A stretch of 64,000 bases of DNA from Candidatus Thorarchaeota archaeon (GTDB lineage: Archaea; Asgardarchaeota; Thorarchaeia; Thorarchaeales; Thorarchaeaceae), in NCBI GenBank assembly GCA_046482545.1, contig JAWOEX010000010.1, positions 79,849-143,848 of the forward strand. Reading direction: 5' to 3'. The translations under genes and the position numbers were made by a program. How positions within the stretch are numbered: position 1 is the stretch's first letter; the number at the start of each line of letters is the position of its first letter. The notes beneath the pieces are model-generated. The model saw only the letters and a program-made list of their open reading frames with translations. It was not told where the DNA came from and did no database searches. Below, one piece after another: positions 1 to 64,000 of this stretch.

Positions 1-182
1 GGCTCCTTTCCCTTCTTGATATCGGAATGCATATCCTTTATCTTTCGAATCTCAGGGGGTTCTGTGGGCTCAAGAAATCTACGGCGAGCGAAATATAGGA
101 CAGCAACGAGAAGAATCAAAATGACAAGAACAATCAATATTGGTTGTCCTAATAAACTTCCAAGCGAATCGGGGAATTGCAT
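1..182 (-). CDS. Partial CDS running off the window start. N-terminal segment with one TM helix (MQFPDSLGSLLGQPILIVLVILILLVAVLYFARRRF...).
   Basis: Minus-strand ATG at 182-180 opens a frame that stays open to position 1. It has a hydrophobic helix followed by RRR. No homology is recognised. Confidence 0.25.
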   Translation of the reverse strand, partial: MQFPDSLGSLLGQPILIVLVILILLVAVLYFARRRFLEPTEPPEIRKIKDMHSDIKKGKE

Positions 183-305
183 TCCTGTGGGACCTCGCAG
201 AGAGCTAGTTCTACTTGCAACAGCACTAAAGGTCAACTTTAAGGTTTCTACCAGCAGTCATCAAAACTACATTCGGGAGTTCCATGTCATCTAGAGTATT
301 CTCAT

Positions 306-878
306 TCAGGCCCATCTAGCCTTGTCTTCATCTTCCTCTTGCTTTTCCCTTACTTCCTGTTCCAGCTGTGAACGGCTTTGCTCAGGATCGAGATTGTCCC
401 ATTGTGGGGGCTTCTTTTCAACTTCTTCTTTCTCATACTCTTGAGAGGGTACTGGTTTCTCCTCTCCCTCGTCGGGTCCATGGGCGTCATAGGAATCGTC
501 GTCGGTTTCTTCTTCCTCCTCGTAAGGATATTCTTCATATTCCTCTTCCTCGTAGGAACGCTCCTCAAATTCTTCTTCTTTTTCTGCTTCTGGTTCCTCC
601 GCCTCATAGAACTCGCGTTCCTTCTCGCATTCTTCTTCGGTATCTATCTCTTCATAGGAATACTCTTCAGATTCCTTCTCTTCTTCACTATCTTCGTCCT
701 CTCCCTCGAACTCAATTTCCTCTGCAATCGGGATTTTTCCGGATTCGATTTTTTCAAGAAGTAGATTGAACATCCGTTCGATTACGGTAGCTTTCCCCTT
801 CGCTTCGAATTCCAGCGAGCCCAGCTCGAATTCGAACTCTATTTGTTCATCCTTTTTCTTCGCCTCTTTACGCACCAT
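306..878 (-). CDS. Hypothetical protein with an extremely acidic, Glu/Tyr-rich low-complexity tail
   Basis: 190-aa ORF. An ordered N-terminal ~55 aa is followed by E/D-rich repeats (SYEE, EYEEYPYEEEEE). The + strand ORFs overlapping it are antisense artefacts. Confidence 0.5.
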   Translation of the reverse strand: MVRKEAKKKDEQIEFEFELGSLEFEAKGKATVIERMFNLLLEKIESGKIPIAEEIEFEGEDEDSEEEKESEEYSYEEIDTEEECEKEREFYEAEEPEAEKEEEFEERSYEEEEYEEYPYEEEEETDDDSYDAHGPDEGEEKPVPSQEYEKEEVEKKPPQWDNLDPEQSRSQLEQEVREKQEEDEDKARWA

Positions 879-1002
879 TTGTTTTCACGTTTCTCCTTTG
901 ACTCTTTTGTATTAATAAAGGATATTCACAGATGTTCGGTAACCTTTGCCAAAGCTTTTAGAGAAATACGACCACACAATCCTCGGCCGAGGTGGCCTAT
1001 AG

Positions 1003-1497
1003 TTGCCTCAACAACTTACTGTGGACTATCAGAAATGTACGGGATGCCGGCTTTGCGAATTAGCTTGCTCAGCTCACCATGAAGGGAAATTTCAACCAAG
1101 CTTGGCGCGACTGAAGATTGTGCGGTACGATGATTTGGGAATTGATATTCCGAATGTTTGCGGTCCCTGCGAAGAGGCACCTTGCGTTGATGTTTGCCCG
1201 ACATACGCAATGCGGCGAGACCCAGTTACCAAGATGACCTATGTGGAACATGAAAAATGCATTCTCTGCAAATCGTGTATTGGAGCATGTGTCAACGGCG
1301 TTATTCGCCTAGATACTGAAAGGATGCGGATTATCAAATGTGATCATTGTGGAGGGGATCCTAGGTGTGTTAAGATTTGCCCGACAGGAGCAATTCAATA
1401 TGGGCCGCCTGCAAGAACCACAGTTGTTGACCGGCATGATAAGGCAGAAGCATATCTCTCAGAGATGGCTCGTACTGCAAGTGAAGGTGAGGCATAG
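1003..1497 (+). CDS. 4Fe-4S polyferredoxin (four CxxCxxCxxxCP-type clusters), the electron-transfer partner of AOR
   Basis: Cys motifs CTGCRLCELAC, CGPCEEAPCVDVCP, CILCKSCIGAC and CDHCGGDPRCVKICP. TTG start. Its stop overlaps the AOR start (TAGATG), so the two are translationally coupled. Confidence 0.85.
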   Translation: MPQQLTVDYQKCTGCRLCELACSAHHEGKFQPSLARLKIVRYDDLGIDIPNVCGPCEEAPCVDVCPTYAMRRDPVTKMTYVEHEKCILCKSCIGACVNGVIRLDTERMRIIKCDHCGGDPRCVKICPTGAIQYGPPARTTVVDRHDKAEAYLSEMARTASEGEA

Positions 1498-3393
1498 ATG
1501 ACCGTTGGAGGATACAAGGAATCAATTCTACGAGTCGACCTTACTAACGAGCAATTCAAGCACGAACAGATTCCTAAGGAATGGATTGTGGACTACATCG
1601 GTGGTGATGGATTTGCAGCCAAGATTCTTTTTGAAGAAGTGCCACCAGAATGTCGGCCCTTGGATGAGGGTAACAAACTGATTCTTGCAACTGGCCCGGT
1701 CACAGGAACCCTTTGGCCAACGAGTGGGAGGTCTGCTTTCTTTTCAAAAGCAGCACTAACGGGAATCTGGGGAGAAAGTCATGTGGGGGGATTCTTAGGA
1801 CCTGAGCTGAAGTATGCAGGTTATGACCTTCTTGTGGTGGAAGGGCGTTCTGAGAAACCCGTTTACATTAGTATCGTTGATTCAGATTTGCGTCTGAAAG
1901 ATGCTACTGATTTGTGGGGAAAAACAACAGATACGACTACGTCAGAGATTCGTCGCTTGCAACAGGATCCCGATACGCAGGTTGCAGCAATTGGTCCGGC
2001 AGGTGAACACGGTGTTCGTTTTTCGTCCATTATCGTCAATCACGCTCGAGCAGCTGGTCGAACTGGAATGGGCGCAGTTCTTGGCTCTAAAAATGTCAAA
2101 GGCATCGCTATTCGAGGGCGAGGGCCAGTCGAAGTGCATGACCACGAAGCCTTCGTAGAATTAGCGAAAGACGCACATAGGAGGACTCGGGAAAATCCTC
2201 AGGCTCAGGAGATGAGCAAGTGGGGTACATGGTCACTAACGGCAACAAAACAAGAAATAGGTGAACTCCCAACATATAATCATAGAACAGGTGTCTTCTC
2301 AGGTTGGGAGAGGCTGAGTGCCAGTTATATCCGTCCGCGATACACGGTGTCGGATCGAGCTTGTTTTGGCTGCAGTATTGGGTGCAAAAAGGTCAACTAC
2401 ATCAAAGAAGGTGAGTATGCAGGTACGCTTGAAGAGGGACCAGAGTATGAGGGTCTGATGGCGTTTGGCAGTTCATTGGGAATTGATGATTACCCAGTTT
2501 GTCTGAAGGCAAACGAAATCTGCAATAAGTATGGAATGGATATTATTTCAGCAGGAACAACAATAGCATTTGCCATGGAGTTATTTGAACAAGGAATTCT
2601 CACTGTGGAAGATACTGGCGGATTGGAGCTTGAGTGGGGAAACAACGAGGCAGCTCTAGATCTCCTTAGAATGATTGGTGAACGGGAAGGGCTTGGTGAA
2701 GTACTATCAAAAGGAAGCAGGAAGGCTGCAAAGGCTATTGGCCCTGAAGCAGAAAAGTATGCAATGCACGTAAAGGGACTGGAAGTATCGGGTCAGGATG
2801 GGCGCACTCATAGAAGCATTGGTCTGGCGCATGCGACCGCCGCGAGGGGTGCAGACCATCTGAGAAGTCTGGTGACTGTAGATCAACTTGGATATGAAGA
2901 TGTAGCTGCCAAGCGCTGGGGTAAAGACAAACTGCCTGAGATTATTGACCCATACACTGAGAAATACAAGGCAGCGGCTGTAGTTGAAACTGAAAACGCC
3001 TATTGCATTCGTGATACGTTAATTGTTTGCTGGTATTCTGTTTCATGGCCGCCTATATTTTGGATGGAGGACTTTGCTGAATTGCTACCCTTGGCTACAG
3101 GAATTGAAGAATTCGGTAGTGTTGACAAGCTGAATCTGATTGCAGAACGACAAGTAACGCTCAAACGGCTTTTCAATGCACGAGAAGGCATCACCCGACA
3201 AGATGATATGTTGCCAAGTAGGTTTACTGATGATCCTATGCCCGAAGGACCTGGAAAGGGACAGACCGTGGACTTGAACCCGATGCTCGATGCCTATTAT
3301 CGCAGGCGTGGCTGGAATAAAGAGACCGGTTTGCCCACTAATAGAACAATCAAGCATCTCTCGCTGGGATGGACAAGAGATTTAATGAATTAA
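1498..3393 (+). CDS. aor: Tungsten-containing aldehyde:ferredoxin oxidoreductase (AOR family)
   Basis: 631 aa. AOR N-terminal domain (DYIGGDGFAAKILFEEV) and the cluster/pterin region (DRACFGCSIGCKK) are present. Length and organisation are typical of AOR/FOR/WOR paralogs. Confidence 0.93.
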   Translation: MTVGGYKESILRVDLTNEQFKHEQIPKEWIVDYIGGDGFAAKILFEEVPPECRPLDEGNKLILATGPVTGTLWPTSGRSAFFSKAALTGIWGESHVGGFLGPELKYAGYDLLVVEGRSEKPVYISIVDSDLRLKDATDLWGKTTDTTTSEIRRLQQDPDTQVAAIGPAGEHGVRFSSIIVNHARAAGRTGMGAVLGSKNVKGIAIRGRGPVEVHDHEAFVELAKDAHRRTRENPQAQEMSKWGTWSLTATKQEIGELPTYNHRTGVFSGWERLSASYIRPRYTVSDRACFGCSIGCKKVNYIKEGEYAGTLEEGPEYEGLMAFGSSLGIDDYPVCLKANEICNKYGMDIISAGTTIAFAMELFEQGILTVEDTGGLELEWGNNEAALDLLRMIGEREGLGEVLSKGSRKAAKAIGPEAEKYAMHVKGLEVSGQDGRTHRSIGLAHATAARGADHLRSLVTVDQLGYEDVAAKRWGKDKLPEIIDPYTEKYKAAAVVETENAYCIRDTLIVCWYSVSWPPIFWMEDFAELLPLATGIEEFGSVDKLNLIAERQVTLKRLFNAREGITRQDDMLPSRFTDDPMPEGPGKGQTVDLNPMLDAYYRRRGWNKETGLPTNRTIKHLSLGWTRDLMN

Positions 3394-3419
3394 ATCTCAG
3401 CAACCACTCGCTCAGCCTT

Positions 3420-4388
3420 CTACATTCTAACATAGTCTACACGATGAGTGGCACCGCAGTTCGGGCATTGGTATTGGTCCGGTCCGACCCAGTCTATCTC
3501 CTGCCAGGATAATGGAGCTCCACAGTGACTGCATTTATCACTGATTACTGGCTTCACGAAAACCGTACCACTTGATTGACTCCCAGAAGTAACCTGCATT
3601 TCTTCTTCTGTCTCAGTTGCTCTAGCCATGGGTGAAGTCTGCTCGTAGTCTTGAATATCATATTGCGAGAGTGGATGACGTGCCTTAATGTAGTCGTAAG
3701 GACGAACCAACCAGTCAAGATGGTCGTCAGGCACTGTGTCCCATGCCCGTGCTTGCCAGACTCTCAAAAGGTGGTCCTGTCGCGGGACTTTACCCCGAAT
3801 CTTGAAGTCGCCTGTCTTGCACTCAATTTTCAATTCGCCTCTTTTGGATTCAAAGGTGTGAACCCAGTGCATCGGAAAGATGAATAACTTATTCTTACGA
3901 GAATCTCGCTGATATAGGCGGTAATTAGTTAAGATAAACGAATCTGGATAGTACGTGAAGATTTCTTCTCCCTTAATCCATGCATAAACTCGATAGAAGT
4001 GCTGAGAAAACTTCCTGTGGTAGCCTATAGTCGTCCAATGATTGTATGGATGTCGTTCATGCACAAAAGGTACTGATGACACCTCGCATAGTTTCCGTTG
4101 GTCACCCACATTCAAATCATCGAATTCCCTCATGCTCAGCGCAGAGCGTATCTCCTCTCTTCTGGGCATATTTCCCAATACATTGACAATACCATTAATG
4201 ACCTTGAACATAGCCTTGCGTGATGTCAGCTTGTACTCCTTGATTATGTGAAGCGGAAGGCTGACACTGGTTCGAGAACCATGGTCATATTGGATTAGGC
4301 GATAATTGGTTAGGATGTATTCATCGGCTTGTGCGAGTTTTCGCTCGCTTTCAATTGGGATATATACAAGGGAAGAGCTCGGAGTCAA
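3420..4388 (-). CDS. Hypothetical protein with two bPH-like (PH/GRAM-like) repeats and a C-terminal zinc ribbon
   Basis: Repeated YILTNYRLIQYD / FILTNYRLYQRD cores. C-terminus CSHCGAPL...CPNCGATH. Confidence 0.6.
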   Translation of the reverse strand: MTPSSSLVYIPIESERKLAQADEYILTNYRLIQYDHGSRTSVSLPLHIIKEYKLTSRKAMFKVINGIVNVLGNMPRREEIRSALSMREFDDLNVGDQRKLCEVSSVPFVHERHPYNHWTTIGYHRKFSQHFYRVYAWIKGEEIFTYYPDSFILTNYRLYQRDSRKNKLFIFPMHWVHTFESKRGELKIECKTGDFKIRGKVPRQDHLLRVWQARAWDTVPDDHLDWLVRPYDYIKARHPLSQYDIQDYEQTSPMARATETEEEMQVTSGSQSSGTVFVKPVISDKCSHCGAPLSWQEIDWVGPDQYQCPNCGATHRVDYVRM

Positions 4389-4471
4389 TTCGGTACACCA
4401 TCCGGTGATTAGTGTAGTACATACTTTTCTTTTTCATTAAAAGGTTGACCATGTCTATTGGTCTGCAATGA

Positions 4472-4720
4472 CTACTTCCGGGAAATCGAGAGATACAAGA
4501 TATCAGAATAGCCAAGAATGCCAAAGCCGGAGGGATTTTCCAGCTTCACATGGTCATCGTTGATTTCGTTTACCTGCACATTAGGAATCTTAGCAAGCGT
4601 GTCCTTCTGTTGGTATCGCAAATAGACCGTGAAGGTCGTTTCGGTATTCTTCAAATCTTCAAATATACGCTTCCAGTTTATTTCAGCCAAGCTTTTTTCC
4701 TCCGCTGTCCTGTAAGTCAC
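4472..4720 (-). CDS. Small hypothetical protein (82 aa)
   Basis: ORF only. Hydrophilic, no recognisable motif. Lies in a gap between same-strand genes. Confidence 0.35.
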   Translation of the reverse strand: MTYRTAEEKSLAEINWKRIFEDLKNTETTFTVYLRYQQKDTLAKIPNVQVNEINDDHVKLENPSGFGILGYSDILYLSISRK

Positions 4721-4769
4721 TTATCCTAATGGGGAATTTAACCCTTGCTGAATGATGAATTAGCGATTC

Positions 4770-5243
4770 TTATTTTGAAGGGGAAGGGAATTTCTTCCCT
4801 TTTGCGATGTGTGGCTGAAGACCCAGCTTCTTGAAAATTCTGTCCAGAATGTCCGCTGTAGATTGATTTGTTGTTTGCCGAAACAGGTGGGTACCACAGT
4901 TCCTTTTGCAATCAGAGGCACCGAACCCCGGTGGGCCTTGCTCGAAGTCATCGCTGCTCTTTATGCTCTGGGCTAGATCACATTCCATTGTTTCATCTGT
5001 CCTAGCCCATACTGCGCTTTCAATTTCTACATCCATGTCTAACAGGTAATCGATGTGCCAATGAATTGTCTTTGTATCAGAGAAGTGACGGCCCAGTCTG
5101 TTTTCTAAACTTGTGGAGCCTATCCCCAATGCAGACCCAACATAGACATAGGCCCCCTTCTCTAGAGTTAGTTTTCCTAGTCCTCCTGTTGTGAGAGTCA
5201 GTTGCTTACTGATTTGGATTATAAGTGCGTATACGCCTTTCAT
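4770..5243 (-). CDS. GIY-YIG-like (Uri superfamily, DUF123-type) endonuclease-family protein
   Basis: GVYALIIQ...G.LG...GAYVYVGSA...L..RL.RHF...HWHIDYL matches the DUF123/Uri nuclease signature. Confidence 0.6.
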   Translation of the reverse strand: MKGVYALIIQISKQLTLTTGGLGKLTLEKGAYVYVGSALGIGSTSLENRLGRHFSDTKTIHWHIDYLLDMDVEIESAVWARTDETMECDLAQSIKSSDDFEQGPPGFGASDCKRNCGTHLFRQTTNQSTADILDRIFKKLGLQPHIAKGKKFPSPSK

Positions 5244-5280
5244 GATTTGAAAACCTGCCGGGTTAACATCACTGTTGAAT

Positions 5281-6324
5281 CTATCTTCTATTCTTCATAG
5301 ATGGCTTTGCAACCTTCTTGATGAATCGCCAGGCTTGCCTACTGTTTAGCACCCCTGCTTCCAGCTCTCTTAGGATTCTATAGACTGATGGACCAACCAT
5401 ACCCCAACCCATGTTATGGAGCTTCCTGAGGAAATTACAACCGAATGTCTCTCGCCTGGGTGAAAACCCGTGGTGTTTCAGTATATCCTTCATTCGGTAT
5501 TTCGTCAAGCTCAGAAGTGCCGGTAAGTGGATTTGGAGCATCCCATCTTGTTCCTGTAGGGCCTGCCTCCCTGTTGGAAGGCTTTGACCCGTCACTACAA
5601 TATTGTGCCCATCCGCTTTGGCTTCTTCAATGACCTTCGCCATGAGCGCTGTATGACATTCACCGCAGGGATGAATCCGCCCTTGTCTTGATTTTTCCAT
5701 AATACCCTCAATCATGCTTGGGACTTCTACAATGCGGCAAGTAGCATCAAGCTTTTCACAGACCTCTACTATGGCACGTATGTCTGGGGGTGCCAAGACT
5801 TGAGGATGCGGAGATATCGTATAGGCTACGCACTCCATTTCGGCATCTCGAAGAATAACTAGGGCCGCAGAGCTATCCACCCCTCCTGAATAGGCAACTG
5901 CTGCAAGTCCCTTATTGTTGTCTGGCTGGTAATCATGCAGTGACTGAGCCGGAAACGCAATCTCAAGTGCGATGAGAGCCTCAAGCCAGGGAAATAGGTT
6001 ATTATCACTAAATTTGCTTGTAGTCATAAGTTCGTGCAGCCTGTGCTTGCTGGCTTCAAGTCTTACCCGTCTAAGCGCCAGCTCGTCCGCTCCATGAAAT
6101 GCTACATCCTTTCCTATTTGTCGTGCGATTTTAGCCGCTAGCCTACCCCCAGGGCCTATACATTGGCTTTTCTCAGCTCTGTCAGGAACGATTGCATGAA
6201 GTTGGCCTTCTGGATGCTCAAGAACTTTCCGTACTTGAGGGTTTTCTCCTCGGTCTAGGTTCAAGCTCTTTCTTGTATCTTCTAGCAGTCGCGCCATTTC
6301 TACAGCATCCATCCAATAAGCCAC
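5281..6324 (-). CDS. PP-loop ATP pyrophosphatase-family protein with N-terminal KH-like domain (tRNA-thiolase/LarE-like; exact function unresolved)
   Basis: SGGVDSS PP-loop, downstream HPCGECH and NIVVTGQ motifs, and an N-terminal GxxG KH-like segment (CIGPGGRLAAKIARQIG). Confidence 0.6.
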   Translation of the reverse strand: MAYWMDAVEMARLLEDTRKSLNLDRGENPQVRKVLEHPEGQLHAIVPDRAEKSQCIGPGGRLAAKIARQIGKDVAFHGADELALRRVRLEASKHRLHELMTTSKFSDNNLFPWLEALIALEIAFPAQSLHDYQPDNNKGLAAVAYSGGVDSSAALVILRDAEMECVAYTISPHPQVLAPPDIRAIVEVCEKLDATCRIVEVPSMIEGIMEKSRQGRIHPCGECHTALMAKVIEEAKADGHNIVVTGQSLPTGRQALQEQDGMLQIHLPALLSLTKYRMKDILKHHGFSPRRETFGCNFLRKLHNMGWGMVGPSVYRILRELEAGVLNSRQAWRFIKKVAKPSMKNRR

Positions 6325-6384
6325 CTGTACCGTTCAGAAGCTCGATACCATCTTAAGTTGCCGGGTCCACTATGAAATAGGAAA

Positions 6385-7332
6385 ATGCCTTCCAAGATAC
6401 TTCCTAGCGTCTACCGCATAGAAGGAGAATATGCTGGAGAGTACGGTTATTTATCTAGCTATCTGTATATAGCTGATGATGAATGTCTGGTGATTGATCC
6501 CCGAACAGCCGGTAGTCCTGGTAAAAAGATACTCAAAGCAATCAAAACCCTTGGTTTGAAAGCTTCCCGAGATGTCATAGGTATCCTGTGTACCCATGCT
6601 CACCCGGATCATGTTGGCGGGGTGAAGATGCTGAAGGAAGAGACCGGTGCTCCCGTGATTATACATGCAGATGCCGTACCTCTGCTCAGAGAGCCCGGTC
6701 TTTTCACAAAGTCCCGCTTAAGGCTAAACCTCTCTGAGCGAATAGCGATGAAGTTCGAGAGAGGTCCCTTACGAGTTAACTATGATGGCCAAGAAGCAGA
6801 CAGAATCCTCAATGACAGAGACTTGGTGCATATAGGCAATAGTACACTTCGGACGATACTTACTGCTGGCCATTCTGCAGGCCATTGTGCATTCTATGAT
6901 TCTGATCGCAAGATTCTATTCTGCGGAGACGAAATCACCAACTTTCCAAATAGCCCTAGAAAATTCTACGTTGACCTGTCGGGAAGCATGATAGCAAAAC
7001 GATGCGCTCTCGAAAAGATAAAGAAGATGGAAATTGACTATCTCCTTCCTGCTCATGATATACCTCATCTTTTCGGAGACGTGAGGACGCAGATTGTAGA
7101 GTCACTCAGTGGAGTGATAGCTTTCCAAGACTCAGTTCTTGAGCACGTATGCATACGGGGAGAAGCAGATATTGAGCAACTCGTATTCGATATTACGAAA
7201 GCCAACTCGATACCATATCCCAAGGAGATGAAGGCGCTTCTGCCAACAACAATCCTCGTAGCGCTTAGAAGTCTTCAGAAGGCCGGATTGGTCTTTGAGG
7301 AAGAAGGCATTTGGATGTCAGAGAATTGCTGA
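6385..7332 (+). CDS. MBL-fold metallo-hydrolase
   Basis: HAHPDHVGG motif plus a downstream His/Asp ligand pattern. Confidence 0.8.
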   Translation: MPSKILPSVYRIEGEYAGEYGYLSSYLYIADDECLVIDPRTAGSPGKKILKAIKTLGLKASRDVIGILCTHAHPDHVGGVKMLKEETGAPVIIHADAVPLLREPGLFTKSRLRLNLSERIAMKFERGPLRVNYDGQEADRILNDRDLVHIGNSTLRTILTAGHSAGHCAFYDSDRKILFCGDEITNFPNSPRKFYVDLSGSMIAKRCALEKIKKMEIDYLLPAHDIPHLFGDVRTQIVESLSGVIAFQDSVLEHVCIRGEADIEQLVFDITKANSIPYPKEMKALLPTTILVALRSLQKAGLVFEEEGIWMSENC

Positions 7333-7421
7333 TAAGATTGCCACCCATTTCAGCTACGAACAGGTTTGCAATGGAAACCTATATACGGAATAGCTCGGCG
7401 CATCGTTGTGGTGGCTAATCC

Positions 7422-8822
7422 TTGACAAAGAGATTTACTCCCTCCGGGGTAATGCCCGCACTTGTTACACCATTCACTAGACATGGTGATATACATGAAG
7501 AGGGCCTCAAGGAGGTAATAGATTACACTATTGAGAAAGGGTGTACGGGGGTGGTTCCTGCAGGAACCACCGGTGAATTTGTCTACATGCGAACTGAAGA
7601 GAGAAAGAAGTTACTCAAACTGACAGTAGAACATGTGGATGGCCGTGTCCCTGTGGTAGCTGGAACTGGACAGAACAGCACCCGCGCCACAATCAGCCTT
7701 ACAAAGTACGCTGCTGATTTGGGCTGTGATGCAGCTCTGGTTGTTTCACCTTTCTTCTTGCGCCCAGATGATAAAGGGTACTACCAACATTATGCAGATG
7801 TAGCAAGAGAAGGGAATCTTCCTGTAATCCTGTATAATATCCCTCAATGTACCCTTGGGACCCTACAATCCAACGTCGTTCAGGATTTGGCGGATCTCGA
7901 CAATATCGTTGGAATCAAGGATAGTGGAGGGGATATCGGTCATACAATGGAACTAATACAGAAGGTTAGTGACAGAATCCCTGTCCTGATAGGACATGAT
8001 GAGTGCTTCCTCTCAGCAGTATCTGCTGGAGCTAGCGCTGCTATTATGGCTTCAGCAAATATTATGCCACATATCTGGCTGGAAATAATGGAGTGTGTCC
8101 AGAACGGAAACTTCGAGAAAGCACGAAAAATGCAACTGGATGCTCAGACGCTTGCCAGAATAGTCACAAGAAATGGGGGTGCTCCACCTGTGAAGGCTGC
8201 CCTCAAAATGATGGGTATTGAAGCGGGATATTCTCGAATGCCACTTGATTCTGGAGGAACACTTACACGGGAACTGAAGGAAGAAATCAGATTGGAGCTT
8301 GAAAAGCTTGGCCTGATAGAAACTCCAACTAGGTCACCACTTCAGGAAAAGCCTGACGTACGGAAATTAGCTACCGACCTTGGCTTTGAGAATCCCGATT
8401 TTGAAGGGTGTAGATTCGCTACAGCGGCGAATGATACAGTCTCGGTGACTGTTGTTACTGGAAAGAAGAAATCAGCAATTGGAGATTTCTTTGTAAGGCT
8501 ACTCACCACACCCAAACAGGGCTATGAAGGGCTTACCGTTATTCTAGAGCCAAATTTGGCGGTAAAACCGAGCTCATTAATGGTTCCTGCCAGAGGAATA
8601 CAATCCATGCGTCAAGCTTCTCTTTTCTATGGCCCCGTTCAATCCGGTGCTGCTAAGGCGATAGCAGCCACAGTGGAATCTGGTGCTATAAGCGAAGAGA
8701 GAATCGACGACACGTTGATGATTCTAATGCTAGATGTGAACTTGGACTCGCGTGACCGCAGGAAGATAGTCACAGCCACGGAAGAAGTAGTCGCTGAAGC
8801 AATGAGTTCTATTTGGAGCTGA
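7422..8822 (+). CDS. DapA/NAL-family class I aldolase fused to a C-terminal Fae-like domain that lacks the HxxxH motif
   Basis: N-terminus has ALVTPF, PAGTTGEF and the Schiff-base region IVGIKDSGGD. C-terminal ~160 aa aligns to formaldehyde-activating enzyme (LTVILEPNLAVKPSSLMVP, FYGPVQSGAAKAIAATVESGAI) but has no EVAH motif. TTG start. Confidence 0.75.
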   Translation: MTKRFTPSGVMPALVTPFTRHGDIHEEGLKEVIDYTIEKGCTGVVPAGTTGEFVYMRTEERKKLLKLTVEHVDGRVPVVAGTGQNSTRATISLTKYAADLGCDAALVVSPFFLRPDDKGYYQHYADVAREGNLPVILYNIPQCTLGTLQSNVVQDLADLDNIVGIKDSGGDIGHTMELIQKVSDRIPVLIGHDECFLSAVSAGASAAIMASANIMPHIWLEIMECVQNGNFEKARKMQLDAQTLARIVTRNGGAPPVKAALKMMGIEAGYSRMPLDSGGTLTRELKEEIRLELEKLGLIETPTRSPLQEKPDVRKLATDLGFENPDFEGCRFATAANDTVSVTVVTGKKKSAIGDFFVRLLTTPKQGYEGLTVILEPNLAVKPSSLMVPARGIQSMRQASLFYGPVQSGAAKAIAATVESGAISEERIDDTLMILMLDVNLDSRDRRKIVTATEEVVAEAMSSIWS

Positions 8823-8826
8823 GAAA

Positions 8827-10302
8827 ATGAGTGATGATTTTAAGTTTCAAGGTGTCTATCCGGCCCTCGTTACACCTTTTGACGAGGGCGGCGTGAACGC
8901 ATCGCAGTACAAGGGTTTGATTGAGCATTTGATTGGAAGGGGCGCGACTGGAATTGTTCCTTGCGGTACAACCGGTGAGTTTACCAGTATGACTTTTGAT
9001 GAGCGTTTGCAAGCCATCCGAATCGCATGTGAGACAGCTGCGGGACGCGTACCCGTCATGGCTGGTACAGGTGCCCCATACACGGCAGATGCGGTCAAAC
9101 TCACTCGACGAGCAGCTGAATTGGGAGCGGATGCTGCTCTAGTGGTTACTCCATATTTCCTTAAGCCCTCCACAAAGGAAATCTACGAACACTACACGCG
9201 AGTAGCTGAGGCCAGTGACCTCCCCATCTTTCTGTACAATATTCCGCAAGTAACAGGAATCAAGCTGGACTGGAAACTGGTCGATGGCTTACAAGAAATA
9301 GATGGTATTGCTGGCATGAAAGATTCTAGTGGCGATCTGGTTAACCTTACAACCATTCTATTGCGACGCCCTCATGATTTTCAGGTTGTTGTAGGCCATG
9401 ATGAAGTGGCATTTCCTGCTCTTGCGGCGGGTTGTGATGGAGCCATACTCATGAGTGCAAATGTCTTTCCTAATCGATACATTCAGATGCAAAGTGCTCT
9501 GTCAAGAGGGAATCTCAAAGATGCGAAGATTGTGCAAAGGACGATTCAAAAGACTGTACGCCTCCTTGTCAATAAGGGGGGTGCAATCGCAGTCAAAACT
9601 GCATTGAATATGATGGGCATAAATGTTGGAGATGCTCGGAAACCTCTTCTCGAAGGTGATTTGTTTAGTTTTGAGGATCTTGATGAGCTCAGGACATGCT
9701 TAGAGGATTTGCAGCTGATTCCAAGAGGACCTGTGACATTCAAGATGGGCAATCGGGAAATAGTTGCCGAACAATATCCAAAGGCTGCAGGAATTGTTGC
9801 TGATGTTGTTGATGACTTGACACTCCTGCATGGAGAATCTCTGTGCGGTGGTGGTCATGAGGTCGCCCATGTTGATTTGGTGATGGGTATCAAGACAGGT
9901 CCAATGCAACAGGCTTTAGAAACAGCAGATAAGATAGTAAAGGGTTTCCATCAGTCAAACATTATCAAAAATCTTCAGCCAACAACGGTCTTTGCGCCTA
10001 CAGTGAATATCACTGATGAAGCCCACAAAGAAATGGTATATGATGTAGCCGAGAAAGCAGTCGCTGATGCGGTTACCAGAACTGTGACAGATCAAATCAT
10101 ACCCGAGGAACTTGTTCCTGATCTCGTCATTGCGGTTAACGCCTTTGTTCACCCTGCTGCTAATAACAAGCGTAGGGTGCACATCAATAATTTCCGCGCT
10201 GTTCGGCATGCTCTTAGACGCGCTATTGAAGGACGACCTGATATTTCTACAGTCATAGAACAGAAGAACTCATCTCGGCATCCTTTTGCCTATGGTCCAT
10301 AA
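8827..10302 (+). CDS. DapA/NAL-family class I aldolase fused to a complete Fae (formaldehyde-activating enzyme) domain
   Basis: N-terminus has ALVTPF, PCGTTGEF and IAGMKDSSGD. C-terminus has GESLCGGGHEVAHVDLVMG ... AVNAFVHPAANNKRRV ... EQKNSSRHPF, which is canonical Fae. GGAG RBS 8 nt upstream. Lies 4 nt after the paralog. Confidence 0.8.
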   Translation: MSDDFKFQGVYPALVTPFDEGGVNASQYKGLIEHLIGRGATGIVPCGTTGEFTSMTFDERLQAIRIACETAAGRVPVMAGTGAPYTADAVKLTRRAAELGADAALVVTPYFLKPSTKEIYEHYTRVAEASDLPIFLYNIPQVTGIKLDWKLVDGLQEIDGIAGMKDSSGDLVNLTTILLRRPHDFQVVVGHDEVAFPALAAGCDGAILMSANVFPNRYIQMQSALSRGNLKDAKIVQRTIQKTVRLLVNKGGAIAVKTALNMMGINVGDARKPLLEGDLFSFEDLDELRTCLEDLQLIPRGPVTFKMGNREIVAEQYPKAAGIVADVVDDLTLLHGESLCGGGHEVAHVDLVMGIKTGPMQQALETADKIVKGFHQSNIIKNLQPTTVFAPTVNITDEAHKEMVYDVAEKAVADAVTRTVTDQIIPEELVPDLVIAVNAFVHPAANNKRRVHINNFRAVRHALRRAIEGRPDISTVIEQKNSSRHPFAYGP

Positions 10303-10415
10303 CGGAAGAACGTCACAGTTATAATGGTGTATGCACAGCCACCTTTGATACTTCCCAGGTGTGGCACAGCCAATCCTTACGGCAACCAGAGCTGAAAATT
10401 CCCCATAATCGGTGT

Positions 10416-10649
10416 ATGAATGTGCATGAAGAATACAAGAAATTGCTCGATAATTTAATTCGATCCGTTAGCTCCAATAAGTTGGATGAGTTTATTGAAG
10501 ATGGGGAAAACATCGTACTGGAAGGCGATTATGGTCGCATATCCTTAACAAGGAAAGGTGACGAGGTCCGGGCAAAATCTGTGTCTGGTATTGATTCTGA
10601 GGGCAGATATAGGCTTGACAAAAGTGTTCTTTCTGACACATCAGATTAA
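10416..10649 (+). CDS. Small hydrophilic hypothetical protein
   Basis: ORF only (MNVHEEYKKLLDNL...) in a 600 bp spacer. Start is uncertain. Confidence 0.3.
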   Translation: MNVHEEYKKLLDNLIRSVSSNKLDEFIEDGENIVLEGDYGRISLTRKGDEVRAKSVSGIDSEGRYRLDKSVLSDTSD

Positions 10650-10912
10650 GCAATTCGTTATGAGTAGGCACCCGAATTCGTATTCTTGACCTATTGTGGT
10701 TGAATCACACTGAAAAAAAGGTGTGGCTAAGTCTCAGCCTGCTCTTGGATAATCATTGCCTTTCGGCTCATACAGGGGTAATTTGCAACATCATGGACCG
10801 CCACAGCCTTTTTTCTCAGATTGCCTTTAAGAACTATTTCTTGTGCTCTCGAAGGCCACTCCCCCGGATTCACAATGCTAATCAGTTGTTGTTCATCTTC
10901 TCTGAGTGATAG

Positions 10913-12052
10913 ATGATGGTTAACGAATCTAGGATTTTAGGCCTTCTAAAAGAACTAGTAGCGACTAACAGCGAAAATCCGCCCGGTAATGAACGCGGAG
11001 TGGCCGAAGTGCTTCGCGATTACCTATCACAGTATGATATTAAGTCAAAAGAGGTTGGAGATAATGAGGATCGCCCCAATCTTATTTTCTCAACCCATGA
11101 CGGTGATTTTGGAAATCTCCTAATGCACGGTCACATGGATACCGTACCTGTTGGCTCTAAGGATAATTGGTCTTACGACCCTTTTGGTGCTAAAGTATCA
11201 TCAGGGCGTCTCTATGGCCGGGGTGCATGCGATATGAAAGGTCCATTAGCCGCCTTGGCTGAGACCATGATTCAATACAAAAAGGAGAATCATGAGATGC
11301 CATTGGTCATGCTTGCAACTTCGGATGAAGAAGCAGGCTTGCGAGGTGCCCAACAAGTATCAGACAGTGGTATACTGGAAGGTATTAAGTGGGGGGTATG
11401 TGCCGAACCTACCAGCTTGGGTATTCTCTTAGGCGGAAAAGGCACGTTCTGGGTGAAACTACGGACAACAGGAAAATCCGCGCACGGTTCGAGACCCCAA
11501 GAAGGTATCAATGCTATCTCCCTGTGCATAGAAGCCCTAGAAGCAATCACCGGTGAGCAATTTGAATATGATGAGTCATTGTTGGGAGCGCCTACTGTTA
11601 ACATAGGAGTGATTGAAGGTGGTGCGAAAATCAATGTGGTACCTGAGTACTGTGAAGCCCAAATAGATATGCGCACTGTTGAAGGTCAGACTACTGAATA
11701 CATCGCCGAATCCATGAAGAGCCGACTGGAAAGCGCGGGTTTGGACGAGTATGTCCAAATAGATATCATAGATGCACATCCACCAGTACTGACACCAAAG
11801 GATGCGGAGATAGTAATAGCTGCGAAAGAGGCGATAACAGAAATCACTGGAACCACCCCCGAATTGGCCACAGCCACCTACGGAACAGACTGTTCAGTTC
11901 TTCAGCCCGACGTGGGGATTACTAACGTTATCTGTGGGCCTGGATCAATCGAGCAAGCGCATCAGCCTGATGAGTATATCGAAATCAAGGAACTTCTGAC
12001 TTCAGTTGGGGTTTATCTCCAGATCGCTCGCTACTTTGCCAATGTTTACTGA
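10913..12052 (+). CDS. M20-family metallopeptidase / deacylase (ArgE/DapE/LysK-like)
   Basis: HGHMDTVP, GRGACDMKG, SDEE and GHS metal-ligand motifs. Confidence 0.85.
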   Translation: MMVNESRILGLLKELVATNSENPPGNERGVAEVLRDYLSQYDIKSKEVGDNEDRPNLIFSTHDGDFGNLLMHGHMDTVPVGSKDNWSYDPFGAKVSSGRLYGRGACDMKGPLAALAETMIQYKKENHEMPLVMLATSDEEAGLRGAQQVSDSGILEGIKWGVCAEPTSLGILLGGKGTFWVKLRTTGKSAHGSRPQEGINAISLCIEALEAITGEQFEYDESLLGAPTVNIGVIEGGAKINVVPEYCEAQIDMRTVEGQTTEYIAESMKSRLESAGLDEYVQIDIIDAHPPVLTPKDAEIVIAAKEAITEITGTTPELATATYGTDCSVLQPDVGITNVICGPGSIEQAHQPDEYIEIKELLTSVGVYLQIARYFANVY

Positions 12053-12073
12053 CCATCAACGTAGCGACTGCCG

Positions 12074-12859
12074 TTAACTCTCGGATGACGCTCTTACAGC
12101 AATAAGAGCTGCAATAGCTCCGCCACCAATACCATTCCCAATGTTGACTACAGCCAAGCCGGGAGCACAGGACTGAAGCATGGAGGCCAAAGCGGTTTCG
12201 CCCCTCCCACCATGTCCGTATCCGATAGGCACAGGTACGCCAATAACTGGGATATCAACCAGTGAAGCCACTACTGTGGGTAGAGCCCCTTCCATTCCTG
12301 CAAATACAACTATTGCATGAACTTGTTCTTCTCTTATTTTCTGGAGCGGTTCGATAAGTCGGTGAATGCCTGAGACGCCAACATCACGGAATCTCAATAC
12401 ACCCACCCCCATGGTTTCTGCAACAGCTTGGGCTTCTTCTGCAAAGAATTCATCGGAAGTCCCTGCTGTGATAATCGCAATCATGCCGCCTGTTCTTTTT
12501 GGTATCCATCTGGGATGATGAACTAACAGAGTCATGTGGTTTCCACCCCCTCTGATATCAAATTCAAAATCCGCGAGATGATTTTCAAGGTACTCTACTT
12601 GTTTTTCGTTGACACGGGTGGCAAGTACAAAATCCTTCACTTCGAGCATGGCTCGGAGAATCTGCATCAGTTGTTCGCTTGTCTTCGTTTCAGCCATAAC
12701 AACTTCTGGAATGCCGCTCCTGTGTTCACGCCCAGGATCAATTACAGCTAAATCTCCAACTTTCTGCAATTCTAGTTTTTGCAATCTCTTTTGAGCTTCA
12801 TCAACATTGATTTGGCCTGAAGCTAGGGCTTCCAAAACCTCTCGAATTTCTTGCATCAC
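12074..12859 (-). CDS. larB: LarB-like (PurE/NCAIR-mutase-related) nickel-pincer cofactor biosynthesis carboxylase
   Basis: C-terminal PurE-like fold (IAIITAGTSDEFFAEEA...VVFAGMEGALPTVVASL...PVIGVPVPIGYGHGG) preceded by a ~100-aa N-domain, as in COG1691/LarB. Confidence 0.7.
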   Translation of the reverse strand: MMQEIREVLEALASGQINVDEAQKRLQKLELQKVGDLAVIDPGREHRSGIPEVVMAETKTSEQLMQILRAMLEVKDFVLATRVNEKQVEYLENHLADFEFDIRGGGNHMTLLVHHPRWIPKRTGGMIAIITAGTSDEFFAEEAQAVAETMGVGVLRFRDVGVSGIHRLIEPLQKIREEQVHAIVVFAGMEGALPTVVASLVDIPVIGVPVPIGYGHGGRGETALASMLQSCAPGLAVVNIGNGIGGGAIAALIAVRASSES

Positions 12860-13293
12860 TCTTAGTCATTCCTATGGATATCCTCATTGCAGTTAGTGAG
12901 AAATCTTAAAGTTGCTGTTTGCTGCTCCTATAAGCGAGATCCCCTCTGTGAAGCCAAAGAAAACAATGTAGTTCCTCGAAACTCTCGGCGATTTGGACGT
13001 GGTGAACAGCCGCAGACTCTCCAGAGCCTGATGAGGCTCTTTGTTCGGATAGTGGGACTTCTGTCGAGAAGGGGAAGACTTCACTCAGGCTCTCGGCCTC
13101 GCGGTTCGCAGCACTGCACTAGCCCTCTAGCCTAGTTCTACGGAAACCCAACTCGATAGCTAGCCCAATAAACACCTCTTGTGCTCGGTCATGAAGGGAC
13201 TTTCAGGAAATCTTGCAGATATGCTTCACTTTGGAGTGCCGATTTGTTTAGGATTTTGTAAGATTTACGTCTTCCTCGATTTCCGGATAAAGT

Positions 13294-14358
13294 CTATATC
13301 TCATAAATCCAGCCATATGGATCGTCAGTATGCCCACACTGAATACCTGTGAGATTGTCAAACAGCTTCCGTGAGAGATTGCCTACATATCCATCCGCTA
13401 CCTGATAAGATGTGTTTTCAAAGTAGAGTTCACCCACTGGTGCAATCACAGCAGCTGTTCCAGTCCCGAAAATCTCAAGCACTTTGCCATTCGCGATACC
13501 TTCTATAACTTCGTAAATCGAAATCTTTCGTTCGGTTACATCATAGCCAAAGTCACGCGCCAATTGCAGTACTGAATCGCGGGTTATACCTGGGAGAATT
13601 GTGTCGTTGAGAGGGGGAGTAGCAAGCTCGTCCTCAAAGCGCACAAAAACGTTCATCGTTCCGCATTCTTCAATATACTTGCGCTCAATGGCATCGAGCC
13701 ACAACACCTGTGAGTATCCCTTCTCAGTCGCTTTCTTCGTAGCCAAGAGGCTCGCAGCATAGTTGCTCATCGTTTTAGCTGCGCCCACTCCACCCTTGAC
13801 CGCTCTCGTGTACTTGTCTGAGACATATATGCTGACGGGATTGAATCCCTCTTTGAAGTATGGTCCAACAGGACTCAAGATGACATAGAGCAGATACTGG
13901 TCGGATGGTTTCACACCAAGTTTGGGCTCAATAGCTATCATGGTAGGCCGAATATACAGGGAGGTACCGTGCTCCTCAGGTATCCAATCTCGCTCAATAT
14001 CGATGAGCTTGGTCAGAGCAATGAGTAGCTGCTCGCTATCGACTTCTGGCATGACCATACGTTTGGCTGACCTGTTCAAACGTTTGAGATTCTGACGAGG
14101 ACGGAACAGTAGGACTCGATTCCCCCGCCGGTATGCCTTCATTCCCTCGAAGATACCCTGACCATAATGGAGAACCAATGCAGCAGGACTAAGCTCAAGA
14201 TGAGAATAGGGCCTAATCTGAGGGCGGTGCCATTGGCCGCATCTATATTCCATCATCAACATGTGATCGGAATATACGCTGCCAAAGGTCAAAGCCATCG
14301 GGTCTGTGGGCTTACGTTTTCGCTCATCTTCTGGAACCAGATTAAGATCGATATCCAA
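13294..14358 (-). CDS. ilvE: Branched-chain amino acid aminotransferase (PLP fold type IV)
   Basis: EGMKAYRRGNRVLLFRP, catalytic Lys region and GTGTAAVIAPV motifs. Confidence 0.9.
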   Translation of the reverse strand: MDIDLNLVPEDERKRKPTDPMALTFGSVYSDHMLMMEYRCGQWHRPQIRPYSHLELSPAALVLHYGQGIFEGMKAYRRGNRVLLFRPRQNLKRLNRSAKRMVMPEVDSEQLLIALTKLIDIERDWIPEEHGTSLYIRPTMIAIEPKLGVKPSDQYLLYVILSPVGPYFKEGFNPVSIYVSDKYTRAVKGGVGAAKTMSNYAASLLATKKATEKGYSQVLWLDAIERKYIEECGTMNVFVRFEDELATPPLNDTILPGITRDSVLQLARDFGYDVTERKISIYEVIEGIANGKVLEIFGTGTAAVIAPVGELYFENTSYQVADGYVGNLSRKLFDNLTGIQCGHTDDPYGWIYEI

Positions 14359-14464
14359 ATCAACCCAACTCGAGTAGCGAATTTCAGCGGTACCTCTTAG
14401 GTCTTTCCTAGAAACGACGCAACAAATATCTTAAGTCAGTGATACGCAAAATAGACTGATTTTC

Positions 14465-15067
14465 ATGAGTCACAGTGAAGGAGCAGATGATGAGGATTTT
14501 TTCCTTGAGCCGAAGGAGGTGCTTTCCCAGTACTCGGTGGAATGGGTCTCCCTTCGCAAATCACACACTGAAGTCAAGGATAAGCTTGAAGAAGTAAAAG
14601 ATAAACTGAATGAACTGGATCAACAGCTTGAGAGAGGCGAGATAAGCGAAAAGAAACACATGGAACAGTACAGAGACTATTGGCAGAAATCAACAAAAAT
14701 GATTGAGATAAAGCGAGAAGTCGAATCAAGACTCTTCGAAATCCAGCGTGAAATACGAAAGGCAAACCGCAAACTCAAGAAGCTTGAAGAAGAAAAGCGC
14801 AGGCGGAAGCGAATTGAACAAGAACGTTCTAACGCTATGATTGAATGGATGAGCTTGAAGCAGGGATTTGAACTTGTTGGAGAAAAAAGAGACAACATAT
14901 CTGCGAAAATGGATCAATTGGAACTAAAGCGTCGGAACGGAGAAATTAGTGACGCTGATTATCGAAGGCAGCATGTTGAAAATCTGAAAGAATTGGCCAA
15001 GTTGCGGACGCTCGAGGTAGATATTCAAAACAGACTCGGTGAATTGCTGGAAATAATCAGGAAGTAG
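14465..15067 (+). CDS. Charged coiled-coil protein (hypothetical)
   Basis: 200 aa of K/E/R-rich heptad-like sequence. No enzymatic motif. Confidence 0.55.
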   Translation: MSHSEGADDEDFFLEPKEVLSQYSVEWVSLRKSHTEVKDKLEEVKDKLNELDQQLERGEISEKKHMEQYRDYWQKSTKMIEIKREVESRLFEIQREIRKANRKLKKLEEEKRRRKRIEQERSNAMIEWMSLKQGFELVGEKRDNISAKMDQLELKRRNGEISDADYRRQHVENLKELAKLRTLEVDIQNRLGELLEIIRK

Positions 15068-15091
15068 CGCTTTCTCGTAAAAACTAATTTT

Positions 15092-15125
15092 CAAAAAAGA
15101 TGAGGGTGACCCCCAAGAGGGGGCC
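15092..15125 (-). terminator. Hairpin (CCCCC-AAGA-GGGGG) followed on the minus strand by an oligo-U tract; terminator for gdh in a convergent gap
   Basis: Plus strand reads caaaaaag-atgagggtga-CCCCCaagaGGGGGcc, located 17 nt past the gdh stop. Confidence 0.45.
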
Positions 15126-15141
15126 TTACACCACACATATT

Positions 15142-16494
15142 CTACATCAAATAACCCTGTGCAATCATTGCATCGGCGACTTTCATGAAGCCAGCAATAT
15201 TCGCACCAAGCATGAGATTGCCTGGTTCGCCGAACATCTCTGATGTTTCGTATGCAGTCTTGTGGATGTTGATCATGATGTCATGGAGTTTCCGGTCGAC
15301 TTCCTCTCGGCTCCAGAAGTACCTCTGGCTGTTCTGAGACATTTCTAGGCCAGATACAGAGACACCACCGGCGTTTACAGCCTTACCAGGACCATATAGG
15401 ACATTGGCATCTTGGATTATCTCGATTGCATCAGGTGTTAAGGGCATATTGGCACCTTCACCTACTGCCAAGACACCATTGTCAACCAGGGCTTGTGCTT
15501 CCTTCTTGTCCACTTCGTTCTGTGTCGCACATGGAAGAGCAACATCGCAGCCGAGGTTCCACGGGTTACTTTCAGGATCAAATTCAACATCATCGAATTC
15601 TTCAGCGTATTCTTTAATCCGTCCACGACGTACATTCTTGAGCTCAAGAATCCACTCCAGCTTCTCTCTATCGATGCCGTCAGGATCATACACGGCACCA
15701 TCAGAGTCGCTCATGGAAATGACCTTGGCACCCAGCTGGATGCACTTCTCAGCGGCATACTGGGCCACATTCCCAGAACCGGAAACGCATACCTCCTTAC
15801 CCTTTATGGTTTCATCACGGGTTTTCAGCATCTCTTCTGTGAAATAGACTGTTCCATATCCAGTCGCTTCTGGACGGATAAGAGACCCTCCGTAATTGGG
15901 ACCTTTTCCTGTCAAGACACAGGTGCCATGTTTGTTAGTGACCTTGCGGTAGGCTCCATAGAGATAGCCAATTTCGCGCGCTCCCACACCAATATCTCCA
16001 GCGGGTACGTCAGTAAACTGGCCGATATGCTTGTAGAGCTCGAGCATGAAACTGGTACAGAAATTCCGCACCTCTTCATTGGTCTTACCGTGTGGGTCGA
16101 AATCAGAACCTCCCTTGCCTCCACCCATTGGTAGGCCCGTCAAAGAGTTCTTGAAAATCTGTTCGAAACCGAGAAATTTGACTAGACCAAGCCTAACCGT
16201 TGGATGAAATCTGAGGCCACCCTTGTAAGGGCCGATTGCTGAATTGAATTGAACCCTAAAGCCACGATTGACATTGATTTTGTTATCTCTATCTACCCAA
16301 GGAACTCGAAACATGACTACCCTTTCGGGCTCAACTATACGCTCGAGGATGGCATGCTCCTTGTACTTGGGAAATTTTTCGATAGCCGGCTCAAGGCTTT
16401 CCAGGACTTCATATACAGCCTGATGAAAAACATCCTGACGCGGATCTTTTTCACGGCATTTTTCATAGACTTCTTCGATGTAGCTACTCACCAT
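15142..16494 (-). CDS. gdhA: Glutamate dehydrogenase
   Basis: GGGKGGSDFDPHGK catalytic Lys motif and a C-terminal NAD(P) Rossmann domain. Confidence 0.95.
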   Translation of the reverse strand: MVSSYIEEVYEKCREKDPRQDVFHQAVYEVLESLEPAIEKFPKYKEHAILERIVEPERVVMFRVPWVDRDNKINVNRGFRVQFNSAIGPYKGGLRFHPTVRLGLVKFLGFEQIFKNSLTGLPMGGGKGGSDFDPHGKTNEEVRNFCTSFMLELYKHIGQFTDVPAGDIGVGAREIGYLYGAYRKVTNKHGTCVLTGKGPNYGGSLIRPEATGYGTVYFTEEMLKTRDETIKGKEVCVSGSGNVAQYAAEKCIQLGAKVISMSDSDGAVYDPDGIDREKLEWILELKNVRRGRIKEYAEEFDDVEFDPESNPWNLGCDVALPCATQNEVDKKEAQALVDNGVLAVGEGANMPLTPDAIEIIQDANVLYGPGKAVNAGGVSVSGLEMSQNSQRYFWSREEVDRKLHDIMINIHKTAYETSEMFGEPGNLMLGANIAGFMKVADAMIAQGYLM

Positions 16495-16622
16495 AATGCC
16501 TCACTCACCATAATGACTGTTGGCATGAACGCTCAGCTGTTTCCCTTACATAAATGTGGTGTTTTAACTAGAAATACCATACCGACTGAGAAAACATATT
16601 CTCCGGGTGTGGGAATCATCAG

Positions 16623-17390
16623 CTACTTGAGTGTGTCTTCTCGTTTTGTCTTCCCATACCCTTTTCGTGTTCTCTCAAACCTTTGCCTTCTGTCAATATC
16701 TGCGTTGAAAAACGAACTTCCGATACCAGAACTACACTCTTCACACATTAGCCCAGACGTTTTATCGAAATTAACGATTTTGCCACAAGAGATGCATATC
16801 CAAAGGCCGCTTCGATAAAGGCGGTCTCTCCGAAAGACGATCTTCGCTATCTCGTTCATAGATTTAGGACATTCCTTAGAAACCCCAGTTATCTTGCCAT
16901 CGGACCAGCTGCATATGAGAGACACAAGGGTAGTCAGAAGCTCTATCAGTCTCGTGGTGTTTTCCTCTATTTCATTTGCTGTCTCGGTTCTACTATCAGC
17001 AGGGGTTTCCTCAATATCTGAAAGAAATTCTAGGAAAGCAAAGAACGCAGGCATTGGAAAGCTCGATTCATTTTCAGAAACGGCCATTCTGGCAAGCACT
17101 GCCGATATCATGACTGTTTGGCTATAATCCTCGTTAAGAATGGACTCAACCTCTCTACCAACATCCTCTGGCTTTAGACGAAACTCAGTCAGTGGCAATC
17201 CTTCTTCCTTCAGGACAAACCGAACAGATTCCATGAAATCTCTTTTCTGGTACATGGCCGCATTAACGCGGTTTGTGAGCTCGCTATATGCAATGCCTGT
17301 TTCGTCTGCAATTTTCTGCAATAAGTCACGAGCAGTATTAGGCAAGCTAAACACAAACCATGATTTCAGGTGTGTGATATCGAACAGCAA
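16623..17390 (-). CDS. Hypothetical protein with C-terminal zinc ribbon
   Basis: CISCGKIVNFDKTSGLMCEEC near the C-terminus. Divergent from dcd. Confidence 0.5.
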   Translation of the reverse strand: MLFDITHLKSWFVFSLPNTARDLLQKIADETGIAYSELTNRVNAAMYQKRDFMESVRFVLKEEGLPLTEFRLKPEDVGREVESILNEDYSQTVMISAVLARMAVSENESSFPMPAFFAFLEFLSDIEETPADSRTETANEIEENTTRLIELLTTLVSLICSWSDGKITGVSKECPKSMNEIAKIVFRRDRLYRSGLWICISCGKIVNFDKTSGLMCEECSSGIGSSFFNADIDRRQRFERTRKGYGKTKREDTLK

Positions 17391-17443
17391 GCATTTTAGG
17401 TTGTCGCCTATGTCCTAAGAATAGCAAGAGGTAAAGAGAGGTA

Positions 17444-17992
17444 ATAACCCTGCTTTCCGATCGCGACCTAAGAGAGGCCATAGAATCCGGATCAGTTAGA
17501 ATCGAGCCCTATGACGCTGATTCAGTTGGTCCATGTAGTATTGATTTGCGACTTGATTCAGTGTTTCGAACGTATAACCCGGGAACACCGGTAGATATCA
17601 AGAAACCGGAGGAAGCTGCCGAGTACACCCAAATCGTTGAAACCCGAGGAGAACCATTCATGATTCTCCCAGGACAGTTCGTTCTTGCCCAAACACTAGA
17701 AGAAATCGCCATATCAAGTGAATATGCGGGACTTCTGGAAGGACGTTCAAGTGTTGCCCGATTGGGGATAATTGTTCACGCTGCTGGATTGGTTAATCCT
17801 GGTACAGGAATGGAGGAGCCGACGAAATTGACCCTCGAAATCTACTGTTTCAATCTTAGTCCTGTGTTGCTTTATCCTGAAATGAGAATCGTTCAGATGA
17901 TGTTAGTTCCTCTCAGTTCTCCAGCAGCGGTGGGCTATGACGAGAGACCATCGAGTAGGTACATTGGGCAGGAGTCTCCCGATATGAACTGA
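17444..17992 (+). CDS. dcd: dCTP deaminase (dUTPase-fold); the N-terminus is encoded upstream of the TTG used by the ORF track, with no canonical start codon
   Basis: LSDRDLREAIESGSVRIEPY...SIDLRL and GRSSVARLGIIVHAAGLVNPG match Dcd. The in-frame sequence after the stop is AGA GAG GTA ATA ACC CTG, with no ATG/GTG/TTG. Confidence 0.8.
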   Translation: MTLLSDRDLREAIESGSVRIEPYDADSVGPCSIDLRLDSVFRTYNPGTPVDIKKPEEAAEYTQIVETRGEPFMILPGQFVLAQTLEEIAISSEYAGLLEGRSSVARLGIIVHAAGLVNPGTGMEEPTKLTLEIYCFNLSPVLLYPEMRIVQMMLVPLSSPAAVGYDERPSSRYIGQESPDMN

Positions 17993-18035
17993 CGGAAGGC
18001 CTATAAACAAGCTGGTATGAATTCGGCACGGCGTA

Positions 18036-19025
18036 TTGTTGATGAAGGCTTACGATGTGGTTTTGGCAAGTGGCGCCGAGCATCTCAGGTCGAGATTTGA
18101 GGAGAAGGGTTACCGCGTATACTGTTGTGGAGAAAATTATGACGAGAGGCGAGTATTTCCAAATGGTGACTTGTACGTCAGGATAGCAGGAATAGAGGAT
18201 CTTTCGGATAGAAGAGTCGTAGTTGTACAGACTTGTACCGGAACAATTCATGATGGCGCGTTCTTTTCAACAGCGGACAGTGTTGTTGAGCTGCTGCTCA
18301 TGCTTGATGCGCTTAAACGACCTGTGGAAGTTGAAAGAATACGAAGTAAAGAATACAAAACCACACCAATCCCACCACCATCTCATGTAGAGGTAGTTCT
18401 TACGTTCCAACCGTTTGGACTGCAGGACAAAGCCTTCGAGACTGGCGAAGCGGAGTCTGCTAGATGGGCGACTGAAACAATAGCCCGGAACTGCAACAAA
18501 ATTTGGGCAGTCAACCCCCATGCTACAACAAACCTTGAATGGGTTCAAAATTTTATGGAGCGTGACCTACTAGAGTATATTGATATTACACCCCGACTCA
18601 TCGAATTTGGTGCAAAGAAGTTTGGATTCGAAGAATTTGAAGTCGTTACACCTGATTTGGGAGGACAACAGAGATTCAGTGTGAAGGGTTTCAGCAAAGA
18701 GAGGTCTGATTCATTCCATGTACAGCTTACTGGCGATTTGGACGTCAAGGGTAAGAATGTGATTGTACTCGACGATTTGACGAAAAGCGGTAGCACACTC
18801 TTGAATGCACAAGAACGACTACGAGAGCAAGGAGTAGCCGATGTTGGCCTTGCAGTTGTGCATGTACTTCCATTAGTAGGAAGAGGAGAAGAACTGCTCG
18901 AAAACTTGTTTGAAAAATGTGATGGATCTATTGTGACCACTAATACAGTCCGAACATCTCTCTTTTGGGAGAAGCACCCCGACCGCACGTATAACATTGT
19001 TGACAGCTTAGTGGGAATTCTCTGA
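18036..19025 (+). CDS. prs: Ribose-phosphate pyrophosphokinase (Prs), divergent with an internal insertion
   Basis: Prs N-domain (FPNGDLYVRIAGIEDLSDRRVVVVQTC...ELLLMLDALKR), VNPHATTNLEWVQNF, TPDLGGQQR, and PRPP loop VIVLDDLTKSGSTL. Confidence 0.65.
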   Translation: MLMKAYDVVLASGAEHLRSRFEEKGYRVYCCGENYDERRVFPNGDLYVRIAGIEDLSDRRVVVVQTCTGTIHDGAFFSTADSVVELLLMLDALKRPVEVERIRSKEYKTTPIPPPSHVEVVLTFQPFGLQDKAFETGEAESARWATETIARNCNKIWAVNPHATTNLEWVQNFMERDLLEYIDITPRLIEFGAKKFGFEEFEVVTPDLGGQQRFSVKGFSKERSDSFHVQLTGDLDVKGKNVIVLDDLTKSGSTLLNAQERLREQGVADVGLAVVHVLPLVGRGEELLENLFEKCDGSIVTTNTVRTSLFWEKHPDRTYNIVDSLVGIL

Positions 19026-20762
19026 TTGAGAAGAAAGAAGCCACAGCAAGAGTTAATTAATAGACTACTGAACCAGAGTCTGAGTGGAGCGTGTGCGGAG
19101 ATGGTCAGAAGACTTAGACTCCCCTTTGCATTAAAGAAGAAAGATTTGGGGCTGGAAGCGACTTCAGAATCAGAATCCACCGTTGTGGCTCTGGCAAGAG
19201 CAGAACCCAACATAGAAGATGAAATGACTTATGCGCTGGCTAGAATTCCCATTCCATTCTGGTGCGTACAGATATCTGAGCATGAATCCATCATTCTCTC
19301 TGCAATCATGGATGAGCCCCAAATCTTTGAATTCACCAATGATAAGAAGCTAGGCACAATCAAGCGTATGCTAAGAAGTGATATGGATAGCTGGCAAACT
19401 ATTCCAGAAAGTGCTGAACACATCCTTCCGCTTATTGGGAGCATAGAAAAGGAAGTCAAGTACATGAAAGGGTTGGTCAATCCTTCCGTGTTTTTGCCAG
19501 TCGGTAACCATTTTTCAGAGCAAGAAGGGCAGAAAAGTACGCAAGTTCTGAATGAAATAATTGATTCCCATAACGCGTTGGATACAAGTGAGCAATTCCA
19601 AGAAATTTTGGATACCAGAAGAATTAGGCTCGAAAGCATTCAAGAAATCCAACAATTGTTGGAGAAAAAGCTAGAAAGGGAAACAGACAAACTTGATAAT
19701 TTCATTAAAAGAGAGCGGGAACGGACCGAACAACGTACGAGAAACTTGCATGAAATTGCCGATATAGAAATCTCCATGCTGAAAGAAGAGGTAGAAGAGC
19801 AGCTAGAGAAGCTTGAGCAAGAGGAAACCATGGATTTAAGGGCATTGACTGCAGAGTTTGCACGAAGCACAAACCAGCTAGAGATTTTCTTCTCGAAGGA
19901 TATTCTTGAAAAAATCAGGAAGCAGCGTAGTAAGATAGGTCAAAGCAAAGCGGATGTTGAATCAGCAACTAGTCACTTCGTCGAGCTTGCCGAGTGTTTG
20001 CACAACAATGTACACGAGTATAAGGAAATTATCTCTGAACTCAATTCCGAGAGCGAGCGAATACTTGCTCGCGGAAAGGAAATAAGGCAATCCTACGAAG
20101 ACAAACGGAACAAGATTCATGATGAGATTAACGTACAAATACGAAATCATCAGCATCGCATTGTTGAGTTTGATCTTGAGCGTGATCAAGCTGAAAACAA
20201 ATTACTAGAAGCAAGGGCCCGATTAGACGATGCTCGTGAAAGATTAATTGAAACAATCCAAGAACGGGTCCATACGCTTAAAGAGGAGCTGAGAAACCTA
20301 CAAGAATTCGCTTTCAAAAGTGTGAATATCCCGGGTCTAGCTTCGCTGACGAAGCTCAACGTCGAGATCTTCTTGCATAACCAAAACGAGCGGCTGGAAA
20401 TAATGACCCCTTGCATCATACCCGAGGAGGGAGTAACATTGGGTTTGGAATGTGAGGAAACCAATCATGAACTTAGTTCTTTCCTTAGAGAGATGGTTGA
20501 AAATAGAATTGATTCCAGAATGTCATTTGCTAATGAATTAGAACGAGTGTGTATTTCAGAGAATTTGTTTCTCGCTCCACAGATGAGCGAATCCCTTCAG
20601 GAAGGTGTTGATGAACTGCATCATAGCGGACTTTTAGAAAGCCATAGAAAGAGAGCCCTCACAAAAAGATTCAGCTTAAGAGCTCGAAGGTGCCCATATT
20701 GTGGGGCTGAAATTGCTGAATCTATCCGCTTCTGTGGAGAATGTGGAAAACCGCTTCAATGA
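19026..20762 (+). CDS. Large coiled-coil protein with C-terminal zinc ribbon (hypothetical)
   Basis: 578 aa. Long E/K/R/Q heptad regions. C-terminus CPYCGAEIAESIRFCGECGKPLQ. Starts at the codon after the prs stop. Confidence 0.55.
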   Translation: MRRKKPQQELINRLLNQSLSGACAEMVRRLRLPFALKKKDLGLEATSESESTVVALARAEPNIEDEMTYALARIPIPFWCVQISEHESIILSAIMDEPQIFEFTNDKKLGTIKRMLRSDMDSWQTIPESAEHILPLIGSIEKEVKYMKGLVNPSVFLPVGNHFSEQEGQKSTQVLNEIIDSHNALDTSEQFQEILDTRRIRLESIQEIQQLLEKKLERETDKLDNFIKRERERTEQRTRNLHEIADIEISMLKEEVEEQLEKLEQEETMDLRALTAEFARSTNQLEIFFSKDILEKIRKQRSKIGQSKADVESATSHFVELAECLHNNVHEYKEIISELNSESERILARGKEIRQSYEDKRNKIHDEINVQIRNHQHRIVEFDLERDQAENKLLEARARLDDARERLIETIQERVHTLKEELRNLQEFAFKSVNIPGLASLTKLNVEIFLHNQNERLEIMTPCIIPEEGVTLGLECEETNHELSSFLREMVENRIDSRMSFANELERVCISENLFLAPQMSESLQEGVDELHHSGLLESHRKRALTKRFSLRARRCPYCGAEIAESIRFCGECGKPLQ

Positions 20763-20764
20763 AT

Positions 20765-20992
20765 TTACTCCAAGTAATCATCCGCATCCCCGGTTGCTAT
20801 CCAGCTCTTGGTACTGTATCGTTCAGCCAAATCCTTCTCTTCTAAGGAGTTTAAAGCGCCGATTATCTCATTTCGAGTATAGCGGGTTTCTTGGCTGCTT
20901 AATGCTTTCTGGATTGCTGATGCACGATGATTGTCATCATATATGAAGCGGAGAATTTTCCGCTCAAGCTCAGAAATGTCTTCGTCACTCAT
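20765..20992 (-). CDS. Small winged-helix-like protein (hypothetical)
   Basis: 75 aa. Has a helix-turn-helix-like core (RKILRFIYDD...RNEIIGALNSLEEKDL). Confidence 0.4.
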   Translation of the reverse strand: MSDEDISELERKILRFIYDDNHRASAIQKALSSQETRYTRNEIIGALNSLEEKDLAERYSTKSWIATGDADDYLE

Positions 20993-21105
20993 GGTAATCT
21001 ATTCAACTCCCGCAAAACTGAATCTTAAAAACGCTGTCATTGGGGGTAAGACACTACGAAACCCTTTTTACAACTCTGAATTGCACCCCACTAGTCAGTG
21101 AATGG

Positions 21106-21858
21106 ATGATGAACAGATCTGAGTACCATATCAGGATAGCCAAAGGGGAGATGCCACAACGAGTCTTGCTGCCTGGAGACCCCGGTAGAGCTAAGGCCAT
21201 TGCACATACCTACTTTGATAATCCTTCAGAAGTAGCAAGGAACCGGGAGTACTGGAGTTTTAAGGGCGAATATGATGGCATAGAAGTTGGTGTCTGTTCA
21301 ACAGGAATCGGCTGTCCCTCTGCGGCTATCGCAATCGAGGAGCTTGTCAAGGTAGGATGTAAGTCGTTCATACGAGTCGGTTCGGCAGGTGCCATAGATA
21401 GAACGCTCTCGGCAGGAGACCTCGTAATCTTTTCTGGATCCGTTCGGGATGACGGCACATCAGTTCAGTATGTACCCATCGAGTACCCCGCCGTTGCTGA
21501 CCCTGTAATGGTCCAATCACTGGCAAGAGCAGCAGAAAGAAGGAATGCACCATACAGAATCGGAATCGGACATAGCAAAGATGCCTTCTACAGTGAACAT
21601 CCAGATATGGTATCTAATCCAACTGCTCTCAAACAAAAGTGGAAATCTATGGAACGTGTGGGTGTACTGGCTACTGAGATGGAATCGGCAGTTCTTTTTG
21701 TACTGGGACATCTTAGAAAAGTCAGGGTTGGAACTGTATGTGTGATAATTGGTGAACCCATTCAGAACAAAGCAGAAATTACAGAAAAACCAAAGCTAGA
21801 ACACTTAGTTCCTGTGGCGCTGGATGCCATAACCGCGACTGATATCGACTTGACATGA
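21106..21858 (+). CDS. Purine/uridine nucleoside phosphorylase (PNP/UDP family 1)
   Basis: LLPGDPGRAKAIA, VGSAGAI and ATEMESAVL motifs. Confidence 0.85.
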   Translation: MMNRSEYHIRIAKGEMPQRVLLPGDPGRAKAIAHTYFDNPSEVARNREYWSFKGEYDGIEVGVCSTGIGCPSAAIAIEELVKVGCKSFIRVGSAGAIDRTLSAGDLVIFSGSVRDDGTSVQYVPIEYPAVADPVMVQSLARAAERRNAPYRIGIGHSKDAFYSEHPDMVSNPTALKQKWKSMERVGVLATEMESAVLFVLGHLRKVRVGTVCVIIGEPIQNKAEITEKPKLEHLVPVALDAITATDIDLT

Positions 21859-21913
21859 TTTGAAACAATCGCATCTAATACCTAGTAGGGATAATGCTCC
21901 TATTTTCAAAACG

Positions 21914-22699
21914 CTACACTCTTGCGCCCCAAACACGCTTTTGTAGTTTTATCAGCAAATCGTCTGCTTCGGATTCTTCTATACGTGCTAACCTAGCGAG
22001 ATTTTTTGGACTTGAAGAGAGCAGATCTGTTACTCCCGTCAACCCAGCATCAATAATTGATTGAACAGTCTTCTCAGAGATACCGATTTCACGAAGAGTG
22101 GTTCTCATCTCTTCTGTCACTGTTTCATCTTGAGCAGGGCGGGTAACATCTGGTAAATCCTGGACATCTTCCGATGACTCTTGACCAACATCGCTAACTT
22201 CAATCTCATCGAAATCAGCCATCTTGCCCGCGAGAGAGAACTGATTAACAAAATTTGGTCGCAAGAGAAAAATGCCAATTAGAAAAGAACCTATAAGCAA
22301 GGGAATTAGGATGACAGGACCCAAGTTAAGCCCAACAATCTCACCTTCAGGCCCAAAAATGGGCAGGGCATTCTCTACACCAAACAATAGAATGTCAATA
22401 ATGAAGTCGCCTGTCAGCTCGATATCAAGAATCAACCATAGCGGTGAGAAGAATGCCAATCCGCCCAGCTCGAATATGAGAATCTCTCTTAGAGCCTCTC
22501 TCCAGCGATAATAGACAAACAGAATCGGCAATATCATAATTATTAACGAAACTATGGTCCATATCGTGTATATACGCCAGATTCTTTGCAGCACAGCAGA
22601 ATCCGAAACACCATAACCCATCATCTTAATGATAGCTGCACCATTAAATATGATGCCTGAAATGAGCGCTGAAAAGACAATTCCGTGGGCATATCTCAA
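21914..22699 (-). CDS. Polytopic membrane protein with C-terminal helix-hairpin-helix tail (hypothetical)
   Basis: Several TM helices, then TVQSIIDAGLTGVTDLLSSSPKNLARLARI (HhH-like). Confidence 0.55.
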   Translation of the reverse strand: MRYAHGIVFSALISGIIFNGAAIIKMMGYGVSDSAVLQRIWRIYTIWTIVSLIIMILPILFVYYRWREALREILIFELGGLAFFSPLWLILDIELTGDFIIDILLFGVENALPIFGPEGEIVGLNLGPVILIPLLIGSFLIGIFLLRPNFVNQFSLAGKMADFDEIEVSDVGQESSEDVQDLPDVTRPAQDETVTEEMRTTLREIGISEKTVQSIIDAGLTGVTDLLSSSPKNLARLARIEESEADDLLIKLQKRVWGARV

Positions 22700-22874
22700 A
22701 GAGTATCAACACCTCTAAGCCTGCTGTTCGCTTAATGGGGCATCAACTCACTTAAAGTTATTCCGAGAGAAACGCTCTTTTCCTGATGACACTAGCAAGA
22801 ATTTGACCTTAACAAAGATAAAACATTCACCATCCTTATTTGTAGCATGTACCTACAAGTTCTTGTGAATTGGA

Positions 22875-23960
22875 TTGGAACCGTTTCTGGTCGTAGGGAC
22901 TCGCCCCGAAATCATAAAGATGGCACCAGTTGTCCATGCTTGGGAGAACAGGGGCCAAAAGCTATTCCTGCTTCACACAGGGCAACATTACTCAAACTAC
23001 ATGAGTGATGCATTCTTCCAAGACATGGATTTGAGAGAACCGGATAAGAACTTGAATATTGGTTCAGGTTCGCACTCTGAACAGACAGCAAAGGCATTAC
23101 TCGGAATAGAAAAGCAATTGCAAATACTAAAGCCACCACTTGTTGTAGTGGAAGGTGATACAAATGCCGTGCTGTCTGCTGCACTAGCAGCTGTAAAGCT
23201 CAACATACCTGTTGCTCATGTAGAAGCCGGCCTTCGAAGCTTCGATATCAGAATGCCCGAAGAACATAATCGCAGACTGACTGACCATGCCAGCACTCTG
23301 CTTTTTGCACCGACAAAAGATGCGGCTGAAACGCTGAAAGAGGAGAATGTGTGGGGAGAGGTGCATATAACTGGAAATACAGTAATTGATGCAGTTGAAA
23401 GATACATGCCTATGGCATTAGAGAAGAGTGACATTCTAGATAGACTGCAACTCGACAAATATGCACTTCTTACTCTCCATCGGGCAGAGAATGTTGATGA
23501 TCCTGATATCCTGAAAGGACTCATAGATGGTATTCTCAAACTGGAGACGGATATACTATTCCCAGCTCATCCTAGAACTATCGCCCGACTTGTAGAATAC
23601 GACATGATGGATAAAATCAAAGCGAACGACCAGATAGTACCCATCGAACCCGTGCCATATTTGGACTTTCTACGGTTAATGCATGGTTGCTCCTATATCC
23701 TTACAGATTCTGGAGGAATCCAAGAAGAAGCAACTGCCCCGGCTGTGAACAAGCGTGTTTTTGTCCTCAGAACATCGACAGAGCGCCCCGAGGCCGTAGA
23801 TTCGGGATATGCTCACGTCATCGGTACTGATTCTGAAGTATTCCCAGATCGCGTGAAGGATCTTTTGGAAAAGCCCTTTGAACCAACGGAATGTCCATAT
23901 GGAGACGGTAAGGCTGGTGAGAAGATTGTTCAGATAATAGTGGACTGGGCAGAAACGTAA
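22875..23960 (+). CDS. wecB: UDP-N-acetylglucosamine 2-epimerase (non-hydrolysing)
   Basis: GTRPEIIKMAPV, HVEAGLRS and DSGGIQEEA motifs. TTG start. Confidence 0.9.
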   Translation: MEPFLVVGTRPEIIKMAPVVHAWENRGQKLFLLHTGQHYSNYMSDAFFQDMDLREPDKNLNIGSGSHSEQTAKALLGIEKQLQILKPPLVVVEGDTNAVLSAALAAVKLNIPVAHVEAGLRSFDIRMPEEHNRRLTDHASTLLFAPTKDAAETLKEENVWGEVHITGNTVIDAVERYMPMALEKSDILDRLQLDKYALLTLHRAENVDDPDILKGLIDGILKLETDILFPAHPRTIARLVEYDMMDKIKANDQIVPIEPVPYLDFLRLMHGCSYILTDSGGIQEEATAPAVNKRVFVLRTSTERPEAVDSGYAHVIGTDSEVFPDRVKDLLEKPFEPTECPYGDGKAGEKIVQIIVDWAET

Positions 23961-24119
23961 TTCGTCCCGAAAAAAGACATGTTGTTCGAAAAAAGCGAAT
24001 GTTTCTACAAAACAAGGCGAGGGGGCTTCTACTGCGTGTCTGGCGAAGTCTTATAAGGCATCAATGCGTTGCTTCTATGCATTCCTATACGAGGAGTGAG
24101 GAAAAACGGAGGAAAAACA

Positions 24120-24293
24120 ATGGCAGACTATGTAGTCAAGAAAGCAATTCAGGACTTCGCACGAAGTAACGACCTTATGGTAGCATCAGATTTCTACGAT
24201 GAGCTTGATAAGCACGTAGAGAAGCTACTACAGGCCGCGGCAAAGAGAACCACGGCTAATAGACGAAAGACACTAAGCCCTCACGATTTGTAG
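24120..24293 (+). CDS. Histone-fold miniprotein (alpha1-L1-alpha2-L2 only; alpha3 absent)
   Basis: VVKKAIQDF...DFYDELDKHVEKLLQAAAKRTTANRRKTLSPHDL aligns with the HMf alpha1/alpha2 and the RKT L2 loop. GGAGGA RBS upstream. Confidence 0.45.
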   Translation: MADYVVKKAIQDFARSNDLMVASDFYDELDKHVEKLLQAAAKRTTANRRKTLSPHDL

Positions 24294-24311
24294 AATCTGG
24301 AGGGCTTAGGG

Positions 24312-24353
24312 ACTGGAACTGTGAAGAATTCAGTTCCAGTTCATCTTTTTTTT
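24312..24353 (+). terminator. Perfect 10-bp hairpin followed by a T9 tract
   Basis: ACTGGAACTG-tgaagaatt-CAGTTCCAGT then tcatcttttttttt, 19 nt after the stop. Confidence 0.55.
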
Positions 24354-24433
24354 GAGCTGAATATCTGGATACCAATCATAGCACTCATTAGGAGCTCAAA
24401 GAGCACACCTAACAGTAATTGGAGTGATTTCGA

Positions 24434-25210
24434 TTGGAAATATGCCTAACAAATGATGACGGAGCAGACCATCCAGGCTTGCTCAAGTTGGCAGCCAATC
24501 TCAGTGAGATAGGCAATGTCACAGTAATTGTACCAAGCAATCAGCGGAGTGCAACAGGAAAGGCACTCACCCTCAATAGTCCCATTAGAATAAGCGAAGG
24601 AATATTGAAAGATGATTATAGGATGATTAAACATTCTGGATTGCCAGCGGATTCCGTTATATTGGCGAAGGCATTTATGACTAATATTGACCTAGTAGTT
24701 GCAGGGATAAATGGGGGTGCAAATTTGGGCTATCAGAGTATGCTAACAAGTGGAACGGTAGGAGCTGTAATGGAAGGGGCGATTATGGAAATCCCAGGGA
24801 TTGCATTTTCTATGGTGGTTGAGCCGCATGAATGGTTCAATTCCCATGGTGTACAAGAGAATTACCAAAAGGCAGCTGAAATTGCGACAAGTATTGTTGA
24901 AAAAGTCTTGAACAAGAAACTTCCAGAAGGAATAGACGCAATCAACGTCAACTTCCCGGCAGAAATAGAGAATGATACTGAAACCATAATCACAAAGCCA
25001 GCGAAGGTACGTATCAAGAATGAGCTCGATAGGCGCATAGATCCCAACGGCAGCCCTTACTATTGGTTGAAGGGGGTAACGGCAGACGCCCCAACTGGTA
25101 CTGATGCCAGTGAAGTACTGCAGAATGGGAATATCTCAATCTCGCCGATAATAATCGATACAGTTGAAGAGAAGGAGACTAAACAACTCAGGTATCTACT
25201 CTCTCATTGA
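24434..25210 (+). CDS. surE: 5'/3'-nucleotidase SurE
   Basis: ICLTNDDGADHPGL N-terminus and SurE core. TTG start with GGAG 10 nt upstream. Confidence 0.9.
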   Translation: MEICLTNDDGADHPGLLKLAANLSEIGNVTVIVPSNQRSATGKALTLNSPIRISEGILKDDYRMIKHSGLPADSVILAKAFMTNIDLVVAGINGGANLGYQSMLTSGTVGAVMEGAIMEIPGIAFSMVVEPHEWFNSHGVQENYQKAAEIATSIVEKVLNKKLPEGIDAINVNFPAEIENDTETIITKPAKVRIKNELDRRIDPNGSPYYWLKGVTADAPTGTDASEVLQNGNISISPIIIDTVEEKETKQLRYLLSH

Positions 25211-26300
25211 GTGTGCTTAATGCATTCCATAATGCATCTGTATCATATCTTTCAACATGATGCGACTGGAAGTCTTCGACAAGCAGTCTCGTTTCCGTGT
25301 CATTAGATATGGTGCCAATTATGGTGGCTTGGATGCCCCTCTCCTCAATTGCATGTACGACTTCTTCGGCATAACCAGATGAACAGGTTATCAACATACA
25401 ACCACTGCTTATCAAATTGAGCCAATCCACTCCAATTGCGTCGCATATTGCGGTTGTTGCTGGATGAAAGGGAATACTCTCCAAGTTCACTTCAAAACCA
25501 ACATCACTTGCATCACATAGTTCGTGCAAGCCACCAGAAATCCCGCCTTCTGTCGGATCGTGCATTGCAGTTACGTGGCCGGTTCCAAAAGCCGTAAGGC
25601 CCTCCTCAACAACGCTAATCTTATCTCGGATTGCGATTCCCTCCTCGACCAAATCTATACCAATGACTTCAGTTAGATATTCACGTCCTTCTGAAGCCAG
25701 AATTGCGGTTCCCTCGATGGCAGCGGTCTTTGTCATAACAATTGCATCCCCCGGTTGCGCCCCACTTGATGTCACATATTCTCCAGGATTAGTCAACCCC
25801 AGCATAAATCCAGCTATTATAGGACGCGGAAGACCCTGAGTTATCTCTGTGTGTCCACCAGCTACCGAAATACCTAGAGAGTCTGTCGCTTCGTTAATCT
25901 GTTGCATAATTTTGGCTAAGTCATCTTCATTAGACGCTTCGGGCAGCATAATCGAGTTCAGGAACCATTTCGGAGCCACTCCGAAGGTTGCTATATCATT
26001 GGCATTTACGTGCACAGATAGCCATCCTGCATCTTCTATCGAGCCAGTTATAGGATCAGTTGCCGCCACAAGCACCTTGTCACCAAACCGAATCAGGCAA
26101 GCATCTTGTCCAATACCTGGACCGAGAATCAGATCTGAATCTTCCTTTCCGAGGTGAGTGAAAACGAGCTCCTTGAGCATCTTGGGGGGAATTTTTCCGG
26201 GCAACAACGTTTCATTCTCCATTCTGTCGCTTGCATGAATATTGGTATGGATATCAAATTTGAGTATCATCACAACGGAAGGCGATGAATTCAGCTGCAC
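25188..26300 (-). CDS. PurM-like (AIR-synthase-related, HypE/SelD/ThiL superfamily) protein
   Basis: N-terminus GPGIGQDACLIRFGDKVLVAATDP (PurM N-domain) and a C-terminal PurM-C-like fold. Lies 50 bp downstream of the ChlI-ChlD fusion on the same strand. Confidence 0.65.
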   Translation of the reverse strand: MQLNSSPSVVMILKFDIHTNIHASDRMENETLLPGKIPPKMLKELVFTHLGKEDSDLILGPGIGQDACLIRFGDKVLVAATDPITGSIEDAGWLSVHVNANDIATFGVAPKWFLNSIMLPEASNEDDLAKIMQQINEATDSLGISVAGGHTEITQGLPRPIIAGFMLGLTNPGEYVTSSGAQPGDAIVMTKTAAIEGTAILASEGREYLTEVIGIDLVEEGIAIRDKISVVEEGLTAFGTGHVTAMHDPTEGGISGGLHELCDASDVGFEVNLESIPFHPATTAICDAIGVDWLNLISSGCMLITCSSGYAEEVVHAIEERGIQATIIGTISNDTETRLLVEDFQSHHVERYDTDALWNALSTLNERVDT

Positions 26301-26350
26301 AGTTCATACAAATTCCTGTGAGTGTGTTGGGGTTAATAATTCAATCGAGT

Positions 26351-29017
26351 CTATTGCAGGTAGCCACTGACGTCCTTCAGGTCGTGAGCCTGCAACGAGG
26401 GGGTATTAGCGGCAGCCTCTAGTAGGGTATCGATTACCGAATCTGCGCGTGTTACTTCTGTACAAAGCAGAGCCCGACTCCCAGCGATTTTTGCTACAAG
26501 GTAGGCACCGAATTCTTTCCGGAACGCTGAAACTGATAGAATTGTCTCAATTGGATCCGAGTGGCCCTCTTTGCGCATGCGAAGATATGTAGCAAGTTCC
26601 AATGCCTGATGATAGGGCCGCTTCAAGATGGAACTCCACTTGATTTGGTTTCGGTTCACATTGACAGGTACAACCGGCACATCGTTTTTCTTCAAAATAC
26701 GCGTGGACTTGATGATGTCGCGTACTGGTGTATATCTAGGATGACCTGGGCCTGCAGATTGTTCTAGTGGGATATTGGGCGCAAAATCGGAGAGAAGAAC
26801 AACTAATGGTTGAACTCCTCGATTCCTCATCCGCTCTCGTTTCACAGTCTCAAGTGATTTCATAAGTCCCTCAGCCAAAGGAGTCAATCCTGAAATCCTG
26901 AGCTTTAGAAGAGCACGATATAGACGATTCCAGTTTGTTGTTGGAGCCTGAACCTCAATGGCTCCGCTATCCTTGAAGGCGATAATCCCTACACGATCCT
27001 TGGAACCGCGCGTTTCATCCTCAATTCGTTGCACAATCTCACGAATATGTTTCAGACTTCCTTTGATAGACATACTCACATCTATGACGAGCAGAACTGT
27101 CAGTGGTGTCTTGCCCGAGAATATTCGTTCTCTCAAATCCGATTTTGTAATCTGCAGGTAATCAGTGTCATCAATTTGGCCAGTTCTGGCAACAGCTGCA
27201 ACTAACGACGCAGGAAGATCTATGCTCTGAACCTCCCCTACAGGTATCCGTGATCTTGTGGAGCGACCATGTTGGGCGATTTCCGAAGATTGCATCGAAC
27301 CCACAGAACGAGTCGAACGATTTTTTCTAGACCATGCACCGGAAGTGACTCTGGACCGCACCAGTGACCTCTTCTGAATCTCTTCCTTCTCAAAAACAGG
27401 TTCACCAGCATCAAGGTCAGGAGTCTTAACGAAAAACGTATTTTCGAGGTCCAAAGGTGGTTGACGGATGTCTGACTTGGATCCAATTACTTCAGATTTC
27501 TCCGTCTCACTGTATTGCCCAGTGGCTATCCCCCATTCATCTCCCGCTTGTGGTTCTGCCTTGCCGGGTTCGACTACATCAATACCTGCTGCAGGACCAC
27601 TCTTTCGTTTCTGCATGGTCCGAAGCCACCGTCGGATAGTTAGAGCAATGAGTGGGACATAGATTACTGCGTTCAAAACGAGTAGCGGCGGAGGAGGAAA
27701 GACTCCAATCCCAGATCCAAAGAGAATATTGAGGGGACTCAGGTAAATCCAAGCAAAGAAACCAAAGAAAGCAACCATCATGACAACAAGGATAGTTCCT
27801 CTAATCGGAAGGCCTCTAGGATTCCTTACTTTCGACGTTTTTTTTTTGCCTTCTTGGCCTCCCCATGCGGCAAACGAAGACTGTCTTCCGAATTTCCACC
27901 CGCTCTTTCGTTCATCAGTCTCTTCTGAGGAAGCTGGCACTTCGGTGGGCGATTTCCTTTCATCGTCAGTCTTGGTGATGTCCGCAGCCCGAGTAATTGC
28001 TTTATCAATCTCGGAAGGAGACGGAGGTTCCAAGAGACCGCCGCGCCGTGTCCTGTGACTAAGCGCCAGTTGAGCTCCAAGCTTCATATCTTCCAAAGTA
28101 ACGTATTTCCGTCCTTGGAAGGCTGCGTGGGTTATAGCCGCCTTACTGATAACAATATCAGGTCTGACTCCATCAACCTCTAGAGCATCACAAGCCATTG
28201 CTATTGCCCGTAATTTGGATTCACTAAATACAATTCCGTCAAGAATATCTCTAGCTTTGACAATTCGCTCCCGCAGCTGTGCTTGCAGCTCGGACCACTT
28301 TTCTCTAAATTCCTTAGGATTCTGCTCAAATTCAAGATTCCGTCGAACTAATTGCATCCGTTCTTCAATTGAATGCCCACCTCCCACAGATACATGCAAA
28401 GGGAATCGATCCAACAATTGAGGTCTGAGCTCTCCTTCTTCTGGATTCATAGAACCCATCAATACAAAATCTGCAGGATGGGAGACGGATATACCTTCAC
28501 GCTGTACAACATTAACTTTCGTTGCTGCCGCGTCAAGTAAATCGTCAACAAGGTGATCAGGAAGCAGATTGACCTCATCAACATACAGAATATTCTGATT
28601 GGCCTCTGCCAGAATTCCCGGCTGCAATGCCCGAATTCCTTCTTGGAGTATACGTTCTATATCGAGAGAGCCCACAAGGCGATCTTCGGTTGTCGAAAGC
28701 GGGAGATTAACGACGCGCATCTTCCGTTTTTCAGTCGAGAGAGACTCACCTGATTCAACCCTTGCTCGACAATCAGCACAGAGGAGTTCCTCATTCAAAG
28801 GGTTGCAGCTAAAGGGGCAATCGCTTACGACTTCCACTTTAGGCAACAGGTCGGCTAACGCCCTGACAATAGTTGTCTTGCCGGTACCCTTGGCTCCAGA
28901 AACCAACACGCCTCCAATTCGCGGATTGACACCATTCAGAATCAGAGCAATCTTTAGTCGTTCCAGTCCCACTAGAGCGGTGAATGGTAGAACAGACCTT
29001 CCGCGAGGCTCACTCAC
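26351..29017 (-). CDS. ChlI/BchI-type AAA+ ATPase fused via a linker containing two TM helices to a ChlD-type vWA domain
   Basis: N-terminus LPFTALVGLERLKIALILNGVNPRIGGVLVSGAKGTGKTT...CPFSCNP...ILYVDEVNLL. Mid-protein TM segments GTILVVMMVAFFGFFAWIYL / VFPPPPLLVLNAVIYVPLIALTI. C-terminal vWA with MIDAS LLVIDVSMSIKG...GLTPLAEG. Confidence 0.8.
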   Translation of the reverse strand: MSEPRGRSVLPFTALVGLERLKIALILNGVNPRIGGVLVSGAKGTGKTTIVRALADLLPKVEVVSDCPFSCNPLNEELLCADCRARVESGESLSTEKRKMRVVNLPLSTTEDRLVGSLDIERILQEGIRALQPGILAEANQNILYVDEVNLLPDHLVDDLLDAAATKVNVVQREGISVSHPADFVLMGSMNPEEGELRPQLLDRFPLHVSVGGGHSIEERMQLVRRNLEFEQNPKEFREKWSELQAQLRERIVKARDILDGIVFSESKLRAIAMACDALEVDGVRPDIVISKAAITHAAFQGRKYVTLEDMKLGAQLALSHRTRRGGLLEPPSPSEIDKAITRAADITKTDDERKSPTEVPASSEETDERKSGWKFGRQSSFAAWGGQEGKKKTSKVRNPRGLPIRGTILVVMMVAFFGFFAWIYLSPLNILFGSGIGVFPPPPLLVLNAVIYVPLIALTIRRWLRTMQKRKSGPAAGIDVVEPGKAEPQAGDEWGIATGQYSETEKSEVIGSKSDIRQPPLDLENTFFVKTPDLDAGEPVFEKEEIQKRSLVRSRVTSGAWSRKNRSTRSVGSMQSSEIAQHGRSTRSRIPVGEVQSIDLPASLVAAVARTGQIDDTDYLQITKSDLRERIFSGKTPLTVLLVIDVSMSIKGSLKHIREIVQRIEDETRGSKDRVGIIAFKDSGAIEVQAPTTNWNRLYRALLKLRISGLTPLAEGLMKSLETVKRERMRNRGVQPLVVLLSDFAPNIPLEQSAGPGHPRYTPVRDIIKSTRILKKNDVPVVPVNVNRNQIKWSSILKRPYHQALELATYLRMRKEGHSDPIETILSVSAFRKEFGAYLVAKIAGSRALLCTEVTRADSVIDTLLEAAANTPSLQAHDLKDVSGYLQ

Positions 29018-29100
29018 TGGATTTCCCTTCCCTTATTTGAGAAAAGAATGAAAAATAGCCAAATAAGGGTGTGCTTCCCCGTAGTATATGAGTTGACACT

Positions 29101-30249
29101 ATGACCTCACGAATGACTCATCTTCACTGTCCAAACTGTGGAAAGAAATACAAGGCTGAACCCGGAATTTCATACTGCTCATGCGGCTCTCCCATTTTTG
29201 CACAATATGATATCAAAGCTGTTTCGGAGGATATTGCAAACAATGATTTCCCCGGAAGGGAGAATTCGATGTGGAGATATGCCAGTCTGTTACCTGTTGA
29301 CTCGCGAAGAGCTGTCACATTGGGTGAAGGTTGGACTCCTTTACTTTCATCAAAACGTATCCATGAATACATGGGCCTAGAATCGGTCTATATCAAGCAA
29401 GAATCGCAAAACCCTACGTTGAGCTTCAAAGATCGTGGACTCAGTGCCGCTATCTCCAAACACACTCAACTTCGGAGCAACCATTTTGTAATTCCATCAG
29501 CAGGTAATGCAGCCATATCCATGTCAGCTTATGCTGCAGCTGCTGGGGCTCTAGCGACAGTTTACATGCCTGAAAATACACATGAGTCATTTTTCCAAGC
29601 TTGTTCCCAATATGGAACAGAAGTCATTGCTGTGAAAGGAACTATCGCAGATTGCGGTACAGCGGTACAGAAAAATGAGGGGGTTTGGACCGATATCTCA
29701 ACAACAAAAGAGCCATTTCGGGTGGAAGGTAAGAAAACACTAGGTTTCGAAATATGTGAACAGATGAACTGGTCACTTCCTGAAGTGATTATCTGTCCTA
29801 CCGGCGGAGGAACCGCACTTCTCGGTATATGGAAAGGAATACAGGAGCTTGAGAATGTGGGACTCATCGATGGGACCCGGCCCCGTATGTTTGCAGCGCA
29901 GAGTGATGGTTGTGCGCCCGTCGTCCGAGCGTTCAAAGCCGGATCCAAGACAATTGAGCCTTGGGAAGATAGTGAGACAAAGGCCTTAGGTCTGCGTGTT
30001 CCAAAACCATTCGCAGATGAATTGATTCTAGATATACTGCGAGAGTCAGAAGGAGGAGCAGTAGCAGTAGATGAAAAATCGATTGGAAAAACTAGACGAT
30101 TAGTAGCAGAAGACGAGGGTATTGATATGTGCCCCGAAGCTGCGGTGGCTATCGCTGGAGCAAAGAAACTTGTTGAACAGAGAAACATAGACAAGAATGA
30201 AGATGTCGTGGTTCTGAACACCGGTTCAGGGGTCAGATATCCAAGCTAG
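29101..30249 (+). CDS. thrC: Threonine synthase (archaeal type with N-terminal zinc ribbon)
   Basis: CPNCGKKY...CSCGS ribbon, then PLP motif SFKDRG. Confidence 0.9.
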   Translation: MTSRMTHLHCPNCGKKYKAEPGISYCSCGSPIFAQYDIKAVSEDIANNDFPGRENSMWRYASLLPVDSRRAVTLGEGWTPLLSSKRIHEYMGLESVYIKQESQNPTLSFKDRGLSAAISKHTQLRSNHFVIPSAGNAAISMSAYAAAAGALATVYMPENTHESFFQACSQYGTEVIAVKGTIADCGTAVQKNEGVWTDISTTKEPFRVEGKKTLGFEICEQMNWSLPEVIICPTGGGTALLGIWKGIQELENVGLIDGTRPRMFAAQSDGCAPVVRAFKAGSKTIEPWEDSETKALGLRVPKPFADELILDILRESEGGAVAVDEKSIGKTRRLVAEDEGIDMCPEAAVAIAGAKKLVEQRNIDKNEDVVVLNTGSGVRYPS

Positions 30250-30887
30250 GTTTTATTTGGCAGGTGGTCAAGAATAAATCTCAAATCATTCTCTTTTATT
30301 ACAACGTCAGCTGCTTCTGCTACTTCGTCATCTTCCGGACAAAACGCTATTGAAAGTCCCACATGAGAAAAAGCGCTGACATCATTTTTCCCATCACCTA
30401 CGTATGCGGTTTGTTCTAGTGGAACAGCAAAGCGATTAGCGATTTGTTGGATTAGACTACCCTTCTCCCCCCATTCGACACGCACATCCACTTCACCTGT
30501 AATCTTACCATCCTCGTGTAGTAAGCGATTTGTCATAACACAGTCTATGCCTAAACGATTTCCGACATGTTCTGCTACTATATCTAACCCTCCAGATATG
30601 ATGGCCAACTCAGCCCCCGCATCCTTGAGAGCTTCAACTGTCTCCATCGCCCCCGGAGTCAAGTCGGATGTCTTCGCTAATTCTGCTGCATCTTCAATTT
30701 TTTTGCCTTTCCATAATGATGCATCTAGAGTTGCCCATTGTTTATAGTTAATATCACCAGCGAAGTACCGATTGAAATACGCCTTACCTTCAGCTTGGGT
30801 TCCAAAATGCTCGTGCAGTCTCCACCAGATAGAGGAATGGGTTGTAAGAGTGCCATCAACATCAAACACTACAAGGCGTATTGTCAT
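30246..30887 (-). CDS. serB: Phosphoserine phosphatase-like HAD hydrolase
   Basis: LVVFDVDGTLT motif I and GDGKNDVSAF motif III. Confidence 0.8.
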   Translation of the reverse strand: MTIRLVVFDVDGTLTTHSSIWWRLHEHFGTQAEGKAYFNRYFAGDINYKQWATLDASLWKGKKIEDAAELAKTSDLTPGAMETVEALKDAGAELAIISGGLDIVAEHVGNRLGIDCVMTNRLLHEDGKITGEVDVRVEWGEKGSLIQQIANRFAVPLEQTAYVGDGKNDVSAFSHVGLSIAFCPEDDEVAEAADVVIKENDLRFILDHLPNKT

Positions 30888-30918
30888 TTATTATCCCGTA
30901 CCAAATCACAAATCAGTA

Positions 30919-31569
30919 TTATGAACTTCGCTCTCGTTCAGTGCGTGCTTCTTCTTCCAACTCTAGTAGAAGCTCCTCAACCCTATTAGAAGCAGCCTCA
31001 TTTCGTTGCTTCACAGCCGCCTGTTGCTTCTCGACCGATGGAACAGCAGTTTTTTTCTCCATAAGAACTTCGGCTTCAATATTGCTCAGCCGTTTCTCAA
31101 TCTGTTCTTCTTCCGCAATAGTTGTTCCTGACCCAACTAAATCCTCTGATAGGAGCTCACTCGATATGGACACTCGCTCCAGAGAATCTGAGAGTTTATC
31201 CATTTCTTCCTGAATTTCAGCAGGTGAAAGCATATCCCGAGCTTGATTCAATGCCCGGTTTGCAGTGCGAAGGGTTTTGAGAATCCTGGTCTGATCGCTA
31301 GATTCTTCTATGCTCATCAATGCAGATTGAAGAGTCTGGAATTGCTGCTGATACCTACCAAGTCTCTTCTCAAGGTCAACCGCTACTCCAAGATGAGTTC
31401 TGGCTACGCTTTTGTTTCCTTGTTTTACAGCCTTCTTCGCTGCACGATGCTCCTCGGAAATACGGGTTTCGAGCTTCCTTATGCGGAGAGTGATAGCGTT
31501 CATAGTCCCTTTAATCTCTAGAATTCCTCTCTCGGCATCAACTTCCTTCTTGCCGCTTAGGAAACCCAT
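30919..31569 (-). CDS. ESCRT-III / Snf7 (CHMP)-family protein
   Basis: MGFLSGKK N-terminus. KKAVKQGNKSVARTHL...DLEKRL...QTLQSALMSIEE...TLRTANRALNQ...MLSPAEIQEEMDKLSD aligns with the Snf7 core. Acidic C-terminal tail. Confidence 0.75.
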   Translation of the reverse strand: MGFLSGKKEVDAERGILEIKGTMNAITLRIRKLETRISEEHRAAKKAVKQGNKSVARTHLGVAVDLEKRLGRYQQQFQTLQSALMSIEESSDQTRILKTLRTANRALNQARDMLSPAEIQEEMDKLSDSLERVSISSELLSEDLVGSGTTIAEEEQIEKRLSNIEAEVLMEKKTAVPSVEKQQAAVKQRNEAASNRVEELLLELEEEARTERERSS

Positions 31570-31658
31570 AATGTGCACCAGTCCGGTTCTACAACCTGTC
31601 TCCTCAGCGAGAGCATTTAAACGATTGGACTATCCAGACATATAACGGAAGTCTCAGC

Positions 31659-32477
31659 ATGAGAATTATTGACACTCTCCGAAAGGCAGTAGAATCCGCC
31701 CGTGAATTGATCCTTGACAACATTGAGAGAGCACGTGTAAAAACAGGGAAAAGGAATCCTTTTGGTGACCAGACCCTCGCTCTTGACAAGGAAACTGAAG
31801 ATATAGTCATCAATGTGCTCCAAGAATCTGACACAACTTTTTCGATTATGACTGAAGAACAGGGTATTGTCGAGCAAGACAGCCGGCCTGACTATATTGC
31901 TATCGTCGACCCCATTGATGGTTCTGCGAACCTAGAAAGAGGCATACCCATTTGTTCAATTGGTATTTCGGTTTTGCCCTATGGCGAAAGACTCACGACA
32001 GATGACCTCGAAGTGAGCATCATCCAGTCATACTTTACCAATGAAACCTATGTGGCAATGAAGGGTAAAGGTGTGACCCTCAACGGCAAGCAGATAAGAC
32101 CAAGGGAGAAAAGCCCGATTGCGGAGACGATAATCTCATACGATACAAAAAAGCAGTGGGATGAAGAATTCTCTGCGGCTTCTTTGCGGGTACTGAAAAA
32201 TGTCTTTGATATGCGCCGCAGTGCAAGCAATCTGCTCGACCTGTGCTGGACAGCCGCAGGAGGCCTTGATGCGATGCTCGATCTTCGCGGTGTCTTGCCA
32301 ATTGTGCATGTCTCTGGCACCCACATGGTTACTGAGGCTGGAGGATTCGTTGTTGATTTCCAAGGATCCAGATTGAAGCTCCCAATAGATTACGACGAGA
32401 GAATGAGTTTCGTCGCGGCGTCGAATGAAATATTGGCTAGAAATCTTTTAGCTCTTTGGCAGGGCACTAAGAGCTGA
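31659..32477 (+). CDS. suhB: Inositol monophosphatase / fructose-1,6-bisphosphatase family
   Basis: DPIDGS motif and the C-terminal WD..AG region. Confidence 0.85.
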   Translation: MRIIDTLRKAVESARELILDNIERARVKTGKRNPFGDQTLALDKETEDIVINVLQESDTTFSIMTEEQGIVEQDSRPDYIAIVDPIDGSANLERGIPICSIGISVLPYGERLTTDDLEVSIIQSYFTNETYVAMKGKGVTLNGKQIRPREKSPIAETIISYDTKKQWDEEFSAASLRVLKNVFDMRRSASNLLDLCWTAAGGLDAMLDLRGVLPIVHVSGTHMVTEAGGFVVDFQGSRLKLPIDYDERMSFVAASNEILARNLLALWQGTKS

Positions 32478-32553
32478 AGCGCAAATTTTAGTCGTATCTA
32501 AATTCTTTTTTGTGAGGAACGAGTGTAGGGAAACAGCACAGAGGAGTATTGAA

Positions 32554-33369
32554 ATGTCTAAATCAAAATCAATGGTGCCTCCCGAAGTGGAGAAGGCGAT
32601 GAAAAATGTCAAGCATAAGATTGTCATACTCAGTGGGAAAGGTGGAGTAGGCAAGACCACAGTAGCGACTAACCTAGCCATGTCCTTTGCAAAAAAGGGA
32701 AAGAAAGCTGGGATTCTGGACGTAGATATATACGGTCCTAATGTACCCAAGCTTCTCGGCTTAGAGGGGCAACATCCAACAGCTGAGGAGAAGATGATCC
32801 ACCCAATTGAAGGCCCATTAGATACGAAAGTTATGAGCATGGCCTTCCTGTTACGGAACAAGGATGATGCTGTAGCATGGAGAGGTCCACTAGTAGCGAA
32901 AACTATCAGCCAGTTCCTGAGCAATGTTACCTGGGGTGAGCTTGATGTCCTAGTTGTTGACCTTCCGCCAGGTACAGGTGATGAAATCCTAAGCATCCTT
33001 CAATCCATTCCAGACATAGACGGTGTTGTCATTGTGAGCACTCCTCAAGAAGTTGCAGTAATGGATGCAAGGCGTGCTGTTCGACTTGTTAAGAAAATGG
33101 GGGTACCAGTGCTTGGAATCGTTGAGAACATGAGTGAATTTGTCTGCCCCAATTGCAGTGAATCATTCAAGCTATATGGTGAAGGAGCAGCTAAGGAAGC
33201 AACAGAAGATTTCCAAATCGATTTGCTTGGTTCTCTTCCTTTTGACCCTAGAGTGATTCAGCGCAGTGACCAGGGAAAACCTTTCGTTATTTCTGAGCCT
33301 GATACTGAAGTTTCGAAAGCGTTTGCGAAGGTTGTGGAAAAGCTCACTAAGAAAATCAATATTGAATAG
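32554..33369 (+). CDS. Mrp/NBP35/ApbC Fe-S cluster carrier ATPase
   Basis: ILSGKGGVGKTTVATNLA P-loop and CPNC motif. Confidence 0.9.
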   Translation: MSKSKSMVPPEVEKAMKNVKHKIVILSGKGGVGKTTVATNLAMSFAKKGKKAGILDVDIYGPNVPKLLGLEGQHPTAEEKMIHPIEGPLDTKVMSMAFLLRNKDDAVAWRGPLVAKTISQFLSNVTWGELDVLVVDLPPGTGDEILSILQSIPDIDGVVIVSTPQEVAVMDARRAVRLVKKMGVPVLGIVENMSEFVCPNCSESFKLYGEGAAKEATEDFQIDLLGSLPFDPRVIQRSDQGKPFVISEPDTEVSKAFAKVVEKLTKKINIE

Positions 33370-33508
33370 TATCAAAAAAAGGGAAAACGGGAATCTGGGA
33401 TAACTCTTACAAAGACTGAAAACGAGTGAGCATGGAAATACAAGAATAAGTCAGTATGTCTGGCATTTTTCAATTCCGCTGGTGGAATTGATTTGAAAAT
33501 GTAATTTT

Positions 33509-33808
33509 CTATTCCTGAGGAACCTCTTCTTTATCAATTCGAACTAGATATGCTTGGAGGAGCAGAAAGCTAGAAACCGCCATACCAACTTCTATCCAGA
33601 AAGTCAGGTGCGCCCCGAACCACTTGATAGGATTAATGGCGAGGTCGCCAAAGGCAGTCCCAAACACAACAGATTGAATCCACATTGGAACAATGAAAGC
33701 TAGTGGCAGAGATACCAAAAGTACCAAGATTATTGAAGCTAGAATCTCAGCTGTGTACATAAGGACCCGCTTGAGCGATTCGTTAATTTTTGAAAGAGTC
33801 TCTGACAT
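33509..33808 (-). CDS. Small membrane protein (hypothetical)
   Basis: 99 aa with 2-3 predicted TM helices. Confidence 0.5.
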   Translation of the reverse strand: MSETLSKINESLKRVLMYTAEILASIILVLLVSLPLAFIVPMWIQSVVFGTAFGDLAINPIKWFGAHLTFWIEVGMAVSSFLLLQAYLVRIDKEEVPQE

Positions 33809-33879
33809 TGTTTTCCCTTTCCTAGGAATTCAGTTTTCACCGTCCTTTTAACGCTTGCTAGAACATGAACAAATCTCGA

Positions 33880-33904
33880 ATAAAAGAAGACGGGGTGACC
33901 CCCG
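33880..33904 (-). promoter_or_regulatory. Leader hairpin (CGGGG-UGAC-CCCCG) plus U-tract, ~85 nt upstream of the 33808 start; a candidate attenuator
   Basis: Plus strand reads ataaaagaaga-CGGGGtgacCCCCG. A TATA-rich stretch lies at 33975-34010. Confidence 0.3.
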
Positions 33905-34413
33905 AGAGATGATCAGGGATTGAGTGTGGATGTCCGAGAGGGAGAGATGTGGGTCACCCGCTAGTGACAGCTATGTAATATTATATAATAAGTGTATATA
34001 GTATAGATGGATTGACGAATCACAATCGAATTCCCTGTAAAGAAGGAAGATGGAGCAAAAAGAAAGGGCAGGGGGCCCATTCAGAACACAGAAGGAGAAG
34101 AGAGAAGATCGTTCGTGAAAGAGTAGCCCCCAGTCACCTTCAGTAATATTACTGAGAGAATGCATATAATCAATTTCATGATGTAATAACAAAGAAGGGC
34201 CGGAAACTCCTACATCCTGTTTGCACGGGTAACGTGCACACACTCCTCTCCTCCTCAAGCGCGGGCGTATAAGCCTGTTACAACCAGGGAATCTTTTTCT
34301 CGGGCGCTCCTAGCACCTTCACATTTTTCTTGTGGATTGCAAGGTGGTCAGGAAAATGGGGGCACCCTTGATCAGGTGGGTTCCATAAACTGAAAGAGAT
34401 TTAGATAGAATGC

Positions 34414-35085
34414 TCATTCCAATGGAAAAGCATACTCTCTTTTCAAATCCTTGAGTATTGAGCGGACAGTTTGTTCCCGCAGATTCAATTTGCTAGAAAT
34501 ACTTGTAACCGTTTCATCTTGGCTATCAAGGATGCAATACAAAACCCTACGAACATTGGGTCTATCAATCTTCTTTACAATATGCGATGCTTTGTGTACA
34601 ACCCTATTTCGGATATACAATAGAATCGCCCGTTCTCGTTCCATTCTATCAAGTAATGCATCTATTCGATCCAGTAAATCCGCAAATTCACCTATCTGCT
34701 CGCGTTCGTTTTGTTCAGAAATTAACTCGAGCTCTTCAAGAAGCCCAGAAGAGGATTTGCGAAAATTGGCGGCATCAGGCTCAGTCCTGAAAGATATCAT
34801 TCGTAGATCAAAAAGATGGGGAGCTAGTTCGATAGTAATCAACAGATTCTTACTAAGCGAGTATACTCTCCTCTTGGGTCCTCTTGTGCTATCCTCTAGC
34901 TCCGACTCTATTAGCCCCCCTTCTTCCATGATTCTCAGGTGGGACGAAACCAATTGTTGACTTATTCCTAGCTCTTTTGCTATACGCAAGGAATAGCCAG
35001 GTTCGTGGCTTAAGCGCTCCAGAATTCGTCTTCTGGTGGGATTCTCAAGAAGGGTTATGAAATCATCAATACTTTCAGTTGTCAT
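34414..35085 (-). CDS. ArsR-type winged-HTH transcriptional regulator with a C-terminal domain
   Basis: ENPTRRRILERLSHEPGYSLRIAKELGISQQLVSSHLRIMEEGGLI. Confidence 0.7.
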   Translation of the reverse strand: MTTESIDDFITLLENPTRRRILERLSHEPGYSLRIAKELGISQQLVSSHLRIMEEGGLIESELEDSTRGPKRRVYSLSKNLLITIELAPHLFDLRMISFRTEPDAANFRKSSSGLLEELELISEQNEREQIGEFADLLDRIDALLDRMERERAILLYIRNRVVHKASHIVKKIDRPNVRRVLYCILDSQDETVTSISSKLNLREQTVRSILKDLKREYAFPLE

Positions 35086-35143
35086 TATAGGGTTGCTCCG
35101 ATTAGGAAAGAAAAAAGAAGGAAGGAGCGTAGATAGAACTCGA

Positions 35144-35665
35144 CTATTCAAGTTCTACCTTTGTCATTCGCTCCTCAGGTTTTGGTTCTTTCTTCGTGAC
35201 TTTGAGCTCCAGCACGCCATCTTTCATTGTGCCTTTGACTTTTGAGGGGTTAACTTCCTCAGGAAATCGCACTGTTCTGCTAATTTGTGAATATGTTCGC
35301 TCCCTATGTATGTAGTCTCCTTCTGTCTCTTCCTCCCGATTTTCTATCTCCGCCTGTACTCGCAGGGTATCCTTGTTTACCTCAACATCCACATTGTCCT
35401 TGTTGAGACCAGGGAGCTCCGCTGTGACAAGATACGTCTCGCCCTGATCTACGAGATCACAGAGAGGATACCTAGTGGGAAGACGCCCACCAGTTCTTGC
35501 CGCTGTTCTCATCGGCATAAAGGGTGCCATAAGATTGTCAAAAGATCTCCTGAAATCATCAAATATCGCATCAAATCCGCGTGCTAGTGATCTGTTACGC
35601 TCGGGAACACGACTGTCTGATCTCGGTTCAATATTCTTGTGTTCATCGATATTTTCTTTAGACAT
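35144..35665 (-). CDS. Hsp20/alpha-crystallin small heat-shock protein
   Basis: DLVDQGETYLVTAELPGLNKDNVDVEV...GVLELKV. Confidence 0.85.
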   Translation of the reverse strand: MSKENIDEHKNIEPRSDSRVPERNRSLARGFDAIFDDFRRSFDNLMAPFMPMRTAARTGGRLPTRYPLCDLVDQGETYLVTAELPGLNKDNVDVEVNKDTLRVQAEIENREEETEGDYIHRERTYSQISRTVRFPEEVNPSKVKGTMKDGVLELKVTKKEPKPEERMTKVELE

Positions 35666-35956
35666 TTGTGCACCTCCATTATACATATTTGGTTTGTATA
35701 ATGTCGCAGTATCTATTTGAATTTTTCGGTAGATTGGTCATTTGTTATGTGAACACACAGGTATAAACCCCCGAACTCGTTAAACATACAGAGGATACTT
35801 CACTGCGCTTTACAGGCATAGGAGAATATCAGCTGGTTCAATGATCTCCTTTTCACAACAATCATAATCTACGTTCTGTCAGTACAACCAAACACCTGTG
35901 GTGAAGACCAATAGTAGTTGGGATAGCCCAAGGGTGAAAATTCCTCAATGAAGCAA

Positions 35957-36433
35957 TCAAGAGAAAGTCCTTCCAAGCCGTACGTCGCAGCCATTTGCTA
36001 ACCGGATCCGTATGGGAACAGATCCATGAGAGAAAACCTCGACAAAAAATGGATTTGAGGATTCGGCCACTTTCAGCCAAAAATTGTTTTCATTCCGGTA
36101 GTAGCTGTACTTGAGATTGTTCTCTTTCACCTCTATAATGGAGCCCTCATACAGCTTATTCAAATCCTCAACAATAAGCCTAGAATTATTCGATTTACTA
36201 TGACAGATAGGATGCGAGAGATAGAATTTCTCAACTCTTCCAGCTTCGATGCAAAGAACTGCAACATGGGGGCGCCTGCAAGAATCCCATTCATTTGGAA
36301 TAGGAGGGCTGCGACAAAGATAAGCACCTCTTGCTGACGCTAATACTGAATATGCACCCTCATCGATCATCATTGACTCATTATCCTCTATTTCTCTTCC
36401 TTGTACCGTGGACGAGGGACTGCCCAATAGCAT
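35957..36433 (-). CDS. Hypothetical protein
   Basis: ORF only. Confidence 0.4.
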   Translation of the reverse strand: MLLGSPSSTVQGREIEDNESMMIDEGAYSVLASARGAYLCRSPPIPNEWDSCRRPHVAVLCIEAGRVEKFYLSHPICHSKSNNSRLIVEDLNKLYEGSIIEVKENNLKYSYYRNENNFWLKVAESSNPFFVEVFSHGSVPIRIRLANGCDVRLGRTFS

Positions 36434-36645
36434 ATCCCAATTACTTAGATAGAATATAATAAACTGTTACAGTCTCATAATGAGAAAACCATAGTTCTAA
36501 TACCATGTTCTATGCCTCGTAGAGAGCCTTTAGGAGGCATTGGGCAGAAACAAATACTGAACAAATGTTTTTCAGACAGAAAGTATAGATGCAGTTGGAA
36601 AGGCCGACACGGATTTAATTGTTTATCTTAACAATCGGACATCAG

Positions 36646-37335
36646 TCAAGAAGAGACTAATCCATTCAACTGCTTTCGCAATGCGGGAAGGATTTCTTTG
36701 AGCTCATCAAATACTTCCTCTGCACCTGCTTCCAAAAGATCTTCCTTTTTGACTTCGCCAGTTGCAACTCCCCAGAAGGGAATATTAGCTCGTTTAGCGG
36801 CCTCAGCATCTATTGTAGCATCACCAACATAAACAGCCTCCTGTGGTTGTACATCCAATCTCTCCAAAACGCGCAATAACCCATCAGGAAAAGGCTTCGG
36901 ATTTGGTGATTCATTACGCGTCTGAATAACGTCAAAGAGGTGTTCTACATCGATTTGATCCAGTATTCTGTCAACGGCTTCTCTGCCATTATTGGTCAGG
37001 ATAGCAGTCTTCAATCCCATATCAGATACGGATTGTACAACAGACCTAGCGCCATCCAGCAACCGAACCTCACTAGCTGCATCAGACTCGTGCTTATTGA
37101 GTACAACATCAACCTCTTTCTGAAGCTGCTGCCATTCTTCCTCAGACATTCCATCATTTCTAAAATACTCTCTTGCCTTCATAGTAGAACTGGATATACC
37201 GTCGGTTGAATCAAGCAGATGCGGAGGGAGACCCTTTTCTAGATAGAATTTCTTGGTGTCATTGCGCATCTTGTTTAAGGGTAGCATCAGAGCTATTATT
37301 GTGCCATCAAGATCAAAAATTACAGCTTCAAGCAT
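36646..37335 (-). CDS. HAD-family hydrolase (phosphatase)
   Basis: VIFDLDGTI motif I, SG/T motif II and GDATID motif III-IV. Confidence 0.85.
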   Translation of the reverse strand: MLEAVIFDLDGTIIALMLPLNKMRNDTKKFYLEKGLPPHLLDSTDGISSSTMKAREYFRNDGMSEEEWQQLQKEVDVVLNKHESDAASEVRLLDGARSVVQSVSDMGLKTAILTNNGREAVDRILDQIDVEHLFDVIQTRNESPNPKPFPDGLLRVLERLDVQPQEAVYVGDATIDAEAAKRANIPFWGVATGEVKKEDLLEAGAEEVFDELKEILPALRKQLNGLVSS

Positions 37336-37504
37336 TCAGGGCTTCACCCGTGTGGCCTACAGGAAAAACGTGAGGGTCGTTATGGCTACTAAAACCTATC
37401 GGATTCACAATATTCATGAATGATGAATCCAAGAATAACAGAAATCTTACAAAATCCTAGAAGAGTCGAGTACAAAAGTGCAAGATAACTGTAAAATTTT
37501 CTGC

Positions 37505-37830
37505 AGTGCTATTGTAGCCTTGGAGGGGAGTTTATGAGGCCCAGTACGAGAGACCGGTCTAGTGGGACTAGGGCGGTGGGCCACTCCCCGCGGGAGAAGC
37601 GCTCAGCCCCGAAGGCTGTGAGAGGGACTCGTTCCACTAAGCAGAAGTCCCCACTCTCCACTAAAGGAACTCCATCAAGTTCCGGAGTGTCCGCGGTTGT
37701 TCACATTGTCTGTAATGAACCTCCTCAGCGGCAGCGACAAAGCCCCTGCTGACTCAAGGGCATACTGGGTACCCTTGCAGGCGGCGACGCTGGCAGGGGA
37801 AGGGTGGAACACAGAAGTTTCAAACAGTCT
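37505..37830. ncRNA. Candidate structured ncRNA: a GC-rich, ORF-free block between two minus-strand genes (SRP RNA or RNase P RNA size class)
   Basis: About 320 bp of local GC near 60% in a ~43% GC background, with dense helices (for example CUCAGCC-CCGAA-GGCUGUGAG and GGGAC...GUCCC). The only ORF is R/S/P-rich noise. Confidence 0.4.
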
Positions 37831-37903
37831 AGTAAACTGTAAGTAACAAGTCATATCAAGAGCTGTGGCTGTCCCAAGTCAAGTCAATACAGGATGCTAT
37901 ATT

Positions 37904-38413
37904 TCATTCGGGAGCACCACTAATCACAAGCGATTTTACGCATGTTCTTTCCTCATTGGCCGGTTCTAAAACCTCCATCTCAACCGATGGAGTGACACCT
38001 TCAGCAATAGCCCTGACATATGGCAAACAAACAGATTCACAGTACAGCATTCCCCGTTCTTTGAACTTCTCATACTGTGGACAATACGGATGCTCAGTAT
38101 TGACTCGAGTCTCTGATACTTTTACAACTTTCATTTTTGCCCCCATCACATGGCCTACAACTCTCCATGCATCCACAGCATCTACCAATGTTTCACCCAA
38201 ACCAAGCCGATCCTTCAGTTGCATAGCGTCTTCCTCACCAAGCTTCCGGAAGACCTCAGAAAGTGCATCTAGACCTTCACTCCCAAACCGGTCATGGAAC
38301 ACTACGGCTGACTCCACCATGAGCCTAGCTAGGTTATCCCTAAGCTCGGATACCTTCTGACCCGAAGGAATGAGGCCCCGTTTCGCAAAGACCCTTGTTA
38401 ATCCCATAATCAA
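37904..38413 (-). CDS. Hypothetical protein
   Basis: 169 aa. Conserved-looking Cys/His residues, no family assigned. Confidence 0.5.
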   Translation of the reverse strand: MIMGLTRVFAKRGLIPSGQKVSELRDNLARLMVESAVVFHDRFGSEGLDALSEVFRKLGEEDAMQLKDRLGLGETLVDAVDAWRVVGHVMGAKMKVVKVSETRVNTEHPYCPQYEKFKERGMLYCESVCLPYVRAIAEGVTPSVEMEVLEPANEERTCVKSLVISGAPE

Positions 38414-38552
38414 AACCTACCCGAATGCATCCTTCGCTTCTAATGAAGCTTGTTGATGATGCCGTGGATTAAGGCAAATCAGAATGTAGGGATTCATTAA
38501 GTCATGAAGAATGATATATACCTAGTACGGACAAGAAGAGCTGTGATATGCA

Positions 38553-39581
38553 TTGCAGGAAAATGTAAACATTACACGTAATTCGATGAGCAGCTTAGTT
38601 GATGCCTTCTTCTCTTTGTTAGCTAAGAAAACACTACAAGAGAATACACAGCAAGCGGCAAAGAAACTTGCAATTCCAAAGACAGAAGGTATCTGCACAG
38701 TCGGTATGGGAGGAAGTTCAATTGCAGGTCAAATTGCCATTGCCTTACTTAACGATTCCTCATCTATACCTTTGACATTCGTAAGGGACTATCAGCTGCC
38801 AGCGTTTATAGATGATCGATGGACTGTAATTGCTGTAAGCTATTCGGGAACTACCGAAGAAACGTTATCTGCATACAACGACGCAGACTCAAGGGGTTGT
38901 GAGCTATTCTGCGTGACAACGGGAGGAGAGCTCGGAGCATTGTGTAGTTCAGATAGAACTCATGTCCTACCGAAGGGAATTCAGCCGAGGGCTGCCCTTC
39001 CCATGATTCTAGCGGCTGTATTGCCTCTTATGCAGTGCTTGCTTGGTAACAGGCCTACAGATTTTGAGCGCTTATCAGAAAAGCTGACTGATAGGCAGAA
39101 GGAATTGAAAGGTTCTATGAAGGAGCCCCAAGAAATAGCCACTCATATTCATCAACGGATACCCGCCTTCATAGGTTGGCGACATCTTGCACCTGTAGCA
39201 TACAGAGCAAAGACCCAAATCAATGAAAATGCCAAATCAACGGCATATAGCCTAGAACTGCCCGAGGCCAATCACAACGAGATAGAGGCCTCAGCTGCTT
39301 ACGCTAATCAATCAATAGCTCCAATTCTATTAAGAAGTGCATACGAGGACGAACAGACAAGAAGACGCTTCGAGGCAACAAGCAAGATTCTCGAGCAAGA
39401 AAGCGTCGAGGTTGAGAGTATACAGTTTTCTGGTGAATCCAAGCTCGAAGAGGTTCTATACGCAATACAATATCTCGACGCGGTATCAGTACGCCTTGCT
39501 GACATCCGTGGAGTGAATCCGATGGATGTTCCTCAGATTTCATTGCTTAAAGCAATTCTCGCAGGAAACAGTGAACTCTAA
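38553..39581 (+). CDS. Bifunctional phosphoglucose/phosphomannose isomerase (SIS domain)
   Basis: ICTVGMGGSSIAGQI and VIAVSYSGTTEETL SIS motifs. Confidence 0.8.
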   Translation: MQENVNITRNSMSSLVDAFFSLLAKKTLQENTQQAAKKLAIPKTEGICTVGMGGSSIAGQIAIALLNDSSSIPLTFVRDYQLPAFIDDRWTVIAVSYSGTTEETLSAYNDADSRGCELFCVTTGGELGALCSSDRTHVLPKGIQPRAALPMILAAVLPLMQCLLGNRPTDFERLSEKLTDRQKELKGSMKEPQEIATHIHQRIPAFIGWRHLAPVAYRAKTQINENAKSTAYSLELPEANHNEIEASAAYANQSIAPILLRSAYEDEQTRRRFEATSKILEQESVEVESIQFSGESKLEEVLYAIQYLDAVSVRLADIRGVNPMDVPQISLLKAILAGNSEL

Positions 39582-40124
39582 AGGCTCTACGATATCCACT
39601 CCTACCTGACTGAACGATACCACACGAACCTCAGAGGCGTCAGAGTCGAAAGTATGATAGAATATAGTTAGAACAACTGAAAAGGTCCAGTTCGATTCTT
39701 CATATGCATTGTAGAGAATTTCTTTATCTGAATCTACCGTGATTGTGGAGCCAATCGTGTGATTCTTGTCATATCCTGGAAATAACTCCCTGTCTTCCAT
39801 TGATAGTCGCTTTCTAAAGAAAGTATAATCGAAGGATTCGCCATTGAGGTAAACGCTCGCCCGGAGAAAAGTGACTGACGCCTTACCTGAAAGGCCATCA
39901 GGAACCTGCATATTGAAAGACAGAGTTAAGGAGGGGTTTACCGTCTCATTCTCGAGCTGAAGATTTTGAGCTTTTATCCCGAGCAAATCTACTTCTAGAT
40001 ATCGAACCATAAGATAACTGCCCGAGTAATACGCCGAACTACCTGCTAGACTAACACCACTCAATACCCCGATAATTAGTGTTATTGCCATGATTGCGTT
40101 TTGTGAGCGTTCACTAGATATCAA
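39540..40124 (-). CDS. Secreted or membrane-anchored hypothetical protein
   Basis: N-terminal signal anchor (AIMAITLIIGVLSGVSLAGS). Confidence 0.45.
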   Translation of the reverse strand: MISSERSQNAIMAITLIIGVLSGVSLAGSSAYYSGSYLMVRYLEVDLLGIKAQNLQLENETVNPSLTLSFNMQVPDGLSGKASVTFLRASVYLNGESFDYTFFRKRLSMEDRELFPGYDKNHTIGSTITVDSDKEILYNAYEESNWTFSVVLTIFYHTFDSDASEVRVVSFSQVGVDIVEPLEFTVSCENCFKQ

Positions 40125-40181
40125 TCAAATCTCTCCCTTGAATTCGCATTACTCTTTGCATCAGCAACACTTGCCTGTTAA

Positions 40182-41048
40182 TCATACTAGGTATATCAAT
40201 GTGGCCAAATGAGCAGCCCAAGGAAACATACCTAAAATTGCAGGTATTGGAATAGCTGGGAAGATCTTCCCTTTCTGCGCCAGTACGGTCAAATTAATCA
40301 CGACTCCCAGGAAGGATAACGCCATTGAACTTAGCCAGACATGAAACGGGAAGAAAAGAAGTGCATGCGATGAGATAAGAGAATAGGCGATGAAATCCCC
40401 AACCCCGACTACGGTATCCTTGGATTTTATTCTTGTGTAGTCGAAAGGATCCTCTCCCACATTTCCAGTCATCTGTGCGGACCGAACAACAGGAGAATAC
40501 CGAGTAAGGAAGTAGTCTTCAGCTACAATGGTGAATACAAGAACAAACATTGTCGGGGTCGCCAAAGTGGCAGCGAGGAAAGTGCCAAAGACTGCACCAT
40601 AGAACGCGACGTATATATTTCGTATTGAAGTAGGAATCGCATCTACTACTACCAAGATAATGGATAACATAGAAATCCCTATCGAGAGAACCATTACAAG
40701 ACCCTCCAAAATTGTCTGACTCCCCTTGAATAATATCAGAAGAAAGGCTTGACCTAAAAACAGAGAGACAAAGAAGATGATGGGCGATACAACAAATGCT
40801 ACAACTATCTTCCGTGCACTTCGACTACGCCTGTGAAGTATCCAGAACAGTGAGAATACAACCAATGAACCTATGACTGTCGACACTAGGGCTTGCAAGA
40901 CAAGCTCCAGAGGGGTGAACGAATCTCCATTCCCTATTGTCCGCCCAATCAGAGATGTGTTCCGCACAACATAAGCCAAACCTGAGCCAACAAGAAGGGG
41001 AAGAGATGAAATTGTTACTCCTATCAAGTGATGTCTATCCAGTCTCAT
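40182..41048 (-). CDS. Polytopic membrane protein with presenilin/SPP-like GxGD and PAL-like motifs (possible A22 intramembrane aspartyl protease homolog)
   Basis: VVGVGDFIAYSL (compare presenilin GLGDFIFYS) and FPAIPIPAILG about 50 residues downstream. Roughly 9 TM helices. Confidence 0.5.
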   Translation of the reverse strand: MRLDRHHLIGVTISSLPLLVGSGLAYVVRNTSLIGRTIGNGDSFTPLELVLQALVSTVIGSLVVFSLFWILHRRSRSARKIVVAFVVSPIIFFVSLFLGQAFLLILFKGSQTILEGLVMVLSIGISMLSIILVVVDAIPTSIRNIYVAFYGAVFGTFLAATLATPTMFVLVFTIVAEDYFLTRYSPVVRSAQMTGNVGEDPFDYTRIKSKDTVVGVGDFIAYSLISSHALLFFPFHVWLSSMALSFLGVVINLTVLAQKGKIFPAIPIPAILGMFPWAAHLATLIYLV

Positions 41049-41145
41049 TTCTGGCCAGCTGAAATGACAATGAAATTAGAAAATAAATCAACTGAGTTTG
41101 GCGCAATGCGTGTTATCAAACTGTAGAACATCTCAGAAGTGCATT

Positions 41146-41180
41146 CAAAAAAAAGAGGGGATGGGGACAAGAAGTCCCCA
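41146..41180 (-). terminator. Hairpin GGGGAC-UUCUU-GUCCCC plus U9 tract directly after the oppA stop
   Basis: Plus strand reads caaaaaaaag-agggg-atGGGGACaagaaGTCCCCaag. Confidence 0.55.
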
Positions 41181-41188
41181 AGATTATA

Positions 41189-43009
41189 CTATCGCTGTCT
41201 CATCAATACATAGCCGCCAACGAGGATAACCACTGCTGCACCAACTGCACCGGCAACTACTGCCAGAGTGTAGTCAGGACCGAGTGGACCGCCGTTCTCA
41301 TCTACTGTGTAATCTGGAGCGAAGAAGTAGTTCGGGTTCCTGCTAATCTCACAGAACTCACCGGGCTGGTACTCCGACACATTGAACGGACCAGAGGTAA
41401 CCATCTCGTCAGATGGTGGATCGGGATTCCACGTATTCCAACCCTCAAGACCAATTTCGGTGAAGATATGCTTGGGGAGGACAGGCTTGTATGCGATGTT
41501 GTGTAGGTGCCAATATGACTCCGTGCTGAATTCAACCTCAAGTGTGTAAGGTGTCTTCGCGTAAGCCGCAGTCACATCGGTCAGATCAACACCGTATGGA
41601 TTACCAGGTGCATCACGGAAGTAGTTGAGTGAGAATGCAACATCTTCTGCCGTAAGCGGTTCACCATCTGTCCAAGTAGCATTCTGGACCATATCGAAGG
41701 TAAACCGTGTGTGACCATCTGGTACATCGGAATCGTCGTCGTGTGTCAGTGCCTCGTAGTCCGTGCACAGCCAGTTGAGGTCTTCGCCGTTCCAGTCAAT
41801 GGTTATGAGGCTGTCATACAGCATCATCAAGATGTTATTGGTGTACGCAGAAGAGCTAACCATAGTATTGAAGGTATCAAGGTCGAGCGGATTGCTCCAT
41901 GTGAAAGTACCTCCGTATGGTCCACCCTCGTCATCTTTGAGATGAACCTTGTAGTTTGTCCAGTATCCTGGAACACCACCGCTAACATCATTGACGAAAC
42001 CTTCGAACCGGTCAGTCCTGTAGGCTGATATCTCCTCGTTCTCGTAGGCGATAATCATTGGGGATTGATAGACCCAAATCTTCTGCATCTCTTTAGCTGC
42101 TTCCATCACGTCCTCTAGTTCAGTGCTGTAAAGCAACTGTTCCCTCCACGCGTCATAACTATCGTTGGCGAAATTCGGGAAGTTCCAGTATGGCTCATCA
42201 ACGTATTCTGACCAGTACTCGTAAGCTAGCCAGTCAACATCAAAGCTGCTGAATGATGAACCAAGGAAGACCATGTCATAATCGCCATGGAAGTATAGCC
42301 TGTTCAGGTATTCATAGAAGTCCGTTGGTTCGGAAGTGGCTTCAACACCAAGCTCCACAAGAGCGTCGGCTACGTATTGGCCAACCTCAATGGCAATCGG
42401 TGATGATTGAGCGCACTCAATGAGAACATCAAACTCCTCACCATTAGGTGCTTCTAACCAATTGTCGTCATTATCATCCACGAACCCGGCGTCTTCAAGC
42501 AATTGCTGACCAAGTTCGACGTTGGCTTCGTAGTAGTGGTAGTTCAAATCTTCTTCAACTGAGAACGGATTCACCTTTGGAACACAGCTATCCTGTGGTT
42601 CGGACAAACCATCCCAAACATCAGCTGAAATAGCCTGTTTGTCCACAGCAAAATTAAGGGCTCTCCTGAAGGCGGTTATGTTGAATGGGTATTTCGCACA
42701 GTTTATGGTTATATACCCGTATCCATTTCTCAGAACTGATTCGGTCTGTATATCCTCTGCCTCATCTAGCTCCTGCAAAAAGCTTGGGTCGACCATGTCA
42801 CCAATCAAGTCGATACTACCATCTTGCAGAGCGAGAACAGCCTGGTCTTCCTGCGAAATCACATCGTAGACAATTTTTTCCACGAACGGGCCGGTCTTCG
42901 TGTGGCCAAGATCATCCTGTGCCTTAGCAAACAATGGCGAAGCGGCCATGAATAAGAACGCAGCGACCAAGAATACAGCGAATATTCTTTTCTTACGACT
43001 GCTTAACAT
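41189..43009 (-). CDS. oppA: ABC transporter substrate-binding protein, family 5 (oligopeptide/dipeptide/nickel) with C-terminal TM anchor
   Basis: N-terminal signal peptide, SBP_bac_5-like core, and an archaeal-style C-terminal anchor LAVVAGAVGAAVVILVGGYVLMRQR. Confidence 0.9.
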   Translation of the reverse strand: MLSSRKKRIFAVFLVAAFLFMAASPLFAKAQDDLGHTKTGPFVEKIVYDVISQEDQAVLALQDGSIDLIGDMVDPSFLQELDEAEDIQTESVLRNGYGYITINCAKYPFNITAFRRALNFAVDKQAISADVWDGLSEPQDSCVPKVNPFSVEEDLNYHYYEANVELGQQLLEDAGFVDDNDDNWLEAPNGEEFDVLIECAQSSPIAIEVGQYVADALVELGVEATSEPTDFYEYLNRLYFHGDYDMVFLGSSFSSFDVDWLAYEYWSEYVDEPYWNFPNFANDSYDAWREQLLYSTELEDVMEAAKEMQKIWVYQSPMIIAYENEEISAYRTDRFEGFVNDVSGGVPGYWTNYKVHLKDDEGGPYGGTFTWSNPLDLDTFNTMVSSSAYTNNILMMLYDSLITIDWNGEDLNWLCTDYEALTHDDDSDVPDGHTRFTFDMVQNATWTDGEPLTAEDVAFSLNYFRDAPGNPYGVDLTDVTAAYAKTPYTLEVEFSTESYWHLHNIAYKPVLPKHIFTEIGLEGWNTWNPDPPSDEMVTSGPFNVSEYQPGEFCEISRNPNYFFAPDYTVDENGGPLGPDYTLAVVAGAVGAAVVILVGGYVLMRQR

Positions 43010-43161
43010 TATATCTCTATCTCCTTTACCGAGTCGAATCGGATAGTTTTACCTATTCAATATGCAATAAAAGGCTTCTGTTGGGTTTTTTCACACAAAG
43101 GAATTTGTCGAGAACACTCTCGATATACGACGATGTCATATGATACGAATGGCAACTGGCA

Positions 43162-43194
43162 CAAAAAAAGGGAGAGTACCCCAAGCTATGGGGG
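43162..43194 (-). terminator. Hairpin CCCC-N7-GGGGG plus U-tract inside the oppB-oppA spacer
   Basis: Plus strand reads acaaaaaaag-ggagagta-CCCCaagctatGGGGG. Sits 24 nt after the oppB stop. Confidence 0.4.
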
Positions 43195-43217
43195 TAGTCT
43201 CAGAGGCTGTACGTCAA

Positions 43218-44267
43218 TCAAGTATACTTGATTCTGGGATCTAGGACTCCATAGAGCAGGTCTGCAATGAAATTAGCTAGAATCGCTGTGATAGCGATAA
43301 TCATGAAAATGGCCTGAACTACTGGAAAGTCCAAAATAACCAGACTATCATAGATAAAGCGCCCAAGCCCATACCATACAAAGACTGTCTCTGTCAGAGT
43401 AGCTCCATTGATGAGAAAACCGAAGGTCATTGCAATGATAGTAACCATTGGAAGCATAGCATTTTTCAGACCATGTTTGTACAAGACCTGACTCTCATTC
43501 AGCCCCTTTGCGCGTGCAGTTAGTATGTAATCCTCTGTCATGACGTCAATTAGATTGTTCCGCATGTAGAGGAAATAACCGCCATAACCACCAACACCCA
43601 AGGCAACAACAGGCAAAACCAAGTGATGCAGGATATTGGCGGCAATCATAAGAGCCCCGAATGGACTATCTTTCGCCGCTATCCAAACGCTATAAGAGAT
43701 TGTCCCCTTCAATGGGAAGCCGATTAAACCTCCTGTCATGTTGGGAAGATAATAGCCGAACACCATAAGCAACATCATACCAAGCCAGAAGATTGGAAGC
43801 GAATAGATGAACAGCGCCACAGTCACTGCACCAACATCCTTTTTGGAGCCAGGATCAGCAGCGACTCTCACTCCTGTCCAAATTCCTAGAGCAATAGAGA
43901 CAATGGATGAAGTGCCCATCAAGAGTAGGGTGTTTGGGAGTCTCTCCATGATTTCCTCAATCACTGGTGCTTGTGTGACGAAGGAGATGCCGAAATCGCC
44001 CGTAAACATGTTGACGAGATATCGCCAGAACATATAGATCCAGTCAAAGATATCTGGGTCAGGAACAAGGCCAAACCGCAGGTATAACTCTTCAAGAGCC
44101 TTCTGTGTAAGATTACGCCGCAACTCCTCGTTTATCATGAGATCAACGGGGCTCACGTTCAGGACCAAAGTTGGAAGTCTGAATAAAAAGAAGTTGAAAC
44201 AAACAACGGCAACTACAAGCAGGAACATGTAGATGGATCTTCTGATGACATATTCTCTCAGTCCCAT
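43218..44267 (-). CDS. oppB: ABC transporter permease (OppB/DppB type)
   Basis: Six TM helices with the EAA-like loop of binding-protein-dependent permeases. Confidence 0.9.
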   Translation of the reverse strand: MGLREYVIRRSIYMFLLVVAVVCFNFFLFRLPTLVLNVSPVDLMINEELRRNLTQKALEELYLRFGLVPDPDIFDWIYMFWRYLVNMFTGDFGISFVTQAPVIEEIMERLPNTLLLMGTSSIVSIALGIWTGVRVAADPGSKKDVGAVTVALFIYSLPIFWLGMMLLMVFGYYLPNMTGGLIGFPLKGTISYSVWIAAKDSPFGALMIAANILHHLVLPVVALGVGGYGGYFLYMRNNLIDVMTEDYILTARAKGLNESQVLYKHGLKNAMLPMVTIIAMTFGFLINGATLTETVFVWYGLGRFIYDSLVILDFPVVQAIFMIIAITAILANFIADLLYGVLDPRIKYT

Positions 44268-44481
44268 TTCTAGTATTCCTCGAATTATTGATAGGCCATA
44301 CCTAGTATTGCTAGGTAGAGCATTCGATTATTGAAAAGTGTACTAATGGTAATAAAGGTGGCGTTGTACGCTAACGTAGTTGGTACAAAGCCGCCTTCAA
44401 AAGATACTAGATTTTGAGAAATTCACAAAAAAAGAAAGATGAGGCACTATCCACCTAGGGACTTCGTGCCTCTCTCCGGGG

Positions 44482-45999
44482 CTAACGTTCTCGCAGTTTC
44501 GGATTGAGAACCTGGTCCATTGTATGTCCAACAAAGGTAAATGCAAGAGACAAGGTGGTGATGGCCATACCAGGGAATATCACGAGCCACCATGCGCCAT
44601 TTGCAAAAGCTCCTGCTGATTGAGCATCAGCCAGCATGCGTCCCCAGCTGGCTAGACTAGGGTCTGTCAAACCCAAGAAAGCGAGTCCAGATTCTGACAG
44701 GATGGCCCCTACCACACCAAGCGTGATGTTTGCAAAGAGAATTGGGGTCACATTTGGCAGTATATGGCGGAACATGATATAGGTATCCGATGCACCAATG
44801 GCGCGAGCAGACTCAACATATGCTTTGTTCTTTTCTGCAAGGACCTGCGATCGAATCAACCGAGATGTTCCTGTCCAACCAAGGATTGCAATTACAACGA
44901 TGATATTCCAGATATCTCTACCCAAAAACGCGGCGAGAACCATCATCAAAGGTAGACTCGGTATTACAAGCAAGAAGTCTACAACCCTCATGAGAGATTC
45001 GTCTACTTTTCCACCGAAGTACCCTGCAACAAGCCCTACAATCACACCGACAGCAGTAGAAAGTGCCGTAGCTAGTATACCCACAATAAGAGACACTCTA
45101 GAACCAAACACTAGCTGACTCCAAGCATCAGCGCCCTTATCAGTAGTTCCAAGGATTCCGAAGTATTCACCATACACGTACATGCTCATTCTGGTGACAG
45201 TTAGATTGACAGAACCAGTATAATCATCCTGAGGTGACTCACCGCCGTAGGACAAGAATCTCTTGGTGGGGGCGAGCACACATGCAACTGTCAGCTCATC
45301 CGTTGGATCTTCTTGACTGCCTTCTTCTTCTACCATTCCGCCCCAGCCCTCCAACATGTCCCAATAGCTCAATGAGACTCTTCGGCTTTGGAGATTTGGA
45401 TTGTAGGGGGGATATGATTGGTAAATTCTCCACCAATTGTCAGAACTGTCTACTAAGTAGAGGAAGACCTTAAACATCAGCCCACCTTCATCTTTCTCGG
45501 CAAAATCACCCGTGAGTTCAACAGCAAAGTCAAATGTCATGTTAACCCCGCCGGGTATTTTATTGAACGGCCAGTCTATGCTTTGAGTGAAATAGACGTA
45601 GTCATTACAAGCTGGCCCATTCTTGGTATCTAGTGGAAGAGGCGTAGGCCAATCCATCGACCCGGGTGTATGGTCCCATCGCAATTCAACCTTGGATTGA
45701 TTAGGTCCTGAACTGGGCTCATGTCGATAGTCAAATTCATCCGTATTAGTTCCTTCGACAGTAAACTCTGGTTCTTCGTAGAAGTATGGGTCCGGCATAT
45801 ACTGGCCTGATGTGACTCCTTCAGGGTCAAAAACAGATGCCCATGAGGGAGCTCTAAAGGTTGGCGCAACTTTATTGTTTATTTTTGGATCGTGTGTGGC
45901 GAGATATGGAGCAGAAAACGCCATGCCAACATAGAACACCAGAATGGCAAGCCCGACGAAGCCTATTTTGTGACGTCGAAACTCTTTCCAGAAGCCCAT
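44482..45999 (-). CDS. oppC: ABC transporter permease (OppC/DppC type) with a ~250-aa extracytoplasmic insertion after TM1
   Basis: C-terminal permease core plus a long hydrophilic N-terminal loop. Confidence 0.9.
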   Translation of the reverse strand: MGFWKEFRRHKIGFVGLAILVFYVGMAFSAPYLATHDPKINNKVAPTFRAPSWASVFDPEGVTSGQYMPDPYFYEEPEFTVEGTNTDEFDYRHEPSSGPNQSKVELRWDHTPGSMDWPTPLPLDTKNGPACNDYVYFTQSIDWPFNKIPGGVNMTFDFAVELTGDFAEKDEGGLMFKVFLYLVDSSDNWWRIYQSYPPYNPNLQSRRVSLSYWDMLEGWGGMVEEEGSQEDPTDELTVACVLAPTKRFLSYGGESPQDDYTGSVNLTVTRMSMYVYGEYFGILGTTDKGADAWSQLVFGSRVSLIVGILATALSTAVGVIVGLVAGYFGGKVDESLMRVVDFLLVIPSLPLMMVLAAFLGRDIWNIIVVIAILGWTGTSRLIRSQVLAEKNKAYVESARAIGASDTYIMFRHILPNVTPILFANITLGVVGAILSESGLAFLGLTDPSLASWGRMLADAQSAGAFANGAWWLVIFPGMAITTLSLAFTFVGHTMDQVLNPKLRER

Positions 46000-46314
46000 A
46001 AAACTAACATACCAGCTACTGTCTTTCCAACTGGCTTTGTCTTGTTCGGAAATAATCGTAACCTCCTTTCTTCAGGAGTAGCAAAGAAACCCGCTGTTAT
46101 CCCAATTGGAGCACTTGGGTCTCTTGGCACACCTGATGGGTAATGATACTCACAAACAACGGCGGGGAGCTTGCCCTAAAAAAAGTGTCTGTCTACGTAG
46201 CAAGGGCAAAAAGAAAATGACCCTTTAAGAGTATATGAGTCGGGCATTAGAACAAACTTCGGAAGAACGCTACTGAACTGGAACGAATCTTTAAGACTGA
46301 CTGAAAATCCTGAC

Positions 46315-46635
46315 CTATTCTGCTGTGTGATGCTCGCTCTCACCCAAGAGTTCAACAAATGGATCCTCTAAATCCTCCTCGGTACACTCCCGCTCGCTCT
46401 CTTTTCTTGCCTTAATGATGTCTTTAGTTCTTCTAGAAGACGCCCACAAATCTGCAAAAACCATACCCACCAAGAATATGCTCAATGTCCCTGCAAAGGC
46501 AAGGATGATACCAATGAATCTCAAAGCAGGATGAAGATTAGCAAGTAAGAAACCCACTGCAATCAAAATAATCGGAATTAGCAGAATCCGCTTGCGTGGT
46601 TCCTCTCTTGTTCTTGGGAATGATTTAACCTTCAT
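46315..46635 (-). CDS. Small membrane protein (hypothetical)
   Basis: Two TM helices and an acidic C-terminus. Confidence 0.4.
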   Translation of the reverse strand: MKVKSFPRTREEPRKRILLIPIILIAVGFLLANLHPALRFIGIILAFAGTLSIFLVGMVFADLWASSRRTKDIIKARKESERECTEEDLEDPFVELLGESEHHTAE

Positions 46636-46943
46636 CGCTATTCCGGGTTTTTTGGATTTGTCCTTTTACGGTTTTCGGCCAACGCTCTGAAGCGGCAATC
46701 TAACTTCAATCGCGGTAAGTTGTGGTACTAAATGCAGCAGAATAACCATCATTCGTTCGATCCTAAAATGAGCTGAACCTGTTTTGCAAATGATCAAAAA
46801 AAGCTTCGAACCATAAAGAATAAGTAAAGCACGTACACGACAACTAAAGACAGCCATCCCATGCTTCAAGAAGAACATATTTAAGAAGTCGAAAGTCCCC
46901 CCAACTCGATACGCATAGGGATGTTCCGCCGGAGCGCGACAAT

Positions 46944-47933
46944 ATGACTTTGTTAGATGTCCGTAATCTACGCATGTATTACCAGACACAAACGGGCTTA
47001 GTTAAGGCCGTTGATAATGTCTCGATGGAGTTAGATTCTGGTGAGTCGTTGGGACTTGCAGGAGAAAGTGGCTGTGGCAAAAGCAGCTTGGCTTATTCCA
47101 TTATGCAACTCCTTCCGCCAGCAGCGAACATTGTCGGTGGGAATGTCTACTTCAAAGGCAGTGATTTGCTCAGAAAGTCTGCACAGGAAATGAGGGATAT
47201 CCGTTGGAAGAACGTAGCAATCGTGTTCCAAGGAGCAATGAATGCCCTTAATCCGGTATTTGAAATTGGTGAGCAGATAGCCGAGGCTATTCTGATGCAC
47301 GAAAACGTTACCGAGGAAGAGGCCCTCGATAGATGTGCCAAGCTCTTTGAAATGGTTGGTCTTGATCCTGGAAGAATCCACAACTACCCTCACGAATTTT
47401 CTGGAGGTATGAGACAAAGAGCAATGATTGCAATGGCGTTGGCCTGTAACCCAGACTTGGTTATTGCTGATGAGCCGACAACTGCTCTCGATGTCACGAT
47501 CCAGGCTCAAATCCTGACACTTATGCAAAAGCTACAGAAGGACCTTGGACTCTCCCTGATACTCATCACTCACGACCTCAGCGTCATTGCGGAGACATGT
47601 GATAAAACAGCAATCATGTACGCAGGGAGACTCGCGGAGTTGGCTGATGTTGTCTCAGTCTATAAGGATCCCATCCATCCATACACGACGGGATTGGTTG
47701 GAGCAATTCCAAGCATGGTAAAGGCTGAGAAAAAGAAGCTAACCTCGATTCCAGGGATACCCCCTGACCTTGTTAATCCGCCCACCGGTTGCCGTTTTCA
47801 TCCACGGTGTCCTTATGCTCAGGATATCTGCACGCGAGAAGAACCGACATTTGATGAAATCGAACCTGGTAGATTCGTACATTGTCACTTTGCTGAGCAG
47901 CTCAAAGGTGAACTCAAACTAGATCTTGATTAG
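46944..47933 (+). CDS. oppD: ABC transporter ATP-binding protein (OppD/DppD type)
   Basis: Walker [10 protein letters not shown], signature LSGGMRQR and the C-terminal Opp-type Cys tail. Confidence 0.95.
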
Positions 47934-47946
47934 GAAGGGTTGATGA

Positions 47947-48993
47947 ATGTCTATTGAACAACTCCAAGCAGAAGTCGAAACCGAAGAAGTCAAGAGAGGC
48001 GAACCATTAATAGAAGTCCGCAACATGAAGAAATGGTTCCCGGTCAATACGGGCTTTCTATCGTCACTCCTTTACAAACAAGAGCTCTTCGTGAAGGCAG
48101 TGGACGGTGTCACTTTTGACATCAACAAAGGTGAGGTCCTGGTCTTAGCAGGGGAATCCGGGTGTGGAAAAACAACAGCGGGTAGGACAATACTGTACTT
48201 AGACGAACCCACCGATGGCGAAATATTCTATGCAGGTCAGAGACTCTCGACCTTGGATAGGAACGAGATGAAAGAGCTTAGGAAGCAAATGCAAATCACA
48301 TTTCAAGACCCTTATGAAGCTCTCAATCCAAAGCAGAATGTATTCAGCATAGTCAATGAACCGCTTTCGGTACACAAGATTCCATTATCACAAAGCGAAA
48401 AAAGAGAGCGGGTGCTTGAAGCACTTGAAAGCGTCGCCATGACACCAGCCGTGGACTTCATAGACAGGTTCCCACACGAATTGTCCGGTGGACAGCGGCA
48501 GCGTGTCTCGGTTGCAAGAGCACTGATTCTGCATCCAGATTTCATGGTTGCAGACGAGCCGGTATCTATGCTTGACGTATCCATTCGTGCAGAAATCCTC
48601 AATCTCCTTCTCAACCTGAGAGAAGAAATGGGTCTCACATACCTATTCATCACCCATGACCTTGCTGTCGCAACATACATTGCAGATAGGATTGCAATCA
48701 TGTACCTTGGAAAAATCATGGAGATAGGCCCTGCTCATGATGTAGCCTTTGACCCAATACATCCGTACACCAAGGCCCTTATATCCGCAGTTCCAACAGG
48801 CGATCCAACGGTTAAGAAACGGACTGAATCTTTGAAGGGTGAACCTCCAAGTCCAATCAATGTTCCATCAGGATGCAGATTTCATCCACGGTGTCCTTAC
48901 GCTCGAGAGATTTGTACCAAGGAAATTCCCGAAGAAAGAGAGATGGATGAAGATCATTACGTAGCCTGTCATTTTGCAGGAGAGCTTTGGTAG
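47947..48993 (+). CDS. oppF: ABC transporter ATP-binding protein (OppF/DppF type)
   Basis: Walker [10 protein letters not shown], signature LSGGQRQR, and [10 protein letters not shown] tail. Confidence 0.95.
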   Translation: MSIEQLQAEVETEEVKRGEPLIEVRNMKKWFPVNTGFLSSLLYKQELFVKAVDGVTFDINKGEVLVLAGESGCGKTTAGRTILYLDEPTDGEIFYAGQRLSTLDRNEMKELRKQMQITFQDPYEALNPKQNVFSIVNEPLSVHKIPLSQSEKRERVLEALESVAMTPAVDFIDRFPHELSGGQRQRVSVARALILHPDFMVADEPVSMLDVSIRAEILNLLLNLREEMGLTYLFITHDLAVATYIADRIAIMYLGKIMEIGPAHDVAFDPIHPYTKALISAVPTGDPTVKKRTESLKGEPPSPINVPSGCRFHPRCPYAREICTKEIPEEREMDEDHYVACHFAGELW

Positions 48994-49071
48994 GCAAATC
49001 AAGCTCCTGACCAGTCCAAGAAGAAGCCCTTGCTGCCCCAGGTAGTAAGGGGCAAAGGGAGAGTGTTGCCA

Positions 49072-49509
49072 ATGTCGGATGATTTACCACAAAAAAACAT
49101 TCTCCGAGCTATCAAGAAATGTCTTTCTGATACCTATGCTCATTTTCAAGAAGCAATGGATATCCTTGATGAGATTGGGAGGGGTTCGCTTGGCGCTAGT
49201 GTGACACCAATTGTTGGGGGATACGCCATGAAGGATCCCAAGGAGAGGTACAGGAAGGCACTCATCGAAGTTGATGCTGGAGAAAAGAGTCTGCAGCCGC
49301 TTGCAAAACGTTTCCATGAAGGGATTGTTAATTCAACCCATTTCGAAGACGAGACGGCATTGGTTTTGCTCAAGGATATTGTGGATTACGATTACGATAT
49401 TCTTATCCGAAAGCTAGCTGAGCGGAGGAGTAGAGAAAGCGTATGGTACAGGCTTGACGAGATGAGCAAGAAAATACGCCAGCTCTTTGAGGAAGTAAGT
49501 GACCAATGA
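49072..49509 (+). CDS. Hypothetical protein
   Basis: ORF only. Alpha-helical, charged. Confidence 0.45.
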   Translation: MSDDLPQKNILRAIKKCLSDTYAHFQEAMDILDEIGRGSLGASVTPIVGGYAMKDPKERYRKALIEVDAGEKSLQPLAKRFHEGIVNSTHFEDETALVLLKDIVDYDYDILIRKLAERRSRESVWYRLDEMSKKIRQLFEEVSDQ

Positions 49510-49759
49510 ATACTGTTTTAGAAACGTGCCGGTTGCCATAGTTCGAGTTTGGTTACAGTTTTTTCGTTAATAATTCATCGAAGGGAACTTCGACATTTCA
49601 CTTCATCAATGGCAAAGCTATAATAGGGTAAATTCAGCCGGTTTTGAGTAACAAGAAGCATCTTACTATGAAATGATATATGCTGATAGAATAACTCACA
49701 CTTGGTTGTCACAAGAATTGCAATGAATGCGCATCTTTGATGCATGGACGTGAAAATGG

Positions 49760-50668
49760 ATGTTTGAACTATTAACGCAGCCTGTAGTTTCGGGTCTATT
49801 ACTCATGGGTTTCATTGGTCCCTTAAGTTACAAGTTGGGTTTTGTTGATGTTTCTGGTTTGATCAGCGCATTTGTTGTTGGATTTACTGTCTGGTATACA
49901 GGCGGTCCAGCTGCGTTTACTGTCCTCCTATTCTTCTTTGTCAGTGCCGGATTCGCTACCAAGTTCAAATACAAGGCAAAGGCAAAGAAGGGGATAGCGC
50001 AAGAATCGAAAGGGAAACGTTCGTACAGAAATGTGTTGGCAAGCGGCATCATCCCCATGTTCTTCTCTATTGGAATGTACCTTTCACCTATGTTAGGAAT
50101 CAACCCGTATTGGATGCTTGGAGGCTTTGTTGGTGCAGTTGGGACAACGTCTGCTGATACTCTTGCGAGCGAAATAGGAGTGTTCAGTACTCGGAAACCC
50201 AGACTCATTACCAATCTCAGGCGCAAAGTTCCAAGTGGGACAATCGGAGCTGTCTCATTACTCGGAGAAGCTGTAGCAGCTTTCGCAGGTCTTGCTATTG
50301 GCATAATAGTAGCTCTTTTTGCAATTATCACCCCTGGTTCCGTCCCTGTTTCAGGGGTGTTCGAATTAGTTTTGGTCATTCCTCTTGCGGTTCTTACGGC
50401 TTTTATCGGATGTAATCTGGACAGTTTCATTGGCGCCGTTGTTCAGGACAAATACGTCTGTGAAATCTGTGGAGCGATAACGGACAAGCAATTCCATTGC
50501 GACTACGAGACCAAACATATTGGAGGGATCAAGCAGTTTAGTAATATCCATGTCAATCTTGGCTCGTCTGGCATGGGTGCAACCCTAGGTATTGTTCTAG
50601 GAGCGGGACTGTTCATATGGATTCTCGGCGGGCTCTTCTTCTGGATTCTTGCATCCTCAAGTAATTAG
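49760..50668 (+). CDS. DUF92/TMEM19-family integral membrane protein with C-terminal CxxC...C zinc-finger-like tail
   Basis: GGPAAFTVLLFFFVSAGFATKFKYKAK...RSYRNVLASG matches the DUF92 core. CEICGAITDKQFHCDY near the C-terminus. Confidence 0.55.
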   Translation: MFELLTQPVVSGLLLMGFIGPLSYKLGFVDVSGLISAFVVGFTVWYTGGPAAFTVLLFFFVSAGFATKFKYKAKAKKGIAQESKGKRSYRNVLASGIIPMFFSIGMYLSPMLGINPYWMLGGFVGAVGTTSADTLASEIGVFSTRKPRLITNLRRKVPSGTIGAVSLLGEAVAAFAGLAIGIIVALFAIITPGSVPVSGVFELVLVIPLAVLTAFIGCNLDSFIGAVVQDKYVCEICGAITDKQFHCDYETKHIGGIKQFSNIHVNLGSSGMGATLGIVLGAGLFIWILGGLFFWILASSSN

Positions 50669-50822
50669 GTGCTTCTCATCACTCCATATACTTTGCATTT
50701 TCGATAAGCTATTCTCGCCAAGAAAATCCGGACTTTCAGGCCTGACACAACACTTAACGGTATCAGGATGCAAGAATTGGATTGATTCAGTTATCGGTAT
50801 TGCTGAAAGAAGGAAAGAACCA

Positions 50823-51593
50823 ATGGCACATACGAAAACATACGAATGGGCACTCACAGGCATCTTTGCGGCCTTTCAGCTTGTTCTCTCGATGGTTCCA
50901 CTCTATCTCTTAGGAATGGGAGGGGGCTTCATTTCATGGGGTCTTGTCTCTGCACCAATTATCGGGTTTTTACTCGGTCCGTTCTATGGACTGCTTGCCG
51001 TCATGATTGGTTCTATTCTTGGGACCTTGTTTTTTAACATCGGAGGTATTCTGGGGCCCATAATCCCAATCTTCGCACCAATGGCTAGTGCCTTAGTGGC
51101 AGGAAGTATCCGTTTCAAAAGATATCATGTTGTCACTGGTGTCTTCATTCTGGGCCTAGCAATATACCTCCTCGGTCCGATAGGTCTTGTCACAGCACCA
51201 TATCTCTGGCTTCACACAATCGCTGCATTTTTGTCAATTTTAGTGCTCACCCCGGTGATTTCGCATAAATTTGACAGGATACTCGAACCTACCGAATGTG
51301 GAACCAAAGGCAAATCCTCTGTGTTCGTGTGGTTAACGGGTTTCTTGGCCCTGATGGCAGATCACCTCGTTGGAGCCACTATGTCTCAATACTACTTCAT
51401 CTACGTGTTGGAAATGGAAACAAACCCTCTTGCCGCGTCTTACTTGGCTACCATTTTCATCTATCCAATCGAGAGAATCTTGGCATCCATCATCGTTGGA
51501 TTTGTGCTCATTCTTCTCAGAGTTGGCATCTCATACGGTAGCATTCCCCTGCCGGAAATCCTAGGGAACAATGGCACTCAGATTGACTGCTAG
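50823..51593 (+). CDS. Polytopic membrane protein (hypothetical; ECF-S-component-like topology)
   Basis: 6-7 TM helices. The start is placed at the internal Met after an RBS-like GAAGGAAAG. Confidence 0.45.
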   Translation: MAHTKTYEWALTGIFAAFQLVLSMVPLYLLGMGGGFISWGLVSAPIIGFLLGPFYGLLAVMIGSILGTLFFNIGGILGPIIPIFAPMASALVAGSIRFKRYHVVTGVFILGLAIYLLGPIGLVTAPYLWLHTIAAFLSILVLTPVISHKFDRILEPTECGTKGKSSVFVWLTGFLALMADHLVGATMSQYYFIYVLEMETNPLAASYLATIFIYPIERILASIIVGFVLILLRVGISYGSIPLPEILGNNGTQIDC

Positions 51594-51653
51594 TTGCAAA
51601 GGCGTAAGGCATTACTGGAGCAACGCCTAGACCTATTTGGTAGTTCAACAGAT

Positions 51654-52508
51654 TCACAAGTTCTGTCCGCCGATTTCGTCCTTCTTTCTCAAGTTCAGAA
51701 TTAACCACATTACTACTAAGCCAATAAGAAAAGCCGGAATGGTGGTAAGACCCCACTCAATCTGAAGAATTGCTGGATTTTCAACCGGTTCTGCAGGAAA
51801 GACCGGGAAGGCAATATATGCAATCATATTCCATGCGAAATGAAATCCTGCTGGTGCCCATAATCGTTTTCCCGACAGGAAGAATCCGAGACTCAAAACA
51901 ACGCCACCGAGGAACAGGTTGAAAGTGAACAACAGCGTAAGATGCAAAGGTATACTTCCTAGCGGTGTCCACCAGCTATAATGAAGCAAAGAAAACGCGA
52001 TGGAACTCAGAATGATTCCAAATCGCTTGCCTCCGCCAAGCTTGGAAGCTCTGGTGAGGAGGTAGCCGCGGTAGACCAATTCTTCCACGTAAGATACGAG
52101 CACCGTGACAACTGCATTGCCCGTCACCAGAGCAAGGGTAATTTCCGATAGGGAGCGTAAATCCCCCCCGAACAGGAGAGCAAGAAGAACTGTTAGACCT
52201 GAACCTACGATTCCCCCGGTAAGACCCACCATCAGACCATGAGCAGTTTCATCGTCTATGTCCCCACCAAGGTCACCTATGGATGTGTTACTCTCCCATC
52301 GCAAGAATATAAGAACCGTAGCGTACATCAGCGGATATACAAGCAAGGAGAGAAGTGATGCAACCATCTGTCCACTCTCGGTGCCTACAATGAGCCGACT
52401 AGCCGCATTTGGCAGTTCAATCAGGACAAACATCACGGTGATAAACAGAACTACCTGCAGCGTTCTCTGTAGTTGCTCTTGTTTCAAAGACAGACCCGGC
52501 GAGAGCAA
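51654..52508 (-). CDS. CPBP-family (CAAX/Abi) intramembrane metalloprotease
   Basis: EELVYRGYLL and FSLLHY motifs. Confidence 0.8.
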   Translation of the reverse strand: MLSPGLSLKQEQLQRTLQVVLFITVMFVLIELPNAASRLIVGTESGQMVASLLSLLVYPLMYATVLIFLRWESNTSIGDLGGDIDDETAHGLMVGLTGGIVGSGLTVLLALLFGGDLRSLSEITLALVTGNAVVTVLVSYVEELVYRGYLLTRASKLGGGKRFGIILSSIAFSLLHYSWWTPLGSIPLHLTLLFTFNLFLGGVVLSLGFFLSGKRLWAPAGFHFAWNMIAYIAFPVFPAEPVENPAILQIEWGLTTIPAFLIGLVVMWLILNLRKKDEIGGQNL

Positions 52509-52728
52509 TACAAAGCCATCCTAAATCTGTTTTCCAATACCTCTCTTAGTGGAGTGACAACCAATAGACAGGAAATGGAAATAGGAACTATATTTATCAA
52601 TAATGTTGAAACTATAATAAGTAAGCAAAATAGTGACAAACAAAATACAATCATAAGGCCCGATACAAACATAAGGTCGAGCCATGAATTCAACACAAGG
52701 AGTTACGCATTGCTGTTGAAAGCCCGAG

Positions 52729-54108
52729 GTGAGGAGAACCTTGAATACAAGAAGCCTTCTACTAGAGTTCAAAATTGAAGAAGTCGGAAGGCAGGCACGC
52801 AAAGATGCTTCCGTCAGAGAAGACTTGCTGCGCGCATTTGAGGATTCATCCGAAATTGTTAGAGAAAGGGCATTACTTGCAGCCATCGAGCTGACCGACC
52901 CTGCCATCGTCAAGGAAGCAAAGAATCTTCTTGATGATGAGAACGAGGATGTAAAGATAGCAGCAGCTCAAGTTCTGGCTTGGTACCATCAGCCTCGGAC
53001 AATTCCGAATTTGCTGGAAGGTCTCAAGGATTCGAGTACGTGGGTACGATCGCATTGCGCCAAAGGCCTTTCCAAACTACTTCCTGGACCTATTTGGGCG
53101 AGGGTTGAAAAAGATCGAATTGATACTTTGCTTGCTGATTTCCCGGACATGAGCGAAGAAGAAATCAGGATGTTTCTTACGGAAATTGGACTTACTTCTC
53201 TGGCAATTGAAGATTATCTCAGATGGCGAGATGAAGATTTCGATATTGATATCGATTTGAGCTCCTTTATCGATGAACTGGAAGGAAAACCAATTATCTT
53301 GGAAGGAGTCTCTGATGTTGAGGCAGAAATTGAGGCCAAAGGGCTTGCACCTGCTGAAACAAGAGAAGGCATCTCTAAGGAAGTCGCTAAGATAATTGAC
53401 GAGCTACCCACTCATGTGCGAGAATCACTTCCCATAGAGGAATTGAGGAGACTAACACCCGAAACTGCGAGAGAATTGGTTGACTCATTGAAATCAAAAG
53501 TGCCGGCCGAAGAAGAACTCGAAGCTGAAACCAAGGTGAGCCTTGATGATATTCAAGGAGTCGGACCTAATATCAACGCGGGGCTCAGAGATGCAGGATA
53601 CGTTTCAGTCGAAGACCTTGCACAAGCAGACCCCAAGGCGGTTTCTGAAGAAGTCAATGGCATCAGTGAAGAAAGCGCTAAGGATATAATTTCAGCAGCA
53701 AAATCAAATCTTCCACCTCCAAAGAAGAAAAGGGTTCGGCGTGTCAGGAAGGTCAAAACGGTTAGAAGCAAAAAGAAACGGGAAGCACTTCTTGAGCGCA
53801 TACCAGCAGAAGTACGGGAAGCAATGGAACCGGAAGAACTGGAAAAACTCTCTGCTGATGAATTAGAAGCCATTGCCCTTTCAACTTCAGGAATAACTGA
53901 GGAACCAGCTCAGATTACTACAGACGATGAAAATACAATCAGCAGTGAAGAGGATACATCCAGACTGGAAGAGTTGACAAACAAATATGGAAAGGAGAAA
54001 GCAGATCTTCTGGCTCTTATTCCAGCTGAGATGCTTGCCGATATTCCTGAAGATCAAATAGAGGAAATGGATCTTGAGACGATTCGAAGCCTAACACAAG
54101 CACTTTAG
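52729..54108 (+). CDS. HEAT-repeat protein with a helix-hairpin-helix motif, K/R-rich segment and acidic C-terminus (hypothetical)
   Basis: PBS-lyase-type HEAT repeats (EIVRERALLAAIEL, EDVKIAAAQVLAWY, TWVRSHCAKGLS). HhH GVGPNINAGLRDAGYVSVEDL. PPPKKKRVRRVRKVKTVRSKKKR. Confidence 0.55.
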   Translation: MRRTLNTRSLLLEFKIEEVGRQARKDASVREDLLRAFEDSSEIVRERALLAAIELTDPAIVKEAKNLLDDENEDVKIAAAQVLAWYHQPRTIPNLLEGLKDSSTWVRSHCAKGLSKLLPGPIWARVEKDRIDTLLADFPDMSEEEIRMFLTEIGLTSLAIEDYLRWRDEDFDIDIDLSSFIDELEGKPIILEGVSDVEAEIEAKGLAPAETREGISKEVAKIIDELPTHVRESLPIEELRRLTPETARELVDSLKSKVPAEEELEAETKVSLDDIQGVGPNINAGLRDAGYVSVEDLAQADPKAVSEEVNGISEESAKDIISAAKSNLPPPKKKRVRRVRKVKTVRSKKKREALLERIPAEVREAMEPEELEKLSADELEAIALSTSGITEEPAQITTDDENTISSEEDTSRLEELTNKYGKEKADLLALIPAEMLADIPEDQIEEMDLETIRSLTQAL

Positions 54109-54254
54109 GTACTTATGAATAGCTAACGCAAAGTACTTCTAAGATAAGACATACATTGCGTAAGCAATACTATTTTAGGTGAATCTGATGTATTTGGGAA
54201 GTGAATCGGAGCACTTTCTGAAATACTATTTCACATATCCAGTTGGTGTTAGAT

Positions 54255-54638
54255 ATGAGCGAGAGCGAAACTCAGATTGCTATCGAGTTCGAAGACGGGA
54301 CGACACTCAACGGCATACTCGATAGGGTAAGAGGGCCTATGATTACCGAGGAAATCATCTCACGTCTCCCAATCCAAACGAGAGCTGCGATGATTAGAGG
54401 GGAAATGAGAATGAATCTGGATATCGGTAAGGGAAATATCAAACCAACGAAGGAAGTAGCACGGGGAGACATTGCATATATGCCACTGGGGGATTCACTT
54501 GTGATTTATCTTGAGGACTCCAGAACATTCAGCAAGGTTAATGTAATTGGCACCATAGAACCCAGCAGTCACAACAAATTGGATAAGCTAAGAGAGATAA
54601 GAAGGGGGAGTCAGGTTGTCTTAAGAACCCCTTCTTAG
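54255..54638 (+). CDS. Cyclophilin-like-fold small protein (PF04126-like; hypothetical)
   Basis: GDIAYMPLGDSLVIYLEDSR...KVNVIG pattern. Confidence 0.4.
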   Translation: MSESETQIAIEFEDGTTLNGILDRVRGPMITEEIISRLPIQTRAAMIRGEMRMNLDIGKGNIKPTKEVARGDIAYMPLGDSLVIYLEDSRTFSKVNVIGTIEPSSHNKLDKLREIRRGSQVVLRTPS

Positions 54639-55186
54639 AGCCTTTGGATATTCCGAAGAAGTGTTTCATTCTTATCAATTTGTTTTTCAGAAGGATCTAC
54701 AACGAAGCCAGATTCGTGGCATTCAATCATGACTTCCACGCCTGAGTCCTTCACAGCCTTGAATCCACTGTTAGACAAAGGTCTAACTCTCAGCTGTTTT
54801 GTATCGAACTCTATTCTGTCATGAGCCTGTTGAATCTCGGCATCCTTTCGGATCTTCGACTTTGCGATACGGAGCTGTTGTTTGAGCTGGGCAACCTCTA
54901 CTTGAAGCTCCTTCTTTTGCTTCGTCACCTTCTCCAATTCTTCTTTTGTTGCCTCATATTTGTCTTTTTCAACAAACCGATCTGATTCATCAACCCAGGT
55001 TATCGTAGTTCCATCAAACCGCCGATTGGTCTCCACCTTGCCCATCGCTTTCAGAATAGCGATGACATCATATATTCTCCTCTTGGGAGTCTCCAATCGT
55101 TCGGCAAGTTGGTCACTACGTATACCATCTTCGCCTTCTTCTTTTATTACATCAATACTGCGTTCTGCAATTTCCACTAGTTTCAC
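54635..55186 (-). CDS. Winged-helix (KRRIYD-type, E2F/DP-like or TrmB-like) DNA-binding protein with coiled-coil and C-terminal domain
   Basis: SDQLAERLETPKRRIYDVIAILKAMGKVETNRRFDGTTITWVD followed by a K/E/Q heptad region. Confidence 0.6.
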   Translation of the reverse strand: MKLVEIAERSIDVIKEEGEDGIRSDQLAERLETPKRRIYDVIAILKAMGKVETNRRFDGTTITWVDESDRFVEKDKYEATKEELEKVTKQKKELQVEVAQLKQQLRIAKSKIRKDAEIQQAHDRIEFDTKQLRVRPLSNSGFKAVKDSGVEVMIECHESGFVVDPSEKQIDKNETLLRNIQRL

Positions 55187-55454
55187 ATGTGCACCCCAAG
55201 CGGACAGAGTATTACCAAGGCAATATCTCCGGTTTTAACACCTAGCGAGATATTTAATGGTTTGTATTCTTATTGTGATTTTTCGACCCTCTAAATGTTT
55301 GTTCCATAAAAAGAACAACTGTTATAGGTTTTCGATAAATCGAAATAAATCTACCTATAACACTCGGTACAATCACCTTTTGCTATATCGAAGCTTATTA
55401 ATGGATGCCCGGATGACTATGATTTAGTTTTCCACACCCGTACGGTGGTTTCCA

Positions 55455-56795
55455 ATGAGTAAAGAGAAAATCAAAGTAATTATTATGGGTGCGGCTGGAC
55501 GTGATTTTCATAATTTTAACTCCTTCTTCAGAGGAGATTCTCGCTATGAAGTAGTCGCGTTCACTGCACAGCAGATTCCAGGAATCGGAGATAGGGAATA
55601 CCCACCCGAGCTTTCAGGCGACTTGTATCCGGATGGTATCAAAATATACCCCGAAGAAAAGCTACCTGAACTGGTTGAGAAATTCGACGTTGACCAATGC
55701 ATTCTAGCATACAGCGACCTTTCTTACGACTACGTAGGCCACAAAATAGCTTGGGTCAACTCTCTAGGTCCAGATATCCGCTTTATGGGACCAGAACTTA
55801 CGATGTATGAAAGTGAGAAGCCAGTGGTCGCAGTCTGTGCTGTTAGAACCGGATCCGGTAAGAGCCAGACATCAAGGCGTGTAAATCAGATATTCGTCGA
55901 CATGGGATTGACACCTATCAACATCCGTCATCCTATGCCATACGATCCGGACTTGACCATGCAGATTGCTCAGCGATATGAGAAGCTTGAGGACATGGAC
56001 AAATATCGATGCACCATTGAGGAGCGCGAAGAATATGAGCCCATTATCAATATGGGTGTCACTTTGTATGCAGGTGTTGACTATGAAAAGATTCTTCGTC
56101 AGGCGGAAGACGAAGACCCTGACGTAATAACTTGGGATGGTGGCAATAACGACTTCCCATTCTACAAGCCTGACCTCCTTATAGTCCTGACAGATCCGCA
56201 CAGACCAGGCCATGAAATTTCCTACTATCCAGGAGAGACTAACCTCAAGATGGCTGATGTCGTAATCATCAATAAGGTAGAGACTGCAGACTACGAGGAT
56301 GTTCAGACGGTTAGGGAAAACATCATGAAGGCAAACCCAGATGCCACGATAATCGAAGCGGCCTCACCAATATCTGTCGAAGAACCAAGCAAAATCAAAG
56401 GTAAGCGAGTTATCGTTGTCGAGGATGGACCAACAGTCACTCACGGCAATATGCCTTATGGTGCAGGTTACGTTGCAGCACGAAGATTCGGTGCAGAAAT
56501 AGTTGATCCAAGACCATTTGCGGTTGGAAGCATAAAAGACACCTTCGAGAAATACACACATCTTGAGAATGTCCTACCAGCCATGGGTTATGGCGAGGAA
56601 CAAATGAAAGAACTGCAAAAGACTATTGAGAAGGCTGATGTGGATGCCGTCGTTGTAGGGACACCAATCGACCTAGCGAGGCTCATCGACATCGACAAGC
56701 CCAATACACGGGTCAGATACGACCTCCAGGAAATTGGCAAGCCTGACCTCGAGGACATCCTTGCTGAGTTTGTCGAAAAACAAGGTATCAAGTAG
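55455..56795 (+). CDS. Cyclic 2,3-diphosphoglycerate synthetase-like protein (Rossmann-like N-terminus plus P-loop-like domain)
   Basis: IIMGAAGRDFHNFN N-terminus and VRTGSGKSQTS P-loop-like segment. Family assignment is from memory of the cDPGS family and is tentative. Confidence 0.5.
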   Translation: MSKEKIKVIIMGAAGRDFHNFNSFFRGDSRYEVVAFTAQQIPGIGDREYPPELSGDLYPDGIKIYPEEKLPELVEKFDVDQCILAYSDLSYDYVGHKIAWVNSLGPDIRFMGPELTMYESEKPVVAVCAVRTGSGKSQTSRRVNQIFVDMGLTPINIRHPMPYDPDLTMQIAQRYEKLEDMDKYRCTIEEREEYEPIINMGVTLYAGVDYEKILRQAEDEDPDVITWDGGNNDFPFYKPDLLIVLTDPHRPGHEISYYPGETNLKMADVVIINKVETADYEDVQTVRENIMKANPDATIIEAASPISVEEPSKIKGKRVIVVEDGPTVTHGNMPYGAGYVAARRFGAEIVDPRPFAVGSIKDTFEKYTHLENVLPAMGYGEEQMKELQKTIEKADVDAVVVGTPIDLARLIDIDKPNTRVRYDLQEIGKPDLEDILAEFVEKQGIK

Positions 56796-56939
56796 TGCTA
56801 CTACGAGTGAACATGAGAACAGGTAAATCCTGTTTTCTTGTTCCCTGTTCTCTTTTTTTAGTATCTAATGTAATGCACACAAGATACCCTTTTAGATGGT
56901 GACTTCATCGACAGCATAGACCTACACGAGGAAGCTACA

Positions 56940-57317
56940 ATGGCAGAAATACCAATGGCTGATGCTGATGAACCGAGTGACAATAAGGGCCGTCCTCTTG
57001 GAATAACAGTTTTGGCAATTCTACAGATGATTGGTGCGCTGATAACATTAGGCCTGGGCGTGACAATCATGGCTTTCGGATCCATCTCGCCGTTCTATGG
57101 AATCATGGGAGGAATCTTGGTAATTTTTGGGCTTATTTCATTCTACGTTGGCTATGGTTTATGGACCATGAAATCGTGGGCTTGGAAGCTAGCCATGATA
57201 GTCAACATCATCAACATAGTAATTGGTGTGATAACCCAAAACTGGGTAGGTATCATCATTCCGCTAATCATAGTTATCTATCTGAACCAAGAAGACATCA
57301 AGCAGCGATTCAGATAA
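56940..57317 (+). CDS. Small membrane protein (3 TM; hypothetical)
   Basis: Hydrophobic helices (ITVLAILQMIGALITLGLGV and others). Confidence 0.5.
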   Translation: MAEIPMADADEPSDNKGRPLGITVLAILQMIGALITLGLGVTIMAFGSISPFYGIMGGILVIFGLISFYVGYGLWTMKSWAWKLAMIVNIINIVIGVITQNWVGIIIPLIIVIYLNQEDIKQRFR

Positions 57318-57492
57318 TCAGAGCGAGAACAAGCTTATTCCGGGCAAAAAGCTCGGCCCCTCTTTTTATTTCAGCAATTCTTTGTACTAGTGCATAGGCT
57401 AGTCAAATACTGTTACAATGCTGACTTGGTTCGCCATCACCGTCATGGCAGGACCCTTCTTGGGATTCAGCCGCGACATATTCTGGAGCAGG

Positions 57493-59085
57493 CTATGCAG
57501 GCTTCGGCCTGATATCATGAACTTCCATGAACTTCATGCCTCCTGCCTTTTCTAGTAGTTCCTCAAAGGACAACACAAACACGCGCGGAGTAACTTCAGT
57601 TGCGTTCTTGGTTACAGTTTGTATTTCTGAAACCAATGCGTGCTCATCAACTTCTTCTTTCTCGCTTGGGGCAACATAAAGGTTGAGTACGTCCATACTA
57701 TAAGGATCACTCATATCCTCCTTTGCCACTTCAATCTGCACTTCGTCGACCATATCTATTGAAAGCAAATCACTTCTCAGAGCAGTGAGATTCACCGTTG
57801 CCCCTTTCACTTTCTTCTCGCTCAACCCCATTATGTCAAGTTGAGCGCGAGCATCGTTTTCTCGGCCAATATCCCAGAAGTAAGGACCATCCATGCCACA
57901 ATTTGGACATTTGCCGCGCTCATGTTCAGCAGCTACATCGCCAAGCAGGAATCCTTCAACAACAGTGCCTGTGCCGTCGAGGTGGAAGAGGGTTACATGA
58001 CCCGGCTCGCCCTCGCTTACGAAATCGTATGTACCGTCATCATTGAAGGTGGCATACCTGAAAGCTAGCATCAATGGAGAAACATTGTGATACGGACCAT
58101 CCAAACCACATTGCACAGCAAACGAAATCTTCGTTTCTGACGAGGCATATCCTCCAACAACCCTAACTTCTTTCGCCCCCTTTTCTTTTAAGATGTGTAT
58201 CATGTCTTCAACTACAGGCGGATAGATTTTCTCGCCAGCTAGGAGAATAACAACTTTCTCAGGAGCATCATAGTCAGATTTCTCCATAGCCTTAAAGAAT
58301 CGATTCCGGAGGTAGCTAGGCATTCCGGCAAATCCGTTGGCCTTGAACACTTGTGCCATTTCTACCAGTTTCTCACTGGGTATGGCTCCCCCAGCGCTTG
58401 TCGCCAGATAAAATTTGGACATCTGCTTGAGACCTCGATTTACAGCATGCCAACCAAGATGGGGAGCATATGGGAAAAGATTCATGCTTACAAGCTCCCA
58501 GCCGCTATCTATCCACGGATCAACAGCCATCTGGCCAACCTTGACGCAGTTCTTTTGCAGTAAGTCATTGTCATGTCTTGTCAAGAACACAGGTGAAGGT
58601 AGTCCGGACGATCTACCCGAGCTAAGCCAAAATTGGAGTGGTGCATAGGTAGTGGTGACCTGTTCCCTTATTCGCTCCTCTGCTCCGTCCTTCCCTATGT
58701 GAAGCTTCACCCTGATACCATCATTGCGGAGAGTCTTATACTTGTCTTCATATCCAGCGGCCTTGTAGTAGTTCATCAGGTTGCGTACAATTTCAGAAGG
58801 CTCACGTTCTTTACCATCCACCTCAGACGGATTAAGCACAAATGACCGGAGATTATTTTTGTATTCGAGCTTCCGAACCAATGGTAGCTGATACTTGGCC
58901 CAGTCGTCTATACAGGTTATGTCCCAAGGATCCACGTCGTGTTCTTTGAACATCCTACGGTAATATGGATGATTGGGCCAGACTTGATAACGGATGAACG
59001 CTTTGAATTTCTTCTCCTGCATGCGCTGGATTTCTTTGTGGTTGGTCTTCTTCAGTTCTTCAAATGTGAATGTACTGCGGGTCAT
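57493..59085 (-). CDS. PaaK/coenzyme-F390-synthetase-like adenylate-forming enzyme
   Basis: N-terminus HPYYRRMFKEHDVDPWDITCIDDWAKYQLPLVRK (PaaK N-domain pattern) and SSGRSSGLP P-loop-like AMP motif. Confidence 0.65.
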   Translation of the reverse strand: MTRSTFTFEELKKTNHKEIQRMQEKKFKAFIRYQVWPNHPYYRRMFKEHDVDPWDITCIDDWAKYQLPLVRKLEYKNNLRSFVLNPSEVDGKEREPSEIVRNLMNYYKAAGYEDKYKTLRNDGIRVKLHIGKDGAEERIREQVTTTYAPLQFWLSSGRSSGLPSPVFLTRHDNDLLQKNCVKVGQMAVDPWIDSGWELVSMNLFPYAPHLGWHAVNRGLKQMSKFYLATSAGGAIPSEKLVEMAQVFKANGFAGMPSYLRNRFFKAMEKSDYDAPEKVVILLAGEKIYPPVVEDMIHILKEKGAKEVRVVGGYASSETKISFAVQCGLDGPYHNVSPLMLAFRYATFNDDGTYDFVSEGEPGHVTLFHLDGTGTVVEGFLLGDVAAEHERGKCPNCGMDGPYFWDIGRENDARAQLDIMGLSEKKVKGATVNLTALRSDLLSIDMVDEVQIEVAKEDMSDPYSMDVLNLYVAPSEKEEVDEHALVSEIQTVTKNATEVTPRVFVLSFEELLEKAGGMKFMEVHDIRPKPA

Positions 59086-59419
59086 TGTTCGACAAGCTCC
59101 GAAAGTTTCTACGTCAAGGTTGAGAGTTGATTCAACTAGTGAAAATAAAGATTGTGTGCCAAGTAGTTTGTCGAATTTACATCATGGGGTACCAACCAAT
59201 CTGAATCTATCTTCTTGCAACGTATAAGAGGCATACGGATAATATAAGAACACTCCATACTATCTAGGAAAGGGTTTGTTTTGGGAATATCGTACACGCT
59301 GAAAAGAAAAAGGTACGGATAAATCCTGCAGGTGAATCTCAAAACAGATTCCAAACACTATAATACACGAAACTATTATGAGTTTATCAAATCATGAGCA
59401 ATCATGGGGCGATTGATCA

Positions 59420-59848
59420 TTGTCCACCAGCGATGAAAAACTGCAAAACGCGATAATTCAGCTAGATCAGGGTAATGATAAGAAAGCGTTCAACCTGTTC
59501 AAGGAAGTGTACGAAGAAAGGCATGACAAGCTGATTACAAAGGTGCAGGAAAATCCTAAGTCGCCCACGCTTATGCTGGATTCCCTGTACATGGTTCACG
59601 CCCTAGTATGGCTGAGAGTAGCAGAAGCAGGAGTCAACAAAGAAAAAAGTATGGAACTCCTTGGCAAAGCAGTGGGAACCATTGAATCAGCCAGAGCCGC
59701 CTTTGGACCACTCGTTACTGGTTTGGCGCAATGGGCTCAGGAAAAGAACATACAAGTGGTGCACAAGAAAGCAAGAAGCTTGCTTGAAATCACCAAAGAT
59801 TTGGAAGACATGACCAAGAAGGCATTAGAAGCGCGACGTAAGATGTAA
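59420..59848 (+). CDS. Hypothetical alpha-helical protein
   Basis: ORF with TTG start. No motif recognised. Confidence 0.4.
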   Translation: MSTSDEKLQNAIIQLDQGNDKKAFNLFKEVYEERHDKLITKVQENPKSPTLMLDSLYMVHALVWLRVAEAGVNKEKSMELLGKAVGTIESARAAFGPLVTGLAQWAQEKNIQVVHKKARSLLEITKDLEDMTKKALEARRKM

Positions 59849-59954
59849 CCTGTGATGGAAACGTCTAAAAAACAGTAAAACTCGGGCGCTTTCACAAAGT
59901 CCATAAATATAAGGCAAACGCAAAATGCAATGTCTGAAAAGTGGAGGTCTATAA

Positions 59955-60203
59955 TTGATTACGGCTTTTGTCAGCATGTCAGTCACGCCCGGTTCTGATG
60001 AAGAACTGATTACTGAATTTGCTAGAGATGATATCGTTTCAGAAGCATGGCTCACCACCGGCGAATTCGATGTCCTTCTTATTCTAGAGGCAGCTGATCA
60101 AGAGGAAGTAAATAGCTACGTGAATAACACCGTACGCAATGTCGAGGGTGTAATCCGGGTAGTCGTTGCATTTGGCATAGAATCCGTGACGGACAGTGAT
60201 TAA
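59955..60203 (+). CDS. Stand-alone Lrp/AsnC-type RAM (ligand-binding) domain protein
   Basis: ITAFVSMSV...EFDVLLILEA...VEGVIRVVV beta-alpha-beta-beta-alpha-beta pattern. Confidence 0.55.
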   Translation: MITAFVSMSVTPGSDEELITEFARDDIVSEAWLTTGEFDVLLILEAADQEEVNSYVNNTVRNVEGVIRVVVAFGIESVTDSD

Positions 60204-60538
60204 AACCGATTCATGTATTCAGCCCATTTATCTGCAGGAAACCGTTCCTGCATAATCTCAAGCTCAGCAGAAAAAGAATTCTCTAAATCAACATCGAAAT
60301 GATTGGCTAGCTGAACGAATAGTGATAAGACTTGAGCAAATTCCCGCTCAATCTGATTCTTTTCTGGTTCGTCATGGCCAAGTCCAGTGGCTTTGTAGCC
60401 CTCTTCAATGAGGATATAGTCAGACAGCTCACCCAGCTCTTCCAAAAGATGAGTCATGACCAAAGAAGCTGAGAATTTGTTCCAGCCTCGTTCTGTATGG
60501 AATTGCTTCAGCATATTTTGGATATCGCTAAGATGCAA
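60200..60538 (-). CDS. MazG-like nucleotide pyrophosphohydrolase
   Basis: HLLEELGELSDYI and EFAQVLSLFVQLAN EExxE-type motifs. Confidence 0.75.
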   Translation of the reverse strand: MHLSDIQNMLKQFHTERGWNKFSASLVMTHLLEELGELSDYILIEEGYKATGLGHDEPEKNQIEREFAQVLSLFVQLANHFDVDLENSFSAELEIMQERFPADKWAEYMNRF

Positions 60539-61243
60539 TTATTTCACCTTCTCTGTGATATTCACCACTTGAGCCGCGGCTTGGTCAAGTGCCTCCTGAG
60601 GGGGTTCATCCAAGAATCCCAAGAGAGTATCTTTAGCTAGAGGCGTCCTATGAAGAAACATAGCTTCACTCACTCGACCCATCAACTCTGCCGGCGGTAA
60701 CACTCCCACAGCCATCCTCATTCCCGATTCGACTGAGTCGATGTTCGTAAGAACTCTCCAAATTCGGCTACCGTCAGTACATCTGCACGCTAGTAGATTA
60801 TCAGATTCCTCCACATCGGATACTTGAGTAATTTCAACACATAGAATATCTATAGCAAAGGCAGGATTCGGTGGCCGAGTTAAACGATTGTGGAAACCGA
60901 AAACAACCCTAAAGACATATTCTGTTTCAGCTAGTAATCTCTTCTCGCTGGTTTTTGTAGGTTTGAAACCACGCTCATCTCTTGCTGTGGTATAGATGCT
61001 CTTGAATTTCTTGATCGCATTAGTTAACGTCTTCAACGATTCGCTTGTTCTCAGCTCCTGTGGTTCCATATACGAGTATTTGATAGCATAATAGGCCTCT
61101 TTTGCCTCACCAAGTAAGTTGAGCAGTTGATTATAGTCGACTTGAAAACGCAATAGCCTCTTAGAAAATATGCCTTCTAGACGCCTCAGTGCATCTTCAA
61201 GTATCAATATTCGTGCATCTTTTGCAGTATCCAAGAAATACAC
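60539..61243 (-). CDS. Hypothetical protein, translationally coupled to the MazG-like gene
   Basis: ORF. Its stop abuts the MazG-like start (61243->60539 | 60538->60200). Confidence 0.5.
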   Translation of the reverse strand: MYFLDTAKDARILILEDALRRLEGIFSKRLLRFQVDYNQLLNLLGEAKEAYYAIKYSYMEPQELRTSESLKTLTNAIKKFKSIYTTARDERGFKPTKTSEKRLLAETEYVFRVVFGFHNRLTRPPNPAFAIDILCVEITQVSDVEESDNLLACRCTDGSRIWRVLTNIDSVESGMRMAVGVLPPAELMGRVSEAMFLHRTPLAKDTLLGFLDEPPQEALDQAAAQVVNITEKVK

Positions 61244-61457
61244 CGAAGGATGATTCTAGATTGGAGATAAAAAGGGTATCTCTGAATGTGAGTTTGCCAA
61301 GAAACAAAAATAATTTCACTCTGACCCTTCTGCGAGGCAGCGAGGCGTCTTAGGGAGCCCTCGGAGATATGACATACACCGTAAACCTATCCGGGCAAGT
61401 GATATATAGCCAAGAGGTTAAACCTATTCAGGCACAGGCAAGTGGAGATAGAGTGAC

Positions 61458-62075
61458 ATGATGCAAGCTGTTTACGTGCTGGTGGCTGACAGCGGCCTCT
61501 GCGTTCTGGACCGAAAGTACGGAACAGCAGAAATGGACCCAAATCTGATCAGTGGATTTCTCACTGCATTGATGCAGTTTGGAGATGAGCTTAGCTCGGG
61601 AAATCGTGTTCACGTTATTGACTTTCGTGATTTCGATATATGCCTCTCCTTGAGGAATAATATCATGGTTGCCGCGGCTATTGACAAAACTGATGATGGT
61701 AATGCCGCCATGGCTTTGCTTGCTGATATCAATAACGCATTCGTCAACAAATATTCGGATGTATTAGAGGGGTGGGATGGAAATCTTCAACCCTTTCAAG
61801 GATTCACTGAAACCATAGATGAGATTACGCAAAAGGGGAAAGCATCCGAGAAGAAGGTTATGGTGCCTATTCTTGACGGGAGAGTCTCACCTATGCTGGT
61901 TAGGCTGGGCCAGATGAAGCAGTCCACCTATGATGTAGCTGAGATGTGTGAGGGAAAATTGACTCCTAGAGCTATAGCTGACCAGCTTGGTGTCAAAGTC
62001 AAAGAGGTTCAGAAGAACCTACACAAGCTTGAAGACATGGATATGCTCGAATGGGTGGAAATTGGCAAGGAATAG
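61458..62075 (+). CDS. Roadblock/LC7-like N-terminal domain with C-terminal winged helix (hypothetical)
   Basis: AVYVLVADSGLCVLDRKYG...ISGFLTALMQFG...VHVIDFRDFDICLSL (Roadblock-like), then TPRAIADQLGVKVKEVQKNLHKLEDMDMLEWV. Confidence 0.45.
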   Translation: MMQAVYVLVADSGLCVLDRKYGTAEMDPNLISGFLTALMQFGDELSSGNRVHVIDFRDFDICLSLRNNIMVAAAIDKTDDGNAAMALLADINNAFVNKYSDVLEGWDGNLQPFQGFTETIDEITQKGKASEKKVMVPILDGRVSPMLVRLGQMKQSTYDVAEMCEGKLTPRAIADQLGVKVKEVQKNLHKLEDMDMLEWVEIGKE

Positions 62076-62143
62076 AGATATCCTTTAAGCAGTCTGATGC
62101 TGTATTCTTGATTTAAACAAATGTGATCGTTCTAGAACGACTC

Positions 62144-62911
62144 CTACTGTGCCTGTCCCCATTCATTACCTGTGGCAATAAGAATCAGACCAATAACTAT
62201 CAAGCCAGGCGCCAGTACACCAGGAATAGTGTAGGTTCCAAAAACGGAATCCATCAGGAAATGCCTTCCGGCGTGCACAACTCTGCCCGCAAATAGAACT
62301 AAGAATCCCAAGCCAAGCAAGAAATTCGACTTCCGCAGCATACCCCCTGACACCCAAGCAAGGTACCAGAATAGGAGGGGGATGAAGAGAGCGTATACAA
62401 CTCCTGCTAAACCTGAGAGTAGTAATCTCTGTATGTCGGTAAGCGGATAAAATGCAAGCACAAAACCAATGATGACAGCGGGAATAGCAAACAGGATTTC
62501 AGCCCCCCTCTGACCGAAAATCATGAACCCCGCCGTCGCAGACAGGATTGCTAAAGCCATCCACTGGAAGAAAGCCCCGGCACTAATCCATGGTGAAAGC
62601 TCAGGAAGGAAAGGATTCAATCCAAATGCAGGCAAATCTCCATATAGCGAGGTTGGATCTGCGTAGAAGTCACCCACAAAGTAGAAACATCGTCCAAGAG
62701 CAAGCAACAGGAAGAACAGTGCCATGGCGAGCTGGAATGGGTTTTTACTATGGCGATATCGGAAGAAAAGTAGGAACAAGAATATGAAGAAATAGTAGCC
62801 GACAACGAGGAACCATAGGCCAACATGCACTTCACGGATAACCAGATCTAGAGTTTGTAGCATTATGTGATATTCTCCTTTGTGGATTCGGTCAAAGTGT
62901 AGTAAGCACAA
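62144..62911 (-). CDS. Polytopic membrane protein (hypothetical)
   Basis: 7-8 TM helices. Confidence 0.5.
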   Translation of the reverse strand: MCLLHFDRIHKGEYHIMLQTLDLVIREVHVGLWFLVVGYYFFIFLFLLFFRYRHSKNPFQLAMALFFLLLALGRCFYFVGDFYADPTSLYGDLPAFGLNPFLPELSPWISAGAFFQWMALAILSATAGFMIFGQRGAEILFAIPAVIIGFVLAFYPLTDIQRLLLSGLAGVVYALFIPLLFWYLAWVSGGMLRKSNFLLGLGFLVLFAGRVVHAGRHFLMDSVFGTYTIPGVLAPGLIVIGLILIATGNEWGQAQ

Positions 62912-63035
62912 CTGTATACTCTACCAAGTATTGGAACCAACAAATAAAGATATTCTCTCTGGGGTGTATAAGCAAGTAATCCCTATATTATTATCATACG
63001 AAGCCTAAATTGCTGTCTGCTTGAGAGGAAGTAAC

Positions 63036-63431
63036 ATGTGGAAACTAAAAGGCACAAACAATGTTGAGGAGTTTTATGATATCCGCATGAAGGTGGGCAA
63101 CAAAATCATTCGGTCATATCTGCTTGACAAATCTTTCAAAGAGAACCGTGTCGACAAAACAAAGCTTTCTCTGAGGGGACCCAAGAATGATTTCTTTGAT
63201 GCAGCCAAGTTCTTGGTCGTGAGGATTCATAAAGATGATGAATCGTATGCCTTCTTGATTCAAGCAGGAGTCTATTCGAACCTTAGAATAGTTGGGTCTA
63301 ATTCAGAGAAAATCACCAGATTAAAGTCAGATGAAATAGTTGACCTGGTGACAGAACCTCTTGAGAATCCTTCCAAATACGATTGCAGAATAACTCTGAG
63401 TGATGACACAAAAGTAACCGCTTCTACCTAA
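63036..63431 (+). CDS. Hypothetical protein
   Basis: ORF only. Confidence 0.4.
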   Translation: MWKLKGTNNVEEFYDIRMKVGNKIIRSYLLDKSFKENRVDKTKLSLRGPKNDFFDAAKFLVVRIHKDDESYAFLIQAGVYSNLRIVGSNSEKITRLKSDEIVDLVTEPLENPSKYDCRITLSDDTKVTAST

Positions 63432-63477
63432 TCGACAAGACACTTGACGATAACCCAAGGGGAGGAGAGAACGAAAA

Positions 63478-63666
63478 ATGCTAAGGAAAGTCGTCTGTCC
63501 TGTGTGTTCAAAAAGTTTGGAAGTAAAAGTCACGAAGGACATGATTAAGGATGAGGAACGATTCCCCGTGACCGTTCGAATTGAGCACGGACAGCACTAT
63601 TTCTATGTAAACCTTGATAGCAAGGCGGCAATAACAGATATTCTGCATCCAGACCTTGTTCAATAG
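63478..63666 (+). CDS. Small protein (62 aa) with CPVC motif
   Basis: GGAGGAG RBS 9 nt upstream of the ATG. Confidence 0.35.
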   Translation: MLRKVVCPVCSKSLEVKVTKDMIKDEERFPVTVRIEHGQHYFYVNLDSKAAITDILHPDLVQ

Positions 63667-63668
63667 GC

Positions 63669-64000
63669 CTAACCAATGTATCTTTCGGGAGGTTTCTGGT
63701 CCACTTCACCAGATGATATTTCTCTCTGAGATAGCTCTTCCTCAGCCCATTCGATGAGCTCTTCTACGCGCCTTGTTTTCTCCTCAAGAATACTGAAATC
63801 AGCCTTCAATCCTACTAAGTCACTAAATCGTTCTACTAGAGCCTTTGAGGAACGGTAATCCAGCTTGACAACACCCAGAGTTTCTCCGAGAAGGCAAGCG
63901 CCCTCCATGTCATACATCGTTGCGGCCCATGAAGGAATAACACCATTGGCACCAGTGATAACACCATTCTCTGTTGCAACAGCACCAGGCATCTCCATTA
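63669..64000 (-). CDS. Partial CDS running off the window end; PAC2-like (proteasome-assembly-chaperone-like) C-terminal region
   Basis: GVITGANGVIPSWAATMYDMEGACLLGET pattern. The frame is open to the window edge. Confidence 0.35.
   Translation of the reverse strand, partial: MEMPGAVATENGVITGANGVIPSWAATMYDMEGACLLGETLGVVKLDYRSSKALVERFSDLVGLKADFSILEEKTRRVEELIEWAEEELSQREISSGEVDQKPPERYIG

Follow-up and report, generated by a model that had tools for sequence, protein, structure and literature searches.

What does a class I aldolase joined to a formaldehyde-activating enzyme (Fae) domain do, and why does one Thorarchaeota locus encode two of them side by side? The window, the whole 64,000-nt (64-kb) stretch of DNA analyzed, carries two adjacent paralogs on the + strand, as a sequence-only reading had described; both open reading frames were recovered at the coordinates below, with 4 nt separating them in the ORF list. 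Aligned over their whole length, the two proteins share 34% identity. Protein A is 100% identical to P0121 from a Thorarchaeota MAG, and its AF2 model has a pLDDT of 84.9 and a pTM of 0.77; homologs of B comprise more than 100 clusters at 63–98% identity. The genes and their putative expression signals are:

7380..7413, + strand: putative operon expression signals upstream of the TTG of gene A, read from sequence
7380-7387, + strand: TATA-like CTATATAC, resemblance to consensus only, by eye
7409-7413, + strand: Shine-Dalgarno-like GGTGG before the TTG of A, resemblance to consensus only
7422-8822, + strand: gene A ('up' type), 466 aa, TTG start; DHDPS-family aldolase with a half-degenerate Fae-like domain
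8817..8826, + strand: GGAG (8817-8820, within the 3' end of gene A) and 4-nt spacer before the ATG of B
8827-10302, + strand: gene B ('down' type), 491 aa, ATG start; DHDPS-family aldolase with a Fae domain retaining the catalytic His

The Shine-Dalgarno-like GGTGG before A, the GGAG before B and the 4-nt spacer fit a single operon, and the GGAG with its spacer ahead of B suggests translational coupling of the two genes. All motifs quoted earlier for the pair are present (IVGIKDSGGD, IAGMKDSSGD, GESLCGGGHEVAHVDLVMG, FVHPAANN, RHPF, LTVILEPNLAVKPSSLMVP and FYGPVQSGAAKAIA).

Aldolase domains and the DapA label

The N-terminal domains of both proteins match the DHDPS model PF00701 above its gathering threshold, with 265.1 bits for A (aa 7-288) and 249.5 bits for B (aa 6-276). 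Their key positions are:

7440..8285, + strand: class I aldolase (DHDPS/NAL family) TIM-barrel domain of A
7566-7568, + strand: Thr49 of A, key aldolase residue
7755-7757, + strand: Phe112 of A, at the DapA Tyr107 position
7833-7835, + strand: Tyr138 of A, key aldolase residue
7848-7850, + strand: Cys143 of A, at the DapA Arg138 position
7917-7919, + strand: Lys166 of A, Schiff-base Lys, in IVGIKDSGGD
8842..9654, + strand: class I aldolase domain of B, from Pfam and residue-by-residue alignment to B. anthracis and Aquifex DapA
8968-8970, + strand: Thr48 of B, key aldolase residue
9157-9159, + strand: Phe111 of B, at the DapA Tyr107 position
9235-9237, + strand: Tyr137 of B, key aldolase residue
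9250-9252, + strand: Val142 of B, at the DapA Arg138 position
9319-9321, + strand: Lys165 of B, Schiff-base Lys, in IAGMKDSSGD

The Pfam matches and intact Schiff-base residues bear out the earlier claim that these are complete DHDPS/NAL class I aldolase domains. The threonines of GTTGE that hold pyruvate are Thr49/50 in A and Thr48/49 in B, and Thr44/45, Tyr133 and Lys161 (DapA numbering) are invariant in 92/92 full-length fusions of this kind. In one divergent pair, P0247 and P0252, the Schiff-base Lys is gone from both copies, so the fusion family is not uniformly an aldolase.

Both proteins also exceed the cutoff of the NCBIfam dapA equivalog TIGR00674 (233.7 for A and 231.2 for B, cutoff 206.15), which leads annotation pipelines to call them DapA. 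This score is one of three points in favor of genuine lysine-biosynthesis enzymes to which Fae was fused for an activity that is either unrelated or no more than co-regulated; the others are that true DapA is the best PDB sequence match of the fusions (183 bits) and that an ArgE/DapE-family M20 deacylase lies 0.6–4 kb downstream in Thor loci. With DapA (TIGR00674; PDB 3hij, 2ehh, 1dhp) the fusions have in common the TIM-barrel fold, Lys161, Tyr133 and Thr44/Thr45 of GTTGE. They differ in having G(H/W)DE for the DapA GDD, and in adding a ~35-aa linker and a ~130–155-aa Fae domain.

The residue that recognizes the DapA substrate argues against a lysine role. In E. coli DapA, Arg138 holds L-aspartate semialdehyde by its carboxylate; 92/92 fusions have another residue at position 138 (C, V, T, M, L or A), whereas canonical DapA-like matches of the same search retain the Arg (YN[IV]PxRT). 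In the window, Cys143 and Val142 occupy the column in which B. anthracis (YNVPGRS) and Aquifex (YNIPSRT) DapA have this Arg. The catalytic triad of DapA is Tyr133-Thr44-Tyr107', and the Tyr107 position is Phe in both A and B and Tyr or Phe across the family. No dapB, dapF, lysA or dapL was found within ±10 kb in seven annotated neighborhoods, nor any lysine-pathway gene among the recurrent neighbors of the fusion loci. The M20 deacylase is near the fusion in Thor only, a Thor-specific synteny amid unrelated housekeeping genes, and lysine synthesis gives no rationale for two paralogs with complementary Fae halves. We consider a lysine-biosynthesis DapA very improbable here. With the aspartate-semialdehyde determinant absent, the aldolase domains of A and B are, judged by their sequence, not canonical DapA, and the database label is unsupported. 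The sequence-only reading had set its proposal against canonical DapA domains in a lysine context; the loci inspected have a replaced Arg138 and no lysine genes.

Complementary Fae domains

The C-terminal domains of both proteins exceed the PF08714 cutoff of 27 (93.2 bits for A, aa 336-461; 113.3 bits for B, aa 336-487), confirming that they are Fae-family domains. On the Fae equivalog TIGR03126, B barely passes (121.8 vs cutoff 118.05) and A fails at 85. The domain of B aligns to residues 8-167 of M. extorquens Fae (1y5y) with 77 bits. The features that distinguish the two copies are:

8427..8804, + strand: Fae-like domain of A, without the GExLxG/EVAHxDL segment and the C-terminal RHPF arm
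8442-8444, + strand: Ser341 of A, in place of Fae His22
8550-8552, + strand: Pro377 in LEPNL, kept in A
8631-8642, + strand: Gly404 to Gln407 in YGPVQ, kept in A
9832..10287, + strand: Fae domain of B, with the LEPNL loop deleted and GPxQ changed to YDVAE
9868-9870, + strand: His348 of B in GESLCGGGHEVAHVDL, equivalent of Fae His22
10150-10152, + strand: His442 of B in FVHPAA
10279-10281, + strand: His485 of B in the C-terminal RHPF arm

In Fae, the H4MPT site is a cleft between adjacent subunits, and Fae crystals hold five chains per entry (two PDB entries, 10 chains). His22 is reportedly the acid catalyst, and Gln88 and the C-terminal arm are said to contact methylene-H4MPT in the inter-subunit cleft. 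Compared with the stand-alone Fae of Methylorubrum extorquens (PDB 1Y5Y/1Y60; PF08714, TIGR03126), which unlike A and B is not joined to an aldolase, A lacks His22 and the C-terminal arm, whereas in B the APNL loop and FGPAQ are missing and Glu occupies the position of Gln88. Neither chain alone has the full set of APNL loop, FGPAQ (Gln88) and HPF arm. The first copy lacks the catalytic His segment, as had been noted (Ser341 stands at the His22 position); B had been credited with the full Fae signature, which does not hold, since it lacks the LEPNL loop and YGPxQ. Because neither copy in the window holds all conserved Fae residues, a homopentamer with five equal sites is unlikely.

We scanned GTDB species representatives and considered the best 80 loci, at least ~68 of which carry DHDPS+Fae fusions. 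The fusion occurs in Thorarchaeota, Lokiarchaeota, Bathyarchaeia, Korarchaeota, Thermoplasmata and Anaerolineae (Chloroflexota), routinely under the names '4-hydroxy-tetrahydrodipicolinate synthase' or 'formaldehyde-activating enzyme'. What had looked like an unusual architecture is thus not rare, being spread over several archaeal phyla and Chloroflexota; we found no paper on it in the literature searched. Usually present as one copy or one pair per locus, it takes two forms: a single gene with a complete Fae domain, or a tandem pair with complementary halves, as here. Single-gene forms score 193–219 bits on TIGR03126, and ~35 true singles retain every motif. A highly conserved 427-aa TIM-barrel protein of unknown family adjoins the single form in Loki, Bathy, Anaerolineae and Undinarchaeales.

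Among 26 tandem pairs, the up copies have His22 replaced in 24/26 and the HPF arm missing in 26/26, with Pro57 and Gly85/Pro86/Gln88 retained in all 26. The down copies retain Glu10, His22, Asp24 and His123 in 26/26 and HPF in 25/26; their PN loop is deleted in 25/26 and Pro86 is kept in 0/26. Conservation reaches 90% or more among singles in 66 Fae columns; up copies alone keep 14 of these, down copies alone 30, both keep nine and neither keeps 13, and the columns kept by up or down copies form contiguous blocks. Thor, Kor, Thermoplasmata, Anaerolineae and other groups share the same tandem order and close spacing, with the genes 0–20 nt apart or overlapping. On this sequence evidence, the Fae domains of the tandem pair are complementary, with the His22 segment, FVHP and the C-terminal arm in B and with the mid-domain LEPNL and YGPxQ (Gln88) in A. 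The paralogs do differ, as the sequence-only reading held, but the pattern, strict in 26/26 pairs, is one of complementary half-degenerate Fae copies and not of simple divergence.

In a rival reading, the aldolase acts on another aldehyde or 4-hydroxy-2-oxoacid (of sugar-acid or glyoxylate type; compare HOGA, YagE and KDG aldolases), and Fae serves mainly as an oligomerization scaffold, or as a regulatory pterin binder, with no formaldehyde channelling. The closest structural neighbors of the aldolase domain, by a small margin over DapA, are HOGA1 and YagE, retro-aldolases that yield pyruvate and a small aldehyde. HOGA1 (4-hydroxy-2-oxoglutarate aldolase) and E. coli YagE/YjhH (2-keto-3-deoxy-pentonate aldolases) are DHDPS-family pyruvate aldolases releasing small aldehydes, and the G(H/W)DE motif of the fusions resembles a NAL-type sugar-binding site (NAL Asp191/Glu192). 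Fae is a robust pentamer that has already served to scaffold a fusion protein (8ub7 Avd-Fae; nine entries with 45 chains), and the up copy clearly lacks the catalytic His. Against this, single forms retain each conserved Fae residue at their full equivalog scores, and sugar-acid genes are not consistently nearby. The conserved Fae blocks survive in one partner or the other instead of decaying, which is more than a scaffold needs. On balance we regard this alternative as rather unlikely.

Candidate chemistry of the pair

Since H4MPT is bound between Fae subunits and A and B hold complementary halves, an A/B hetero-oligomer with composite Fae sites is predicted. The complete H4MPT site would form only at an interface with one face from B and the other from A, making the pair an obligate heteromer. 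Strict alternation of A and B is impossible in a five-membered ring, so either the stoichiometry would depart from that of a plain Fae pentamer or part of the interfaces would be inactive. That A and B are two subunits of one hetero-oligomeric bifunctional enzyme, with composite Fae sites and formaldehyde–pyruvate chemistry, strikes us as a real possibility, somewhat short of an even chance.

The Fae-Hps fusion of methanogens suggests, by analogy, that the aldolase may act on formaldehyde as its aldehyde. The pair would then catalyze pyruvate + methylene-H4MPT + H2O <-> 4-hydroxy-2-oxobutanoate + H4MPT, with the Fae site and the pyruvate enamine exchanging formaldehyde that is never set free. 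Transamination could convert 4-hydroxy-2-oxobutanoate to homoserine; in the reverse direction a 4-hydroxy-2-oxoacid would be cleaved and its C1 unit passed to the H4MPT Wood-Ljungdahl branch. Coupling of 4-hydroxy-2-oxobutanoate <-> pyruvate + HCHO to methylene-H4MPT is the most economical reading and, on this analogy, the most likely one.

Fae/Hps of methanogenic archaea (NF009833; 5,6,7,8-tetrahydromethanopterin hydro-lyase / 3-hexulose-6-phosphate synthase) is a precedent for Fae joined to a formaldehyde aldolase, and it shares with the proposal its H4MPT-using archaeal hosts and the logic that no free formaldehyde is released. Fae is N-terminal in Fae/Hps and C-terminal in A and B, and the partner in Fae/Hps is a metal-dependent sugar-phosphate aldolase of the OMP-decarboxylase fold, whereas in A and B a DHDPS-family pyruvate aldolase of the Schiff-base type (class I) takes its place. 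We know of no paired complementary-degenerate form of Fae/Hps. Identity of A or B with Fae/Hps was rejected, as neither has an Hps domain and both miss the NF009833 cutoff of 274 (70.7 bits for A and 99.3 for B, over positions 4-161 of 392 only).

The reaction of PanB (ketopantoate hydroxymethyltransferase) is the 3,3-dimethyl counterpart of the one proposed here, with a methylene-pterin as the formaldehyde donor. Another reading would make the pair an H4MPT-dependent PanB analogue that turns 3-methyl-2-oxobutanoate and methylene-H4MPT into 2-dehydropantoate, or uses 2-oxobutanoate as donor, for CoA or other core biosynthesis. The wide conservation of the gene in H4MPT-using anaerobic archaea fits such a housekeeping role, and the conserved TIM-barrel neighbor could be the following pathway step. 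However, characterized DHDPS-family enzymes use pyruvate, and Thr44/45 and Tyr133 are unchanged in the fusions; making a quaternary carbon via a class I enamine would be unusual, and pantothenate/CoA genes adjoin the fusion in no inspected locus. We hold this analogue to be quite unlikely.

For the formaldehyde–pyruvate reading itself, both PanB and the HOB aldolase step, which RhmA and other promiscuous enzymes perform in E. coli as part of the synthetic homoserine cycle, amount to 2-oxoacid + formaldehyde -> 4-hydroxy-2-oxoacid (PMC8879981). The net chemistry is the same as that proposed for A and B, but these enzymes, which are metal-dependent or of class II, have no structural relation to A and B, and HOB is described as a non-native metabolite in E. 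coli. The literature searched describes no natural dedicated enzyme tying the HOB aldol step to H4MPT. Gene context neither confirms nor refutes the reading: among the fusion loci inspected, no neighbor pointing to homoserine, threonine or another pathway is conserved, and no H4MPT or Wood-Ljungdahl genes lie within the 64-kb window. The Wood-Ljungdahl pathway with H4MPT has been reported from Thor and Loki genomes (PMC6737245). In Anaerolineae/Chloroflexota, which have the fusion too, H4MPT is not expected, so the pterin partner may differ there.

Possible consequences for C1 and lysine metabolism

In its fullest form the proposal is of a natural dedicated enzyme that joins pyruvate to the methylene group carried by H4MPT; the 4-hydroxy-2-oxobutanoate so formed would lead on to homoserine and threonine. 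In the paired form, two complementary and individually defective paralogs would build the Fae active sites together as an obligate heteromer. The enzyme would act with the 427-aa TIM-barrel protein found beside the single form, and the whole would be an unrecognized route of C1 assimilation or amino-acid synthesis in Asgard archaea, Bathyarchaeia and some Chloroflexota, matching in nature the step engineered for the synthetic homoserine cycle. We put this forward tentatively, as a doubtful but arguable extension.

Hundreds of archaeal and Chloroflexota genomes hold such genes, automatically named DapA or Fae and counted as such in metabolic reconstructions; the 'fae' of Bathyarchaeia, for instance, has been interpreted as formaldehyde detoxification (PMC10321748). 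If the enzyme does have two activities, lysine and C1 inferences for those genomes need another look. The complementary loss of Fae half-sites in 26/26 pairs would, from the alignments, be a very clean natural case of subfunctionalization at an inter-subunit active site. If the proposed chemistry is true, it would open a new path for C1 units from the Wood-Ljungdahl methyl branch to C4 2-oxoacids, and would be the natural counterpart of a reaction that metabolic engineers assembled from promiscuous enzymes.

Tandem aldolase–Fae genes

Two adjacent genes of the window each encode an aldolase of the DHDPS family (DapA/NAL type) that continues into a C-terminal formaldehyde-activating-enzyme (Fae) domain:

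7422–8822, + strand: gene A, TTG start, 466 aa
8827–10302, + strand: gene B, ATG start, 491 aa

The sequence-only reading had described tandem aldolase–Fae fusions 4 nt apart, which the open reading frames and the Pfam matches in both proteins bear out: DHDPS matches at the N-terminus with 265 bits in A and 250 bits in B, and Fae at the C-terminus with 93 and 113 bits (cutoff 27). The two proteins share 34% identity over their whole length, and homologues in Thorarchaeota/Promethearchaeia MAGs are 100% identical to A and 98% identical to B. A TATA-like box and a GGTGG lie upstream of A and a GGAG precedes B within the 3′ end of A, and we read the pair as one putative operon. The linker of B (9721–9831, ~35 aa) is conserved like its domains, with 70% mean identity among Thorarchaeota homologues, and may be structured, perhaps contributing to the interface or a tunnel; that of A (8311–8426) is variable, with 31% identity.

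Public records name these proteins 4-hydroxy-tetrahydrodipicolinate synthase because both exceed the NCBIfam dapA equivalog cutoff of 206 (A 234, B 231) and have true DapA as their top PDB sequence match. In a residue-by-residue alignment, the DapA arginine of YNVPGRS (B. anthracis) and YNIPSRT (Aquifex), which binds aspartate semialdehyde, is Val in B (YNIPQVT) and Cys in A (YNIPQCT), and Tyr107, the second Tyr of PYYNKP, is Phe in both. Among 92 full-length fusions taken from related loci, Thr44, Thr45, Tyr133 and Lys161 were invariant (92/92) and position 138 was never Arg (0/92); ordinary DapA-like proteins (~295 aa) from the same search retain YN[IV]PxRT. No dapB, dapF, lysA or dapL was present in the annotated fusion neighbourhoods inspected, and no lysine genes were found in the 64-kb window. 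That the fusions are true DapA enzymes is thus a very improbable reading despite the model scores. Judged by these residues, the domains look active and belong to the pyruvate type of class I aldolase, with an acceptor site unlike that of DapA, and the DapA name appears to be a mis-annotation. A PanB-like variant acting on another 2-oxoacid strikes us as quite unlikely for domains of this pyruvate type.

One divergent pair, whose members P0247 (482 aa) and P0252/P0422 (475/486 aa) share a 79,585-bp contig, has lost the Schiff-base lysine in both copies (Lys to Leu, Lys to Ala), and one copy additionally lacks Tyr133 and GTTGE. Its Fae complementarity is kept, and this lineage seems to have given up aldolase chemistry.

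Complementary Fae domains in the paired copies

Related loci carry the fusion in two forms. A single gene of ~495 aa occurs in Lokiarchaeota, most Bathyarchaeia, Undinarchaeales, Borrarchaeia and locus L004; a tandem pair of an upstream and a downstream gene, as in the window, occurs in Thorarchaeota, Korarchaeota, Thermoplasmata, Anaerolineae, loci L007 and L010, and others. We scored the conserved Fae residues of each form against M. extorquens Fae.

Table. Conserved Fae residues in single and paired fusions (M. extorquens numbering)
Single (n about 35): N-terminal Glu10/His22/Asp24 kept; mid Pro57/Asn58 loop and Gly85-Pro86-x-Gln88 kept; C-terminal FxH His123 and HPF arm kept
Up copy (n=26): His22 replaced in 24/26; Pro57, Gly85, Pro86 and Gln88 kept in 26/26; HPF arm missing in 26/26
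Down copy (n=26): Glu10/His22/Asp24 kept in 26/26; PN loop deleted in 25/26 and Pro86 kept in 0/26; His123 kept in 26/26 and HPF arm in 25/26

Singles conserve 66 Fae columns at 90% or more. Up copies alone retain 14 of these, as one contiguous mid block, and down copies alone 30, as N- and C-terminal blocks; nine are retained in both and 13 in neither. The Fae equivalog model gives singles 193–219 bits versus 85 for window A and 122 for B, so that each carries about half of the Fae signal. In a tree of Fae domains, up copies form one clade and down copies with singles the other, a split that indicates an old duplication.

Fae speeds the condensation of formaldehyde with H4MPT to methylene-H4MPT. 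The enzyme is reportedly a homopentamer whose neighbouring subunits hold methylene-H4MPT in the cleft between them; His22 is said to be the acid catalyst, and both Gln88 and the C-terminal arm are said to respond to cofactor binding. PDB entries of Fae contain five chains each. Such a pair would be expected if the His22 and arm blocks of one paralog faced the PN/GPxQ block of the other across a shared site; a complete site would then arise solely at the B|A interface, and A and B would be obliged to co-assemble. From these complementary half-sites we infer a heteromer of A and B with a composite Fae site. Strict alternation of A and B is impossible in a five-membered ring.

Fae/Hps, the one characterised precedent, likewise joins Fae to an aldolase, in that case a formaldehyde aldolase. 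Unlike Fae/Hps, the window fusion combines a class I pyruvate aldolase with a split, complementary Fae. The pair is real, an aldolase–Fae fusion with complementary half-sites.

Distribution and genomic neighbourhood

A search of 1.84-billion representatives returned ~12–17 full-length fusion clusters at 50% identity. The rarity inferred from it was dropped, since a search of GTDB species genomes for two motifs of the Fae domain (581 relatives) shows a wider spread: about 68 of the best 80 of these loci are DHDPS+Fae fusions. The fusion described in the sequence-only reading exists but stands out less than it did there, the architecture being common in public MAGs. Archaeal carriers comprise Thorarchaeota, Sif- and Borrarchaeia, Lokiarchaeota/Promethearchaeota, Odinarchaeota, many Bathyarchaeia, Undinarchaeales and Thermoplasmata/Methanomassiliicoccales relatives, with a further cluster from Korarchaeota/Thermoproteota. 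Among bacteria, the carriers are a Spirochaetota MAG (L090) and numerous independent MAGs of Anaerolineae/Chloroflexota, with contigs reaching 525 kb. A rough NJ tree groups the aldolase domains of every fusion into a single clade apart from DapA-like outgroups, which suggests that the fusion arose once and spread horizontally afterwards. Many bacterial MAGs (L038–L080 and L090) share the up/down pair, implying transfer between archaea and bacteria. H4MPT is not expected in these bacterial carriers, and the pterin partner of their Fae domains may differ. In the literature searched, no paper found mentions the fusion; a large study of Bathyarchaeia scores "fae" as present and interprets it as formaldehyde detoxification (PMC10321748).

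The only neighbours conserved across phyla belong to two uncharacterised families. One, a strongly conserved protein of ~427 aa, adjoins the single form in 11/11 Lokiarchaeota and 17 Bathyarchaeia loci, pairs in three Anaerolineae loci, and the fusion in Undinarchaeales. It has no match in Pfam, NCBIfam or PDB sequences, and its predicted structure is a helical bundle plus a TIM-like barrel with generic structural neighbours only. The other, of ~311–316 aa, adjoins pairs in other Anaerolineae and L007 and lies near the single form in L004; its only hint is to peptidase U32, at an E-value of 0.1:

L056 2010–2957, + strand: directly upstream of the pair (Anaerolineae)
L007 21–971, + strand: directly upstream of the pair
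L004 863–1795, − strand: near the single form, L004–L006
L055 and L071: directly upstream of Anaerolineae fusion pairs

The two families share the motif FK[IV]S[VI]Y.G, and hhalign gives E 0.004 at a probability of only 8%; a distant relationship is possible. Both are absent from the window and the Thorarchaeota flanks, and we treat them as leads to the pathway, not evidence about it.

The neighbourhood of Thorarchaeota pairs is lineage-specific synteny of unrelated genes (CutA1, an 815-aa unknown, M20, AlaX-like and others). We rejected it as a guide to function, as nothing in it is pathway-specific. "GvpG-like" proteins were rejected as neighbours shared by Thorarchaeota and Korarchaeota because they are not similar to each other. 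Pairs of both lineages lie near LarB-type (nickel-pincer cofactor synthesis) and PP-loop genes:

Window 12074–12859, − strand: LarB (239.7 bits), flanking the pair
Window 5281–6324, − strand: PP-loop ATPase with a weak LarE hint, flanking the pair
L012 1135–1899: LarB-like AIRC protein, near the Korarchaeota pair
L012 1–723: PP-loop protein, near the Korarchaeota pair

No LarA was seen alongside them, and the sharing may be coincidence. Pairs in Thermoplasmata, L010 and one Anaerolineae locus have IF-2B/MtnA-like and class II aldolase-like genes in their vicinity (L053 5296–6967; L065 8107–10142; L056 8500–9198; L010 11991–13256 and 20474–21479), and L010 also encodes S-adenosylhomocysteine hydrolase together with a PfkB kinase. 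A methionine-salvage or methyl-cycle link was rejected as too weak, with just 3–4 loci and genes named from sequence (families C38 and C39 by eye, L010 by Pfam).

Other annotated genes of the window are:

1003–3393, + strand: 4Fe-4S ferredoxin-like gene, then aldehyde:ferredoxin oxidoreductase (AFOR_N 416 bits, AFOR_C 251 bits), 4 kb upstream of the pair
26351–29017, − strand: 888-aa protein with MoxR/ChlI-type AAA+ and C-terminal VWA domains, unrelated to the finding
29101–30887: threonine synthase (NF006050, 479 bits), adjacent to and convergent with a SerB-like HAD phosphatase
30919–31578, − strand: Snf7/ESCRT-III
40182–41048, − strand: presenilin-like membrane protease (weak, 26 bits)
54635–55186, − strand: E2F/DP winged-helix

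The last three are Asgard-typical eukaryote-like genes and, with the near-identical homologues of A and B, mark the organism as a Thorarchaeote. The oxidoreductase, also seen at the edge of the complete Thorarchaeota genome locus L001, is of interest for aldehyde metabolism and is not a conserved neighbour. An Rfam scan of the window gave zero matches.

A proposed reaction

The most economical reaction would be pyruvate + methylene-H4MPT + H2O ↔ 4-hydroxy-2-oxobutanoate (HOB) + H4MPT, since the fused Fae is the sole direct clue to the aldehyde and the Fae/Hps precedent joins Fae to a formaldehyde aldolase. We regard a different aldehyde, with Fae in a non-catalytic role, as unlikely. No H4MPT or Wood–Ljungdahl genes were found in the 64-kb window; Thorarchaeota and Lokiarchaeota have been reported to have the H4MPT Wood–Ljungdahl pathway (PMC6737245).

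HOB could possibly be transaminated to homoserine. The window contains IlvE, GDH and, 19 kb off, threonine synthase, none of them a conserved neighbour of the fusion. The threonine synthase beside the SerB-like phosphatase indicates that the organism uses O-phosphohomoserine, which is relevant to a homoserine-producing role of the fusion, not evidence for it. Taken as a whole, we tentatively propose, at somewhat short of even confidence, that A and B would form a heteromer coupling methylene-H4MPT to a pyruvate aldolase and yielding HOB.

Follow-up and report, generated by a model that had tools for sequence, protein, structure and literature searches.

A 64,000-nt stretch of a Candidatus Thorarchaeota genome (hereafter the window) encodes an 888-amino-acid protein that resembles both the I and the D subunits of magnesium chelatase, followed by a PurM-like gene. 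The locus raises the question of how this gene is read and whether it encodes a chelatase, a cofactor maturation module, as proposed in the initial annotation, or another kind of machine.

Domain architecture of the ChlID-like protein

Four parts make up the protein (Table 1). A ChlI-type AAA+ module is followed by a hairpin of two hydrophobic helices and, further on, by an AAPxQ-like motif that precedes a vWA/MIDAS domain. Pfam searches matched AAA_lid_2, AAA_5, Mg_chelatase and VWA_2. In a PDB sequence search, residues 7-346 aligned with Synechocystis ChlI (6l8d, E=2e-100) and residues 644-756 with the vWA domain of BchD (2x31, E=1e-6), and a Foldseek search with the AF2 model ranked BchI/ChlI first with a TM-score (target) of 0.8-0.9. 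The N-terminal module shares about 50% identity with ChlI and is collinear with it, with both Walker motifs, the insertions specific to ChlI and the lid domain in place. Walker motifs A (GAKGTGKTT, aa 41-49) and B (ILYVDEVNLL, aa 143-152) are invariant in the family, as are the MIDAS residues D646/S648/S650, T712 and D744 in the vWA region, where the AF2 model is confident (aa 640-870). The four cysteines of the CxxxC-x8-CxxC motif in the AAA+ insertion are invariant across the archaeal family and missing in cyanobacterial ChlI. The AAPxQ family (PF26791) was precomputed on homologues, and its placement on the window segment follows from alignment and inference. Pfam, PDB and Foldseek thus agree with the initial annotation, which had described a BchI/ChlI AAA+ module with these Walker motifs and a Cys-rich insertion, joined to a C-terminal vWA/MIDAS domain, and had suggested HMM searches for Mg_chelatase and VWA.

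The best NCBIfam match was TIGR02442, 'putative cobaltochelatase', with 536.4 bits in two stretches, below its curated cut-off of 779.45 bits. The scores for BchI-ChlI (TIGR02030, 393.3 bits) and BchD-ChlD (294 bits) likewise stayed below the respective cut-offs of 466.95 (equivalog) and 500 bits. A single chain with both an intact AAA+ module and a vWA domain is already known as the 'ChlID' architecture (TIGR02442; fs-chlD) and is not a new fusion. Of the fusion highlighted by the initial annotation, the domains therefore stand, while only the membrane hairpin is unusual.

Table 1 Features of the locus in window coordinates, all on the minus strand.
Feature	Position	Strand	Basis or remark
Chelatase-like ORF	26351..29017	(-)	888 aa, GTG start; long 'D-type' product, in frame in this genome
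ChlI/BchI-type AAA+ motor module, aa 7-346	27980..28999	(-)	6l8d match, Foldseek, motif positions
CxxxC-x8-CxxC motif, C67/C71/C80/C83 (aa 67-83)	28769..28819	(-)	Alignment and motif positions
A10 run (T10 on + strand), coding GKKK(T)	27838..27847	(-)	Slippery/recoding site, junction of ChlI module and hairpin
TAA, +1 frame; ancestral stop (zero frame) for the short ChlI-like product	27826..27828	(-)	Frame reading, relatives
TAG, -1 frame	27816..27818	(-)	Frame reading
Hydrophobic helix 1, aa 408-433, predicted TM	27719..27796	(-)	Hydropathy, AF2 helix, homologue conservation
Hydrophobic helix 2, aa 445-461, predicted TM	27635..27685	(-)	Hydropathy, AF2 helix, alignment
AAPxQ-like motif SIDLPASLVAAVARTGQ, just N-terminal of vWA, as in ChlD-type proteins	27176..27226	(-)	Conserved alignment columns
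vWA domain with intact MIDAS	26408..27103	(-)	VWA_2, 2x31 match, invariant columns
PurM-superfamily gene (AIRS + AIRS_C)	25188..26222 (longest ORF to 26300)	(-)	Pfam; probable ATG start at 26222

A predicted membrane hairpin replaces the ChlD linker

The linker contains two hydrophobic helices, each 17 residues or longer, with positive-inside flanks, and both are kept in homologues. Kyte-Doolittle means over 19 residues reach maxima of 2.34 within aa 408-433 and 2.02 within aa 443-461, and both outer flanks are rich in K/R and devoid of acidic residues, with RRWLRTMQKRK directly following helix 2. AF2 modelled helices at residues 405-433 and 443-472 between disordered linkers, with pLDDT values of 45-75 for the hairpin helices. 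Based on hydropathy, charge distribution and the AF2 helices, the hairpin is predicted to be transmembrane; its insertion and topology are likewise read from these features. The two TM helices of the initial annotation are hence present as hydrophobic helices with a predicted TM status. The PPPP stretch reported to flank both occupies residues 441-444, in the short loop where TM2 begins.

The hairpin is conserved in the alignment of Thorarchaeota and Hermodarchaeota homologues, is found in the same place in 21 or more full-length representatives of 50% clusters, and recurs in Bathyarchaeota and many metagenomic relatives. It is absent from the soluble ChlID types of 600-680 aa in the homologue comparison. 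In contrast to the soluble acidic/proline-rich linker of ChlD/BchD, the linker holds two hydrophobic helices with K/R flanks, and this predicted membrane hairpin appears to be the new element of the gene relative to ChlD/BchD and the soluble ChlID types.

A conserved poly-A run after the AAA+ module

The A10 run is the sole homopolymer of at least 9 nt in the window. An mRNA with one A fewer would encode a 396-aa protein ending in GKKKRRK, whereas one extra A or a -1 slip would give a 400-aa protein ending in GKKKNVESKES. In the window, the downstream half of the gene is in frame, so that no shift is needed and the out-of-frame arrangement of fs-chlD genes is not found there. The nearest relative (locus L094, 96.5% nucleotide identity) reads A9-GCA-CGTCG where the window reads A10-CGTCG. 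A 2-nt deletion, and not just a different run length, separates the two, which shows that the in-frame state is genuine and no homopolymer miscount; the window carries a rare in-frame genotype.

A run of A7-A11 is found at the equivalent position in about 60 Thorarchaeota genomes, and in about 50 of these the downstream half lies in the -1 frame. Among 61 Thorarchaeota-type rows of our frame table, which include a few duplicates, 51 need a -1 shift (A9 40, A10 7, A11 3, A7 1), four need a +1 shift and six are in frame; a shift is hence needed for the long product in 55 of 61 rows, the nearest relative included. Some of the four +1 loci are perhaps assembly errors (the L070 sequence includes N's, and L020 matches only in part at its N-terminus). 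In most relatives, gene callers annotate two ORFs, as 'AAA ATPase' and 'VWA protein'.

The frame arrangement is conserved together with the run. In the relatives, the zero-frame stop usually lies 4-5 codons past the run, giving a ChlI-like protein of about 395 aa, and the same TAA/TGA is kept, embedded in the conserved -1-frame codon context K[VI]RNP. Of 54 split loci, 48 have the conserved -1-frame peptide K[VI]RNPRGxPIKGT 5' of the first ATG and 39 have it 5' of any ATG/GTG/TTG, a pattern of sequence conservation that indicates purifying selection on a peptide upstream of any start codon. The lysine codons of the run are all AAA, compared with only 42% AAA elsewhere in these genes; judged by such conservation, the shift site directly after the AAA+ module is itself under purifying selection. 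In about nine loci, a -1-frame stop abuts the 5' side of the run, so the shift must fall within it. A search for conserved RNA structure 3' of the run in these genes found none, which fits transcriptional slippage and removes the classical frameshift-stimulator argument.

Beyond the Thorarchaeota, the corresponding site in the Hermodarchaeota clade reads CGT TTT TTY in frame, and four codons further on a -1 stop is conserved. A Bathyarchaeota genome carries a separate chlI gene immediately upstream of a TM-bearing ChlD, an arrangement that speaks for the need of a distinct I subunit. The conserved poly-A recoding site, overlooked by the initial annotation, changes how the gene should be read.

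Two probable products from one gene

We consider it reasonably likely that the gene belongs to the recoded 'fs-chlD / ChlID' class of motor-adaptor genes, has a membrane-hairpin linker, and gives rise by poly-A slippage to two products that form a membrane-tethered I/D complex. One gene would probably yield two subunits of one machine, with the ChlI-type AAA+ module in common. The short product would be a soluble 'I' subunit of about 395-400 aa ending just past the run, and the long product a 'D' subunit of about 880 aa that runs on across the hairpin and takes in the AAPxQ motif as well as the vWA/MIDAS adaptor. Both could result from slipping on the A9-A11 run, either by the polymerase (transcriptional slippage) or by the ribosome (-1 frameshift). 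In most relatives, the short form is in frame in the DNA and a slip would produce the long form. In the window, the long form is in frame owing to the 2-nt deletion, and the short form would come from the A10 run that has been kept; as no slip is needed for the long form there, short-form production is suggested less strongly for the window. The K/R-rich flanks on both sides of the hairpin would place the AAA+ and the vWA parts in the cytoplasm, so that an I/D ATPase-adaptor complex, if the two products assemble, would be tethered to the membrane and present its MIDAS to a client not encoded adjacently.

There is precedent for such slipping, as poly-A -1 shifts are known from Mg-chelatase fs-genes of bacteria and of Methanocaldococcus/Methanococcus, with reporter efficiencies of 63% (A11), 40% (A9) and 10% (A7) (PMC3711429; PMC5009743). 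These reporters were other members of the family assayed in E. coli (PMC3711429), and we infer slippage in the present archaea by analogy with them and from the conservation of the run. A functionless run would mean that chlI and TM-vWA are two independently translated genes, or that homopolymer errors or decay split the gene, the window ORF being merely a fusion. This is very improbable: about 50 species-level genomes share the arrangement across many separate assemblies, the experimental precedent concerns this gene family (PMC3711429), and the -1-frame peptide ahead of any start codon, the uniform AAA codons, the zero-frame stop within a conserved -1-frame context and the 2-nt deletion all speak against it, even if two ORFs are annotated in most relatives, MAG assemblies can contain homopolymer miscounts and a Met within TM1 is conserved.

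A PurM-like neighbour within a syntenic block

The initial annotation combined the membrane-bound AAA+/vWA protein and the neighbouring PurM-like, ATP-dependent enzyme into one metal-insertion or cofactor-maturation module. The gene and its strand are as described, but the distance of 50 bp holds for the longest ORF only. The alignment with homologues begins at Met27 (the ATG at 26222), so that the gap measures about 128 nt; it contains an AT-rich stretch, possibly an own promoter. The AIRS + AIRS_C fold is common to HypE, ThiL and SelD, and a fold search did not separate the three, the best structural match being HypE with a TM-score of about 0.77. The scores of the PurM-like protein remained below the curated cut-offs for HypE (TIGR02124, 109.5/251.6 bits), ThiL (TIGR01379, 96.6/184.15) and SelD (TIGR00476, 90.2/125). 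An identity as HypE was rejected based on the score and on a C-terminus (...LNERVDT) without Cys, and the N-terminal Cys/Sec-Lys loop of SelD is missing.

On the same strand and about 100-190 nt downstream of the ChlID gene, the PurM-like gene is present in all 56 Thorarchaeota loci with sufficient flank. This adjacency and the relationship to HypE, a maturation enzyme, would suit a joint module, as would the different PurM-family gene about 3.5-5 kb upstream in Hermod-type loci. Its neighbours ThrC (47/47), SurE (53/53), HAD (40/40) and Snf7 (39/40) are equally kept in Thorarchaeota, however, and the Thorarchaeota genome CP070658 retains PurM-like and SurE genes while ChlID is missing at the locus. 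The Hermod-type gene is a paralogue of only 26-27% identity located beside ThiN and a methyltransferase. No AIRS-family gene was called within about 8-10 kb of the Bathyarchaeia/Bathyarchaeota loci L007, L008 and L093, and tblastn likewise gave no match in L007 and L008, which carry a hairpin-less homologue. The pairing asked about in the initial annotation is thus conserved, but only within Thorarchaeota, and there synteny extends over the entire gene block; a functional tie is for this reason unproven. Considering also the possible promoter, the scores and the lacking HypE cysteine, we regard the proposed module, for which nothing beyond lineage-wide synteny was found, as quite unlikely.

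Chelatase or free-standing machine

The closest sequence and fold relatives are ChlI/BchI and BchD, and homologues are automatically named 'Mg-chelatase subunit ChlI/ChlD'. That the gene encodes a true I/D pair of a magnesium chelatase serving (bacterio)chlorophyll synthesis is nevertheless hardly conceivable, considering the scores below both equivalog cut-offs, a hairpin linker unlike that of any characterised ChlD and the lack of ChlH or another chlorophyll gene in the window. The host lineage, that of a sediment Asgard archaeon, is not known to have a photopigment pathway.

The small and the medium subunit in an ATP-dependent chelatase of the cobalt or another tetrapyrrole type, with a CobN/ChlH-type large subunit elsewhere in the genome in the manner of ChlID-CobN cobaltochelatases, are a less remote but still unlikely alternative. 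It agrees with TIGR02442 as the best, though sub-threshold, match, with the collinearity of the I and D modules with ChlI and BchD, and with fs-chlD genes serving CobN in some B12 producers (PMC9227772). Against it, the window contains no CobN/ChlH-like ORF (none exceeds 888 aa, and the large ORFs match other families) and no B12 gene, and gene tables of the flanks (about 14-20 kb) of about 90 homologous loci list neither CobN/ChlH nor B12 genes. One study of Loki- and Thorarchaeota genomes reported that none had a complete corrinoid pathway (PMC6737245), and cobalamin genes are mostly missing from Bathyarchaeota MAGs with chlD/chlI (PMC7110647). Orphan chlD without a large subunit is moreover already a recognised class, in which the role of ChlI/ChlD pairs lacking ChlH/CobN is explicitly described as unresolved (PMC9227772).

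The client is probably not a tetrapyrrole. It may be speculated, tentatively, that the two-product gene encodes a free-standing AAA+/vWA machine widespread in Asgard archaea and Bathyarchaeota, which would remodel or metallate a membrane-associated client via its MIDAS, with the ratio of soluble motor to anchored adaptor set by poly-A (Thorarchaeota) or poly-U (Hermodarchaeota) slippage. If true, recoding would control a conserved assembly in the prokaryotes most closely related to eukaryotes.

Once the recoding site is recognised, the split-gene annotation in about 60 species-level Thorarchaeota genomes can be corrected, and a deeply conserved case is added for archaea, for which very few well-documented examples of recoding exist (PMC8211752). 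The in-frame (window), -1 (most Thorarchaeota) and in-frame-with-U-run (Hermodarchaeota) genotypes form a natural series for the evolution of a two-product gene. A membrane-anchored ChlI/ChlD version also narrows the search for the client and offers the MIDAS domain at the membrane as a testable handle.

Comparison with known systems

The closest known system is fs-chlD (Antonov et al. 2013, PMC3711429; Atkins et al. 2016, PMC5009743; Kuznetsov et al. 2022, PMC9227772), in which a single gene likewise encodes a ChlI-type AAA+ module joined by a linker to a vWA domain, with an A_AAA_AAR or poly-A (A7-A11) shift site directly after the AAA+ module. Both have two overlapping or adjacent ORFs that need a -1 shift to yield the small subunit as well as the medium one, and both include in-frame 'fused' relatives and some carriers without CobN/ChlH. 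In contrast to fs-chlD, the linker here bears a two-helix hairpin, which would make the long product an integral membrane protein; the Asgard (Thor/Hermod) lineage is unmentioned in the papers considered here, the window copy is in frame, and downstream RNA structure is not conserved here.

The logic of an AAA+ hexamer motor and a vWA/MIDAS adaptor is common to ChlID (TIGR02442)/CobN-ChlID, ChlI-ChlD-ChlH and CobS-CobT-CobN, and the window protein shares the AAPxQ-like motif and vWA domain with ChlD. It differs from these systems in scoring below the curated cut-offs, in having no large catalytic subunit in its neighbourhood, in the hairpin at the place of the acidic/Pro-rich linker and in the four invariant cysteines of the AAA+ insertion. 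MoxR-vWA pairs (NorQ/NorD, CoxD/CoxE, CbbQ/CbbO) also couple AAA+ to a vWA/MIDAS adaptor. Their client is a protein and not a tetrapyrrole, in some cases a membrane enzyme, which makes them a functional analogy for an orphan I/D pair, although the AAA+ clade here is ChlI/BchI and no such client gene is adjacent. Membership in the MoxR clade itself was rejected (Pfam bpMoxR 17.9 bits against a cut-off of 27; best matches ChlI/BchI).

A further parallel is dnaX, where E. coli uses an A AAA AAG frameshift and Thermus transcriptional slippage on A9 for tau/gamma. There too, slippage on an A run gives two products of one gene that share an AAA+ module, in proteins unrelated to chelatases, and the short form lacks the C-terminal interaction domains, as the short product would here.

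Architecture and predicted membrane hairpin of the ChlID protein

As proposed in the initial annotation, the ChlID protein combines a ChlI-type AAA+ module and a vWA/MIDAS domain in one chain. Residues 7-346 align collinearly with cyanobacterial ChlI at ~50% identity (6l8d, E=2e-100 in a PDB sequence search), and BchI/ChlI proteins were the top Foldseek matches (target TM-scores 0.8-0.9) of an AlphaFold model for which 46 homologues served as alignment input. The Walker A (aa 41-49) and Walker B (aa 143-152) motifs are complete and do not vary within the family. The C-terminal domain was recognised by Pfam VWA_2 and matched the BchD vWA domain 2x31 (E=1e-6). It retains an intact MIDAS site (D646, S648, S650, T712, D744), and the conserved segment ahead of the domain aligns with a region that homologues have annotated as ‘AAPxQ’. 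A CxxxC-x8-CxxC motif (aa 67-83) is invariant across the archaeal family, whereas cyanobacterial ChlI carries D/S/S/E at the positions aligned with the four cysteines. This motif may represent a metal-binding knuckle in the AAA+ insertion. A role in a defence system was dismissed, as PADLOC returned just a weak generic AAA match.

The AAA+ and vWA domains are separated by two stretches of strong hydrophobicity (aa 408-433 and aa 445-461), whose Kyte-Doolittle 19-residue means peak at 2.34 and 2.02, respectively. The outer borders of the pair are K/R-rich and acid-free on both sides, and AlphaFold modelled both stretches as helices (pLDDT about 45-75) surrounded by disordered linkers (pLDDT <50). 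Hydropathy, flank charge and modelled helices are thus in line with the earlier proposal of hydrophobic linker helices and predict them to be transmembrane. Since positive charge is found on both outer flanks, the simplest topology would be a hairpin that leaves the two globular domains on the cytoplasmic side.

The hairpin is kept in Thorarchaeota-type (Thor) homologues, fused and split alike; in split genes, the vWA ORF begins with the hairpin. A clade of 850-880-aa proteins, mostly from Hermodarchaeota, keeps it too. The C-terminal half was searched against the full sequence library and 50%-cluster representatives were compared. Besides one representative each for the Thor and the Hermodarchaeota-type (Hermod) proteins, at least 21 others of full length and ChlID-like type (735-1060 aa), some of them from Bathyarchaeota, contain strong hydrophobic segments at aa 370-470, unlike the classical ChlID types (600-680 aa), which have none.

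Coordinates of features in the window and at homologous loci (L-numbers).
Feature	Position	Strand	Description
ChlID ORF	26351-29017	-	single 888-aa ORF, GTG start
CxxxC-x8-CxxC motif	28769-28819	-	in ChlID
A10 run	27838-27847		junction of ChlI module and hairpin
PurM-like ORF	25188-26300	-	AIRS + AIRS_C domains, PurM superfamily
PurM-like/SurE overlap	25188-25210		converging 3' ends, 23 nt
HAD/ThrC ends	30246-30249		no Na/Ca-exchanger gene
Snf7/ESCRT-III gene	30919-31578	-	same block as ChlID
DHDPS-Fae ORF 1	7422-8822	+	PF00701 + C-terminal PF08714
DHDPS-Fae ORF 2	8827-10302	+	PF00701 + C-terminal PF08714
chlI and ChlD-like genes	L093:6901-10616		Bathyarchaeota genome CP070659
PRK04286-family gene	L007:12966-13952; L008:12393-13376		Bathyarchaeia, ~327 aa, convergent
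Unannotated gene	L003:10652-11314; L009:12640-13302		Hermod-type, ~220 aa

A poly-A run and probable recoding at the junction of the two halves

The junction of ChlI module and hairpin encodes GKKK(T), spelled GGC-A10-CG, and this A10 is the sole homopolymer of at least 9 nt within the 64-kb window. Using the C-terminal half as query, we fetched 80 loci from one-genome-per-species contigs and compared the frames of the two halves. A run of A7-A11 was found at exactly the same column in 61 Thor-type rows, including a few duplicates. The downstream half lies in the -1 frame in 51 of these 61 rows (A9 in 40, A10 in seven, A11 in three and A7 in one), in the +1 frame in four (three A9, one A8) and in frame in only six (three A10, three A11). 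In the split genomes a zero-frame stop typically follows 4-5 codons past the run (GKKKLRRK-stop), as TAA or TGA inside conserved codons that read K-[VI]-R-N-P in the -1 frame. AAA makes up only 42% of the Lys codons elsewhere in the same genes, which indicates that the run is selected at the nucleotide level.

Conservation extends to the -1-frame peptide K[VI]RNPRGxPIKGT. Of 54 split loci, 48 encode it ahead of the first ATG of that frame and 39 ahead of any ATG, GTG or TTG, and about nine loci have a -1-frame stop directly 5' of the run. The peptide would therefore be made only by ribosomes that began in the ChlI frame and shifted within the run, so that the shift site can be placed inside the run itself. 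RNAalifold detected zero conserved pairs in 41 aligned junctions, and no downstream RNA stimulator was found there. All three codon phases of the run occur, as do a few +1 configurations, which makes transcriptional slippage no less likely than a ribosomal -1 frameshift. By either route, one locus in this lineage probably gives rise to two products, a ChlI-like ATPase that is soluble and a ChlD-like adaptor tethered to the membrane.

The window copy belongs to the in-frame minority. Its nearest relative, locus L094 (96.5% nucleotide identity), reads GGC-A9-GCA-CGTCG with the zero-frame end GKKKARRK-stop, compared to GGC-A10-CGTCG in the window. The difference is a 2-nt (GC) deletion, which fuses the frames and lengthens the run, and a true genotype is therefore more plausible than a miscounted homopolymer. 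Sequencing error in the homopolymer was also ruled out as the cause of the frame differences by the frames of the relatives and the conserved -1 peptide. According to our computation, loss of one A from the window mRNA would restore the ancestral stop and yield a 396-aa product ending GKKKRRK-stop, and gain of one A or a -1 slip a 400-aa product ending GKKKNVESKES-stop. Judged from these predicted products, the short ChlI-like subunit could still arise from the window copy, now as the slipped product.

Counterparts in Hermodarchaeota and Bathyarchaeota

The Hermod genes (L080-L092) are in frame and keep CGT TTT TTY GGA where the Thor genes have the run. Four codons past this motif, a -1-frame stop is retained despite a residue change (CCT AGN or CCT AAA), which suggests that a short form may be made by a -1 slip here as well. 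In the complete Bathyarchaeota genome CP070659, a separate 354-aa chlI directly precedes a TM-bearing ChlD-like gene of 871 aa. The arrangement is a third way, besides recoding, of supplying both subunits, and it supports the view that an anchored D subunit requires a free I subunit.

Two Bathyarchaeia loci (L007, L008) contain hairpin-less ChlID homologues, with ABC-transporter genes upstream and a conserved convergent PRK04286-family hypothetical gene following. At two Hermod-type loci (L003, L009) a conserved unannotated gene lies immediately downstream of TM-ChlID, and a DUF4350 gene and a Cdc48-type AAA ATPase gene are located beyond it.

Gene neighbourhood and the PurM-like gene

The close homologues of ChlID are all labelled Thorarchaeota or Promethearchaeota, and the window order IMPase-Snf7-HAD-ThrC-ChlID-PurM-SurE-WecB is that of Thorarchaeota genomes, which assigns the window to an Asgard archaeon of the Thorarchaeota type. 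The downstream gene carries AIRS and AIRS_C domains, which confirms its earlier assignment to the PurM superfamily. The 50-bp distance to ChlID had to be revised: alignments with homologues begin only at Met27, which points to the ATG at 26222 as the probable start and leaves ~128 nt to the upstream stop. The expected pairing was present on the same strand in 56/56 Thor loci with enough flank, but it is no better conserved than ThrC (47/47), SurE (53/53), HAD (40/40) and Snf7 (39/40). The adjacency therefore reflects no more than the synteny of Thor genomes, which has been noted before (PMC6737245), and we dropped co-conservation as evidence for linkage. One Thor genome (L010, CP070658) has PurM-like and SurE genes and lacks ChlID at this locus; the complete genome CP070761 does carry ChlID. 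At Hermod loci, a PurM gene 3.5-5 kb away, beside ThiN, was excluded as orthologue, since it is a paralogue with only 26-27% identity. No AIRS-family gene was called within about 8-10 kb at the inspected Bathyarchaeia/Bathyarchaeota loci.

The AF2 model of the PurM-like protein is confident (pLDDT 91), and its closest Foldseek match is HypE, by a narrow margin over SelD and ThiL. NCBIfam, PDB sequence search and AF2 with Foldseek all place the protein between these three, with no cut-off reached, and a specific identity was consequently rejected. It also differs from HypE in having no C-terminal cysteine. A functional link to ChlID is putative.

Several Thor genomes (L001, L011, L012) carry a Na/Ca-exchanger gene between HAD and ThrC, which is absent in the window and in its close relatives L094-L097. 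The Snf7/ESCRT-III gene belongs to the block conserved across Thorarchaeota. Elsewhere in the window, two tandem paralogous ORFs each combine a DHDPS-family domain with a formaldehyde-activating enzyme (Fae), an unusual fusion.

Comparison with known recoded chelatase genes

The initial annotation considered a metal-insertion or cofactor-maturation module, for which a CobN/ChlH-like partner was sought. At the locus level this search gave no such gene, either in the 64-kb window or in the inspected flanks (6-10 kb fetched) of homologous loci. A chelatase role together with a distantly encoded CobN seems unlikely to us, as nothing was found in its support and the protein also scores below the curated cut-offs of TIGR02442, BchI-ChlI and BchD-ChlD. 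Incomplete corrinoid pathways have been reported for Loki- and Thorarchaeota (PMC6737245), and chlD/chlI in Bathyarchaeota MAGs without cobalamin genes (PMC7110647).

A set of 23 ‘magnesium chelatase’ fs-genes that need a -1 shift at poly-A runs was described by Antonov et al. 2013, who measured efficiencies of 63% (A11), 40% (A9) and 10% (A7) with E. coli reporters and noted in-frame fused relatives (PMC3711429). The A_AAA_AAR site was summarised by Atkins et al. 2016 (PMC5009743). Kuznetsov et al. 2022 interpreted this as a single gene yielding a small (I-like) and a medium (D) subunit, and stressed that some fs-chlD carriers lack ChlH/CobN and both pathways, their function being unknown (PMC9227772).

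The fusion itself and poly-A recoding are already known. A literature search for a membrane-anchored ChlD or an Asgard family of such chelatases returned no description, and the novelty is the anchor, its Asgard/Bathyarchaeota distribution and the orphan status. With their poly-A run and -1 shift, the Thor genes fit the published fs-chlD class, and the most plausible reading of the ChlID gene is as a membrane-anchored form of this known, recoded ChlID/fs-chlD motor-adaptor gene.

Follow-up and report, generated by a model that had tools for sequence, protein, structure and literature searches.

No prokaryotic proteins are more closely related to the membrane-scission machinery of eukaryotes than the ESCRT-III proteins of Asgard archaea, and it is this kinship that makes Asgard ESCRT-III matter. 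The Thorarchaeota protein ThorAB25_07240 has been published as ESCRT-IIIB, or Vps20/32/60-like (Hatano et al. 2022, PMC9192718; Lu et al. 2020, PMC7240154), and published maximum-likelihood trees group Asgard ESCRT-IIIB, that of Thorarchaeota included, with CHMP4–7 (Lu 2020, PMC7240154; Souza 2025, PMC11804906). Asgard Vps20/32/60 proteins, including that of Thor_AB_25, carry proline-rich MIM2-like motifs; the same study modelled the binding energy of the Thor_AB_25 Vps4 MIT domain with Vps20/32/60 and assayed purified Thor_AB_25 proteins by ITC (Lu et al. 2020, PMC7240154). Membrane polymerization and deformation have been shown for the Heimdall ortholog only, and membrane arrays of ESCRT-IIIB recruit ESCRT-IIIA (Souza et al. 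2025, PMC11804906).

The gene described here lies in a 64-kb stretch of Candidatus Thorarchaeota DNA, hereafter the window. The best explanation of our results, to which we assign a probability of about 90%, is that it encodes a B-type ESCRT-III subunit (ESCRT-IIIB, Vps20/32/60-like, CHMP4–7-like) of a Thorarchaeota-lineage Asgard archaeon. The coding sequence occupies positions 30919..31569 on the minus strand, stop codon included, and was assigned to ESCRT-IIIB (Snf7-family, B-type) from its open reading frame, Pfam, BLASTP and AF2/Foldseek. The original prediction had described this frame, and the ORF list shows it to be genuine: it encodes 216 aa from an ATG, starts with MGFLSGKK and contains every peptide that had been quoted from it (KQGNKSVARTHL, MSIEESS, TLRTANRALNQARDML and EEMDKLSD). 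A longer form of the frame (30919..31578, minus strand) begins with GTG. Because that codon sits in a conserved GGTG Shine–Dalgarno-like motif and all orthologs start with MGFLSGKK, we ruled out the GTG and take the ATG at 31569 as the start.

The region upstream of the ATG is itself conserved. The GGTG motif (31576..31579, minus strand), 7–10 nt 5′ of the ATG, begins at −12 to −9 in all 42 unique ortholog upstream regions and exactly at −10 in 39 of them. A TATA-box-like element, TTTAAAT (31615..31621, minus strand), lies 46–52 nt 5′ of the ATG; TTAAA[AT] begins between −58 and −49 in 42/42 unique ortholog upstream regions and in 0/126 control windows. Its position and conservation suggest that the element acts as a promoter. 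We found no tRNA genes or Rfam families anywhere in the 64-kb window.

The gene had also been predicted to stand alone, with no Vps4, ESCRT-II or CdvA nearby, and the window bears this out. A Pfam scan of ~57 ORFs of at least 120 aa across the 64 kb revealed no Vps4/MIT, EAP30, Vps25, Vps28 or CdvA, and tblastn of reference Asgard proteins against the whole window matched only the ESCRT-IIIB gene, with no other ESCRT or ubiquitin genes. The remaining ESCRT machinery of related Thorarchaeota always lies at a separate locus. A homolog search with the Thor AB_25 Vps4 listed only matches of at least 80% identity. Scanning contigs with the same Vps4 gave 56 Vps4 loci with the SB/ESCRT-IIIA/Vps4/Vps25/Vps22 block; these come from related Thorarchaeota, none being matched to the MAG of the window, and ESCRT-IIIB occurs in none of them (0/56). 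Conversely, genes of the block are absent from all 41 Thorarchaeota ESCRT-IIIB loci (0/41). The two sites are ~322 kb apart on a 669-kb contig (SHMX01000001.1), and they share one contig in isolate BC. Two candidates for a closer match to the window were rejected: a Vps4 locus taken as same-lineage from its tetranucleotide similarity (L052), which its Vps4 search placed in a different near-singleton lineage, and a candidate Vps4 of the window's MAG (P0266), which belongs to a different MAG, JBHLRR01. The separation of ESCRT-IIIB from the SB/ESCRT-IIIA/Vps4/Vps25/Vps22 cluster appears universal in Thorarchaeota, and the stand-alone position of the window gene is the normal layout of this lineage. 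Although published locus tags and synteny figures already show this separation, our counts make the modest addition of quantifying the split layout, which is the reverse of that in Lokiarchaeum.

ESCRT-IIIB is flanked by two phosphatase genes. The original prediction had named these neighbors as serB and IMPase, and both are as described. The downstream gene (30246..30887, minus strand), 31 nt 3′ of ESCRT-IIIB, encodes a HAD-IB phosphoserine-phosphatase-like hydrolase by Pfam HAD/Hydrolase and NCBIfam matches, and scores slightly under the equivalog cutoffs for SerB and archaeal PSP and far over the HAD-IB subfamily cutoff (TIGR01491, 146.7 against 151.9; SerB, 134.2 against 144.2; HAD-IB subfamily, 127.6 against 45). 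It lies directly 3′ of ESCRT-IIIB in 37/37 ortholog loci with room for it. The gap between the two genes measures 8–53 nt across orthologs (median of 37), usually contains its own GGTG and holds a run of at least five T in only two of 38 cases. Judged by this spacing and by the missing terminator, the HAD gene is probably co-transcribed with ESCRT-IIIB, which would itself be transcribed from its own promoter as the first gene of a bicistronic unit. On the other side, a divergent inositol-monophosphatase/FBPase-family gene (31659..32477, plus strand), identified by Pfam and NCBIfam, shares an 89-bp intergenic region with ESCRT-IIIB. It matches Pfam Inositol_P with 104 bits and the NCBIfam bifunctional FBPase/IMPase model with 155 bits, under the cutoff of 264, and it occupies the adjacent upstream position, in divergent orientation, in 36 of the 37 ortholog loci with room. 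A threonine synthase gene is also adjacent.

The conserved IMPase/ESCRT-IIIB/HAD-IB trio is possibly new, and it is the only observation here that may be. The invariant pairing with two phosphatase genes and ESCRT-IIIB's own promoter-like and Shine–Dalgarno-like architecture are likewise a modest addition, one that could guide expression or co-regulation work in Thorarchaeota cultures or metatranscriptomes. The trio also invites a different account of the gene, as a neofunctionalized ESCRT-III paralog that is independent of the ESCRT-I/II/Vps4 cluster and forms a module with both adjacent phosphatases, for example by linking membrane remodeling or repair to the provision of serine and inositol head groups for lipids, or to phospho-regulation. 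Consistent with such a module, the trio is kept in 36–37 of 37 loci, persists at protein identities of 42–57% and, at one locus (L126), despite rearrangement of its surroundings; ESCRT-IIIB and the HAD gene, so close together and with no evident terminator between them, may form an operon; and ESCRT-IIIB is never beside Vps4. We nevertheless consider neofunctionalization very improbable. The whole 20-kb neighborhood is broadly syntenic across Thorarchaeota, so that the phosphatase linkage may be mere inherited gene order, and the neighbors resemble ordinary genes of amino-acid and sugar-phosphate metabolism. The Thorarchaeota loci examined hold only one B-type and one A-type gene, which leaves no candidate but ESCRT-IIIB for the canonical IIIB function, and the AB_25 ortholog has published Y2H interactions with canonical ESCRT partners as well as Vps4 MIT binding analyses.

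A real functional coupling, in which ESCRT-IIIB detached from the ESCRT cluster would have become fixed with the divergent IMPase gene and the co-transcribed HAD-IB gene, is in our estimate unlikely. It could take two forms: the remodeling initiator might be co-regulated with production of the serine and inositol head groups of the anionic lipids that it binds, or ESCRT-IIIB assembly might be under phosphatase control. The alternative is that the trio reflects inherited gene order only.

On the identity of the protein, the original prediction had offered two readings, a dispersed ESCRT-III paralog and a PspA/Vipp1-like protein; the first stands and the second falls. When the Snf7 (PF03357) and PspA_IM30 (PF04012) profiles of Pfam are compared, Snf7 matches residues 16–179 (profile positions 3–166 of 171) with 76.2 bits against a gathering cutoff of 27.3 (E of 3.1e-21), and PspA_IM30 gives no match at E≤1. 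A phmmer search of the PDB returned Heimdall AB_125 ESCRT-IIIB first (6e-12) and then Snf7, Shrub, CHMP1B and CHMP3, and a profile search returned ESCRT-IIIB at 2.6e-13 and Snf7 at 6.6e-6; both yielded ESCRT-III proteins only, with no PspA or Vipp1 chain at E≤1–10. Foldseek likewise places only ESCRT-III structures among its first matches, the best being the Asgard ESCRT-IIIB filament 9ftl (E of 1.9e-4), with PspA/Vipp1 ranking far below. NCBIfam has no ESCRT-III model, and we discarded its ‘PspA’ match as a coiled-coil artefact: it concerns pneumococcal surface protein A, an unrelated protein, and reaches 21.5 bits where the cutoff is 850. A bacterial-style membrane-stress protein of the PspA/Vipp1 type, rather than a eukaryote-like ESCRT-III, might be suspected because JGI automatic annotation calls many orthologs ‘phage shock protein A’ and because PspA/Vipp1 have the ESCRT-III superfamily fold in common with it, as seen in weak Foldseek matches to 7abk (E of 0.14) and 6zvr (E of 0.19). 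Against the profile and PDB search results above, and with Asgard ESCRT-IIIB and Snf7 as the top structural and sequence matches, we regard its probability as negligible, and the HMM comparison already refutes it.

Within ESCRT-III, the assignment to the B type follows the published Asgard references. The same protein, with 100% identity, is already deposited at NCBI under the name ‘Snf7 family protein’ from a Candidatus Thorarchaeota MAG, and studies of interaction and binding have already drawn on its AB_25 ortholog. Our homolog search recovered more than 100 orthologs, nearly all of them from Thorarchaeota. In BLASTP against published ESCRT-IIIB proteins, it shows 55% identity to that of Thor over the full length (E of 3e-83), with E values of 2e-13 for Heimdall and 1e-4 for Loki; against published ESCRT-IIIA, the values are 0.19 (Thor), 0.70 (Loki) and 9.9 (Heimdall). 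A neighbor-joining tree places the window protein in the Thor IIIB clade with 100% bootstrap and Heimdall IIIB as its sister; inside the clade, it pairs with a protein of WJIL01 (P0004, 80% identity), and these two branch basally to the rest of Thor IIIB. This tree, built without eukaryotic sequences, recovers no single B-type clade because Loki IIIB groups with the A side; it supports placement at the Thor and Heimdall levels only, and the deep B-type assignment rests on the published phylogenies. By sequence, the window protein is the ortholog of ThorAB25_07240 and is distinct from ESCRT-IIIA. An A-type subunit (ESCRT-IIIA, Vps2/24/46-like) or a division protein of the TACK CdvB kind would share the helical core common to all ESCRT-III, and CHMP1B, CHMP3 and CdvB structures are among the Foldseek matches, but we give this reading next to no weight in view of the BLASTP contrast between IIIA and IIIB, the separate IIIA gene that adjoins Vps4 in 53 of 56 Thor loci, an AF2 model that is entirely helical with no C-terminal winged-helix domain, and a window from which CdvA and CdvC are absent.

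The predicted architecture of the protein is that of the ESCRT-III all-helical core, with a long α1–α2 hairpin and then shorter helices α3 to α5/6. The AF2 model (mean pLDDT of 72.9) comprises six helices (residues 6–49, 53–89, 93–113, 116–146, 151–174 and 179–215), with a pLDDT of ~81–93 in the hairpin, ~46–76 from residue 91 on and the lowest values in linker regions 141–150 and 171–190. Charge is distributed asymmetrically: residues 1–113 have a pI of 10.4 and a net charge of +9, and residues 114–216, which include the acidic C-terminal tail claimed earlier, have a pI of 4.4 and a net charge of −13. The protein therefore has the basic N-terminal half and acidic (putatively autoinhibitory) C-terminal half that are characteristic of ESCRT-III.

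Four short elements stand out in an alignment of 49 orthologs (A1), from which we read the invariant residues. In the N-terminal MGFLSGKK motif (codons 31546..31569, minus strand), M1, F3, L4, G6 and K8 are invariant, and an M-G-[FWL]-L-like start is also found in the ESCRT-III references from Loki and Heimdall; by analogy with the N-terminal insertion motif of Snf7, it may be an α0-like membrane-insertion element. EEQIEKRLSNI (residues 154–164; codons 31078..31110, minus strand), found by regex as a MIM1-type-like pattern, forms the first part of helix α5 and is followed by a conserved EAE[VI]L[LM]EK stretch. Orthologs keep [IV][DE][RK]xL[DE]xMEAE here, with L161, E165, A166 and E167 invariant, and the region aligns with IDEQLAQLEAEM of Heimdall ESCRT-IIIB. 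The proline-containing MIM2-like motif AVPSV (residues 175–179; codons 31033..31047, minus strand) lies in the linker of low pLDDT that joins helices 5 and 6 and is a putative docking site for the Vps4 MIT domain; most orthologs have VLPPL at this site, the window protein has one proline, and P177 is invariant. Finally, alignment and AF2 define an acidic leucine-rich C-terminal helix (residues 196–212, RVEELLLELEEEARTER; codons 30934..30984, minus strand), within AF2 helix 179–215, in which L201, L204, E205, A208 and E211 are invariant and which has the top hydrophobic moment among the segments compared.

The most likely function of the protein is that of a putative initiating ESCRT-III subunit, by transfer from orthologs that are 25–55% identical, namely from the biophysics of Heimdall ESCRT-IIIB and from two-hybrid and ITC work on Thor AB_25. 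Soluble ESCRT-IIIB would be autoinhibited by its acidic C-terminal half and brought to anionic membranes by its basic α1–α2 hairpin and MGFLSGKK, with nucleation probably by ESCRT-II Vps25. It would then open and polymerize into filament arrays, beginning membrane deformation, and recruit ESCRT-IIIA, leading to a tubulated or constricted membrane. The Vps4 ATPase would extract ESCRT-IIIB, its MIT domain docking on the AVPSV MIM2-like motif and the flanking C-terminal helices.

Among known systems, PspA/Vipp1 (PF04012) and TACK CdvB are the more distant relatives: they have the same ancient ESCRT-III superfamily fold, but the window protein has no detectable PspA profile match and, unlike CdvB, no winged helix, and its gene has no adjacent CdvA or CdvC. 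Eukaryotic B-type subunits (Snf7/Vps32/CHMP4 and Vps20/CHMP6) resemble it in Snf7 family membership, basic hairpin, acidic, putatively autoinhibitory tail and MIM2-like proline motif, and its N-terminal Met-Gly followed by hydrophobic and basic residues recalls the membrane anchors of Vps20 and Snf7. Identity to the eukaryotic proteins is, however, only ~19–24%, and a single B-type gene here stands against four eukaryotic subfamilies. We know of no N-myristoylation system or Bro1/ALIX partners in archaea. The closest solved structure by sequence, profile and Foldseek is ESCRT-IIIB of Heimdallarchaeota AB_125 (PDB 9ftl/9ftm), which has its helices in the same order and carries the same C-terminal IDxxLxxLEAE...LP motif, at only ~25% identity; its gene lies inside the ESCRT cluster beside IIIA and Vps4 (locus tags 14010–14030), whereas the window gene is stand-alone. 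ThorAB25_07240 is the nearest counterpart, a full-length ortholog with the same MGFLSGKK start, C-terminal motif order and similar length, and it too is encoded off the SB/IIIA/Vps4/Vps25/Vps22 cluster (its locus tag is 07240; those of the cluster are 08990–09030); the window protein differs as a member of a divergent sub-lineage, with AVPSV for VLPPL and slightly fewer residues in the linker that precedes the final helix. Lokiarchaeum GC14_75 also has an A/B two-paralog system with one paralog away from the Vps4/Vps25/Vps22 cluster, but there the arrangement is reversed: ESCRT-IIIA (Lokiarch_16760) is dispersed and IIIB (37480) is clustered.

The gene occupies positions 30919–31569 of the minus strand and encodes a 216-residue protein that begins MGFLSGKK; this product contains all the peptides quoted in the original prediction, whose coordinates also hold. 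An ORF listing had extended the frame to 30919–31578 by taking a GTG at 31578 as the start. Because this GTG is part of a conserved upstream GGTG motif and orthologs begin MGFLSGKK, sequence conservation indicates that the true start is the ATG at 31569.

An NCBI entry with exactly this sequence (100% identity) is named "Snf7 family protein [Candidatus Thorarchaeota archaeon]", and the protein's orthologs, more than 100 clusters at 50–57% identity, are nearly all from Thorarchaeota MAGs and metagenomes. In BLASTP comparisons against the Asgard proteins used experimentally by Hatano et al. (2022, Supplementary Data 1; PMC9192718), ThorAB25_07240, labelled ESCRT3B, aligns over 217 residues with 55% identity (E = 3e-83), followed by the ESCRT3B proteins of Heimdall (2e-13) and Loki (1e-4). 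An A-type (ESCRT-IIIA) identity is rejected by the same comparison, in which the three ESCRT3A references score E = 0.19 or worse. The original prediction had also proposed a phylogenetic placement. In a neighbor-joining tree, the protein and an 80%-identical homolog (P0004) lie at the base of a Thorarchaeota ESCRT-IIIB clade with 100% bootstrap support, whose sister is Heimdall ESCRT-IIIB; that tree contains no eukaryotic sequences and does not resolve the position of Loki ESCRT-IIIB, and we therefore take the deeper B-type placement from published maximum-likelihood trees, in which Asgard Vps20/32/60 (ESCRT-IIIB) groups with eukaryotic CHMP4–7 (Lu 2020, PMC7240154; Souza 2025, PMC11804906). 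These sequence comparisons support the dispersed ESCRT-III paralog of the original prediction and narrow it to the ESCRT-IIIB of a Thorarchaeota archaeon, a gene that is already annotated and whose ortholog has already been studied.

The other reading on offer, a PspA/Vipp1-like membrane-remodelling protein, is ruled out at the levels of sequence, profile and fold. The Snf7 domain (PF03357) covers residues 16–179 and, at 76.2 bits, exceeds its gathering score of 27.3 bits; PspA_IM30 has no match in the protein at E ≤ 1. Among all PDB sequences, Heimdallarchaeota AB_125 ESCRT-IIIB matches best (6e-12), ahead of yeast Snf7, Drosophila Shrub, CHMP1B and CHMP3. A search with a profile built from 49 orthologs ranks them alike (ESCRT-IIIB 2.6e-13, Snf7 6.6e-6), and PspA and Vipp1 are absent from the matches of both searches. 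An AlphaFold2 model made from the ortholog alignment (mean pLDDT 72.9, about 81–93 in the hairpin) predicts six helices, at residues 6–49, 53–89, 93–113, 116–146, 151–174 and 179–215. Its top Foldseek match in the PDB is an Asgard ESCRT-IIIB filament (9ftl, E = 1.9e-4), followed by CHMP1B, CHMP2A/CHMP3, Loki CHMP4–7 rods and Snf7, and PspA/Vipp1 structures rank lower, none with an E-value better than 0.14. Charge is split along the protein in the classic ESCRT-III way, with a basic N-terminal half (pI 10.4, net +9) and an acidic C-terminal half (pI 4.4, net −13) that includes the predicted tail. Many orthologs (P0014, P0025, P0033 and others) carry the automatic JGI/IMG name "phage shock protein A", their sole recorded Pfam domain being PF03357; this inconsistency could mislead readers toward a PspA interpretation.

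The ortholog alignment reveals several conserved features. Within the N-terminal MGFLSGKK, M1, F3, L4, G6 and K8 are invariant. The α5 segment follows the consensus I[DE][RK]xL..MEAE[VI]LLEK (EEQIEKRLSNIEAEVLMEK in the window protein), one proline is invariant in a linker that reads VLPPL in most orthologs but AVPSV here, and the last helix is rich in acidic residues and leucine (RVEELLLELEEEA...). Proline-rich MIM2-like motifs have been described in Asgard Vps20/32/60 by Lu et al. (2020, PMC7240154), who for Thor_AB_25 modelled how the Vps4 MIT domain binds Vps20/32/60 and included purified Thor_AB_25 proteins in their ITC assay. [quoted passage not shown] 2025, PMC11804906). By analogy with this behavior, the window protein is most likely the initiating B-type subunit. 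Its basic hairpin and N-terminal motif would bring it to anionic membranes, where ESCRT-II may nucleate it; it would then polymerize and hand over to ESCRT-IIIA, and Vps4 could recycle it through the MIM2-like region.

The gene is flanked, much as originally predicted, by two phosphatase-family genes. Downstream on the same strand lies a HAD-IB phosphoserine-phosphatase-like hydrolase (30246–30887, minus strand), which clearly passes the HAD-IB subfamily model and scores 146.7 against TIGR01491 (cutoff 151.9) and 134.2 against SerB (cutoff 144.2); upstream and divergent is an inositol-monophosphatase/FBPase-family (IMPase) gene (31659–32477, plus strand). Thorarchaeota share a wider synteny of Mrp/ApbC, IMPase, ESCRT-IIIB, HAD, threonine synthase, Mg-chelatase-like AAA/VWA, AIR-synthase-related and SurE genes, of which the IMPase/ESCRT-IIIB/HAD trio (30246–32477 here; also L083, L085 and L088–L126 among related loci) is the most tightly kept part. 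Where the locus leaves room, HAD directly follows ESCRT-IIIB on the same strand in 37/37 cases and the divergent IMPase gene directly precedes it in 36/37; the trio is intact even in L126, although the block from threonine synthase to SurE lies on the other side there. The gap between ESCRT-IIIB and HAD is only 8–53 nt (median 37; 31 in the window), which suggests an operon. It usually contains a GGTG of its own, and runs of at least five T occur in only 2/38 gaps; the two genes are probably co-transcribed.

Upstream of ESCRT-IIIB, TTAAA[AT] begins at −58 to −49 in 42/42 unique sequences, compared with 0/126 equal-sized control windows, and GGTG begins at −12 to −9 in all 42. The window has a TATA-like TTTAAAT at 31615–31621 (minus strand, about −52) and an SD-like GGTG at 31576–31579 (minus strand, at −10, that is, 7–10 nt upstream of the ATG). 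From these motifs we infer a dedicated archaeal TATA-type promoter and a leader only about 20 nt long that carries the SD. Both this promoter architecture and the conserved trio are new but minor findings whose meaning is uncertain.

Other genes in the window merit mention. A single 888-aa ORF (26351–29017, minus strand) joins a Mg-chelatase/MoxR-like AAA domain to a C-terminal VWA domain, with a hydrophobic segment between them; its equivalents in L083 and L085 are two genes (AAA, 405–426 aa; VWA, 475–477 aa), and the single ORF may reflect a fusion specific to this lineage or a difference in assembly or gene calling. Tandem paralogs at 7422–8822 and 8827–10302 (plus strand), each a DHDPS-family domain fused to a formaldehyde-activating-enzyme (Fae) domain, adjoin a gene with a metallo-beta-lactamase fold and one for an aldehyde:ferredoxin oxidoreductase, accompanied by its ferredoxin. 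Two genes are eukaryote-flavoured: one for a presenilin-like membrane protein (40182–41048, minus strand), syntenic in L085, whose PF01080 score of 26 bits falls short of the cutoff of 34, and one for a protein with an E2F/DP winged-helix domain (54635–55186, minus strand), whose PF02319 score of 35.6 bits exceeds the cutoff of 25.7. Within 55455–63431, ORFs of 446, 125, 530, 142, 205, 255 and 136 aa lack Pfam matches at E ≤ 1e-5; only ORF 60539–61243 in this stretch has a hit, to PF18489 "Alpha_Helical".

The gene stands apart from the rest of the ESCRT machinery, as the original prediction had noted. When about 57 ORFs of at least 120 aa from the whole 64-kb window were scanned against Pfam, none matched MIT/Vps4, EAP30/Vps22, Vps25, Vps28 or CdvA, and with the full set of reference Asgard ESCRT and ubiquitin proteins as tblastn queries only ESCRT-IIIB was hit, so the stand-alone observation holds. 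Scanning GTDB species-representative genomes for Thorarchaeota Vps4 yielded 56 Thorarchaeota-type loci in 55 assemblies; within ±10 kb of Vps4 lie SB (52), ESCRT-IIIA (53), Vps25 (54) and Vps22 (54), the few missing genes falling at contig ends, and ESCRT-IIIB lies near none of the 56. Precomputed Pfam labels at one locus read Snf7, MIT-AAA-Vps4_C, ESCRT-II, EAP30. Conversely, SB, ESCRT-IIIA, Vps4, Vps25 and Vps22 are absent within ±10 kb of all 41 ESCRT-IIIB loci (2 NCBI, 39 metagenomic). On the 669-kb contig SHMX01000001.1, ESCRT-IIIB lies at 111.9–112.5 kb and Vps4 at 434.5–435.7 kb, and AB_25 locus tags separate ESCRT-IIIB (07240) from SB/ESCRT-IIIA/Vps4/Vps25/Vps22 (08990–09030) by about 175 genes (PMC9192718). 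Separation from the Vps4 cluster is thus the norm across the Thorarchaeota lineage, an arrangement that had been depicted previously. The 56 related loci and the conserved synteny around ESCRT-IIIB suggest that the window's own MAG would carry such a cluster. The Vps4 of one locus (L052, CAZYLT010000010.1) is a deep singleton: apart from one JGI relative at 92%, no other Thorarchaeota Vps4 exceeds 75% identity to it; the tetranucleotide composition of L052 correlates with that of the window at r = 0.96, yet it represents another lineage.

Which ESCRT-III paralog is dispersed varies among Asgard lineages. The layout of Thorarchaeota, with ESCRT-IIIB detached, is reversed in Lokiarchaeum, where ESCRT-IIIA is dispersed (locus tag 16760) and ESCRT-IIIB lies in the cluster (locus tags 37450–37480), whereas neither is dispersed in Heimdall AB_125, which keeps both paralogs inside the cluster (14010 and 14020) (Hatano 2022, PMC9192718).
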